A stretch of DNA of 64,000 nt from Eledone cirrhosa (Eukaryota), in assembly GCA_964016885.1 (NCBI GenBank), contig OZ024746.1, positions 100,626,001 through 100,690,000 of the forward strand. Reading direction: 5' to 3'. The notes under the pieces were generated by a model. It was not told the origin of the DNA. It worked only from the letters and a program-made list of their open reading frames with translations, and did no database searches. Positions 1-64,000 of the stretch are shown here, in pieces. A program made the position numbers and the translations under genes. Numbering within the stretch: position 1 is the stretch's first letter; every line of letters begins with the position of its first letter.

Positions 1-1951
1 CACCATGTGTGCCTTCACAATGTCGTACAGCTGCTGGTCAACAACGGGGTCCGGTATTTACGCTGCGATGACGTCATCTATAACTGTAAGGTCTATTTTG
101 GTGACCAACCAAACCAAAATAGCGTGTGGCAACCCTCTCTTCTGCCACTCAACAGTATACATGTGGGACTTAACAGGCCTGAAAACCTTCCCTTTTCTTA
201 TTAGATCAATTAGCTTAGCCAGCTTCTGCCTGAAAACCCTGGCAATAATATCATGCTGATGGCAGTACTGCTGCTCTGGGATAAGTTCCCGCGTAACCTC
301 AACCCACTTGGGGTTACACGTAAACGTGATGAATAAATAATGCCCATAATGCCGAACGAACGTCATAGCGTCCTGTGTTCGCTCGTGCATGTAACGCGGC
401 TCCCCCGTATATGTTGAGGGTAGAATTCACATTTTGCCGATGTTCCGGGGGTCAGTGTCATTCCTGATGCCGTCACACAAATGGATGTAGGAGTCTGAGC
501 GCAGCTGCTTCTGATTCAATTTTATGAAGCTCAGTCTCTCCGACTCCATCTTTGCAGCCATGTCAACTGCAAACTGGTGAAACAGTTCCCGTGACCTGTG
601 CAGGGTGCTGAAATCGTTAGGCCTCGTCATGAAGCGGTATGAGTATAAAGCCATGCATGAAACAGTTTTAGATGTCTCAGCAGTGGGCTCGTTTGGTTTG
701 CGCTGAGGAATGCCAAAATGGTACCCGTCTTCTCCGTATGCAAAAAGAAGGGGATACTGCAGGGCATCGTATGAACGATGCGTCTCATTAATACGTCGAA
801 GACCACTGTCACGACTTTGAAGAACTATGTCTCGCATGGATAACTACGGCCACTTCATTGCACGAAGGAGCATTATAACGGCGTGCGGGCTCCCCAGAAG
901 GTCTTTTGTCAGCATCGATGACAATGGTGAAGTTTGGTGAAGGATTTGTTTCCAATGCGTATTTGAAACTGCGAATATAACTGTTGCGCTCATAAAGCAT
1001 GTTTTGAAGACCGAGCAGCACGTCCCTTTCAAAAGTGTCAGCGTCAGTGTTTGCAGGTGTTGGAATAACGCCGAACCGCGCATCAACTTGCCTACTGTAG
1101 TTAGAAATGAAGTAAATTTGAAGGAACGAAGGCTTGCAATTTTGTAGTGGCTGGAGTGACCCAATAAGATGGTACACCTGCCCCTGGACCTTGAAAGTAG
1201 GCACCCAACCACTTTCTCTGACAACGTTAGCCCCGAAAGAAGTCATTTGAAATGCACAATTGTACTTCCTGATGAGTTGAAGGAATTTGGATGACCTTGA
1301 GGTAGAACCAGTAAGTAGTTCCTTCAAAGGCTCCGGTGGTTCCCCAAGAGGGGGAAAGCTGACCTTACCGTTTAAGCAGCACATTGCAGGTGGCTCCCCA
1401 GCCCACTTTTTAGCATTGCAGAATTTGCAATTGAAGCGCATTTCCCCTATATTTATGTCGGCACAAATCGAGTAGTTAACGTTGGGCTCATACTTGAAAG
1501 CCCGTAGGTGCCAGTATGGGCTGGTGGGGCTTGTCACACCGCGGGCAGCTTCTTGTCGTCGACTGTTCCGCTCCAGCGTAGAATGTTGCTCCTGTGGGTC
1601 GTGGGAAGCTCTCGCAGCAGTAGCAGCAGCGTTTCTATTCAGGCGAGTCGACCTTTGTTCCGGGCCCTCTGAAGCCCTGGAAGTAGCAGTAGAAGCGTTT
1701 TTTGGGGAATGACGTATCGCCCGCTCTGAATTGCACATCGCAGTACGTCTTGAGGCGTCGTATGAAGCCATCTTGGCTAGGCGTGCGGTGCGTTGTTGAA
1801 AACTTTCAGCAGCTCTGCATTCCGCTGAACGTAAGGCGCTCTGTGAAAGTCTTAAAGCAGTTTCCTCGGGGGGCTCGTTTGCTGTAATCGCCCTCTGCGC
1901 CGCCGCTGATGCGGTATGGCGACCGAGGCGACTTCTCTTTTTAGGTGGCAT
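1..1951 (-). pseudogene. Helitron Rep/helicase N-terminal and Rep region, disrupted
   Basis: Motifs CKFCNAKKW..E...CC.NGKV, YNCAFQMTSFGA, FKVQGQVYH, HRSYDALQYPLLF..GEDG, FITFTCNPKW and VEWQKRGLPHA. Frameshift near 830-840; in-frame stops at 427-429 and 58-60. Likely start MPPKKRSR at 1951. Confidence 0.9.
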
Positions 1952-2426
1952 TTTATGTGAAAAAGAAAGGGTGAAAGTTACTTCTACAGCAAAATTGCCT
2001 TTGAAAGAATAAGGCTGAAAACTGTCTGCGTTTCGTTTCGCAGGGGAAAAAAATGGGAGAACGAACGGCAAATAAATAACTCACAGTTTGTTGAAAGCAC
2101 GCTTCTGTCAGCAATTTGAAGTTGTTTGGCCAAAAATCCCTATGTGGTTTTTTTTTTCACTCAATAAACGTGTAAATATGTTATACACAAAATGCAATTT
2201 TGTGTGAGCATGGATTTTTTTTTTCGACTTTTATGTGGAGTAGAGAGGGGAAATTATTTCCGTAATTGTGGGTGATTTTGAAATAAATAAATAGTCATTG
2301 ACCTAAGTTAGACCATTTACAACATTCTTACAGACTTTGAGTCGAATCGGTTTGAAATTGTGCAAATGTATAAACATGGAACATGCACACACAAACACAC
2401 AACAACAACAATCTGCCTTTTATAGA
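1..2426 (-). mobile_element. Helitron, 5' portion (continues past window start)
   Basis: Rep-helicase-type coding remnants, plus a Helitron-like 5' end on the minus strand (A|TCTATAAAAGGCAGATTGTTGTTG...GTGTGTTTGTGTG) at ~2426. Confidence 0.85.
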
Positions 2427-2430
2427 TAAT

Positions 2431-2614
2431 TGTTTCTACTTTAGGCACAAGGCCAGCAATTACCCAGTACATTACTGGTACTTTATTTTATCGACCCCGT
2501 AAGGATGAAAGGCAAAGTTAACCTCGGCTGGATTTGAACTCAGACTGTAAAGGGACGTAACTATGCTAGAAAACATGGCGTCCAACCCTCTACCAACACT
2601 GCCAATTCACCGCC
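2431..2614 (-). mobile_element. Full-length tRNA-derived SINE with target-site duplication
   Basis: Minus strand begins GGCGGTGAATTGGCAGTGTTGG (A-box-like) and contains GAGTTCAAATCC (B box). Flanked by direct repeat TTTTATAGATAAT (2418-2430, 2616-2628). Related copies at 10.8 and 14.2 kb. Confidence 0.85.
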
Positions 2615-2628
2615 CTTTTATAGATAAT

Positions 2629-3673
2629 GATATATATACACCTCTATAACACTATATATATACACCTCTATAACATACTATATAGATACACATCTATAAC
2701 AATATATATACACCTCTATAACACACTATATACACCTCTATAACACTATATATACACCTCTATAACACAATATACACACCTCTATAACACTATATACACC
2801 TCTATAACACTATATATACACCTCTATAACACAATATATACACCTCTATAACACTATATACACCTCTATAACACTATATATACAGCTCTATAACACTATA
2901 TATACACCTCTATAACACTATATACACCTCTATAACACTATATATACAGCTCTATAACACTATATATACACCTCTATAACACAATATATACACCTCTATA
3001 ACACTATATACACCTCTATAACACTATATATACAGCTCTATAACACTATATATACACCTCTATAACACAATATATACACCTCTATAACACTATATATACA
3101 CCTCAATAACACTATATATATACACCTCTATAACACACTATATATATATACACCTCTATAATATACTATATAGATACACATCTATAACAATATATATACA
3201 CCTCTATAACACACTATAAACACTTCTATAACACAATATATACACTTCTATAACACTATATATATACACCTCTATAACACAATATATATACACCTCTATA
3301 ACACACTATATATACACCTCTATAACACACTCTATACACCTCTATAAAACTATATAGATTCACATCTATAACACACTATATATATACACCTCTATAACAC
3401 TATATACACCCCCATAACACTATATATATATACACCTCTATAACACTATATATATACACCTCTATAACATACTATATAGATACACATCTATAACAATATA
3501 TATACACCTCTATAACACACTCTATACACCTCTATAAAACTATATAGATTCACATCTATAACACACTATATATATACACCTCTATAACACTATATATACA
3601 CCTCCATAACACTATATATATATATACACCTCTATAACACTATATATACACCTCTATAACACAATATATATAC
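2629..3673. repeat. Minisatellite, ~20-24-bp unit CACCTCTATAACAC(TA)n
   Basis: Direct reading: about 45 imperfect copies with a variable TA tract. Confidence 0.95.
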
Positions 3674-3748
3674 CAATGGTGTGTGCAGGAGAGAAGACTG
3701 GTGGTATGTGTGGGTATGGTGTGGTGTGCGGTGGCCGGAAGCTGGGGA

Positions 3749-3812
3749 GTGCTCGACCGGAAGAGTGCTTGACTGGAAGGGTGCTTGGCCGGAAGGGTGC
3801 TCGACCGGAAGG
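3749..3812 (+). repeat. 4 x 16-bp tandem repeat GTGCTCGACCGGAAGG in putative 5' LTR
   Basis: Direct reading. Confidence 0.85.
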
Positions 3813-4101
3813 GCCAGCAGATCGGTCTCTCTCTAGTGGTGACCAGGAACGGTGCGGACACGAGTTTGGCAGCTCCCGGGTATTAATGAGTTGGACGCAC
3901 GTGGAAGAGGAAACCAGCCATGGTATTTAGCGGCACCTATGAAAAGCGGTAAGTGAGATAGCTTTTTCTAACCACAAGCTATTTCGGCACTGGAAACAGA
4001 TCTGATTGAAAAAAAAAAAACTTTCTCGAAAACAAAGCTACTGGAAAAACAGAGAGGAGTCTGTTGTTTTTTTTATTACGTACCGCAAGACAAATTAGGA
4101 T

Positions 4102-4838
4102 ATGGCGATGAGACTACGAACGAGCGAAGCGATTAGGGCATTTACCGGTGAAGGCGATGTTGTCGCTTGGCTGCGAAAAGTCCGGCTGGTCGCAAGCTTA
4201 CAGAAGATAGAAGATGTGGCTGGCCTCATGGCACTGTACCTCGAGGGGGACCATTGGTACTCTTCCTTGAGTTGGATGAACACAGCCAAAGGGATGTGCA
4301 AAACATTGAGAGGCGCATGATGGAAGCGTTCGCAGAGGGACCGTTAGCCGCTTTTGCTAAGCTGGCAAGAATTAGATGGAACGGTGAACGCATTGACATT
4401 TTCGCAGCGGAAATACGGCAATTGGCCATGTTGGCTGGATATCAGGTGGAATGCGAACGCATGGTGCGGTTGGCGTTCATAAATGGATTTCCAGACGACA
4501 TAGCGGTGAGACTGCAACATGTTCTGGGTTACAAAGAAATGGAGATGCGTTCACTGGTGGAGCAAGCCCGTATCATAGCAGAAGATGCCAAGAAGAGTGT
4601 CGCGGTGATAGCAACTACAGAGGCTCAAGACAGCTGGCAGCGAAATGGTGAAAGGGAGGCAACCACGGCACGCGGTCGCCCGCGAACGTTTAGAGGTCGT
4701 TGTTTTAGGTGCCAGGGCCTGCACATGGCGAGAGACTCTAGAGAGTCAAGGCCAGAAATAATATGCTACCGGTGTAAGCGACCAGGCCACATCGCTACGA
4801 TGTGGGAAACGATCCAAGGGGAACTACTACGCCGGTAG
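4102..4838 (+). pseudogene. gag: gag-like gene with frameshift
   Basis: ORF 4102 (FTGEGDVVAWL..V.LVA.LQ...LYLEGD) continues after a frameshift near 4250 into ORF 4167-4838. Two degenerate zinc knuckles: CFRCQGLHMARDS and CYRCKRPGHIATMW. Confidence 0.8.
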
Positions 4839-4839
4839 T

Positions 4840-5326
4840 TGCCCCTTACGAGGAGAGGCGCTGCCCGTGGTGGAAGTCTTCGTGAGGGGAAAGCCACAGC
4901 GAGCCCTCGTGGACATGGGCTGTACGACGACACTGGTGACCATGGGGGTGGTGGAGAGGGAAGAGCAGCGTAAGGGCAGTCGATGGCAGGAAAATTGAAT
5001 GCCGAGGTCGCAGCGAGGTGGAGATGGCAGTACGGGGAAGGAAAATAAGGCTTTCTGCCATCGTAGTTGACAACGTGGTGGATGGGATCAGCGTGGTTAA
5101 GGGCATGGACGCAATTGGCCGTCTAGGAGGCGTCACAGTGAACAATGTCGGTGTGTCGTGTGGCGCCGCTGCATCGGTATGCGCTGTGAGTATGCGACAG
5201 GAGAACCAGAAGGCCCACGAGGAGAAATACTCTGCTTACACTGTACAGGACAAAGACTTCAAGGCCGTGTGCAATGGGAAGCGATGGGTTGTTGAGTGGT
5301 ACTGGAAGGGAGACCACCAACACTGA
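4840..5326 (+). pseudogene. Retroviral-type aspartic protease region, frameshifted
   Basis: RALVDMGCTTTLV (Asp at 4912-4914; DTG replaced by DMG) and downstream V.GMDAI..LGG motif in a different frame. Confidence 0.7.
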
Positions 5327-7680
5327 AGACCAAAGTGGGCTGCTATCAACACACATTGAAGGGAGACATTAGGAGCGAGTTTGAGCGAGAGGTAGAGAGA
5401 TGGATTGAGGAGGGCATACTGCTTCCCTGGAAAGAGGAGGTGAAGTGCGGAGTATTGCCGTTAATGGCGGTGGCGCAACCCATGAAGAACAAGGTGAGGC
5501 CGGTACTCGACTTTCGGGAGCTGAACGAGCACGTGTCATGCCACACGGGTGGCGAGGTCACGGATGTCTGTGGGGAAACCCTGCGTGAGTGGAGACGCAT
5601 GACGGGGGGTTCCGCAATCGTAGATCTAAAGTCAGCATACTTGCAATTGCATATAGATGAGAAGCTCTGGCAGTATCAGCTGGTCAGGTATAAGGGCCGG
5701 ACATATTGCCTGACCAGGCTCGGTTTCGGGCTGAGCCCCGCACCGAAGATCATGGCGGCGGTCCTCAAGACCATTCTGGGAAAGGCCGACAAGATGAAGA
5801 GGGCCACTAATTCCTACATTGACGACATCCTAGTGGACGAGTCTGTGGTGTTGGCGGCGGAGGTCATGAGCCATTTACAGGGGTATGGACTGGCTGCGAA
5901 GCCGTCAGAAGCGTTGGAGGGAGGAGCCGCACTGGGACTTAGGCTACGGCGAGACAGGACGGGCGTCTTGGTATTCCAGAGGGGAAATGAAGTTCCAGAA
6001 ATGGGCCCAAGTATGAGTAGGCGGGAGCTTTTCTCGGTGTGTGGAAAGTTGGTGGGTCACAACCCGATTGCTGGGTGGCTCCGGATGGCATGCAGCTATG
6101 TCAAGAGACGAGTGGGAGGGGTGACTTGGAGTGACAGAGTGGGAGATAGGACGGTGGCCATGATGCAGGAGATCGTGGAGAGGGTGAAGGCCGACGACCC
6201 AGTGTGGGGACGCTGGTATGTTCCCAAATCGCAGAGCGGGACCGTATGGTGCGATGCCAGCAGCATAGCGCTGGGTGTCACGTTGGAGATAGGAGGTGTT
6301 GAGGTCGAGGATGCAGCCTGGCATAGGAAGAAGGACAACTGCAACCACATCAATGTGGCTGAACTGGACACGGTGTTGAGAGGGATGAACCTCGCCCTGA
6401 GATGGCGACTGCACACCATCAAGATACGCACCGACTCGGCTACTGTACTCGGATGGGTGAGATCAGTGCTCACCAGTGAGAAGAGAGTGCGAACGAGAGG
6501 GGCAGCGGAGATGCTGATAAAGCGCCGCCTGGGAACTTTAGGAGAGCTGGCCACTGAGTTCGACCTGAGGCTGAGTGTAGTTTTCGTGCCCTCAGAGAAA
6601 AATAGGGTGGACATCTTAACCAGGGTGAAGAAAGCCTGGATGGAAACCCCGGAGGAGGTAGAAGAGGAGATAGCTGCCGTGTGCCGGTTGACCGAGTCGG
6701 ATCTGAAAGGGTTGCATGACATGCATCACATGGGAGTGGATAGGACCCTGTTCCTAGCCAGGAGAATCGACTCGGACGTTAACAGACACAGTGTTCAAAG
6801 GGTGGTTAGAGGCTGCGTCCGATGTCAGTCCATTGATCTTGCCCCAGGTGTGCACGAAACGGGAAGCCTCCTGGTGGATCGCGACTGGAAGCGATTGGTG
6901 GTGGATGTAACGCACTACCGACAGGGAACGTACCTCTCGATGGTCGACTGTGGACCAGGACGGATGGCGATATGGAGGGAGATGAAGACTGGAACGGCCG
7001 AGGAAATAATGCGGACGTTGAGAGAAGTGTTCTTGGAGCAGGGCCCTGTGGACGAACTGCTGATGGACAACAGCGCAGCGTTCCGCTTGGAGGCGCTGAG
7101 GGAGATGCTGGATAGATGGAAGGTGGACCGTTTCTTCAGAGCAGCACACAGGCCGAGCGGGAATGGAATTGTGGAGCGACACCACCGGACGATCAAGGCA
7201 ATGGCGGAGCGGGGCCATATCTCACCAATGGAGGCAGTGTTCTGGTACAACATGTCCCCTTGGGTGGGACAGGTTGAGGAATCGGTGCCACACAGAGCAG
7301 TATTCAGATACGAGTGGCGGCACCCGTGCACGCCACCACAATGGCCAGTGGGGAGAGAGAATGCATTCGTGCAGGTGGGCGAAGAAGTCTGGGTCAAGCC
7401 CCCAGATGCACGTTGCACATCTCAATGGGGAAGGGGAACGGTGACGGCCATAAATTCCCAGAACAATGTGTCCGTGGACGGGGTACCACGTCATGTCCTG
7501 GATGTCCGTAGAATCACTGTGTCAACGGACTCCGAGGAAGAGGAAACTCAAAGTGCCGCCCCAACACTGCGGAGATCGCAAAGAAGTCGCAAACCACCAA
7601 CCTGGACAGCAGACTTTCATATGCACATGGAAGAGGAGAAACCAGCCATGGGATTTAACGGCGCTTATGATAAGCGGTAA
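5296..7680 (+). CDS. pol: pol: reverse transcriptase, RNase H, DDE integrase (794-codon open frame)
   Basis: RT: VLDFRELN, DLKSAYLQ, RLGFGL, YIDDILV. RNase H: WCDASS, HINVAELD, TDS. Integrase: H..HH...C..C, VDV, MDN, GNGIVER. Confidence 0.9.
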   Translation: MVLEGRPPTLKTKVGCYQHTLKGDIRSEFEREVERWIEEGILLPWKEEVKCGVLPLMAVAQPMKNKVRPVLDFRELNEHVSCHTGGEVTDVCGETLREWRRMTGGSAIVDLKSAYLQLHIDEKLWQYQLVRYKGRTYCLTRLGFGLSPAPKIMAAVLKTILGKADKMKRATNSYIDDILVDESVVLAAEVMSHLQGYGLAAKPSEALEGGAALGLRLRRDRTGVLVFQRGNEVPEMGPSMSRRELFSVCGKLVGHNPIAGWLRMACSYVKRRVGGVTWSDRVGDRTVAMMQEIVERVKADDPVWGRWYVPKSQSGTVWCDASSIALGVTLEIGGVEVEDAAWHRKKDNCNHINVAELDTVLRGMNLALRWRLHTIKIRTDSATVLGWVRSVLTSEKRVRTRGAAEMLIKRRLGTLGELATEFDLRLSVVFVPSEKNRVDILTRVKKAWMETPEEVEEEIAAVCRLTESDLKGLHDMHHMGVDRTLFLARRIDSDVNRHSVQRVVRGCVRCQSIDLAPGVHETGSLLVDRDWKRLVVDVTHYRQGTYLSMVDCGPGRMAIWREMKTGTAEEIMRTLREVFLEQGPVDELLMDNSAAFRLEALREMLDRWKVDRFFRAAHRPSGNGIVERHHRTIKAMAERGHISPMEAVFWYNMSPWVGQVEESVPHRAVFRYEWRHPCTPPQWPVGRENAFVQVGEEVWVKPPDARCTSQWGRGTVTAINSQNNVSVDGVPRHVLDVRRITVSTDSEEEETQSAAPTLRRSQRSRKPPTWTADFHMHMEEEKPAMGFNGAYDKR

Positions 7681-9071
7681 GTGAGATAGCTTTTTCTAAC
7701 AACAGTATGGTCACGTGGTGTGCATGAAGGTAGACAGCTGCTTAAAAAGGTGCTGGTCTTTAGAGTTGTAGCCCCCCCCCCAAAAAAAAAATAAATAAAT
7801 AGGAGGATGTGATATGAAACGATAAAGGTGGACCTGACTCAACTAAATCTCCCAATCTCACAGTCCTCTGGTGCTACAACATATGACAAAAGACCTGTGT
7901 TGACAACTCCACCCTGGACTCAGCTCATAACGGCGGCACCACCCAGGCCACACTGCAAACACGGTCGACAGCAGGACCACCCACTGACATGGCTCCCTTT
8001 TTGAGTAAGGCTCGGTGCGTCCAAATGGCCCAACTTCCCTCATAAACTGTGGTTCCGCTGTGAGCAGGGTATGGTGTAGTCAACCGACCTGTTCCTCCTC
8101 ATAGCAATGCCATTCAGTTCCACACTGAATGGCATCTGTGGTTCCCACACTTTGACTCCACTGTAAGAAGAGTTTGGCACAGCCTGTCCCTCTTCATAAC
8201 AGTGCTACCTAGTCTCACACTGTAATAGTGTTCATGTTAGGAAGGTCATTTAGTTGTAAAAATCCTGGTCAAATTTACAGTTCCTTCTGAGCAAGCATGG
8301 AAAATGTATGTTCAACTTTGATGATGATGATGATAACACACACAATATACACCATCGTAACACTGATTTTATGAAGTAACAGTCTCCGGTTTAACAGGGT
8401 CTGGTTTAATGAAGGTTTGCTGTAATAGAAACCTGCGTCAAATGAGTACCCTTACAGTTTGTACCCTGTACCACATCACCTTCCAATCTTTTGGTGTAGA
8501 GGAAATGGCCAAGCCCTTTTGTGGTTTAAATTTTATTTCACTGAAATAACAAAATGTGCAATAACCATAATCAAACCAATGTGTGATCTTCTATGCAATT
8601 ATTAGACCTCATAGAAATTGTAGCCAAATGTTTCAAATACTTAGAAAGAAGTAGGACAGATAATATAATTCTAGATAAGTTATGAAGAGAAAATGGGAGG
8701 GTCACAGCTGACATATCTTCAATAATGGCTTTGGGCTAAATAAAACACTCACTATAAAAATAACAGGTCACAGCTTATCACCACTATAGTATTCCAGTAG
8801 GTGTGTTTATTATCCTCTTTTCAATGACCACTCCTCTTTCCTTTATCACAATTATACTGGAAAACATTTTCGGAAACAACATGTTGCCTTAGTTTTATGA
8901 CTCATATTTCAGAAAACAATGTCTCAATTGAATGCTATGTTCTAGTTTTATAGCTCAAATTTTTGTAAAGAAAAAGATTTTATTCAACAAATTTAATTGA
9001 TTGAAAACTGGATGCAAAAAAAAAAAAAAAAAAAAAAAAAATATCAAAAGTAAGGGGAAATGAGAGGGGAA

Positions 9072-10146
9072 GTGGTAGACTCTACACCTCAGTCTAGGTG
9101 GTATATCTCAGCTGTGGTAGGGAGTGACAGACTCTACACCCCAGTCTAGGTGGTATATCTCAGCTGTGGTAGGGAGTGGTAAACTCTACACCTCAGTCTA
9201 GGTGGTATATCTCAGCTGTGGTAGGGACTGACAGACTCTACACCCCAGTCTAGGTGGTATATCTCAGCTGTGGTAGGGAGTGGTAGACTCTACACCCCAG
9301 TCTTGGTGGTATATCTCAGCTGTGGTAGGGAGTGGCAGACTCTACCAGTCTAGATGGTATATCTCAGCTGTGGTAGGGAGTGGTAGACTCTACACCCCAG
9401 TCTAGGTGGTATATCTCAGCTGTGGTAGGGAGTGACAGACTCTACACCACCGTTTTGGTGGTATATCTCAGCTGTGGTAGGGAGTGGCAGACTCTACACC
9501 CCAGTCTAAGTGGTATATCTCAGCTGTGGTAGTGAGTGGTAGACTCTACACCCCAGTCTAGGTGGTATATCTCAGCTGTGGTAGGGAGTGACAGACTCTA
9601 CACCCCAGTCTAAGTGGTATATCTCAGCTGTGGTAGTGAGTGGTAGACTCTACACCCCAGTCTAGGTGGTATATCTCAGCTGTGGTAGGGAGTGACAGAC
9701 TCTACACCCCAGTCTAAGTGGTATATCTCAGCTGTGGTAGGGAGTGGTAAACTCTACACCTCAGTCTAGGTGGTATATCTCGGCTGTGGTAGGGACTGAC
9801 AGACTCTACACCCCAGTCTAGGTGGTATATCTCAGCTGTGGTAGGAAGTGGTAGACTCTACACCTCAGTCTAGGTGGTATATCTCAGCTGTGGTAGGGTG
9901 TGGTAGACTCTACACCCCAGTCTAGGTGGTATATCTCAGCTGTGGTAGGGACTGGTAGACTCTACACCCCAGTCTAGGTGGTATATCTCAGATGTGGTAG
10001 GGAGTGACAGACTCTACACCCCAGTCTAGGTGGTATATCTCAGATGTGGTAGTGGTAGACTCTATACCCCAGTCTAGGTGGTATATCTCAGCTGTGGTAG
10101 GGACTGACTGACTCTACACCACCGTTTTGTTGGTATATCTCAGCTG
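9072..10146 (-). repeat. 52-bp minisatellite, ~20 copies; same family as the large satellite, inverted
   Basis: Unit GTGGTAGACTCTACACCCCAGTCTAGGTGGTATATCTCAGCTGTGGTAGGGA; starts at 9072 and 9124 give period 52. Confidence 0.95.
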
Positions 10147-10803
10147 CTTCCCCTGCAGACAAAATGGTAAAGTTATTATCAAGGAAAGCTCCTTTCCCAT
10201 GTAGAATGGTAAACAGCAATTTAGAGGCCAACATGTCTCAACAGCGACCGGCTGTCTTCCTCCAAATTTGTTTCATTTTTTTTTTAATCGGAAGGTTCAA
10301 ATAATATATTTATATATTAGTTTTTGCCTATTTTGCAGATCTTATGGTGAGATTCAAGTTGAATATGCTAATTTATGAATATGAGAATTAAAAACATATG
10401 CACTAATAAATTTGAGATAATTTGTATACGTGTGTGTGTGTGCATGTGTGCATGTGTGCGTAAATTATTTCATTGGCTTAGTTTTTGTTTCGTTACTGAC
10501 ATGTTAGATCTGTTTCCCTTAAAAGACCCCAATAATTGATTTATCTTTTATTTACTCTACAATTTGTTCTCTAGAAACTAATTTACCTGAGAGCTGCCAT
10601 GTACTAACCTTATCTCACTAAATACATTTCCCACAGTTCTATCAAAGATGATCAATTTTAAATGATTCTTCAGTTAATACAGGAAATTCATTAAAATATT
10701 ACAATATAGATTAATTTTGCCTTCAGACAATAATATTTTATTAACATAACCCCCCCCCCCCCCCCAAAAAAAGGGGAAAAGTAAATGAATTCTATTGTAT
10801 AAT

Positions 10804-10968
10804 AATTGCTTCTACTTTTGGCACAAGGCAAGCAATTACCCCAGTGTATTACTGGTACTTTATTTTATCGACCCCATAAGGATGAAAGGCCAAGTTAACC
10901 TCGGATCATAACTAGATCATAAAGGGCCGTAACTCTGTGCTGCAAAACATGGCATCCGACCCTCTAAC
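10804..10968 (-). mobile_element. Degenerate copy of the tRNA-derived SINE
   Basis: Aligns by eye to 2431-2590 (GGCACAAGGC..GCAATTACCCAGT...TCGACCCC.TAAGGATGAAAGGC.AAGTTAACCTCGG). Confidence 0.85.
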
Positions 10969-11052
10969 CTAAAACTGTATTTGGTTATCACTTGTGAAAT
11001 GTTCACTACTATATTAAATGCAAATCTTATTCTTTGCCCACTTACTCCTTGT

Positions 11053-11623
11053 AGAGTGGTGGGGTCGGAGTCCTCAAACACCTTCCAGTAGGTCCTGTTA
11101 TAAGCTACTCTCTCCAGTTGATACAAGTCTCACTAGGGTGGTGGGTTTGGAGTCCTCAAGCACCTTCCAGTAGGTCCTGTTATAAGCTACTCTCTCCAGT
11201 TGATACAAGTCTCACTAGAGTGGTGGGGTCGGAGTCCTCAAACACCTTCCAGTAGGTCCTGTTATAAGCTACTCTCTCCAGTTGATACAAGTCTCACTAG
11301 GGTGGTGGGGTCGGAGTCCTCAAACACCTTCCAGTAGGTCCTGTTATAAGCTACTCTCTCCAGTTGATACAAGTCTCACTAGGGTGGTGGGGTCGGAGTC
11401 CTCAAGCACCTTCCAGTAGGTCCTGTTATAAGCTACTCTCTCCAGTTGATACAAGTCTCACTAGGGTGGTGGGGTCGGAGTCCTCAAACACCTTCCAGTA
11501 GGTCCTGTTATAAGCTACTCTCTCCAGTTGATACAAGTCTCACTAGGGTGGTGGGGTCGGAGTCCTCAAGCACCTTCCAGTAGGTCCTGTTATAAGCTAC
11601 TCTCTCCAGTTGATACAAGTCTC
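11053..11623. repeat. 82-bp tandem repeat, 7 near-identical copies
   Basis: Unit starts at 11053, 11135, 11217 ... 11545. Confidence 0.95.
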
Positions 11624-12449
11624 CTCGCTGGCAGTATATACTAGTTCATTCAAAATAAATAATTTTACATTTCTCTATTTTATTTTGTTGATGCAAAAGA
11701 GATAATTAGATCTAGTTCATATATCTTTATGAACAAAATTCATTTTTTACAAGTGACAGATTATCTATTCTGTTAATCAAATTTAGTTGAGTATAATTTT
11801 AAATGTTCAGTTTTAAAATCTGTATCCATAGAAAAACTGTTGTATAAATATTAGGTTGCATTTTTATTTTAAAACACTACTCAGAGCCAATGTACATGTA
11901 AAATTTGTGAGTATAGAAAGTCTAAGTCTAATTAATTGGGAAAATCAAAACATATACAATATTAAAAACTTATTAAGAATCATGGGAATGTCAGAGATAA
12001 TTTAATAGACAATTGTTAACAAATTATTATTATGAATAAAGAGAAAAATGTTACGTTCTTATGTAAACCAAATGTATGAATTCTAAAGTTAATAATTATT
12101 TTATAACTATTTCTCATGCAAGGGTGTGTGTATATCATGTAAATACTGTTAGAAACATTATTAGGTAGAAGTGTAGCTAATGCACAGGACAATTAACTTT
12201 ATTAAGTTATTCAAAACATATTAATACAAACTGAATCGAAAATGACAGGTATATCAGATAATTACAGAAAAATAATAATAAATTATTGTTAATTTTAATT
12301 ATTAATATAGTTAATATAAAGATAACAATTTAACTTGGTTATGAGAGTTACATGAGTAGACCTCGAACACCTCCCACCACATCAAAAGAAGGGGTTGTAG
12401 GGGTGTCTAGAATGCTGTGAATCATCATCATCATCATCATCGTTTAACG

Positions 12450-13250
12450 TATCTGTCAATAAGTACAACAGTTACTCTCAGTAGGTGAGGCCTGGCTTCA
12501 GCAGTAGAGGATGGCACCAAATGTTTGAGTTACCAAATCAGAGACTGTCAGCATCTACACTACTGTGAGTAGGGAAAGCTTAATGGCAGAGAAAAAGTTT
12601 GCTTTGCAGGCTAGATATAGCAGATATTGAGTCTGAGGTCCATAGTTGGCTCAAGCACCTTGAGCCAAAGTTCAGATAGAACCACCTTGGTGGGGTGAAG
12701 TGCCATCTGAGGCAATTACTCTGACCACAGCTGAGATATCATGTTCAATGAATTTAGCATTTATGTGGTCACATAATTGCTTTGAGCCAATATCAGAGGC
12801 TTGCAGGTAACATAATCAAATACACTAAAATATTGTACTTAATTAGTACTGCTAGTGAGAGATCACTTTCATTGGCCATAGATATATGGAGACCAGAGCA
12901 AATGGAGTCCAAGGCCCTTTCCATTGAAAAGGTGAGGGCATCGGCTGCTGATACATGTGCTGCTTTTGGGATTTTCTGACGGATTTTACAGATTTGAGCA
13001 ATGTTTGTAAACAAGGCTTGAGCATCAAACAAGTTCATTGTTTTGTTTATGCCCTGTAAGTTACCGTGTGTGATTTGGCTAAGTCAGGCCAATCATATAT
13101 ATTTTCAACTTCTGCCCAAACCGAGACTTTCCTGCTACTTTTAATAAACTAATTCTCTTTGTGCTTTGACCGTGGTAAGGTAAATAACCATTTTGCTTTT
13201 GCTCCACAACCATTAACCAATATGTAACTCAGCAGTGTAACCATGGGCCT
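12450..13250 (-). mobile_element. Degraded non-LTR retrotransposon fragment, CRE-like
   Basis: Minus-strand peptides KIPKAAHVSAADAL, DISAVVRVIASD and SAIK.FP..S..ADSL resemble the pre-RT region of CRE-clade elements as recalled (RIPK..R..AA; GDV.GAVR...SD; AI.SFP.GSAGGPDGL). Many stops; boundaries approximate. Confidence 0.5.
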
Positions 13251-14230
13251 GGCTAACACCTCAGCCAGTGGACCGTACCTTCTGAAACCTTAATTTGTTT
13301 GTTTCATTTGTTTTGGCATGCAAGCTCAATCCAGCTCTTCTCACCTTAACCTTTGTTAATAAATTATGTAAAAACCTGTTACAACAAACTACATATTGTC
13401 ATTGATATTATTATTACATGGCATAATATTTACCACTAGAGGTGACTATCAAATGACTGCTATATTGGTGACCTCTCTTGATACATAAAACTTCAATACA
13501 AACTACAAACACAAATAATAACTATTATCATTATTTTATCTATTGCAACACTAGCATCTATATGATCAGCTGAAATTAAGGCAGCACCCTAACATGGCCA
13601 CAGATTGAAATCTGTAAAAGAATAAGTAAATTTTTACACCCACACGTGTCTTGGGTGTAATTGTAAATATTAACCAAATAATGTTAGGCTACATTTTTTG
13701 TTTTTACTTGATATGAATTGTAAGTATGGAAGGATATCTGTGACACGATCGAATTAGTAAATAAATGCTATATACCATACATATATTAGATAATTTGTTT
13801 TCCCTCTAGTACTTACATTCACACACATACACATAATTTTTGTGACATTTTGTGTGTCCAATTCCTCTTCTCCTCTCTTTCAATGTCTGTTTTTCCATAT
13901 CTTGCTCTCTATGACCAACCTTCATCAACAATGTTCCAGTTCTGACCATCTACCTTCTTTTAAGAAGAAGCTGCATCAATGACTATCCACTGTTTTTTTT
14001 ATCTGTAATCAAGACTATCCAGTAGAATTTCTTATGCCATAAAAGGCCCACCAATTCAGTGTATTAGTTTCTTAGCAACACTGGAGACACTTCTAATATA
14101 TTTATATAAGTAAAAATTATATTAAATTGTTAATTCAGTATTACACCTGTCACATTCTAAAGTGGGTGACCCATTTCAGTCAAACAAAGGCCTTGATTTG
14201 TGGATTTGCAAAAATGTAACAATATATTAG

Positions 14231-14322
14231 TTGACTTTGCCTTTCATCCTTACGGGGTCGATAAAATAAAGTACCAGTAATGCACTGAGTAATTTGCTGG
14301 CCTTGTGCCTAAAGTAGAAACA
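14231..14322 (+). mobile_element. 5'-truncated copy of the SINE with TSD
   Basis: Reverse complement of 2431-2520; flanked by AATATATTAG(TT) at 14221 and 14323. Confidence 0.85.
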
Positions 14323-14447
14323 AATATATTAGTTATTTATGTTTTCAATAATCCAACTTTCCTTTATTGCCCTCTTATTTTATTGTGTCTACTTTCTTTT
14401 ATTTTTTACTTTCAATGTCTATGAAATTGTAAATTTTAAATTTCCAG

Positions 14448-14573
14448 ATATAAATGAATGTAGCAATAGTACAACGAACAACTGTTCACAATTTGCTACA
14501 TGTCATAACTATGATGGTGGACACAACTGTAGCTGTGTTGCAGGATATATTGGAGATGGTTTCAATTGTAGAG
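14448..14573 (+). CDS. EGF_CA-type exon 1 (D)INECSNSTTNNCSQFATCHNYDGGHNCSCVAGYIGDGFNCR
   Basis: tttccag acceptor, AG|gttcgt donor, 126 bp, phase 1-1, six Cys, DINEC start. Confidence 0.9.
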
Positions 14574-15149
14574 GTTCGTATAAGAAATATATTAATGATA
14601 TATGAAACTTTCTGTATAATACAAGAGGACCAATATGTCCTTATTACTCCCACCATTTCCTCCATATCTACTATAGTATCCTCTACATCCTGATAACCCC
14701 TATAGCTAGCCTTGTTTTAATCATACCTTGTCTGTGCTGCAACCATGTAAGAAATGTGATTTCTGGCTCATTCATAACTAAATGCACCTTGTACACTCTG
14801 TAAAGTGGTTGAGATTAGGAGAAGCATCTAGCTTTATAAACCATGCCATAAAGGGTTGTGAGGACTTTTCATCAGCATCAGGGACAGGACAATGTCTGTA
14901 GTGCTGGTGCCACTATAAAATGCTCTCGGTAAGGTTGTTGAGATTAGAAAGAACATTGAGTCATAATAAAAAGAAAATATACCAAACAAAATATTGTGAT
15001 GTCTCTTCTGTTGTGTCAAGAATATGGCCACCTCCCTAGTACTGGGGCCATGATAAAATGTACCCAGTACACTCTAATAGGTTTGTTGTTAGGTAGGGCA
15101 TCCAGCTGTGGAAATAGCAATGATAACCTATGGAAAACACTCCTTCTCT

Positions 15150-15790
15150 CAAGAAAGCCTATGCAGGTTGCTTTCCGTGTATGTGGAGTTACACTGAAGC
15201 AGGGGGTGAAGTTCAAATATCTCAGGGCCATTTTCATGAGTTTTAGATGGGATGAGACAGAATTAAATAGAAAAATTGCAGGAGCTTCCTGCATTAATGT
15301 CTGAGTTGCAACACTCAGCCACTTAAAGAAGGGAATAGTTGCAAGAATCAAACTCACTAACTTCTAGTTTGTGTTATGTCAAAACTTACTTATGGTCATT
15401 AATCTTGATAATATGAGCAGCCAAAATGACATTCCTCGAAAGGGTGTTTGGGGTAATGTTACTTGATAAAGTTAATATCTCAGTGATCAGAGAGCCACAT
15501 CAGATAGAACTGCTACTCTTCCACATCGTGGGATAACAGCTCCTGTAACACAGGCATGTTGGTGAGAATGTCTAAGGAAAGAATAGCTGATTTTATAGGC
15601 AAAGTCAACTGTCAGGGAAGCTAGAGGCAGACTACAAGCAAGATGGTTGGATAACATCTATAAACCAGGTTGGTCTTGTTTATACATCCATATAGATCAA
15701 TTGGAGATGCTTGCTTCTGATAGGACTCTCATGAAGACCTGTCTGAAGACTCTATCTCCATCAGCCTTTCATGAATAAATGTGTGAAGAA
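15150..15790 (+). mobile_element. RTE-clade LINE 3' remnant in the intron (repeated in units 1-12)
   Basis: Decayed peptides VKFKYL, ELNRKIA.AS, LTYGH, AAKMTFLERVFGV.LLDKV...IRE...IE.LL..I match the RTE ORF C-terminus pattern. Confidence 0.7.
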
Positions 15791-15845
15791 GAAGTTACAT
15801 ATATAATATTCATACAAGATTGAGATCATACTTTTAAATTTCCAG

Positions 15846-15971
15846 ATATAAATGAATGTAGCAATAGTACAACGAACAACTGTTCACAATTTGCTACATG
15901 TCATAACTATGATGGTGGACACAACTGTAGCTGTGTTGCAGGATATATTGGAGATGGTTTCAATTGTAGAG
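15846..15971 (+). CDS. EGF exon copy 2
   Basis: Identical to copy 1, splice sites intact. Confidence 0.88.
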
Positions 15972-17244
15972 GTTCGTATAAGAAATATATTAATGATATA
16001 TGAAACTTTCTGTATAATACAAGAGGACCAATATGTCCTTATTACTCCCACCATTTCCTCCATATCTACTATAGTATCCTCTACATTTTGATAACCCCTA
16101 TAGCTAGCCTTGTTTTAATCATATCTTGTCTGTGCTGCACCCATGTAAGAAATGTGATTTCTGGCTCATTCATAACTAAATGCACCTTGTACACTCTGTA
16201 AAGTGGTTGTGATTAGGAGAAGCATCTAGCTTTATAAACCATGCCATAAAGGGTTGTGAGGACTTTTCATCAGCATCAGGGACAGGACAATGTCTGTAGT
16301 GCTGGTGCCACTATAAAATGCTCTCGGTAAGGTTGTTGAGATTAGAAAGAACATTGAGTCATAATAAAAAGAAAATATACCAAACAAAATATTGTGATGT
16401 CTCTTCTGTTGTGTCAAGAATATGGCCACCTCCCTAGTACTGGGGCCATGATAAAATGTACCCAGTACACTCTAATATGTTTGTTGTTAGGTAGGGCATC
16501 CAGCTGTGGAAATAGCAATGATAACCTATGGAAAACACTCCTTCTCTCAAGAAAGCCTATGTAGGTTGCTTTCCATGTATGTGGAGTTACACTGAAGCAG
16601 GGGGGTGAAGTTCAAATATCTCAGGGCCATTTTCATGAGTTTTAGATGGGATGAGACAGAATTAAATAGAAAAATTGCAGGAGCTTCCTGCATTAATGTC
16701 TGAGTTGCAACACTCAGCCACTTAAAGAAGGGAATAGTTGCAAGAATCAAACTCAATATCTTTTAGTTTGTGTTATGTCAAAACTTACCTATGGTCATTA
16801 ATCTTGATAATATGAGCAGCCAAAATGACATTCCTCGAAAGGGTCTTTGGGGTAATGTTACTTGATAAAGTTAATATCTCAGTGATCAGAGAGCCACATC
16901 AGATAGAACTGCTACTCTTCCACATCGAGGGATAACAGCTCCTGTAACACAGGCATGTTGGTGAGAATGTCTAAGGAAAGAATAGCAGATTTTATAGGCA
17001 AAGTCAACTGTCAGGGAAGCTAGAGGCAGACTACAAGCAAGATGGTTGGATAACATCTATAAACCAGGTTGGTCTTGTTTATACATCCATATAGATCAAT
17101 TGGAGATGCTTGCTTCTGATAGGACTCTCATGAAGACCTGTCTGAAGACTCTATCTCCATCAGCCTTTCATGAATAAATGTGTGAAGAAGAAGTTACATA
17201 TATAATATTCATACAAGATTGAGATCATACTTTTAAATTTCCAG

Positions 17245-17370
17245 ATATAAATGAATGTAGCAATAGTACAACGAACAACTGTTCACAATTTGCTACATGT
17301 CATAACTATGATGGTGGACACAACTGTAGCTGTGTTGCAGGATATATTGGAGATGGTTTCAATTGTAGAG
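17245..17370 (+). CDS. EGF exon copy 3
   Basis: Identical to copy 1. Confidence 0.88.
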
Positions 17371-18643
17371 GTTCGTATAAGAAATATATTAATGATATAT
17401 GAAACTTTCTGTATAATACAAGAGGACCAATATGTCCTTATTACTCCCACCATTTCCTCCATATCTACTATAGTATCCTCTACATTTTGATAACCCCTAT
17501 AGCTAGCCTTGTTTTAATCATATCTTGTCTGTGCTGCACCCATGTAAGAAATGTGATTTCTGGCTCATTCATAACTAAATGCACCTTGTACACTCTGTAA
17601 AGTGGTTGTGATTAGGAGAAGCATCTAGCTTTATAAACCATGCCATAAAGGGTTGTGAGGACTTTTCATCAGCATCAGGGACAGGACAATGTCTGTAGTG
17701 CTGGTGCCACTATAAAATGCTCTCGGTAAGGTTGTTGAGATTAGAAAGAACATTGAGTCATAATAAAAAGAAAATATACCAAACAAAATATTGTGATGTC
17801 TCTTCTGTTGTGTCAAGAATATGGCCACCTCCCTAGTACTGGGGCCATGATAAAATGTACCCAGTACACTCTAATATGTTTGTTGTTAGGTAGGGCATCC
17901 AGCTGTGGAAATAGCAATGATAACCTATGGAAAACACTCCTTCTCTCAAGAAAGCCTATGTAGGTTGCTTTCCATGTATGTGGAGTTACACTGAAGCAGG
18001 GGGGTGAAGTTCAAATATCTCAGGGCCATTTTCATGAGTTTTAGATGGGATGAGACAGAATTAAATAGAAAAATTGCAGGAGCTTCCTGCATTAATGTCT
18101 GAGTTGCAACACTCAGCCACTTAAAGAAGGGAATAGTTGCAAGAATCAAACTCAATATCTTTTAGTTTGTGTTATGTCAAAACTTACCTATGGTCATTAA
18201 TCTTGATAATATGAGCAGCCAAAATGACATTCCTCGAAAGGGTCTTTGGGGTAATGTTACTTGATAAAGTTAATATCTCAGTGATCAGAGAGCCACATCA
18301 GATAGAACTGCTACTCTTCCACATCGAGGGATAACAGCTCCTGTAACACAGGCATGTTGGTGAGAATGTCTAAGGAAAGAATAGCAGATTTTATAGGCAA
18401 AGTCAACTGTCAGGGAAGCTAGAGGCAGACTACAAGCAAGATGGTTGGATAACATCTATAAACCAGGTTGGTCTTGTTTATACATCCATATAGATCAATT
18501 GGAGATGCTTGCTTCTGATAGGACTCTCATGAAGACCTGTCTGAAGACTCTATCTCCATCAGCCTTTCATGAATAAATGTGTGAAGAAGAAGTTACATAT
18601 ATAATATTCATACAAGATTGAGATCATACTTTTAAATTTCCAG

Positions 18644-18769
18644 ATATAAATGAATGTAGCAATAGTACAACGAACAACTGTTCACAATTTGCTACATGTC
18701 ATAACTATGATGGTGGACACAACTGTAGCTGTGTTGCAGGATATATTGGAGATGGTTTCAATTGTAGAG
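18644..18769 (+). CDS. EGF exon copy 4
   Basis: Identical to copy 1. Confidence 0.88.
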
Positions 18770-20042
18770 GTTCGTATAAGAAATATATTAATGATATATG
18801 AAACTTTCTGTATAATACAAGAGGACCAATATGTCCTTATTACTCCCACCATTTCCTCCATATCTACTATAGTATCCTCTACATTTTGATAACCCCTATA
18901 GCTAGCCTTGTTTTAATCATATCTTGTCTGTGCTGCACCCATGTAAGAAATGTGATTTCTGGCTCATTCATAACTAAATGCACCTTGTACACTCTGTAAA
19001 GTGGTTGTGATTAGGAGAAGCATCTAGCTTTATAAACCATGCCATAAAGGGTTGTGAGGACTTTTCATCAGCATCAGGGACAGGACAATGTCTGTAGTGC
19101 TGGTGCCACTATAAAATGCTCTCGGTAAGGTTGTTGAGATTAGAAAGAACATTGAGTCATAATAAAAAGAAAATATACCAAACAAAATATTGTGATGTCT
19201 CTTCTGTTGTGTCAAGAATATGGCCACCTCCCTAGTACTGGGGCCATGATAAAATGTACCCAGTACACTCTAATATGTTTGTTGTTAGGTAGGGCATCCA
19301 GCTGTGGAAATAGCAATGATAACCTATGGAAAACACTCCTTCTCTCAAGAAAGCCTATGCAGGTTGCTTTCCATGTATGTGTAGTTACACTGAAGCAGGG
19401 GGTGAAGTTCAAATATCTCAGGGCCATTTTCATGAGTTTTAGATGGGATGAGACAGAATTAAATAGAAAAATTGCAGAAGCTTCCTGCATTAATGTCTGA
19501 GTTGCAACACTCAGCCACTTAAAGAAGGGAATAGTTGCAAGAATCAAACTCAATATCTTTTAGTTTGTGTTATGTCAAAACTTACCTATGGTCATTAATC
19601 TTGATAATATGAGCAGCCAAAATGACATTCCTCGAAAGGGTCTTTGGGGTAATGTTACTTGATAAAGTTAATATCTCAGTGATCAGAGAGCCACATCAGA
19701 TAGAACTGCTACTCTTCCACATCGTTGGGATAACAGCTCCTGTAACACAGGCATGTTGGTGAGAATGTCTAAGGAAAGAATAGCTGATTTTATAGGCAAA
19801 GTCAACTGTCAGGGAAGCTAGAGGTAGACTACAAGCAAGATGGTTGGATAACATCTATAAACCAGGTTGGTCTTGTTTATACATCCAGATAGATCAATTG
19901 GAGATGCTTGCTTCTGATAGGACTCTCATGAAGACCTGTCTGAAGACTCTATCTCCATCAGCCTTTCATGAATAAATGTGTGAAGAAGAAGTTACATATA
20001 TAATATTCATACAAGATTGAGATCATACTTTTAAATTTCCAG

Positions 20043-20168
20043 ATATAAATGAATGTAGCAATAGTACAACGAACAACTGTTCACAATTTGCTACATGTCA
20101 TAACTATGATGGTGGACACAACTGTAGCTGTGTTGCAGGATATATTGGAGATGGTTTCAATTGTAGAG
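20043..20168 (+). CDS. EGF exon copy 5
   Basis: Identical to copy 1. Confidence 0.88.
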
Positions 20169-21440
20169 GTTCGTATAAGAAATATATTAATGATATATGA
20201 AACTTTCTGTATAATACAAGAGGACCAATATGTCCTTATTACTCCCACCATTTCCTCCATATCTACTATAGTATCCTCTACATCCTGATAACCCCTATAG
20301 CTAGCCTTGTTTTAATCATACCTTGTCTGTGCTGCAACCATGTAAGAAATGTGATTTCTGGCTCATTCATAACTAAATGCACCTTGTACACTCTGTAAAG
20401 TGGTTGAGATTAGGAGAAGCATCTAGCTTTATAAACCATGCCATAAAGGGTTGTGAGGACTTTTCATCAGCATCAGGGACAGGACAATGTCTGTAGTGCT
20501 GGTGCCACTATAAAATGCTCTCGGTAAGGTTGTTGAGATTAGAAAGAACATTGAGTCATAATAAAAAGAAAATATACCAAACAAAATATTGTGATGTCTC
20601 TTCTGTTGTGTCAAGAATATGGCCACCTCCCTAGTACTGGGGCCATGATAAAATGTACCCAGTACACTCTAATATGTTTGTTGTTAGGTAGGGCATCCAG
20701 CTGTGGAAATAGCAATGATAACCTATGGAAAACACTCCTTCTCTCAAGAAAGCCTATGTAGGTTGCTTTCCATGTATTTGGAGTTACACTGAAGCAGGGG
20801 GTGAAGTTCAAATATCTCAGGGCCATTTTCATGAGTTTTTGATGGGATGCGACAGAATTAAATAGAAAAATTGCACGAGCTTCCTGCAGTAATGTCTGAG
20901 TTGCAACACTCAGCCACTTAAAGAAGGGAATAGTTGCAAGAATCAAACTCACTAACTTCTAGTTTGTGTTATGTCAAAACTTACTTATGGTCATTAATCT
21001 TGATAATATGAGCAGCCAAAATGACATTCCTCGAAAGGGTCTTTGGGGTAATGTTACTTGATAAAGTTAATATCTCAGTGATCAGAGAGCCACATCAGAT
21101 AGAACTGCTACTCTTCCACATCGAGGGATAACAGCTCCTGTAACACAGGCATGTTGGTGAGAATGTCTAAGGAAAGAATAGCAGATTTTATAGGCAAAGT
21201 CAACTGTCAGGGAAGCTAGAGGCAGACTACAAGCAAGATGGTTGGATAACATCTATAAACCAGGTTGGTCTTGTTTATACATCCAGATAGATCAATTGAA
21301 GATGCTTGCTTCTGATAGGACTCTCATGAAGACCTGTCTGAAGACTCTATCTCCATCAGCCTTTCATGAATAAATGTGTGAAGAAGAAGTTACATATATA
21401 ATATTCATACAAGATTGAGATCATACTTTTAAATTTCCAG

Positions 21441-21566
21441 ATATAAATGAATGTAGCAATAGTACAACGAACAACTGTTCACAATTTGCTACATGTCATA
21501 ACTATGATGGTGGACACAACTGTAGCTGTGTTGCAGGATATATTGGAGATGGTTTCAATTGTAGAG
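21441..21566 (+). CDS. EGF exon copy 6
   Basis: Identical to copy 1. Confidence 0.88.
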
Positions 21567-22839
21567 GTTCGTATAAGAAATATATTAATGATATATGAAA
21601 CTTTCTGTATAATACAAGAGGACCAATATGTCCTTATTACTCCCACCATTTCCTCCATATCTACTATAGTATCCTCTACATTTTGATAACCCCTATAGCT
21701 AGCCTTGTTTTAATCATATCTTGTCTGTGCTGCACCCATGTAAGAAATGTGATTTCTGGCTCATTCATAACTAAATGCACCTTGTACACTCTGTAAAGTG
21801 GTTGTGATTAGGAGAAGCATCTAGCTTTATAAACCATGCCATAAAGGGTTGTGAGGACTTTTCATCAGCATCAGGGACAGGACAATGTCTGTAGTGCTGG
21901 TGCCACTATAAAATGCTCTCGGTAAGGTTGTTGAGATTAGAAAGAACATTGAGTCATAATAAAAAGAAAATATACCAAACAAAATATTGTGATGTCTCTT
22001 CTGTTGTGTCAAGAATATGGCCACCTCCCTAGTACTGGGGCCATGATAAAATGTACCCAGTACACTCTAATATGTTTGTTGTTAGGTAGGGCATCCAGCT
22101 GTGGAAATAGCAATGATAACCTATGGAAAACACTCCTTCTCTCAAGAAAGCCTATGTAGGTTGCTTTCCATGTATGTGGAGTTACACTGAAGCAGGGGGG
22201 TGAAGTTCAAATATCTCAGGGCCATTTTCATGAGTTTTAGATGGGATGAGACAGAATTAAATAGAAAAATTGCAGGAGCTTCCTGCATTAATGTCTGAGT
22301 TGCAACACTCAGCCACTTAAAGAAGGGAATAGTTGCAAGAATCAAACTCAATATCTTTTAGTTTGTGTTATGTCAAAACTTACCTATGGTCATTAATCTT
22401 GATAATATGAGCAGCCAAAATGACATTCCTCGAAAGGGTCTTTGGGGTAATGTTACTTGATAAAGTTAATATCTCAGTGATCAGAGAGCCACATCAGATA
22501 GAACTGCTACTCTTCCACATCGAGGGATAACAGCTCCTGTAACACAGGCATGTTGGTGAGAATGTCTAAGGAAAGAATAGCTGATTTTATAGGCAAAGTC
22601 AACTGTCAGGGAAGTTAGAGGTAGACTACAAGCAAGATGGTTGGATAACATCTATAAACCAGGTTGGTCTTGTTTATACATCCAGATAGATCAATTGGAG
22701 ATGCTTGCTTCTGATAGGACTCTCATGAAGACCTGTCTGAAGACTCTATCTCCATCAGCCTTTCATGAATAAATGTGTGAAGAAGAAGTTACATATATAA
22801 TATTCATACAAGATTGAGATCATACTTTTAAATTTCCAG

Positions 22840-22965
22840 ATATAAATGAATGTAGCAATAGTACAACGAACAACTGTTCACAATTTGCTACATGTCATAA
22901 CTATGATGGTGGACACAACTGTAGCTGTGTTGCAGGATATATTGGAGATGGTTTCAATTGTAGAG
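22840..22965 (+). CDS. EGF exon copy 7
   Basis: Identical to copy 1. Confidence 0.88.
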
Positions 22966-24238
22966 GTTCGTATAAGAAATATATTAATGATATATGAAAC
23001 TTTCTGTATAATACAAGAGGACCAATATGTCCTTATTACTCCCACCATTTCCTCCATATCTACTATAGTATCCTCTACATTTTGATAACCCCTATAGCTA
23101 GCCTTGTTTTAATCATATCTTGTCTGTGCTGCACCCATGTAAGAAATGTGATTTCTGGCTCATTCATAACTAAATGCACCTTGTACACTCTGTAAAGTGG
23201 TTGTGATTAGGAGAAGCATCTAGCTTTATAAACCATGCCATAAAGGGTTGTGAGGACTTTTCATCAGCATCAGGGACAGGACAATGTCTGTAGTGCTGGT
23301 GCCACTATAAAATGCTCTCGGTAAGGTTGTTGAGATTAGAAAGAACATTGAGTCATAATAAAAAGAAAATATACCAAACAAAATATTGTGATGTCTCTTC
23401 TGTTGTGTCAAGAATATGGCCACCTCCCTAGTACTGGGGCCATGATAAAATGTACCCAGTACACTCTAATATGTTTGTTGTTAGGTAGGGCATCCAGCTG
23501 TGGAAATAGCAATGATAACCTATGGAAAACACTCCTTCTCTCAAGAAAGCCTATGTAGGTTGCTTTCCATGTATGTGGAGTTACACTGAAGCAGGGGGGT
23601 GAAGTTCAAATATCTCAGGGCCATTTTCATGAGTTTTAGATGGGATGAGACAGAATTAAATAGAAAAATTGCAGGAGCTTCCTGCATTAATGTCTGAGTT
23701 GCAACACTCAGCCACTTAAAGAAGGGAATAGTTGCAAGAATCAAACTCAATATCTTTTAGTTTGTGTTATGTCAAAACTTACCTATGGTCATTAATCTTG
23801 ATAATATGAGCAGCCAAAATGACATTCCTCGAAAGGGTCTTTGGGGTAATGTTACTTGATAAAGTTAATATCTCAGTGATCAGAGAGCCACATCAGATAG
23901 AACTGCTACTCTTCCACATCGAGGGATAACAGCTCCTGTAACACAGGCATGTTGGTGAGAATGTCTAAGGAAAGAATAGCAGATTTTATAGGCAAAGTCA
24001 ACTGTCAGGGAAGCTAGAGGCAGACTACAAGCAAGATGGTTGGATAACATCTATAAACCAGGTTGGTCTTGTTTATACATCCAGATAGATCAATTGGAGA
24101 TGCTTGCTTCTGATAGGACTCTCATGAAGACCTGTCTGAAGACTCTATCTCCATCAGCCTTTCATGAATAAATGTGTGAAGAAGAAGTTACATATATAAT
24201 ATTCATACAAGATTGAGATCATACTTTTAAATTTCCAG

Positions 24239-24364
24239 ATATAAATGAATGTAGCAATAGTACAACGAACAACTGTTCACAATTTGCTACATGTCATAAC
24301 TATGATGGTGGACACAACTGTAGCTGTGTTGCAGGATATATTGGAGATGGTTTTAATTGTAGAG
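24239..24364 (+). CDS. EGF exon copy 8
   Basis: One synonymous change (TTC>TTT, Phe). Confidence 0.88.
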
Positions 24365-25637
24365 GTTCGTATAAGAAATATATTAATGATATATGAAACT
24401 TTCTGTATAATACAACAGGACCAATATGTCCTTATTACTCCCACCATTTCCTCCATATCTACTATAGTATCCTCTACATTTTGATAACCCCTATAGCTAG
24501 CCTTGTTTTAATCATATCTTGTCTGTGCTGCACCCATGTAAGAAATGTGATTTCTGGCTCATTCATAACTAAATGCACCTTGTACACTCTGTAAAGTGGT
24601 TGTGATTAGGAGAAGCATCTAGCTTTATAAACCTTGCCATAAAGGGTTGTGAGGACTTTTCATCAGCATCAGGGACAGGACAATGTCTGTAGTGCTGGTG
24701 CCACTATAAAATGCTCTCGGTAAGGTTGTTGAGATTAGAAAGAACATTGAGTCATAATAAAAAGAAAATATACCAAACAAAATATTGTGATGTCTCTTCT
24801 GTTGTGTCAAGAATATGGCCACCTCCCTAGTACTGGGGCCATGATAAAATGTACCCAGTACACTCTAATATGTTTGTTGTTAGGTAGGGCATCCAGCTGT
24901 GGAAATAGCAATGATAACCTATGGAAAACACTCCTTCTCTCAAGAAAGCCTATGTAGGTTGCTTTCCATGTATGTGTAGTTACACTGAAGCAGGGGGTGA
25001 AGTTCAAATATCTCAGGGCCATTTTCATGAGTTTTAGATGGGATGAGACAGAATTAAATAGAAAAATTGCAGAAGCTTCCTGCATTAATGTCTGAGTTGC
25101 AACACTCAGCCACTTAAAGAAGGGAATAGTTGCAAGAATCAAACTCAATATCTTTTAGTTTGTGTTATGTCAAAACTTACCTATGGTCATTAATCTTGAT
25201 AATATGAGCAGCCAAAATGACATTCCTCGAAAGGGTCTTTGGGGTAATGTTACTTGATAAAGTTAATATCTCAGTGATCAGAGAGCCACATCAGATAGAA
25301 CTGCTACTCTTCCACATCGTTGGGATAACAGCTCCTGTAACACAGGCATGTTGGTGAGAATGTCTAAGGAAAGAATAGCTGATTTTATAGGCAAAGTCAA
25401 CTGTCAGGGAAGCTAGAGGTAGACTACAAGCAAGATGGTTGGATAACATCTATAAACCAGGTTGGTCTTGTTTATACATCCAGATAGATCAATTGGAGAT
25501 GCTTGCTTCTGATAGGACTCTCATGAAGACCTGTCTGAAGACTCTATCTCCATCAGCCTTTCATGAATAAATGTGTGAAGAAGAAGTTACATATATAATA
25601 TTCATACAAGATTGAGATCATACTTTTAAATTTCCAG

Positions 25638-25763
25638 ATATAAATGAATGTAGCAATAGTACAACGAACAACTGTTCACAATTTGCTACATGTCATAACT
25701 ATGATGGTGGACACAACTGTAGCTGTGTTGCAGGATATATTGGAGATGGTTTCAATTGTAGAG
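25638..25763 (+). CDS. EGF exon copy 9
   Basis: Identical to copy 1. Confidence 0.88.
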
Positions 25764-27035
25764 GTTCGTATAAGAAATATATTAATGATATATGAAACTT
25801 TCTGTATAATACAAGAGGACCAATATGTCCTTATTACTCCCACCATTTCCTCCATATCTACTATAGTATCCTCTACATCCTGATAACCCCTATAGCTAGC
25901 CTTGTTTTAATCATACCTTGTCTGTGCTGCAACCATGTAAGAAATGTGATTTCTGGCTCATTCATAACTAAATGCACCTTGTACACTCTGTAAAGTGGTT
26001 GAGATTAGGAGAAGCATCTAGCTTTATAAACCATGCCATAAAGGGTTGTGAGGACTTTTCATCAGCATCAGGGACAGGACAATGTCTGTAGTGCTGGTGC
26101 CACTATAAAATGCTCTCGGTAAGGTTGTTGAGATTAGAAAGAACATTGAGTCATAATAAAAAGAAAATATACCAAACAAAATATTGTGATGTCTCTTCTG
26201 TTGTGTCAAGAATATGGCCACCTCCCTAGTACTGGGGCCATGATAAAATGTACCCAGTACACTCTAATATGTTTGTTGTTAGGTAGGGCATCCAGCTGTG
26301 GAAATAGCAATGATAACCTATGGAAAACACTCCTTCTCTCAAGAAAGCCTATGTAGGTTGCTTTCCATGTATTTGGAGTTACACTGAAGCAGGGGGTGAA
26401 GTTCAAATATCTCAGGGCCATTTTCATGAGTTTTTGATGGGATGCGACAGAATTAAATAGAAAAATTGCACGAGCTTCCTGCAGTAATGTCTGAGTTGCA
26501 ACACTCAGCCACTTAAAGAAGGGAATAGTTGCATGAATCAAACTCACTAACTTCTAGTTTGTGTTATGTCAAAACTTACTTATGGTCATTAATCTTGATA
26601 ATATGAGCAGCCAAAATGACATTCCTCGAAAGGGTCTTTGGGGTAATGTTACTTGATAAAGTTAATATCTCAGTGATCAGAGAGCCACATCAGATAGAAC
26701 TGCTACTCTTCCACATCGAGGGATAACAGCTCCTGTAACACAGGCATGTTGGTGAGAATGTCTAAGGAAAGAATAGCAGATTTTATAGGCAAAGTCAACT
26801 GTCAGGGAAGCTAGAGGCAGACTACAAGCAAGATGGTTGGATAACATCTATAAACCAGGTTGGTCTTGTTTATACATCCAGATAGATCAATTGGAGATGC
26901 TTGCTTCTGATAGGACTCTCATGAAGACCTGTCTGAAGACTCTATCTCCATCAGCCTTTCATGAATAAATGTGTGAAGAAGAAGTTACATATATAATATT
27001 CATACAAGATTGAGATCATACTTTTAAATTTCCAG

Positions 27036-27161
27036 ATATAAATGAATGTAGCAATAGTACAACGAACAACTGTTCACAATTTGCTACATGTCATAACTAT
27101 GATGGTGGACACAACTGTAGCTGTGTTGCAGGATATATTGGAGATGGTTTCAATTGTAGAG
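27036..27161 (+). CDS. EGF exon copy 10
   Basis: Identical to copy 1. Confidence 0.88.
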
Positions 27162-28434
27162 GTTCGTATAAGAAATATATTAATGATATATGAAACTTTC
27201 TGTATAATACAAGAGGACCAATATGTCCTTATTACTCCCACCATTTCCTCCATATCTACTATAGTATCCTCTACATTTTGATAACCCCTATAGCTAGCCT
27301 TGTTTTAATCATATCTTGTCTGTGCTGCACCCATGTAAGAAATGTGATTTCTGGCTCATTCATAACTAAATGCACCTTGTACACTCTGTAAAGTGGTTGT
27401 GATTAGGAGAAGCATCTAGCTTTATAAACCATGCCATAAAGGGTTGTGAGGACTTTTCATCAGCATCAGGGACAGGACAATGTCTGTAGTGCTGGTGCCA
27501 CTATAAAATGCTCTCGGTAAGGTTGTTGAGATTAGAAAGAACATTGAGTCATAATAAAAAGAAAATATACCAAACAAAATATTGTGATGTCTCTTCTGTT
27601 GTGTCAAGAATATGGCCACCTCCCTAGTACTGGGGCCATGATAAAATGTACCCAGTACACTCTAATATGTTTGTTGTTAGGTAGGGCATCCAGCTGTGGA
27701 AATAGCAATGATAACCTATGGAAAACACTCCTTCTCTCAAGAAAGCCTATGTAGGTTGCTTTCCATGTATGTGGAGTTACACTGAAGCAGGGGGGTGAAG
27801 TTCAAATATCTCAGGGCCATTTTCATGAGTTTTAGATGGGATGAGACAGAATTAAATAGAAAAATTGCAGGAGCTTCCTGCATTAATGTCTGAGTTGCAA
27901 CACTCAGCCACTTAAAGAAGGGAATAGTTGCAAGAATCAAACTCAATATCTTTTAGTTTGTGTTATGTCAAAACTTACCTATGGTCATTAATCTTGATAA
28001 TATGAGCAGCCAAAATGACATTCCTCGAAAGGGTCTTTGGGGTAATGTTACTTGATAAAGTTAATATCTCAGTGATCAGAGAGCCACATCAGATAGAACT
28101 GCTACTCTTCCACATCGAGGGATAACAGCTCCTGTAACACAGGCATGTTGGTGAGAATGTCTAAGGAAAGAATAGCAGATTTTATAGGCAAAGTCAACTG
28201 TCAGGGAAGCTAGAGGCAGACTACAAGCAAGATGGTTGGATAACATCTATAAACCAGGTTGGTCTTGTTTATACATCCAGATAGATCAATTGGAGATGCT
28301 TGCTTCTGATAGGACTCTCATGAAGACCTGTCTGAAGACTCTATCTCCATCAGCCTTTCATGAATAAATGTGTGAAGAAGAAGTTACATATATAATATTC
28401 ATACAAGATTGAGATCATACTTTTAAATTTCCAG

Positions 28435-28560
28435 ATATAAATGAATGTAGCAATAGTACAACGAACAACTGTTCACAATTTGCTACATGTCATAACTATG
28501 ATGGTGGACACAACTGTAGCTGTGTTGCAGGATATATTGGAGATGGTTTCAATTGTAGAG
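28435..28560 (+). CDS. EGF exon copy 11
   Basis: Identical to copy 1. Confidence 0.88.
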
Positions 28561-29833
28561 GTTCGTATAAGAAATATATTAATGATATATGAAACTTTCT
28601 GTATAATACAAGAGGACCAATATGTCCTTATTACTCCCACCATTTCCTCCATATCTACTATAGTATCCTCTACATTTTGATAACCCCTATAGCTAGCCTT
28701 GTTTTAATCATATCTTGTCTGTGCTGCACCCATGTAAGAAATGTGATTTCTGGCTCATTCATAACTAAATGCACCTTGTACACTCTGTAAAGTGGTTGTG
28801 ATTAGGAGAAGCATCTAGCTTTATAAACCATGCCATAAAGGGTTGTGAGGACTTTTCATCAGCATCAGGGACAGGACAATGTCTGTAGTGCTGGTGCCAC
28901 TATAAAATGCTCTCGGTAAGGTTGTTGAGATTAGAAAGAACATTGAGTCATAATAAAAAGAAAATATACCAAACAAAATATTGTGATGTCTCTTCTGTTG
29001 TGTCAAGAATATGGCCACCTCCCTAGTACTGGGGCCATGATAAAATGTACCCAGTACACTCTAATATGTTTGTTGTTAGGTAGGGCATCCAGCTGTGGAA
29101 ATAGCAATGATAACCTATGGAAAACACTCCTTCTCTCAAGAAAGCCTATGCAGGTTGCTTTCCATGTATGTGTAGTTACACTGAAGCAGGGGGTGAAGTT
29201 CAAATATCTCAGGGCCATTTTCATGAGTTTTAGATGGGATGAGACAGAATTAAATAGAAAAATTGCAGAAGCTTCCTGCATTAATGTCTGAGTTGCAACA
29301 CTCAGCCACTTAAAGAAGGGAATAGTTGCAAGAATCAAACTCAATATCTTTTAGTTTGTGTTATGTCAAAACTTACCTATGGTCATTAATCTTGATAATA
29401 TGAGCAGCCAAAATGACATTCCTCGAAAGGGTCTTTGGGGTAATGTTACTTGATAAAGTTAATATCTCAGTGATCAGAGAGCCACATCAGATAGAACTGC
29501 TACTCTTCCACATCGTTGGGATAACAGCTCCTGTAACACAGGCATGTTGGTGAGAATGTCTAAGGAAAGAATAGCTGATTTTATAGGCAAAGTCAACTGT
29601 CAGGGAAGCTAGAGGTAGACTACAAGCAAGATGGTTGGATAACATCTATAAACCAGGTTGGTCTTGTTTATACATCCAGATAGATCAATTGGAGATGCTT
29701 GCTTCTGATAGGACTCTCATGAAGACCTGTCTGAAGACTCTATCTCCATCAGCCTTTCATGAATAAATGTGTGAAGAAGAAGTTACATATATAATATTCA
29801 TACAAGATTGAGATCATACTTTTAAATTTCCAG

Positions 29834-29959
29834 ATATAAATGAATGTAGCAATAGTACAACGAACAACTGTTCACAATTTGCTACATGTCATAACTATGA
29901 TGGTGGACACAACTGTAGCTGTGTTGCAGGATATATTGGAGATGGTTTCAATTGTAGAG
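29834..29959 (+). CDS. EGF exon copy 12
   Basis: Identical to copy 1. Confidence 0.88.
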
Positions 29960-31231
29960 GTTCGTATAAGAAATATATTAATGATATATGAAACTTTCTG
30001 TATAATACAAGAGGACCAATATGTCCTTATTACTCCCACCATTTCCTCCATATCTACTATAGTATCCTCTACATCCTGATAACCCCTATAGCTAGCCTTG
30101 TTTTAATCATACCTTGTCTGTGCTGCAACCATGTAAGAAATGTGATTTCTGGCTCATTCATAACTAAATGCACCTTGTACACTCTGTAAAGTGGTTGAGA
30201 TTAGGAGAAGCATCTAGCTTTATAAACCATGCCATAAAGGGTTGTGAGGACTTTTCATCAGCATCAGGGACAGGACAATGTCTGTAGTGCTGGTGCCACT
30301 ATAAAATGCTCTCGGTAAGGTTGTTGAGATTAGAAAGAACATTGAGTCATAATAAAAAGAAAATATACCAAACAAAATATTGTGATGTCTCTTCTGTTGT
30401 GTCAAGAATATGGCCACCTCCCTAGTACTGGGGCCATGATAAAATGTACCCAGTACACTCTAATATGTTTGTTGTTAGGTAGGGCATCCAGCTGTGGAAA
30501 TAGCAATGATAACCTATGGAAAACACTCCTTCTCTCAAGAAAGCCTATGTAGGTTGCTTTCCATGTATTTGGAGTTACACTGAAGCAGGGGGTGAAGTTC
30601 AAATATCTCAGGGCCATTTTCATGAGTTTTTGATGGGATGCGACAGAATTAAATAGAAAAATTGCACGAGCTTCCTGCAGTAATGTCTGAGTTGCAACAC
30701 TCAGCCACTTAAAGAAGGGAATAGTTGCAAGAATCAAACTCACTAACTTCTAGTTTGTGTTATGTCAAAACTTACTTATGGTTATTAATCTTGATAATAT
30801 GAGCAGCCAAAATGACATTCCTCGAAAGGGTCTTTGGGGTAATGTTACTTGATAAAGTTAATATCTCAGTGATCAGAGAGCCACATCAGATAGAACTGCT
30901 ACTCTTCCACATCGAGGGATAACAGCTCCTGTAACACAGGCATGTTGGTGAGAATGTCTAAGGAAAGAATAGCAGATTTTATAGGCAAAGTCAACTGTCA
31001 GGGAAGCTAGAGGTAGACTACAAGCAAGATGGTTGGATAACATCTATAAACCAGGTTGGTCTTGTTTATACATCCAGATAGATCAATTGGAGATGCTTGC
31101 TTCTGATAGGACTCTCATGAAGACCTGTCTGAAGACTCTATCTCCATCAGCCTTTCATGAATAAATGTGTGAAGAAGAAGTTACATATATAATATTCATA
31201 CAAGATTGAGATCATACTTTTAAATTTCCAG

Positions 31232-31357
31232 ATATAAATGAATGTAGCAATAGTACAACGAACAACTGTTCACAATTTGCTACATGTCATAACTATGATG
31301 GTGGACACAACTGTAGCTGTGTTGCAGGATATATTGGAGATGGTTTCAATTGTAGAG
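31232..31357 (+). CDS. EGF exon copy 13
   Basis: Identical to copy 1; lies in the final partial unit. Confidence 0.88.
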
Positions 31358-31675
31358 GTTCGTATAAGAAATATATTAATGATATATGAAACTTTCTGTA
31401 TAATACAAGAGGACCAATATGTCCTTATTACTCCCACCATTTCCTCCATATCTACTATAGTATCCTCTACATCCTGATAACCCCTATATCTAGCCTTGTT
31501 TTAATCATACCTTGTCTGTGCTGCAACCATGTAAGAAATGTGATTTCTGGCTCATTCATAACTAAATGCACCTTGTACACTCTGTAAAGTGGTTGAGATT
31601 AGGAGCAGCATCTAGCTTTAGAAACCATGCCATAAAGTGTTGTGAGGACTTTTCAGTAGCATCAGGAACAGGAAA

Positions 31676-34600
31676 ATGGGATCTATTTTGAGGAAACAGT
31701 AAATATTCTGTCAAAAAGTTTTAGCAAAAATGTTTTTTTATTTAACACCCATTGGCAGTGTATGAATCTGGTGAAAAAAGAGGATAAAGATTTTGTCAGG
31801 TATGCTTGGATTGTTAACAAGGAATGAGAATGATTTGAATTTAACAAAGTAACCCCAGACATGTTTAAATGCTTAATTTTCGTGCAAGGGTTAACTGCAA
31901 AGAAAGATGCAGAAACTTGTAACAGAATTCTGATAAAATTAGAGCAGAATCAGAACTTATCATTACAGGAAATATCAGAAGAATGCCAGAGAATTATAAA
32001 TCTTAGACATGATACAGAAAGAATCAAAGAGAGAGACTGCTCTCATAAAGACTCTGTGTGACCTAAAGTAAAAAACGAAAAACAAAAATTAATGTTTTGG
32101 ATGTGGCAGTTTACACTTCAGATACGATTGTCCTTTTAAAATCTTTAAGTGCTTCAAGTGGGGGAGAATAATACATAAAAATCACACTGTAACACAAAAG
32201 ATGAAAGAGGTTTAGCAGGAAAATTTATGTAAACAGGTTATTGGTGAAAAAAAAAAAATTAACAATGTGTATGTGAAATTGCAGTCAAATACATGTAGTG
32301 ACATTACTATAATCAGTGAAAATACTTGGAAAGCAACTGGGAAACCTACATTAAATAAAACCTCAAAGATTACATGTGGCATTTCGGGGAAGAAATTATT
32401 TTTTAAAGGCAAAATAGTAAGTAACATTACATTTCGTGGCAAAACCATAAAAGCTAAAGTTTATGTATTAAGAAATACAACAAACCTATTCTGTACTGAC
32501 TGGATGGAGCTGTTCAACTTATGGGATTTACCCATAAATATTTTATGTAAAAATATAATTTGGTCATCTGCCAGTTCAAACAAAGAGTCAGGTTATTAAA
32601 ATAAAAGAATAAAACAGTGTTTCCTAATGTTTTTCCGGATGAGTTAGGACGTTGTACTAAAATTAAAGTTAAATTTCAAGTGAAAGAAAATGTGACACCT
32701 GTATTTAAACCCAAACGTAATGCAATGTTTGCAGTGTTAGATCAAGTCAACAAAGAATTAGACTGGGAAAATTGACCACACAGAGTGGGCGGCTACAACA
32801 GTGTATGTAAAAACAAAAATTTAAAAAAAATTGTGTGTGCGCAGACTTTTCGACAGCACTAAATGAATGCTTAAACCCACACAACTACCCATTGCCAAGT
32901 CCAGAGGCAATTTTTTGTAAAATTAAATGGTGGAAAATTTTTCTCAAAATTTGACCTTTCTGCAGCTTACCTACAAATACAAGTTGAAGACAAATATACA
33001 AAGTTGTTGACAATAAACACACATAAAGGTTTGTACAAATTTAACCAACTTCCTTTTGGCATAAAAGTTACTCCGACTATATTCCTACAAGTTATAGATA
33101 CGATGCAGGCAGATAGTGATTTCGTGATTGCATACTTGGACGGCATATTAATTAAAAGTGAATCTCATGGTCAGCATGTCGAGCATGTCAAGTGTGTTTT
33201 TGATGCACAATGTAAGAGCTCCACTAAATAATTTGCAAAAAAAAGACGTAAATGGAATTGAACTAATAAGTGCCAGAAGGCGTTTGAAGAAATAAAAAAC
33301 ATATTAACATCAGACTTATCACTAACGCATTATGACCCCAAAATAGAAATCATATTGGTTTCAGATGCTAGTGAATATGGTATTGGAGCTGTTATTCTGC
33401 ACAAATATGATGTTGGTAGCATGAAAGCCATAGCTCATGCCTCACATTCTCTACTACCAGCAGAAAAAAATTAGTCAAATTGAAAAAGAGGCATTAGCAA
33501 TAATATTTGCAGTGTAAAAATTTCATAAATTCATTAACGGAAGTAGTTTTCGTTTACAGACTGATCACCATCCTTTGTTGTCAATTTATGGGTCAAAGAA
33601 GGGAATTCCCACCCATACAGCAAATAGATTACAATGCTGGGCACCATCTTACTAAATTATGATTTTCAGATGGAGTATCTACCATCCAAAAAATTAGGAC
33701 ATGTTGATGGTCTATCAAGATTGATACCTAAAAATAGTGAACTTTTTGAAGAATCAGTGATCGTGGCATTAAGAGCTGAAAATAAAATAAAAAGCATATT
33801 GTGTAATGTAGTACGGGAATTACCTTAGAAGAAATAAAATTAAAAGTAGAAGACAATTTTATTAAGAAAATGAAAAGATTATTGAGAGCAGAAAAAATAA
33901 ATAAAAATATGTGGTTTGCAGAACATAACCCGGATTCGAACTTGTACTTGATTTGTGACAATGTACTGGTGTATGTACAATGAGTAGTAATGCTGGTCAC
34001 ACTTCAAAAGTGAATATTAAGAATGAAATCTCTAATGTGAAGTTATGTATACTAGCCCAAAATGGACCAAGAGATTGAAAAGTTGGTAAAATCCTGCAGA
34101 GGTTGTGCTCTGGTAGCAAAATTGTCCACAACAAAATTTCAACCTTGGCTAAAGACGGATACTCCATGGTCCAGACTACATATAGATTTCGCAGGTCCAC
34201 TAAACAGATCATATTATCTTGTAGTGGTAGGTAGATTTACTAAGTGGCCTGAAATTTGTAAGTGTAAAAAAACAACCTCCTCAATTACAGTAAGTTTTTA
34301 TATGAATTGTTTGCAAGATATGGTATTCCTGATACCATAGTTTCTGATAATGGGACACAATTCATTGCGTATGAATTTAAAAGATTTTGTAAAATGTTCT
34401 TTATTGAACATGTGACCACTCCGCCGTATCATCCAAAGCAAACAATGAAATAGATGATTTAGCACTTCAACAATTCTTAAGAGTATACCATGTAATGCCT
34501 AATCCTAATACCCCTGGAGGCATGGCACTTGTGGAATTGATGTTCGCAAGGAAGATTAAGTCAGTGTTTAACAAACTGTTACCGGGTCAAAAAAGAAAAA

Positions 34601-35232
34601 TATCGGATAACAAAAATAATACGACAAAATTTTTCAAAATTGGCGACAAAGTGTTTTTTAGAATGTATAAAAATGGTAAAGAAATGTGGGAAGATGGCGT
34701 GATAAGTAAGCAAATTGGTAAAATGTATAAGATCAGAAATAGGAACCTAAGAGACCTATAAATCAGTTGTATAAGGTGAGAAATAGGAACCTAAGAGACC
34801 GATAAATCAGTTAAAAAGAAGGTTTGCTGGAGAAAGGGTCACGAGAAGAACCAATCGGAGTGTTATATGATATTTTTGATGTGTCAACCCCCAAAGAAAT
34901 TGTTGAACCTACACAGATGAGTATGAGCAAAAGGAAAGATATGGAATTTTAGATGTGGATCCAAAATGTAAAAAGTATTAAGTTCCAGACGGAGTTTAGT
35001 TCTCAAAAAGGGAGATGTTTTGAGGAAAACAACCCTTAAATAAACCCCCCCCCCTCCCCGTGACTAAAAGTGGACTAGGCAAAACTCTATAAATAAGAAC
35101 TGAAGTGAACTGTCATGGGAACTGTGTGTATGGAGTCTCGTTGTAGTCTCTCGTCTCTCGTTGGTTGTTCGGAATTACACCTGGTGAATACCTTGGGTTT
35201 TACCTCGTTTTGTGTGTCACACCGTTATAACA
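31676..35232 (+). mobile_element. Degraded, 5'-truncated Ty3/Gypsy element (K02A2.6/Mag-like) in intron
   Basis: Fragments FKCLIFVQGL, NTCSDITII (protease), DLSAAYLQ, LPFGIK, YLDGILI (YLDD mutated), [30 protein letters not shown]; many stops and frameshifts. Confidence 0.88.
35016..35232 (+). repeat. Putative 3' LTR of the degraded Gypsy element
   Basis: Polypurine tract AAAAAGGGAGA (35005-35015) followed by TGTT; TATAAATA near 35090; AACA at 35229-35232. Right end uncertain, possibly ~35319. Confidence 0.55.
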
Positions 35233-35676
35233 AGAGGTAAGTCTAAACCAGTATACTTTAAAGTTATTGGAGTTAAGCTACCTTACTAATTATCTCACCT
35301 CTTTAGATGGACATCAACAAATCAAACCACTATCACAAATTAATAGTTGATGTTTGTTTTTCAGAAAACTAAATATTTTTCAGTAATTCTTTTTGTTTTG
35401 ATCATAGGTTTTTGTTATATTGCAGCAGAGCATGTTTCAGTAAAATACCCAAATTTATAATGAACCTGAATATAATTTAGTTTCATGATCTCATTTAATA
35501 GTAATACTGGCTAAGAATGAAATATGTTTCTATTACATTTATTTAATGTGTATTATAACCACCCAATCTAACTGGAGGTTTTCAATAAATATGCTAATTC
35601 TGTATTGCAAATTTTTGTGTATTTATAAAAGATTTTGTTTAAATCTGACTAAGAGTATTTTTTTATCAATTTCTAG

Positions 35677-35802
35677 ATATAAATGAGTGTAAAATTGACT
35701 CACAGAATAATTGTTCTAAATTCGCAACATGTAACAACTATGATGGTGGGTACAACTGTATCTGCAAACATGGATATAAAGGAGACGGTGTCATTTGTAA
35801 AG
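35677..35802 (+). CDS. Diverged EGF_CA exon 14 (D)INECKIDSQNNCSKFATCNNYDGGYNCICKHGYKGDGVICK
   Basis: tttctag acceptor, AG|gtttgt donor, 126 bp, phase 1-1; full C-x-N-x4-Y-x-C-x-C consensus. Not in the ORF track. Confidence 0.9.
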
Positions 35803-35905
35803 GTTTGTATTATTTTAATAACACTTACATTTCATAAATAGAAGATAGGAAAATATTTTTTCACATTTTCCATCTATTAAGGGTTTGCCTAGTTTTCCCT
35901 TTAAC

Positions 35906-38900
35906 AGTTTGTCACTCTCTACCACAGCTGAGATATACCACCTAGACTGAGGTATAGAGTCTGTCACTCACAGTTGAGATATACTACCTAGACTGGGGTG
36001 TAGAGTCAGTCACTCACAGTTGAGATATACTACCTAGACTGGGGTGTAGAGTCTACCACTCCCTACCACAGCTGAGATATACCACCTAGACTGGGGTGTA
36101 GAGTCAGTCACTCACAGTTGAGATATATTACCTAGACTGGGGTGTAGAGTCAGTCACTCACAGCTGAGATATACTACCTAGACTGGGGTGTAGAGTCTGT
36201 CACTCACAGCTGAGATATACCACCTAGACTGGGGTGTAGAGTCTGTCACTCACAGCTGAGATATACCACCTAGACTGTGGTGTAGAGTCAGTCACTCACA
36301 GTTGAGATATACTACCTAGACTGGGGTGTAGAGTCTGTCACTCACAGCTGAGATATACTACCTAGACTGGGGTGTAGAGTCTGTCACTCACAGCTGAGAT
36401 ATACCACCTAGACTGGGGTATAGAGTCTGTCACTCACAGCTGAGATATACTACCTAGACTGAGGTATAGAGTCTGTCACTCACAGTTGAGATATACTACC
36501 TAGACTGGGGTGTAGAGTCTGTCACTCACAGCTGAGATATACCACCTAGACTGGGGTGTAGAGTCAGTCACTCACAGCTGAGATATACCACCTAGACTGG
36601 GGTATAGAGTCTGTCACTCACAGCTGAGATATACTACCTAGACTCGGGTATAGAGTCTGTCACTCACAGCTGAGATATACCACCTAGACTGGGGTATAGA
36701 GTCTGTCACTCACAGCTGAGATATACCACCTAGACTGGGGTATAGAGTCTGTCACTCACAGTTGAGATATACTACCTAGACTGGGGTGTAGAGTCTGTCA
36801 CTCACAGCTGAGATATACCACCTAGACTGAGGTATAGAGTCAGTCACTCACAGTTGAGATATACTACCTAGACTGGGGTGTAGAGTCTGTCACTCACAGC
36901 TGAGATATACCACCTAGACTGAGGTATAGAGTCTGTCACTCACAGTTGAGATATACCACCTAGACTGGGGTATAGAGTCTGTCACTCACAGTTGAGATAT
37001 ACTACCTAGAGTGGGGTGTAGAGTCTGTCACTCACAGTTGAGATATACTACCTAGACTGGGGTGTAGAGTCTGTCACTCACAGCTGAGATATACTACCTA
37101 GACTGGGGTGTAGAGTCTGTCACTCACAGTTGAGATATACTACCTAGACTGGGGTGTAGAGTCTGTCACTCACAGCTGAGATATACTACCTAGACTGGGG
37201 TGTAGAGTCTGTCACTCACAGCTGAGATATACCACCTAGACTGAGGTATAGAGTCTGTCACTCACAGTTGAGATATACTACCTAGACTGGGGAGTAGAGT
37301 CTGTCACTCACAGCTGAGATATACCACATAGTCTGTGGTGTAGAGTCAGTCACTCACAGCTGAGATATACCACCTAGACTGAGGTATAGAGTCTGTCACT
37401 CACAGTTGAGATATACTACCTAGACTGGGGTATAGAGTCTGTCACTCACAGCTGAGATATACCACATAGTCTGTGGTGTAGAGTCAGTCACTCACAGCTG
37501 AGATATACCACCTAGACTGAGGTATAGAGTCTGTCACTCACAGATGAGATATACTACCTAGACTGGGGTATAGAGTCTGTCACTCACAGCTGAGATATAC
37601 CACCTAGACTGAGGTATAGAGTCTGTCACTCACAGCTGAGATATACCACCTAGACTGAGGTATAGAGTCAGTCACTCACAGCTGAGATATACCACCTAGA
37701 CTGGGGTGTAGAGTCTGTCACTCACAGCTGAGATATACCACCTAGACTGAGGTATAGAGTCAGTCACTCACAGCTGAGATATACCACCTAGACTGGGGTG
37801 TAGAGTCAGTCACACACAGCTGAGATATACTACCTAGACTGGGGTGTAGAGTCTGTCACTCACAGCTGAGATATACCACCTAGACTGAGGTATAGAGTCT
37901 GTCATTCACAGCTGAGATATACCACATAGTCTGTGGTGTAGAGTCAGTCACTCACAGCTGAGATATACTACCTAGACTGAGGTATAGAGTCAGTCACTCA
38001 CAGCTGAGATATACCACCTAGACTGGGGTGTAGAGTCAGTCACTCACAGCTGAGATATACCACCTAGACTGGGGTGTAGAGTCAGTCACTCACAGCTGAG
38101 ATATACTACCTAGACTGGGGTGTAGAGTCTGTCACTCACAGCTGAGGTATACCACCTAGACTGGGGTATAGAGTCTGTCACTCACAGCTGAGATATACCA
38201 CCTAGACTGGGGTATAGGGTCAGTCACTCCCAGTTGAGATATACCACCTAGACTGGGGTATAGAGTCTGTCACTCACAGCTGAGATATACCACCTAGACT
38301 GGGGTGTAGAGTCAGTCACTCACAGTTGAGATATACCACCTAGACTGGGGTGTAGAGTCAGTCACTCACAGCTGAGATATACCACCTAGACTGAGGTATA
38401 GAGTCTGTCACTCACAGCTGAGATATACTACCTAGACTGGGGTATAGAGTCAGTCACTCACAGCTGAGATATACTACCTAGACTGGGGTGTAGAGTCTAT
38501 CACTCACAGCTGAGATATACCACATACTCTGTGGTGTAGAGTCAGTAACTCTCAGCTGAGATATACCACCTAGACTGAGGTATAGAGTCTGTCACTCACA
38601 GCTGAGATATACTACCTAGACTGGGGTGTAGAGTCTACTACTCACAGCTGAGATATACCACCTAGACTGGGGTATAGAGTCTGTCACTCACAGCTGAGAT
38701 ATACTACCTAGACTGGGGTATAGAGTCTGTCACTCACAGCTGAGATATACCACCTAGACTGGGGTGTAGAGTCAGTCACTCACAGTTGAGATATACCACC
38801 TAGACTGGGGTGTAGAGTCTGTCACTCACAGCTGAGATATACTACCTAGACTGGGGTGTAGAGTCAATCACTCTCAGCTGAGATATACCACCTAGACTGG

Positions 38901-41900
38901 GGTATAGAGTCTGTCACTCACAGTTGAGATATACTACCTAGACTGGGGTGTAGAGTCTGTCACTCACAGCTGAGATATACCACCTAGACTGAGGTATATA
39001 GTCAGTCACTCACAGTTGAGATATACTACCTAGACTGGGGTGTAGAGTCTGTCACTCACAGCTGAGATATACCACCTAGACTGAGGTATAGAGTCTGTCA
39101 CTCACAGTTGAGATATACCACCTAGACTGGGGTATAGAGTCTGTCACTCACAGTTGAGATATACTACCTAGAGTGGGGTGTAGAGTCTGTCACTCACAGT
39201 TGAGATATACTACCTAGACTGGGGTGTAGAGTCTGTCACTCACAGCTGAGATATACTACCTAGACTGGGGTGTAGAGTCTGTCACTCACAGTTGAGATAT
39301 ACTACCTAGACTGGGGTGTAGAGTCTGTCACTCACAGCTGAGATATACTACCTAGACTGGGGTGTAGAGTCTGTCACTCACAGCTGAGATATACTACCTA
39401 GACTGGGGTATAGAGTCTGTCACTCACAGCTGAGATATACCACATAGTCTGTGGTGTAGAGTCAGTCACTCACAGCTGAGATATACCACCTAGACTGAGG
39501 TATAGAGTCTGTCACTCACAGATGAGATATACTACCTAGACTGGGGTATAGAGTCTGTCACTCACAGCTGAGATATACCACCTAGACTGAGGTATAGAGT
39601 CTGTCACTCACAGCTGAGATATACCACCTAGACTGAGGTATAGAGTCAGTCACTCACAGCTGAGATATACCACCTAGACTGGGGTGTAGAGTCTGTCACT
39701 CACAGCTGTGATATACCACCTAGACTGAGGTATAGAGTCAGTCACTCACAGCTGAGATATACCACCTAGACTGGGGTGTAGAGTCAGTCACTCACAGCTG
39801 AGATATACTACCTAGACTGGGGTGTAGAGTCTGTCACTCACAGCTGAGATATACCACCTAGACTGAGGTATAGAGTCTGTCATTCACAGCTGAGATATAC
39901 CACCTAGACTGGGGTATAGGGTCAGTCACTCCCAGCTGAGATATACTACCTAGACTGGGGTGTAGAGTCTGTCACTCACAGTTGAGATATACTACCTAGA
40001 CTGGGGTGTAGAGTCAGTCACTCACAGCTGAGATATACTACCTAGACTGAGGTATAGAGTCAGTCACTCACAGCTGAGATATACCACCTAGACTGGGGTG
40101 TAGAGTCAGTCACTCACAGCTGAGATATACCACCTAGACTGGGGTGTAGAGTCAGTCACTCACAGCTGAGATATACCACCTAGACTGGGGTATAGAGTCT
40201 GTCACTCACAGCTGAGATATACCACCTAGACTGGGGTATAGGGTCAGTCACTCCCAGTTGAGATATACCACCTAGACTGGGGTATAGAGTCTGTCACTCA
40301 CAGCTGAGATATACCACCTAGACTGGGGTATAGAGTCTGTCACTCACAGTTGAGATATACTACCTAGACTGGGGTGTAGAGTCTGTCACTCACAGCTGAG
40401 ATATACCACCTAGACTGAGGTATAGAGTCAGTCACTCACAGTTGAGATATACTACCTAGACTGGGGTGTAGAGTCTGTCACTCACAGCTGAGATATACCA
40501 CCTAGACTGAGGTATAGAGTCTGTCACTCACAGTTGAGATATACCACCTAGACTGGGGTATAGAGTCTGTCACTCACAGTTGAGATATACTACCTAGAGT
40601 GGGGTGTAGAGTCTGTCACTCACAGTTGAGATATACTACCTAGACTGGGGTGTAGAGTCTGTCACTCACAGCTGAGATATACTACCTAGACTGGGGTGTA
40701 GAGTCTGTCACTCACAGTTGAGATATACTACCTAGACTGAGGTATAGAGTCAGTCACTCACAGCTGAGATATACCACCTAGACTGGGGTGTAGAGTCAGT
40801 CACACACAGCTGAGATATACTACCTAGACTGGGGTGTAGAGTCTGTCACTCACAGCTGAGATATACCACCTAGACTGAGGTATAGAGTCTGTCATTCACA
40901 GCTGAGATATACCACATAGTCTGTGGTGTAGAGTCAGTCACTCACAGCTGAGATATACTACCTAGACTGAGGTATAGAGTCAGTCACTCACAGCTGAGAT
41001 ATACCACCTAGACTGGGGTGTAGAGTCAGTCACTCACAGCTGAGATATACCACCTAGACTGGGGTGTAGAGTCAGTCACTCACAGCTGAGATATACTACC
41101 TAGACTGGGGTGTAGAGTCTGTCACTCACAGCTGAGGTATACCACCTAGACTGGGGTATAGAGTCTGTCACTCACAGCTGAGATATACCACCTAGACTGG
41201 GGTATAGGGTCAGTCACTCCCAGTTGAGATATACCACCTAGACTGGGGTATAGAGTCTGTCACTCACAGCTGAGATATACCACCTAGACTGGGGTGTAGA
41301 GTCAGTCACTCACAGTTGAGATATACCACCTAGACTGGGGTGTAGAGTCAGTCACTCACAGCTGAGATATACCACCTAGACTGAGGTATAGAGTCTGTCA
41401 CTCACAGCTGAGATATACTACCTAGACTCGGGTATAGAGTCTGTCACTCACAGCTGAGATATACTACCTAGACTCGGGTATAGAGTCTGTCACTCACAGC
41501 TGAGATATACCACCTAGACTGGGGTATAGAGTCTGTCACTCACAGCTGAGATATACCACCTAGACTGGGGTATAGAGTCTGTCACTCACAGTTGAGATAT
41601 ACTACCTAGACTGGGGTGTAGAGTCTGTCACTCACAGCTGAGATATACCACCTAGACTGAGGTATAGAGTCAGTCACTCACAGTTGAGATATACTACCTA
41701 GACTGGGGTGTAGAGTCTGTCACTCACAGCTGAGATATACCACCTAGACTGAGGTATAGAGTCTGTCACTCACAGTTGAGATATACCACCTAGACTGGGG
41801 TATAGAGTCTGTCACTCACAGTTGAGATATACTACCTAGAGTGGGGTGTAGAGTCTGTCACTCACAGTTGAGATATACTACCTAGACTGGGGTGTAGAGT

Positions 41901-44900
41901 CTGTCACTCACAGCTGAGATATACTACCTAGACTGGGGTGTAGAGTCTGTCACTCACAGTTGAGATATACTACCTAGACTGGGGTGTAGAGTCTGTCACT
42001 CACAGCTGAGATATACTACCTAGACTGGGGTGTAGAGTCTGTCACTCACAGCTGAGATATACCACCTAGACTGAGGTATAGAGTCTGTCACTCACAGTTG
42101 AGATATACTACCTAGACTGGGGAGTAGAGTCTGTCACTCACAGCTGAGATATACCACATAGTCTGTGGTGTAGAGTCAGTCACTCACAGCTGAGATATAC
42201 CACCTAGACTGAGGTATAGAGTCTGTCACTCACAGTTGAGATATACTACCTAGACTGGGGTATAGAGTCTGTCACTCACAGCTGAGATATACCACATAGT
42301 CTGTGGTGTAGAGTCAGTCACTCACAGCTGAGATATACCACCTAGACTGAGGTATAGAGTCTGTCACTCACAGATGAGATATACTACCTAGACTGGGGTA
42401 TAGAGTCTGTCACTCACAGCTGAGATATACCACCTAGACTGAGGTATAGAGTCTGTCACTCACAGCTGAGATATACCACCTAGACTGAGGTATAGAGTCA
42501 GTCACTCACAGCTGAGATATACCACCTAGACTGGGGTGTAGAGTCTGTCACTCACAGCTGAGATATACCACCTAGACTGAGGTATAGAGTCAGTCACTCA
42601 CAGCTGAGATATACCACCTAGACTGGGGTGTAGAGTCAGTCACACACAGCTGAGATATACTACCTAGACTGGGGTGTAGAGTCTGTCACTCACAGCTGAG
42701 ATATACCACCTAGACTGAGGTATAGAGTCTGTCATTCACAGCTGAGATATACCACATAGTCTGTGGTGTAGAGTCAGTCACTCACAGCTGAGATATACTA
42801 CCTAGACTGAGGTATAGAGTCAGTCACTCACAGCTGAGATATACCACCTAGACTGGGGTGTAGAGTCAGTCACTCACAGCTGAGATATACCACCTAGACT
42901 GGGGTGTAGAGTCAGTCACTCACAGCTGAGATATACTACCTAGACTGGGGTGTAGAGTCTGTCACTCACAGCTGAGGTATACCACCTAGACTGGGGTATA
43001 GAGTCTGTCACTCACAGCTGAGATATACCACCTAGACTGGGGTATAGGGTCAGTCACTCCCAGTTGAGATATACCACCTAGACTGGGGTATAGAGTCTGT
43101 CACTCACAGCTGAGATATACCACCTAGACTGGGGTGTAGAGTCAGTCACTCACAGTTGAGATATACCACCTAGACTGGGGTGTAGAGTCAGTCACTCACA
43201 GCTGAGATATACCACCTAGACTGAGGTATAGAGTCTGTCACTCACAGCTGAGATATACTACCTAGACTGGGGTATAGAGTCAGTCACTCACAGCTGAGAT
43301 ATACTACCTAGACTGGGGTGTAGAGTCTATCACTCACAGCTGAGATATACCACATACTCTGTGGTGTAGAGTCAGTAACTCTCAGCTGAGATATACCACC
43401 TAGACTGAGGTATAGAGTCTGTCACTCACAGCTGAGATATACTACCTAGACTGGGGTGTAGAGTCTACTACTCACAGCTGAGATATACCACCTAGACTGG
43501 GGTATAGAGTCTGTCACTCACAGCTGAGATATACTACCTAGACTGGGGTATAGAGTCTGTCACTCACAGCTGAGATATACCACCTAGACTGGGGTGTAGA
43601 GTCAGTCACTCACAGTTGAGATATACCACCTAGACTGGGGTGTAGAGTCTGTCACTCACAGCTGAGATATACTACCTAGACTGGGGTGTAGAGTCAATCA
43701 CTCTCAGCTGAGATATACCACCTAGACTGGGGTATAGAGTCTGTCACTCACAGTTGAGATATACTACCTAGACTGGGGTGTAGAGTCTGTCACTCACAGC
43801 TGAGATATACCACCTAGACTGAGGTATATAGTCAGTCACTCACAGTTGAGATATACTACCTAGACTGGGGTGTAGAGTCTGTCACTCACAGCTGAGATAT
43901 ACCACCTAGACTGAGGTATAGAGTCTGTCACTCACAGTTGAGATATACCACCTAGACTGGGGTATAGAGTCTGTCACTCACAGTTGAGATATACTACCTA
44001 GAGTGGGGTGTAGAGTCTGTCACTCACAGTTGAGATATACTACCTAGACTGGGGTGTAGAGTCTGTCACTCACAGCTGAGATATACTACCTAGACTGGGG
44101 TGTAGAGTCTGTCACTCACAGTTGAGATATACTACCTAGACTGGGGTGTAGAGTCTGTCACTCACAGCTGAGATATACTACCTAGACTGGGGTGTAGAGT
44201 CTGTCACTCACAGCTGAGATATACTACCTAGACTGGGGTATAGAGTCTGTCACTCACAGCTGAGATATACCACATAGTCTGTGGTGTAGAGTCAGTCACT
44301 CACAGCTGAGATATACCACCTAGACTGAGGTATAGAGTCTGTCACTCACAGATGAGATATACTACCTAGACTGGGGTATAGAGTCTGTCACTCACAGCTG
44401 AGATATACCACCTAGACTGAGGTATAGAGTCTGTCACTCACAGCTGAGATATACCACCTAGACTGAGGTATAGAGTCAGTCACTCACAGCTGAGATATAC
44501 CACCTAGACTGGGGTGTAGAGTCTGTCACTCACAGCTGTGATATACCACCTAGACTGAGGTATAGAGTCAGTCACTCACAGCTGAGATATACCACCTAGA
44601 CTGGGGTGTAGAGTCAGTCACTCACAGCTGAGATATACTACCTAGACTGGGGTGTAGAGTCTGTCACTCACAGCTGAGATATACCACCTAGACTGAGGTA
44701 TAGAGTCTGTCATTCACAGCTGAGATATACCACCTAGACTGGGGTATAGGGTCAGTCACTCCCAGCTGAGATATACTACCTAGACTGGGGTGTAGAGTCT
44801 GTCACTCACAGTTGAGATATACTACCTAGACTGGGGTGTAGAGTCAGTCACTCACAGCTGAGATATACTACCTAGACTGAGGTATAGAGTCAGTCACTCA

Positions 44901-47900
44901 CAGCTGAGATATACCACCTAGACTGGGGTGTAGAGTCAGTCACTCACAGCTGAGATATACCACCTAGACTGGGGTGTAGAGTCAGTCACTCACAGCTGAG
45001 ATATACCACCTAGACTGGGGTATAGAGTCTGTCACTCACAGCTGAGATATACCACCTAGACTGGGGTATAGGGTCAGTCACTCCCAGTTGAGATATACCA
45101 CCTAGACTGGGGTATAGAGTCTGTCACTCACAGCTGAGATATACCACCTAGACTGGGGTGTAGAGTCAGTCACTCACAGTTGAGATATACCACCTAGACT
45201 GGGGTGTAGAGTCAGTCACTCACAGCTGAGATATACCACCTAGACTGAGGTATAGAGTCTGTCACTCACAGCTGAGATATACTACCTAGACTGGGGTATA
45301 GAGTCAGTCACTCACAGCTGAGATATACTACCTAGACTGGGGTGTAGAGTCTATCACTCACAGCTGAGATATACCACATACTCTGTGGTGTAGAGTCAGT
45401 AACTCTCAGCTGAGATATACCACCTAGACTGAGGTATAGAGTCAGTCACTCACAGCTGAGATATACTACCTAGACTCGGGTATAGAGTCTGTCACTCACA
45501 GCTGAGATATACTACCTAGACAGGGGTATAGAGTCTGTCACTCACAGCTGAGATATACTACCTCGACTGGGGTGTAGAGTCTACCACTCACAGCTGAGAT
45601 ATACCACCTAGACTGAGGTATAGAGTCTGTCACTCACAGCTGAGATATACTACCTAGACTGGGGTGTAGAGTCTACTACTCACAGCTGAGATATACCACC
45701 TAGACTGGGGTATAGAGTCTGTCACTCACAGCTGAGATATACTACCTAGACTGGGGTATAGAGTCTGTCACTCACAGCTGAGATATACCACCTAGACTGG
45801 GGTGTAGAGTCAGTCACTCACAGTTGAGATATACCACCTAGACTGGGGTGTAGAGTCTGTCACTCACAGCTGAGATATACTACCTAGACTGGGGTGTAGA
45901 GTCAATCACTCTCAGCTGAGATATACCACCTAGACTGGGGTATAGAGTCTGTCACTCACAGCTGAGATATACTACCTAGACTGGGGTATAGAGTCTGTCA
46001 CTCACAGCTGAGATATACTACCTAGACTGGGGTATAGAGTCTGTCACTCACAGCTGAGATATACCACCTAGACTGAGGTATAGAGTCTGTCACTCACAGT
46101 TGAGATATACTACCTAGACTGCGGTATAGAGTCTGTCACTCACAGCTGAGATATACCACCTAGACTGGGGTGTAGAGTCTGTCACTCACAGCTGAGATAT
46201 ACCACCTAGACTGGGGTATAGAGTCTGTCACTCACAGCTGAGATATACCACCTAGACTGGGGTATAGAGTCAGTCACTCACAGTTGAGATATACCACCTA
46301 GACTGGGGTATAGAGTCTGTCACTCACAGCTGAGATATACCACCTAGACTGGGGTATAGAGTCTGTCACTCACAGCTGAGATATACCACCTAGACTGGGG
46401 TGTAGAGTCAGTCACTCACAGTTGAGATATACCACCTAGACTGGGGTGTAGAGTCTGTCACTCACAGCTGAGATATACCACCTAGACTGGGGTGTAGAGT
46501 CAATCACTCTCAGCTGAGATATACCACCTAGACTGAGGTATAGAGTCAGTCACTCACAGCTCAGATATACCACCTAGACTGAGGTATAGAGTCTGTCACT
46601 CACAGCTGAGATATACTACCTAGACTGGGGTATAGAGTCAGTCACTCACAGCTGAGATATACTACCTAGACTGGGGTGTAGAGTCTGTCACTCACAGCTG
46701 AGATATACCACATACTCTGTGGTGTAGAGTCAGTAACTCTCAGCTGAGATATACCACCTAGACTGAGGTATAGAGTCAGTCACTCACAGCTGAGATATAC
46801 TACCTAGACTCGGGTATAGAGTCTGTCACTCACAGCTGAGATATACTACCTAGACAGGGGTATAGAGTCTGTCACTCACAGCTGAGATATACTACCTAGA
46901 CTGGGGTGTAGAGTCTACCACTCACAGCTGAGATATACCACCTAGACTGAGGTATAGAGTCTGTCACTCACAGCTGAGATATACTACCTAGACTGGGGTG
47001 TAGAGTCTGTCACTCACAGCTGAGATATACCACCTAGACTGAGGTATAGAGTCTGTCACTCACAGTTGAGATATACCACCTAGACTGGGGTATAGAGTCT
47101 GTCACTCACAGTTGAGATATACTACCTAGACAGGGGTATAGAGTCTGTCATTCACAGCTGAGATATACTACCTAGACTGGGGTGTAGAGTCTGTCACTCA
47201 CAGCTGAGATATACCACCTAGACTGAGGTATAGAGTCTGTCACTCACAGTTGAGATATACCACCTAGACTGGGGTATAGAGTCTGTCACTCACAGTTGAG
47301 ATATACTACCTAGACTGGGGTGTAGAGTCTGTCACTCACAGTTGAGATATACTACCTAGACTGGGGTGTACAGTCTGTCACTCACAGCTGAGATATACTA
47401 CCTAGACAGGGGTGTAGAGTCTGTCACTCACAGCTGAGATATACTACCTAGACTGGGGTGTAGAGTCAGTCACTCACATCTGAGATATACCACCTAGGCT
47501 GGGGTGTAGAGTCAGTCACTCACAGCTGAGATATACCACCTAGACTGAGGTATAGAGTCAGTCACTCACAGCTGAGATATACCACCTAGACTGAGGTATA
47601 GAGTCTGTCACTCACAGCTGAGATATACCACATAGTCTGTGGTGTAGAGTCAGTCACTCACAGCTGAGATATACCACCTAGACTGAGGTATGAAGTCTGT
47701 CACTCACAGCTGAGATATACTACCTAGACTGGGGTATAGAGTCTGTCACTCACAGCTGAGATATACTACCTAGACTGAGGTGTAGAGTCAGTCACTCACA
47801 GTTGAGATATACCACCTAGACTGGGGTGTAGAGTCTGTCACTCACAGCTGAGATATACTACCTAGACTGGGGTGTAGAGTCAATCACTCTCAGCTGAGAT

Positions 47901-50900
47901 ATACCACCTAGACTGGGGTATAGAGTCTGTCACTCACAGCTGAGATATACCACCTAGACTGAGGTGTAGAGTCAGTCACTCACAGTTGAGATATACCACC
48001 TAGACTGGGGTGTAGAGTCTGTCACTCACAGCTGAGATATACTACCTAGACTGGGGTGTAGAGTCAATCACTCTCAGCTGAGATATACCACCTAGACTGA
48101 GGTATAGAGTCTGTCACTCACAGCTGAGATATACCACCTAGACTGAGGTGTAGAGTCAGTCACTCACAGTTGAGATATACCACCTAGACTGGGGTGTAGA
48201 GTCTGTCACTCACAGCTGAGATATACTACCTAGACTGGGGTGTAGAGTCAATCACTCTCAGCTGAGATATACCACCTAGACTGGGGTATAGAGTCTGTCA
48301 CTCACAGCTGAGATATACTACCTAGACTGGGGTATAGAGTCTGTCACTCACAGCTGAGATATACTACCTAGACTGGGGTATAGAGTCTGTCACTCACAGC
48401 TGAGATATACCACCTAGACTGAGGTATAGAGTCTGTCACTCACAGTTGAGATATACTACCTAGACTGGGGTATAGAGTCTGTCACTCACAGCTGAGATAT
48501 CCTACCTAGACTGGGGTGTAGAGTCTGTCACTCACAGCTGAGATATACCACCTAGACTGGGGTATAGAGTCTGTCACTCACAGCTGAGATATACCACCTA
48601 GACTGGGGTATAGAGTCTGTCACTCACAGCTGAGATATACTACCTAGACTGTGGTGTAGAGTCTGTCACTCACAGTTGAGATATACTACCTAGACTGGGG
48701 AGTAGAGTCTGTCACTCACAGCTGAGATATACTACCTAGCCTGGGGTGTAGAATCTGTCACTCACAGTTGAGATATACTACCTAGACTGGGGTGTAGAGT
48801 CTGTCACTCACAGCTGAGATATACTACCTAGACTGGGGTGTAGAGTCTGTCACTCACAGCTGAGATATACTACCTAGACTGGGGTGTAGAGTCAGTCACT
48901 CTCAGCTGAGATATACCACCTAGACTGAGGTATAGAGTCAGTCACTCACAGCTGAGATATACCACCTAGACTGAGGTATAGAGTCTGTCACTCACAGTTG
49001 AGATATACTACCTAGACTGGGGTGTAGAGTCTGTCACTCACAGCTGAGATATACTACCTAGACTGGGGTGTAGAGTCTGTCACTCACAGCTGAGATATAC
49101 TACCTAGACTGGGGTGTAGAGTCAGTCACTCACAGCTGAGATATACCACCTAGACTGGGGTGTAGAGTCAGTCACTCACAGCTGAGATATACCACCTAGA
49201 CTGGGGTGTAGAGTCAGTCACTCACAGCTGAGATATACCACCTAGACTGAGGTATAGAGTCTGTCCCTCACAGATGAGATATACTACCTAGACTGGGGTA
49301 TAGAGTCTGTCACTCACAGCTGAGATATACCACCTAGACTGAGGTATAGAGTCTGTCACTCACAGCTGAGATATACCACCTAGACTGAGGTATAGAGTCA
49401 GTCACTCACAGCTGAGATATACCACCTAGACTGAGGTATAGAGTCAGTCACTCACAGCTGAGATATACCACCTAGACTGGGGTGTAGAGTCTGTCACTCA
49501 CAGCTGAGATATACCACATAGTCTGTGGTGTAGAGTCAGTCACTCTCAGCTGAGATATACCACCTAGACTGAGGTATAGAGTCAGTCACTCACAGCTGAG
49601 ATATACCACCTAGACTGAGGTATAGAGTCAGTCACTCACAGCTGAGATATACCACCTAGACTGGGGTGTAGAGTCAGTCACTCACAGCTGAGATATACTA
49701 CCTAGACTGGGGTGTAGAGTCTGTCACTCACAGCTGAGATATACTACCTAGACTGGGGTGTAGAGTCTACCACTCACAGCTGAGATATACCACCTAGACT
49801 GAGGTATAGAGTCTGTCACTCACAGCTGAGATATACTACCTAGACTGGGGTGTAGAGTCTGTCACTCACAGCTGAGATATACCACCTAGACTGGGGTGTA
49901 GAGTCAGTCACTCACAGTTGAGATATACCACCTAGACTGGGGTGTAGAGTCAGTCACTCACAGCTGAGATATACCACCTAGACTGAGGTATAGAGTCTGT
50001 CACTCACAGCTGAGATATACTACCTAGACTGGGGTATAGAGTCAGTCACTCACAGCTGAGATATACTACCTAGACTGGGGTGTAGAGTCTATCACTCACA
50101 GCTGAGATATACCACATACTCTGTGGTGTAGAGTCAGTAACTCTCAGCTGAGATATACCACCTAGACTGAGGTATAGAGTCAGTCACTCACAGCTGAGAT
50201 ATACTACCTAGACTCGGGTATAGAGTCTGTCACTCACAGCTGAGATATACTACCTAGACAGGGGTATAGAGTCTGTCACTCACAGCTGAGATATACTACC
50301 TCGACTGGGGTGTAGAGTCTACCACTCACAGCTGAGATATACCACCTAGACTGAGGTATAGAGTCTGTCACTCACAGCTGAGATATACTACCTAGACTGG
50401 GGTGTAGAGTCTACTACTCACAGCTGAGATATACCACCTAGACTGGGGTATAGAGTCTGTCACTCACAGCTGAGATATACTACCTAGACTGGGGTATAGA
50501 GTCTGTCACTCACAGCTGAGATATACCACCTAGACTGGGGTGTAGAGTCAGTCACTCACAGTTGAGATATACCACCTAGACTGGGGTGTAGAGTCTGTCA
50601 CTCACAGCTGAGATATACTACCTAGACTGGGGTGTAGAGTCAATCACTCTCAGCTGAGATATACCACCTAGACTGGGGTATAGAGTCTGTCACTCACAGC
50701 TGAGATATACTACCTAGACTGGGGTATAGAGTCTGTCACTCACAGCTGAGATATACTACCTAGACTGGGGTATAGAGTCTGTCACTCACAGCTGAGATAT
50801 ACCACCTAGACTGAGGTATAGAGTCTGTCACTCACAGTTGAGATATACTACCTAGACTGCGGTATAGAGTCTGTCACTCACAGCTGAGATATACCACCTA

Positions 50901-53900
50901 GACTGGGGTGTAGAGTCTGTCACTCACAGCTGAGATATACCACCTAGACTGGGGTATAGAGTCTGTCACTCACAGCTGAGATATACCACCTAGACTGGGG
51001 TATAGAGTCAGTCACTCACAGTTGAGATATACCACCTAGACTGGGGTATAGAGTCTGTCACTCACAGCTGAGATATACCACCTAGACTGGGGTATAGAGT
51101 CTGTCACTCACAGCTGAGATATACCACCTAGACTGGGGTGTAGAGTCAGTCACTCACAGTTGAGATATACCACCTAGACTGGGGTGTAGAGTCTGTCACT
51201 CACAGCTGAGATATACCACCTAGACTGGGGTGTAGAGTCAATCACTCTCAGCTGAGATATACCACCTAGACTGAGGTATAGAGTCAGTCACTCACAGCTC
51301 AGATATACCACCTAGACTGAGGTATAGAGTCTGTCACTCACAGCTGAGATATACTACCTAGACTGGGGTATAGAGTCAGTCACTCACAGCTGAGATATAC
51401 TACCTAGACTGGGGTGTAGAGTCTGTCACTCACAGCTGAGATATACCACATACTCTGTGGTGTAGAGTCAGTAACTCTCAGCTGAGATATACCACCTAGA
51501 CTGAGGTATAGAGTCAGTCACTCACAGCTGAGATATACTACCTAGACTCGGGTATAGAGTCTGTCACTCACAGCTGAGATATACTACCTAGACAGGGGTA
51601 TAGAGTCTGTCACTCACAGCTGAGATATACTACCTAGACTGGGGTGTAGAGTCTACCACTCACAGCTGAGATATACCACCTAGACTGAGGTATAGAGTCT
51701 GTCACTCACAGCTGAGATATACTACCTAGACTGGGGTGTAGAGTCTGTCACTCACAGCTGAGATATACCACCTAGACTGAGGTATAGAGTCTGTCACTCA
51801 CAGTTGAGATATACCACCTAGACTGGGGTATAGAGTCTGTCACTCACAGTTGAGATATACTACCTAGACAGGGGTATAGAGTCTGTCATTCACAGCTGAG
51901 ATATACTACCTAGACTGGGGTGTAGAGTCTGTCACTCACAGCTGAGATATACCACCTAGACTGAGGTATAGAGTCTGTCACTCACAGTTGAGATATACCA
52001 CCTAGACTGGGGTATAGAGTCTGTCACTCACAGTTGAGATATACTACCTAGACTGGGGTGTAGAGTCTGTCACTCACAGTTGAGATATACTACCTAGACT
52101 GGGGTGTACAGTCTGTCACTCACAGCTGAGATATACTACCTAGACAGGGGTGTAGAGTCTGTCACTCACAGCTGAGATATACTACCTAGACTGGGGTGTA
52201 GAGTCAGTCACTCACATCTGAGATATACCACCTAGGCTGGGGTGTAGAGTCAGTCACTCACAGCTGAGATATACCACCTAGACTGAGGTATAGAGTCAGT
52301 CACTCACAGCTGAGATATACCACCTAGACTGAGGTATAGAGTCTGTCACTCACAGCTGAGATATACCACATAGTCTGTGGTGTAGAGTCAGTCACTCACA
52401 GCTGAGATATACCACCTAGACTGAGGTATGAAGTCTGTCACTCACAGCTGAGATATACTACCTAGACTGGGGTATAGAGTCTGTCACTCACAGCTGAGAT
52501 ATACTACCTAGACTGAGGTGTAGAGTCAGTCACTCACAGTTGAGATATACCACCTAGACTGGGGTGTAGAGTCTGTCACTCACAGCTGAGATATACTACC
52601 TAGACTGGGGTGTAGAGTCAATCACTCTCAGCTGAGATATACCACCTAGACTGGGGTATAGAGTCTGTCACTCACAGCTGAGATATACCACCTAGACTGA
52701 GGTGTAGAGTCAGTCACTCACAGTTGAGATATACCACCTAGACTGGGGTGTAGAGTCTGTCACTCACAGCTGAGATATACTACCTAGACTGGGGTGTAGA
52801 GTCAATCACTCTCAGCTGAGATATACCACCTAGACTGAGGTATAGAGTCTGTCACTCACAGCTGAGATATACCACCTAGACTGAGGTGTAGAGTCAGTCA
52901 CTCACAGTTGAGATATACCACCTAGACTGGGGTGTAGAGTCTGTCACTCACAGCTGAGATATACTACCTAGACTGGGGTGTAGAGTCAATCACTCTCAGC
53001 TGAGATATACCACCTAGACTGGGGTATAGAGTCTGTCACTCACAGCTGAGATATACTACCTAGACTGGGGTATAGAGTCTGTCACTCACAGCTGAGATAT
53101 ACTACCTAGACTGGGGTATAGAGTCTGTCACTCACAGCTGAGATATACCACCTAGACTGAGGTATAGAGTCTGTCACTCACAGTTGAGATATACTACCTA
53201 GACTGGGGTATAGAGTCTGTCACTCACAGCTGAGATATCCTACCTAGACTGGGGTGTAGAGTCTGTCACTCACAGCTGAGATATACCACCTAGACTGGGG
53301 TATAGAGTCTGTCACTCACAGCTGAGATATACCACCTAGACTGGGGTATAGAGTCTGTCACTCACAGCTGAGATATACTACCTAGACTGTGGTGTAGAGT
53401 CTGTCACTCACAGTTGAGATATACTACCTAGACTGGGGAGTAGAGTCTGTCACTCACAGCTGAGATATACTACCTAGCCTGGGGTGTAGAATCTGTCACT
53501 CACAGTTGAGATATACTACCTAGACTGGGGTGTAGAGTCTGTCACTCACAGCTGAGATATACTACCTAGACTGGGGTGTAGAGTCTGTCACTCACAGCTG
53601 AGATATACTACCTAGACTGGGGTGTAGAGTCAGTCACTCTCAGCTGAGATATACCACCTAGACTGAGGTATAGAGTCAGTCACTCACAGCTGAGATATAC
53701 CACCTAGACTGAGGTATAGAGTCTGTCACTCACAGTTGAGATATACTACCTAGACTGGGGTGTAGAGTCTGTCACTCACAGCTGAGATATACTACCTAGA
53801 CTGGGGTGTAGAGTCTGTCACTCACAGCTGAGATATACTACCTAGACTGGGGTGTAGAGTCAGTCACTCACAGCTGAGATATACCACCTAGACTGGGGTG

Positions 53901-56900
53901 TAGAGTCAGTCACTCACAGCTGAGATATACCACCTAGACTGGGGTGTAGAGTCAGTCACTCACAGCTGAGATATACCACCTAGACTGAGGTATAGAGTCT
54001 GTCCCTCACAGATGAGATATACTACCTAGACTGGGGTATAGAGTCTGTCACTCACAGCTGAGATATACCACCTAGACTGAGGTATAGAGTCTGTCACTCA
54101 CAGCTGAGATATACCACCTAGACTGAGGTATAGAGTCAGTCACTCACAGCTGAGATATACCACCTAGACTGAGGTATAGAGTCAGTCACTCACAGCTGAG
54201 ATATACCACCTAGACTGGGGTGTAGAGTCTGTCACTCACAGCTGAGATATACCACATAGTCTGTGGTGTAGAGTCAGTCACTCTCAGCTGAGATATACCA
54301 CCTAGACTGAGGTATAGAGTCAGTCACTCACAGCTGAGATATACCACCTAGACTGAGGTATAGAGTCAGTCACTCACAGCTGAGATATACCACCTAGACT
54401 GGGGTGTAGAGTCAGTCACTCACAGCTGAGATATACTACCTAGACTGGGGTGTAGAGTCTGTCACTCACAGCTGAGATATACTACCTAGACTGGGGTGTA
54501 GAGTCTACCACTCACAGCTGAGATATACCACCTAGACTGAGGTATAGAGTCTGTCACTCACAGCTGAGATATACTACCTAGACTGGGGTGTAGAGTCTGT
54601 CACTCACAGCTGAGATATACCACCTAGACTGAGGTATAGAGTCTGTCACTCACAGTTGAGATATACCACCTAGACTGGGGTATAGAGTCTGTCACTCACA
54701 GTTGAGATATACTACCTAGACAGGGGTATAGAGTCTGTCACTCACAGCTGAGATATACTACCTAGACTGGGGTGTAGAGTCTGTCACTCACAGCTGAGAT
54801 ATACCACCTAGACTGAGGTATAGAGTCTGTCACTCACAGTTGAGATATACCACCTAGACTGGGGTATAGAGTCTGTCACTCACAGCTGAGATATACTACC
54901 TAGACTGGGGTATAGAGTCAGTCACTCTCAGCTGAGATATACCACCTAGACTGAGGTATAGAATCAGTCACTCACAGCTGAGATATACCACCTAGACTGA
55001 GGTATAGAGTCTGTCACTCACAGTTGAGATATACTACCTAGACTGGGGTGTAGAGTCTGTCACTCACAGCTGAGATATACCACCTAGACTGGGGTGTAGA
55101 GTCAGTCACTCACAGCTGAGATATACTACCTAGACTGGGGTGTAGAGTCTGTCACTCACAGTTGAGATATACTACCTAGACTGGGGTGTAGAGACTGTAA
55201 CTCACAGCTGAAATATACTACCTAGACTGGGGTGTAGAGTCTGTCACTCACAGCTGAGATATACTCCCTAGACTGGGGTGTAGAGTCAGTCACTCACAGC
55301 TGAGATATACCACCTAGACTGAGGTATGGAGTCTGTCACTCACAGCTGAGATATACTACCTAGACTGGGGTATAGAATCTGTCACTCACAGCTGAGATAT
55401 ACCACCTAGACTGAGGTATAGAGTCTGTCACTCACAGTTGAGATATACTACCTAGACTGGGGTATAGAGTCTGTCACTCACAGCTGAGATATACTACCTA
55501 GACTGGGGTGTAGAGTCTGTCACTCACAGCTGAGATATACCACCTAGACTGGGGTATAGAGTCTGTCACTCACAGCTGAGATATACCACCTAGACTGGGG
55601 TATAGAGTCAGTCACTCACAGTTGAGATATACCACCTAGACTGGGGTATAGAGTCTGTCACTCACAGCTGAGATATACCACCTAGACTGGGGTATAGAGT
55701 CTGTCACTCACAGCTGAGATATACCACCTAGACTGGGGTGTAGAGTCAGTCACTCACAGCTGAGATATACCACCTAGACTGAGGTATAGAGTCAGTCACT
55801 CACAGCTGAGATATACCACCTAGACTGAGGTATAGAGTCTGTCACTCACAGCTGAGATATACTACCTAGACTGGGGTATAGAGTCAGTCACTCACAGCTG
55901 AGATATACTACCTAGACTGGGGTGTAGAGTCTGTCACTCACAGCTGAGATATACCACATACTCTGTGGTGTAGAGCCAGTAACTCTCAGCTGAGATATAC
56001 CACCTAGACTGAGGTATAGAGTCAGTCACTCACAGCTGAGATATACTACCTAGACTCGGGTATAGAGTCTGTCACTCACATCTGAGATATACTACCTTGA
56101 CAGGGGTATAGAGTCTGTCACTCACAGCTGAGATATACTACCTAGACTGGGGTGTAGAGTCTACCACTCACAGCTGAGATATACCACCTAGACTGAGGTA
56201 TAGAGTCTGTCACTCACAGCTGAGATATACTACCTAGACTGGGGTGTAGAGTCTGTCACTCACAGCTGAGATATACCACCTAGACTGAGGTATAGAGTCT
56301 GTCACTCACAGTTGAGATATACCACCTAGACTGGGGTATAGAGTCTGTCACTCACAGTTGAGATATACTACCTAGACAGGGGTATAGAGTCTGTCACTCA
56401 CAGCTGAGATATACTACCTAGACTGGGGTGTAGAGTCTGTCACTCACAGCTGAGATATACCACCTAGACTGAGGTATAGAGTCTGTCACTCACAGTTGAG
56501 ATATACCACCTAGACTGGGGTATAGAGTCTGTCACTCACAGTTGAGATATACTACCTAGACTGGGGTGTAGAGTCTGTCACTCACAGTTGAGATATACTA
56601 CCTAGACTGGGGTGTACAGTCTGTCACTCACAGCTGAGATATACTACCTAGACTGGGGTGTAGAGTCTGTCACTCACAGCTGAGATATACTACCTAGACT
56701 GGGGTTTAGAGTCAGTCACTCTCAGCTGAGATATACCTACCTAGACTGAGGTATAGAGTCAGTCACTCACAGCTGAGATATACCACCTAGACTGAGGTAT
56801 AGAGTCTGTCACTCACAGTTGAGATATACTACCTAGACTGGGGTGTAGAGTCTGTCACTCACAGCTGTGATATACCACCTAGACTGGGGTGTAGAGTCTG

Positions 56901-59900
56901 TCACTCACAGCTGAGATATACTACCTAGACTGGGGTGTAGAGTCTGTCACTCACAGTTGAGATATACTACCTAGACTGGGGTGTAGAGACTGTCACTCAC
57001 AGCTGAGATATACTACCTAGACTTGGGTGTAGAGTCTGTCACTCACAGCTGAGATATACTCCCTAGACTGGGGTGTAGAGTCAGTCACTCACAGCTGAGA
57101 TATACCACCTAGACTGGGGTGTAGAGTCAGTCACTCACAGCTGAGATATACCACCTAGACTGAGGTATAGAGTCAGTCACTCACAGCTGAGATATACCAC
57201 CTAGACTGAGGTATAGAATCTGTCACTCACAGCTGAGATATACCACATAGTCTGTGGTGTAGAGTCAGTCACTCACAGCTGAGATATACCACCTAGACTG
57301 AGGTATGGAGTCTGTCACTCACAGCTGAGATATACTACCTAGACTGGGGTATAGAGTCTGTCACTCACAGCTGAGATATACCACCTAGACTGAGGTATAG
57401 AGTCTGTCACTCACAGCTGAGATATACCACCTAGACTGAGGTATAGAGTCAGTCACTCACAGCTGAGATATACCACCTAGACTGGGGTATAGACTCTGTC
57501 ACTCACAGCTGAGATATACCACCTAGACTGGGGTGTAGAGTCAGTCACTCACAGCTGAGATATACTACCTAGACTGGGGTGTAGAGTCTGTCACTCACAG
57601 CTGAGATATACCACCTAGACTGGGGTATAGAGTCAGTCACTCACAGCTGAGATATACTACCTAGACTGGGGTGTAGAGTCTGTCACTCACAGCTGAGATA
57701 TACCACCTAGACTGAGGTATAGAGTCTGTCATTCACAGCTGAGATATACCACATAGTCTGTGGTGTAGAGTCAGTCACTCACAGCTGAGATATACTACCT
57801 AGACTGAGGTATAGAGTCAGTCACTCACAGCTGAGATATACCACCTAGGCTGGGGTGTAGAGTCAGTCACTCACAGCTGAAATATACCACCTAGACTGGG
57901 GTGTAGAGTCAGTCACTCACAGCTGAGATATACTACCTAGACTGGGGTGTAGAGTCTGTCACTCACAGCTGAGATATACCACCTAGACTGGGGTATAGAG
58001 TCTGTCACTCATAGCTGAGATATACCACCTAGACTGGGGTATAGAGTCAGACACTCACAGTTGAGATATACCAGCTAGACTGGGGTATAGAGTCTGTCAC
58101 TCACAGCTGAGATATACCACCTAGACTGGGGTATAGAGTCTGTCACTCACAGCTGAGATATACCACCTAGACTGGGGTGTAGAGTCAGTCACTCACAGTT
58201 GAGATATACCACCTAGACTGGGGTGTAGAGTCTGTCACTCACAGCTGAGATATACTACCTAGACTGGGGTGTAGAGTCAGTCACTCTCAGCTGAGATATA
58301 CCACATAGACTGAGTTATAGAGTCAGTCACTCACAGCTGAGATATACCACCTAGACTGAGGTATAGAGTCTGTCACTCACAGCTGAGATATACTACCTAG
58401 ACTGGGGTATAGAGTCAGTCACTCACAGCTGAGATATACTACCTAGACTGGGGTGTAGAGTCTGTCACTCACAGCTGAGATATACCACCTAGACTGGGGT
58501 GTAGAGTCAGTCACTCACAGTTGAGATATACCACCTAGACTGGGGTGTAGAGTCTGTCACTCACAGCTGAGATATACTACCTAGACTGGGGTGTAGAGTC
58601 TGTCACTCACAGTTGAGATATACTACCTAGACTGGGGTGTAGAGACTGTCACTCACAGCTGAGATATACTACCTAGACTGGGGTGTAGAGTCTGTCACTC
58701 ACAGCTGAGATATACTCCCTAGACTGGGGTGTAGAGTCAGTCACTCACAGCTGAGATATACCACCTAGACTGGGGTGTAGAGTCAGTCACTCACAGCTGA
58801 GATATACCACCTAGACTGAGGTATAGAGTCAGTCACTCACAGCTGAGATATACCACCTAGACTGAGGTATAGAATCTGTCACTCACAGCTGAGATATACC
58901 ACATAGTCTGTGGTGTAGAGTCAGTCACTCACAGCTGAGATATACCACCTAGACTGAGGTATGGAGTCTGTCACTCACAGCTGAGATATACTACCTAGAC
59001 TGGGGTATAGAGTCTGTCACTCACAGCTGAGATATACCACCTAGACTGAGGTATAGAGTCAGTCACTCACAGCTGAGATATACCACCTAGACTGGGGTAT
59101 AGAGTCTGTCACTCACAGCTGAGATATACCACCTAGACTGGGGTGTAGAGTCAGTCACTCACAGCTGAGATATACTACCTAGACTGGGGTGTAGAGTCTG
59201 TCACTCACAGCTGAGATATACCACCTAGACTGGGGTATAGAGTCAGTCACTCACAGCTGAGATATACTACCTAGACTGTGGTGTAGAGTCTGTCACTCAC
59301 AGCTGAGATATACCACCTAGACTGAGGTATAGAGTCTGTCATTCACAGCTGAGATATACCACATAGTCTGTGGTGTAGAGTCAGTCACTCACAGCTGAGA
59401 TATACTACCTAGACTGAGGTATAGAGTCAGTCACTCACAGCTGAGATATACCACCTAGGCTGGGGTGTAGAGTCAGTCACTCACAGCTGAGATATACCAC
59501 CTAGACTGGGGTGTAGAGTCAGTCACTCACAGCTGAGATATACTACCTAGACTGGGGTGTAGAGTCTGTCACTCACAGCTGAGATATACCACCTAGACTG
59601 GGGTATAGAGTCTGTCACTCATAGCTGAAATATACCACCTAGACTGGGGTATAGAGTCAGACACTCACAGTTGAGATATACCACCTAGACTGGGGTATAG
59701 AGTCTGTCACTCACAGCTGAGATATACCACCTAGACTGGGGTATAGAGTCTGTCACTCACAGCTGAGATATACCACCTAGACTGGGGTGTAGAGTCAGTC
59801 ACTCACAGTTGAGATATACCACCTAGACTGGGGTGTAGAGTCTGTCACTCACAGCTGAGATATACTACCTAGACTGGGGTGTAGAGTCAGTCACTCTCAG

Positions 59901-62900
59901 CTGAGATATACCACCTAGACTGAGTTATAGAGTCAGTCACTCACAGCTGAGATATACCACCTAGACTGAGGTATAGAGTCTGTCACTCACAGCTGAGATA
60001 TACTACCTAGACTGGGGTATAGAGTCAGTCACTCACAGCTGAGATATACTACCTAGACTGGGGTGTAGAGTCTATCACTCACAGCTGAGATATACCACAT
60101 ACTCTGTGGTGTAGAGTCAGTAACTCTCAGCTGAGATATACCACCTAGACTGAGGTATAGAGTCAGTCACTCACAGCTGAGATATACTAACTAGACTCAG
60201 GTATAGAGTCTGTCACTCACAGCTGAGATATACTACCTAGACAGGGGTATAGAGTCTGTCACTCACAGCTGAGATATACTACCTAGACTGGGGTGTAGAG
60301 TCTACCACTCACAGCTGAGATATACCACCTAGACTGAGGTATAGAGTCTGTCACTCACAGCTGAGATATACTACCTAGACTGGGGTGTAGAGTCTACCAC
60401 TCACAGCTGAGATATACCACCTAGACTGGGGTATAGAGTCTGTCACTCACAGCTGAGATATACTACCTAGACTGGGGTATAGAGTTTGTCACTCACAGCT
60501 GAGATATACTACCTAGACTGGGGTGTAGAGTCTGTCACTCACAGCTGAGATATACCACCTAGACTGGGGTATAGAGTCTGTCACTCACAGCTGAGATATA
60601 CCACCTAGACTGGGGTATAGAGTCAGACACTCACAGTTGAGATATACCACCTAGACTGGGGTATAGAGTCTGTCACTCACAGCTGAGATATACCACCTAG
60701 ACTGGGGTATAGAGTCTGTCACTCACAGCTGAGATATACCACCTAGACTGGGGTGTAGAGTCAGTCACTCACAGTTGAGATATACCACCTAGACTGGGGT
60801 GTAGAGTCTGTCACTCACAGCTGAGATATACTACCTAGACTGGGGTGTAGAGTCAGTCACTCTCAGCTGAGATATACCACCTAGACTGAGTTATAGAGTC
60901 AGTCACTCACAGCTGAGATATACCACCTAGACTGAGGTATAGAGTCTGTCACTCACAGCTGAGATATACTACCTAGACTGGGGTATAGAGTCAGTCACTC
61001 ACAGCTGAGATATACTACCTAGACTGGGGTGTAGAGTCTATCACTCACAGCTGAGATATACCACATACTCTGTGGTGTAGAGTCAGTAACTCTCAGCTGA
61101 GATATACCACCTAGACTGACGTATAGAGTCAGTCACTCACAGCTGAGATATACTACCTAGACTCGGGTATAGAGTCTGTCACTCACAGCTGAGATATACT
61201 ACCTAGACAGGGGTATAGAGTCTGTCACTCACAGCTGAGATATACTACCTAGACTGGGGTGTAGAGTCTACCACTCACAGCTGAGATATACCACCTAGAC
61301 TGAGGTATAGAGTCTGTCACTCACAGCTGAGATATACTACCTAGACTGGGGTGTAGAGTCTACCACTCACAGCTGAGATATACCACCTAGACTGGGGTAT
61401 AGAGTCTGTCACTCACAGCTGAGATATACTACCTAGACTGGGGTATAGAGTTTGTCACTCACAGCTGAGATATACTACCTAGACTGGGGTATAGAGTCTG
61501 TCACTCACAGCTGAGATATACCACCTAGACTGAGGTAAAGAGTCTGTCACTCACAGTTGAGATATACTACCTAGACTGGGGTGTAGAGTCAGTCACTCAC
61601 AGTTGAGATATACCACCTAGACTGGGGTGTAGAGTCTGTCACTCACAGCTGAGATATACTACCTAGACTGGGGTGTAGAGTCAGTCACTCTCAGCTGAGA
61701 TATACCACCTAGACTGAGTTATAGAGTCAGTCACTCACAGCTGAGATATACCACCTAGACTGAGGTATAGAGTCTGTTACTCACAGCTGAGATATACTAC
61801 CTAGACTGGGGTGTAGAGTCTATCACTCACAGCTGAGATATACCACATACTCTGTGGTGTAGAGTCAGTAACTCTCAGCTGAGATATACCACCTAGACTG
61901 AGGTATAGAGTCAGTCACTCACAGCTGAGATATACTACCTAGACTCGGGTATAGAGTCTGTCACTCACAGCTGAGATATACTACCTAGACAGGGGTATAG
62001 AGTCTGTCACTCACAGCTGAGATATACTACCTAGACTGGGGTGTAGAGTCTACCACTCACAGCTGAGATATACCACCTAGACTGAGGTATAGAGTCTGTC
62101 ACTCACAGCTGAGATATACTACCTAGACTGGGGTGTAGAGTCTACCACTCACAGCTGAGATATACCACCTAGACTGGGGTATAGAGTCTGTCACTCACAG
62201 CTGAGATATACTACCTAGACTGGGGTATAGAGTTTGTCACTCACAGCTGAAATATACTACCTAGACTGGGGTATAGAGTCTGTCACTCACAGCTGAGATA
62301 TACCACCTAGACTGAGGTAAAGAGTCTGTCACTCACAGTTGAGATATACTACCTAGACTGGGGTATAGAGTCTGTCACTGACAGCTGAGATATACTACCT
62401 AGACTGGGGTGTAGAGTCTGTCACTCACAGCTGAGATATAGCACCTAGACTGGGGTATAGAGTCTGTCACTCACAGCTGAGATATACCACCTAGACTGGG
62501 GTATAGAGTCAGTCACTCACAGTTGAGATATACCACCTAGACTGGGGTATAGAGTCTGTCACTCACAGCTGAGATATACCACCTAGACTGGGGTATAGAG
62601 TCTGTCACTCACAGCTGAGATATACCACCTAGACTGGGGTGTAGAGTCAGTCACTCACAGTTGAGATATAACACCTAGACTGGGGTGTAGAGTCTGTCAC
62701 TCACAGCTGAGATATACCACCTAGACTGGGGTATAGAGTCTGTCACTCACAGCTGAGATATACCACCTAGACTGGGGTGTAGAGTCAGTCACTCACAGTT
62801 GAGATATAACACCTAGACTGGGGTGTAGAGTCTGTCACTCACAGCTGAGATATACTACCTAGACTGGGGTATAGAGTCAGTCACTCAAAGCTGAGATATA

Positions 62901-64000
62901 CTACCTAGACTGGGGTGTAGAGTCAGTAACTCTCAGCTGAGATATACCACCTAGACTGAGGTATAGAGTCAGTCACTCACAGCTGAGATATACTACCTAG
63001 ACTCGGGTATAGAGTCTGTCACTCACAGCTGAGATATACTACCTAGACAGGGGTATAGAGTCTGTCACTCACAGCTGAGATATACTACCTAGACTGGGGT
63101 GTAGAGTCTACCACTCACAGCTGAGATATAACACCTAGACTGAGGTATAGAGTCTGTCACTCACAGCTGAGATATACTACCTAGACTGGGGTGTAGAGTC
63201 TACCACTCACAGCTGAGATATACCACCTAGACTGGAGTATAGAGTCTACCACTCACAGCTGAGATATACTACCTAGACTGGGGTATAGAGTCTGTCACTC
63301 ACAGCTGAAATATACTACCTAGACTGGGGTATAGAGTCTGTCACTCACAGCTGAGATATACCACCTAGACTGAGGTATAGAGTCTGTCACTCACAGTTGA
63401 GATATACTACCTAGACTGGGGTATAGAGTCTGTCACTCACAGCTGAGATATATTACCTAGACTGGGGTGTAGAGTCTGTCTCTCACAGTTGAGATATTCC
63501 ACATAGTCTGTGGTGTAGAGTCAGTCACTCACAGCTGAGATATACCACCTAGACTGAGGTGTAGAGTCTACCACTCCCTACCACAGCTGAGATATGCCAC
63601 CTAGACTGGGGTGTAGAGTCTGCCACTCCCTACCACAGCTGAGATATGCCACCTAGACTGGGATGTAGAGGCTGTCACTCCCTAACACAGCTGAGATATA
63701 CCACCTAGACTGGGGTGTAGAGTCTGCCACTCCCTACCACAGCTGAGATATGCCACCTAGACTGGGATGTAGAGGCTGTCACTCCCTAACACAGCTGAGA
63801 TACACCACCTAGACTGGGGTGTTGAGTCTACCATTCCCTACCACAGCTTAGATATACCACCTAGACTGGGGTGTAGACTCTGTTACTCCCTAACACAGCT
63901 GAGATATACCATGTAGACTGGGGTGTAGAGTCTACCACTCCCTAACACAGCTGAGATATACCACGTAGACTGGGGTTTAGAGTCTGTCACTCCCTACCAC
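35906..64000 (+). repeat. Satellite array: 46-bp monomer CACAGCTGAGATATACCACCTAGACTGGGGTGTAGAGTCTGTCACT (~600 copies), 52-bp monomers at edges
   Basis: Direct reading; marker variants are spaced at exact multiples of 46; array runs past the window end. Confidence 0.98.

Follow-up and report, generated by a model that had tools for sequence, protein, structure and literature searches.

A tandem array of spliced EGF exons in a predicted MUC4-like membrane protein gene of the octopod Eledone cirrhosa

Thirteen protein-identical EGF exons in tandem and a diverged fourteenth were found within a gene of E. cirrhosa that, by domain order and homology, is assigned to an octopod MUC4-like membrane 'mucin-like protein'. 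On balance we favour the reading that the spliced array encodes a stalk, likely N-glycosylated, which would lengthen a skin-mucus glycoprotein and take the place of the O-glycosylated mucin repeat region. The window is the whole 64-kb stretch that was analysed; positions given without prefix refer to it.

Array structure

Table 1. Features of the array and of the host gene; positions with the prefix C6 lie outside the window
Feature	Position	Strand	Remarks
Signal-peptide exon, upstream of the window	C6:100602850-100602937		88 bp, phase-1 donor
EGF-exon tandem array	14434..31678	+	unit 1,398–1,399 bp; 12.3 units; period 1399; 99% identity
Array exon copy 1	14448..14573	+	126 bp, phase 1/1, EGF_CA
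Intronic repeat pieces of each unit	15010..15795 (unit 1 coordinates)	.	two elements
Array exon copies 2–13	15846..31357	+	126 bp each
Truncated final unit	31358..31678	+	interrupted by retroelement
Decayed LTR-type retroelement, intron before exon 14	31679..35230	+	RNase H match
Exon 14, diverged EGF_CA exon	35677..35802	+	AG/GT flanks
46-bp satellite in intron after exon 14	35923..64000	.	extends ~8 kb past the window
25 downstream coding exons	C6:100701181-100842000		two EGF, then NIDO through transmembrane

Each unit consists of one symmetric phase-1 exon and ~1.27 kb of intron and starts 14 bp upstream of its exon; the exons of copies 2–7 start at 15846, 17245, 18644, 20043, 21441 and 22840, those of copies 8–13 at 24239, 25638, 27036, 28435, 29834 and 31232. 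The thirteen identical phase-1/1 exons of the original prediction were all recovered: AG upstream and GT downstream (13/13), an identical internal peptide of 41 residues (13/13), no frameshift, stop or loss of a splice site (0/13), and a single exonic difference, a synonymous C>T at exon position 116 of copy 8. Exon 14, likewise as predicted, is of the same 126-bp length with AG/GT flanks; 26/41 residues and 92/126 bases are identical to the array exon and 15 residues differ. The native upstream intron was kept by copy 1 only, and in copies 2–13 the acceptor is built of 14 native bases preceded by unit-end sequence. The intron of the unit holds a short interspersed piece (unit positions ~580–680) and a decayed dispersed-repeat fragment (~711–1359; 66–72% identity to scattered copies); the intron beside exon 14 retains resemblance to that of copy 1. 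The retroelement has one terminal repeat only (near 35017–35230), and unit sequence resuming beyond it was not found. No further copy of the array peptide exceeded 63% identity in the 3.0-Gb genome, as judged from the 50 candidates that were scored (21 matches).

Three unit pairs are identical and the mean pairwise unit difference is 0.87%, which bears out the proposed very recent or homogenised expansion. The 33 variable columns sort into three unit subtypes (array order ABBC ABBC ABC A A'), and the inter-unit distance is minimal at lags 4 and 7; the array may have grown by unequal crossing over, of single units first and of 3–4-unit blocks later. Variable sites amount to 1/126 bases in the exon and 32/1,272 in the intron, and this comparison gave no signal of selection in the array exons (Poisson p 0.18; Fisher p 0.36); the difference is within chance, and the protein identity of the copies is therefore no sign of selection. 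An exon conserved no better than its intron would suit a neutral passenger, i.e., a macrosatellite in satellite-prone introns, tolerated since its exon is symmetric and adding useless modules. The dispersed-repeat fragment at the unit end points the same way, as do three giant non-coding satellites in other introns of the host gene (46 bp × 768, 56 bp × 246, 27 bp × 1721), where tandem runaway is common; the intactness of 13/13 copies speaks against it, though recency alone could account for that.

Copy number in genomic DNA

Copy number was judged from the contig depths of one DNA run, contig depth being a rough measure and not a copy number. K-mer multiplicities of 11.6, 9.8 and 11.4 were predicted by the assembly for the array, and the observed depths were 119.1, 103.8 and 123.1, i.e., 10.3–10.8 per predicted copy; four neighbouring single-copy contigs gave 9.45–10.8. 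Depth over only 1–2 copies had been named beforehand as the mark of an artefact; the array was found at ~10–12 times the depth of adjacent single-copy DNA. Single-copy depths 50 kb off were lower (4.9–7.9), a baseline that corresponds to 15–20 copies. The array majority base was present in the DNA run at 16/16 checked positions; two reduced-representation (RAD) runs of other samples matched dispersed repeats only, the array locus being uncovered in them. The array is a true genomic feature, not an artefact, and the depths fit ~13 copies. That one or two copies were inflated by the assembler is hardly credible: the DNA run may derive from the assembled animal and contig depth is rough, but the depths match the predicted multiplicities, and the ordering of variable columns into subtypes with distance minima at two lags also argues against it.

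Splicing in RNA

A second run was taken as RNA because of GT..AG joints and absent intron cover; downstream host exons are joined in it at GT..AG, three exons being seen spliced. The spliced join between array exons that had been proposed as a check was found in a contig of 156 letters (126+30; depth 171.2), in which the end of an array exon continues into the start of an array exon. The copies are joined head to tail, in frame, in RNA, and this contig together with the DNA depth supports the predicted in-frame amplification. The exon-to-exon loop breaks exactly at the first difference between the array exon and exon 14; the contig that follows opens with the expected overlap, and the loop therefore leads on into mRNA. 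The 392 letters found 5' of exon 17 in the RNA contigs equal 123+123+126+20; this arithmetic requires exon 14, though no cover of exon 14 was found in the RNA run, perhaps because filtering removed it. Entry into the array from the signal exon was not seen in the same run.

The RNA depth ratio of the array was 4.8 (vs ~12.5), which suggests that only ~5 array copies are included per transcript. Of the up to 546 aa of EGF rods predicted originally, the splicing of copies is borne out, and full inclusion finds no support in this ratio; incomplete inclusion would leave the length of the stalk to be set by allele and splicing. A stronger version, in which splicing passes over most copies, or the join of exon to exon stems from circular or back-spliced RNA, and few extra modules enter the protein, is very improbable. 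The depth ratio would suit it, as would the acceptors of copies 2–13 with their 14 native bases and a pyrimidine share of 0.52 (the lowest, tied with one other, among 27 exons listed) and the donor GTTCGT; linear and circular RNA look alike as loops of a contig graph, and the signal-exon entry was not observed. Against it stands the exit of the loop into mRNA at the point where exon 14 differs, and loss of 5' coverage could yield the low ratio.

Host gene and EGF modules

The host had been held unidentifiable from the window. The entire window (1..64000, +) lies inside the gene, and the host could be named through exons outside it and orthologues: in place of a protein of the fibrillin-, Notch- or adhesion-GPCR-like kinds, which had been named as users of such exons, a NIDO/AMOP/VWD mucin-4-like membrane protein is predicted. 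The family was recovered by HMMER search; word-based protein searches gave the Octopus vulgaris model only, or nothing. The host model is open, with 40 exons and 1,793 codons (~1,800 aa), in the order signal peptide, EGF array, NIDO, AMOP-like, VWD-like, EGF, SEA-like, EGF, transmembrane; the signal peptide, EGF domains and single transmembrane helix are predicted from sequence and homology. NIDO: PF06119, E 4.4e-11, over cut-off, no PDB match for the exon. AMOP-like: one exon, PF03782 at E 0.21 only; its cysteine pattern is collinear with that of relatives which likewise are not called AMOP by Pfam. VWD-like: no Pfam match in the exon or its orthologue; collinear with the VWD of an Owenia protein (Atlas lead 0.81). 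The GDPH autocleavage site is absent, LDPL standing there instead, as in XP_052824549.1, and RTKR lies within the SEA-like domain; release would proceed by furin-type cleavage at RTKR and not by GDPH autoproteolysis. No Pro/Thr/Ser (PTS) tandem-repeat region was found in the host model or its orthologues, nor a PTS-rich long frame among the frames shown over 214 kb upstream of the host; Pfam scans of host orthologues gave no TB, LNR/ankyrin or GAIN-7TM domains. The exon at C6:100764484 probably ends at a GC donor, though this is uncertain; an exon for the cytoplasmic tail was not found, and 545 letters of RNA contig are left for tail and 3' UTR.

The array exon and exon 14 exceed the Pfam cut-offs of EGF_CA and EGF_3 (EGF_CA: 31.3 bits, cut-off 27). 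Six cysteines, a D/N-x-D/N-E/Q start and a one-residue linker give the array module a putative calcium-binding EGF pattern. The consensus of such modules has an aromatic residue, Tyr or Phe, following the hydroxylated D/N; this position is His in the array module, as also found in NELL1/2 modules, and Tyr in exon 14. Stiffened by calcium and joined by one-residue linkers, 13 copies would extend ~35–40 nm, by analogy with cbEGF rods. Three N-glycan sequons are present per copy (42 residues), and the array contributes 39/71 sequons of the host model.

Orthologues and skin mucus

The host model is 58.9% identical over 1,230 columns to XP_052824549.1 of O. bimaculoides; the latter is collinear with a NIDO-VWD-C8-SEA protein of an annelid and 29% identical to CAH1774025.1 over 1,297 columns. 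Collinearity with named invertebrate 'mucin-like proteins' (EGF-NIDO-AMOP-VWD-EGF-SEA-EGF-TM) runs over the full length; the proteins compared were XP_052824549.1, CAI9725059.1 and those of Owenia, Patella, Dreissena and Ptychodera. The O. vulgaris orthologue, CAI9725059.1, carries 12 EGF modules at the same position (6 identical), which share only 23–27/42 residues with the E. cirrhosa array, and the O. bimaculoides model carries 2, both counts being taken from gene models. Modules are homogeneous inside each species and only ~60% identical between species. Positional orthologues of exon 14 are module 590–631 of O. vulgaris and module 3 of O. bimaculoides. Trees of the modules gave little resolution; in them the array branches outside both O. 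vulgaris groups, A and B (92/96, 91/77), though only in an open fork. From these sequences the O. vulgaris array appears to have been rebuilt from other exons than that of E. cirrhosa. That independent amplification at one and the same position reached similar counts (12 vs 13) argues against the neutral passenger, for which the mere 2 extra modules of the O. bimaculoides model speak; that explanation is rather unlikely. Sequon enrichment as a product of amplification was ruled out, the N-terminal modules of O. bimaculoides, with 3–4 sequons each, being equally sequon-rich and unamplified. The N-terminus of the O. vulgaris model is satellite-like, an example of how such genes are mis-modelled.

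In the available part of Table S1 of PMC10138644, the O. vulgaris orthologue was recorded from skin mucus with at least 8 peptide-spectrum rows, which give at least 7 distinct peptides, and its accession occurs 38 times there; among the matches listed, all peptides lie N-terminal of the RTKR site and none comes from the EGF repeats.

Uniformity of the modules within species and ~60% identity between species would also fit a multivalent recognition surface, on which identical species-specific modules would give avid binding of a partner such as a microbe, parasite or gamete, and a new specificity would spread by concerted evolution. In abalone VERL and sea-urchin EBR1, concerted evolution carries new specificity along a repeat array. 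The distal position of the array and the 15 differing residues of exon 14 favour such a surface; N-glycans at three sequons per 42 residues would hide much of it, and the occurrence of the orthologue in skin mucus is a further point against this distinctly improbable explanation.

The favoured reading, a stalk of a skin-mucus glycoprotein, may be extended, tentatively, to octopods at large. The mucin repeat would have been swapped for an exon macrosatellite, rebuilt per lineage from different EGF exons to similar length; its N-glycan brush would be tuned through the copy number of the allele and through the skipping of copies with duplication-weakened acceptors, and the single 129-kb mucin exon of a paralogue would be a second stalk solution.

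Known systems

LPA KIV-2 (also DMBT1 and NEB; PMC11201333, PMC7613587, PMC11462820) likewise has a coding tandem unit that contains intron and encodes one disulfide domain, a diverged paralogous domain flanking the repeat, and near-identical subtypes told apart by synonymous and intronic changes; its unit is ~5.5 kb with two exons in a secreted protein, whereas the octopus unit is 1.4 kb with one EGF exon in a membrane protein, and ~40 alleles are a feature of LPA. SmPoMuc of Schistosoma mansoni (PMC2576457) is an invertebrate mucin with an exon inside a ~1-kb genomic repeat of up to ~20 copies, concerted evolution and a repeat number in the transcript unlike the genomic one; its exon is 27 bp (9-residue repeat, multigene family), whereas the octopus module is a folded EGF of 42 residues in a single gene. 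MUC4 and the invertebrate 'mucin-like proteins' (PMC8660890, PMC3748352) match the predicted order of NIDO, AMOP-like, VWD-like, EGF and transmembrane parts, and their tandem repeats likewise precede NIDO on the N-terminal side; unlike MUC4, the octopus host is without a PTS region and has LDPL for GDPH, a SEA-like domain with RTKR and a whole-exon repeat. Dumpy, tenascin and octovafibrin (PMC2930355, PMC2267704, PMC10336842, PMC12723725) also have long EGF runs. Those of tenascin are homogenised within the gene; in Dumpy, unlike the octopus array, the homogenised repeat sits within one large exon; octovafibrin (29 EGF), which bears load in the threads of octopus eggs, is by contrast a secreted, lectin-capped protein that does not bind calcium. 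Octovafibrin as the identity of the host was rejected, NIDO and transmembrane parts being absent from the accessible text of its paper.

The kind of repeat is already known from LPA and SmPoMuc and the surprise is moderate; in the literature outside subscription journals, no report of this EGF-exon array was found. The locus offers a compact invertebrate example in which tandem amplification of a whole exon changes protein length, and for which depth in DNA, a junction in RNA and the host gene are at hand. Two questions arise from it: whether selection acts on the stalk length of a mucosal glycoprotein (12 modules in one species and 13 in another, built from different exons), and whether splicing takes in every one of a set of identical tandem exons or counts them.

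Paralogues

A cluster at C8:46.0 Mb was ruled out both as the host gene and as the origin of the array; it is a separate paralogue with duplicated EGFs behind VWD. The paralogue at C6:95.9 Mb, 4.7 Mb off, has a PTS-rich frame and GDPH and is without N-terminal EGF exons; GDPH is kept in both paralogues. The mucin frame at C6:95.9 Mb is a single stop-free one of 42,948 codons (C6:95772487-95901330), on which no report was found in the same literature; the NIDO exon of this paralogue lies at C6:95910931. Expression of this frame would yield a product that exceeds titin in length and comes close to PKZILLA-1 (45,212 aa; bioRxiv 10.1101/2024.01.29.577497).

Array exons and copy number

Array exons: The 13 copies originally predicted as protein-identical EGF exons were all found with AG before and GT after, at a spacing of 1,398–1,399 bp; the DNA of the 126-bp exon was identical in 12 of them, and copy 8 carried one synonymous change, which upheld the claim. 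The predicted paralogous exon of the same length (exon 14) was also located, 26 of 41 residues being the same as in the array peptide; both peptides were above the Pfam EGF_CA cut-off, and the intron flanking exon 14 is still alignable with that flanking array copy 1. Copies 2–13 retain 14 bases of native acceptor sequence only; their splice sites are among the weakest-looking in the host gene.

Copy number: A true number of only one or two copies was checked by depth in DNA run X1 (assembled contigs). Three array contigs had depths of 119.1, 103.8 and 123.1 and four adjoining single-copy contigs 9.45–10.8 (contig depth is a rough measure, not itself a copy number), so the assembly is borne out and an assembly artefact is hardly credible. 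From the assembly, the word multiplicities along the three contig paths should average 11.6, 9.8 and 11.4, so that depth per copy comes to 10.3, 10.6 and 10.8. At 50 kb from the array, eight single-copy contigs were lower (4.9–7.9), which would raise the copy estimate, not reduce it. Since X1 may come from the assembled animal, its depth is a check on the assembly rather than on the population. At 16 of 16 positions checked (from 20 rows of single deep array contigs, among 40 difference rows listed of 93), X1 carried the base found in most of the 12 full units.

Unit structure: The 12 full units have 33 variable columns and sort into subtypes A (units 1, 5, 9, 12), B (2, 3, 6, 7, 10) and C (4, 8, 11); three pairs are identical, and mean distances were lowest at lag 4 (7.2) and lag 7 (8.4). 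This pattern is that expected from unequal crossing over, which probably involved single units first and then blocks.

Coordinates of the features (plain positions, window; C6, contig OZ024746.1; C8, another contig of the same assembly)
Feature	Position	Strand	Remarks
Window	C6:100626001-100690000	+	3.0-Gb genome
Helitron fragment	1-2080	-	37-kb first intron of host gene
LTR-type retroelement	4152-7680	+	same intron; 794-codon pol-like frame
52-bp satellite	9071-10146		same family as 46-bp satellite, opposite orientation, other side of array
Tandem array	14434-31678		12.3 units (Tandem Repeats Finder)
Array exon starts	14448 to 31232		
Exon 14	35677-35802		
46-bp satellite	35923-64000		
Assembly gap	C6:100547889-100548088		200 N; 5' of signal exon, beyond coding span
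Signal exon	C6:100602850		
56-bp satellite	C6:100737115-100750752		x246; host intron, downstream of window
27-bp satellite	C6:100792846-100839107		x1721; host intron dividing one EGF domain between two exons
Paralogue 1	C8:45977000-46022000	-	NIDO, AMOP-like, VWD (GDPH), followed by numerous EGF exons
Paralogue 2, long frame	C6:95772487-95901330	+	stop-free, 42,948 codons, 128.8 kb
Paralogue 2, exons	from C6:95910931		NIDO, AMOP-like, VWD (GDPH), EGF

Splicing of the array exons

Run X4, from a further sample of the study that gave X1, has no recorded kind and was taken as RNA; it left the unique intron part of the array unit without cover. A 156-letter contig (depth 171.2) spanned the array exon and ran into its first ten letters; 156 = 126 + 30 gives a closed loop if the contig words are 31 long. 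The exon-to-exon junction sought in the original prediction is present, and copies of the symmetric phase-1 exon join in frame. The contig ends exactly at the first difference between exon 14 and the array exon. Three downstream exons were joined in one 4,220-letter contig (depth 36, GT..AG joints, 0 differing letters), whose 392 letters 5' of exon 17 equal exon 16 (123), exon 15 (123), a 126-base exon and 20 of the array exon; by this arithmetic the loop exits via exon 14, although exon 14 had no direct cover in X4. The depth ratio of array exon to downstream contig was 4.8, where full inclusion with flat coverage would give ~12.5; 5' coverage loss, exon skipping or a shorter allele could explain it. 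The 14-base acceptors and weak-looking sites make skipping of array copies plausible; that most copies are skipped, or that the joins come from circular RNA, is very doubtful.

Host gene

O. vulgaris model CAI9725059.1 mapped exon by exon downstream of the array. A HMMER search gave O. bimaculoides XP_052824549.1, named 'mucin-like protein', whose signal peptide matches one exon, previously one of 13 ab initio signal-exon candidates. The host model has 40 coding exons and 1,793 open codons up to the transmembrane helix, with 58.9% identity to XP_052824549.1 over 1,230 columns, 71 N-glycan sequons (39 in the array) and a single RTKR (putative furin-type site), also in the orthologue. NIDO was above the Pfam cut-off; AMOP (E 0.21) and SEA (E 0.047) gave faint matches only, and VWD had no Pfam match in the model exons. 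The orthologue is collinear with an annelid NIDO/VWD/C8/SEA protein over 1,297 columns. LDPL stands at the position of GDPH, the putative autocleavage site of MUC4 (PMC8660890, in the part available). By its sequence the host is one of the 'mucin-like proteins' of invertebrates; it is predicted to work like a MUC4-type membrane mucin, yet lacks two features of that type, the GDPH site and a Pro/Thr/Ser repeat region. Octovafibrin was rejected as host identity, being a different octopus protein in the accessible text of PMC10336842.

Other octopods: By gene model, CAI9725059.1 has 12 modules ahead of the orthologue of exon 14, in two types of eight (six of them identical) and four, and XP_052824549.1 has 2 at the array position, in an assembly that may collapse repeats. 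The array peptide shares 23–27 of 42 residues with the CAI9725059.1 modules; a tree of low resolution places it in neither of the two groups. CAI9725059.1 bears a misleading record name, begins with a 7-residue repeat (residues 1–93, satellite-derived by its look), and is without the LDPL exon and one EGF exon, both in the O. bimaculoides model.

Skin mucus and function

Glycosylated peptides would escape a proteomic search of the kind used for mucus. In the portion of supplement 1 seen for the O. vulgaris skin-mucus proteome (PMC10138644), accession A0A7E6EVN8 is mentioned at least 38 times, with at least 8 rows and at least 7 distinct peptides; six of seven were exact in CAI9725059.1 and one in XP_052824549.1 (compared by eye), all N-terminal to RTKR. 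Five EGF-repeat motifs had no match among the rows listed there.

The symmetric exon, its tandem amplification, in-frame joining, the domain order and the sequons were seen in the data. On balance we favour, with some reserve, an array that would have grown by unequal crossing over into a calcium-stiffened EGF rod (~35–40 nm), with N-glycans dense enough to stand in for the O-glycans of mucins, its copies included to a variable extent, and the protein shed into mucus by furin-type cleavage. Neutral runaway is the main rival, because the array exon is conserved no better than its intron and the host introns are full of satellites; it is rather unlikely. Recognition by avidity of the modules is less likely again.

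VERL and EBR1 are systems for comparison. The array is a variant of a kind of repeat already known, that of LPA KIV-2 (PMC11201333, PMC7613587) and SmPoMuc (PMC2576457), and homogenised EGF runs are known in tenascins (PMC2267704), as far as the parts of these papers available go. The array itself was not found described in the literature searched, most subscription journals lying outside its scope.

Paralogues

Two paralogues were found, at C8:46.0 Mb and C6:95.9 Mb. The EGF exons behind VWD in the former end with two exons duplicated in alternation (4 + 3 diverged copies). The long frame of the latter has 35% Pro/Thr/Ser, no N in its sequence, and Met with a hydrophobic stretch near its start; it ends in a phase-1 GTAAG donor 9.6 kb 5' of the NIDO exon, and no EGF exon was found upstream. 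The slot before NIDO thus holds a mucin repeat here and EGF modules in the host. All 91 tandem repeats in the frame (score ≥200) have periods divisible by three, and the 24,011 non-repeat codons contain 0 stops in frame, where the two remaining frames of the forward strand have 2,245 and 2,451. The frame is a candidate single-exon mucin stalk that would be longer than titin. No description of it was found in the literature searched; PKZILLA-1 has 45,212 aa (bioRxiv 10.1101/2024.01.29.577497).
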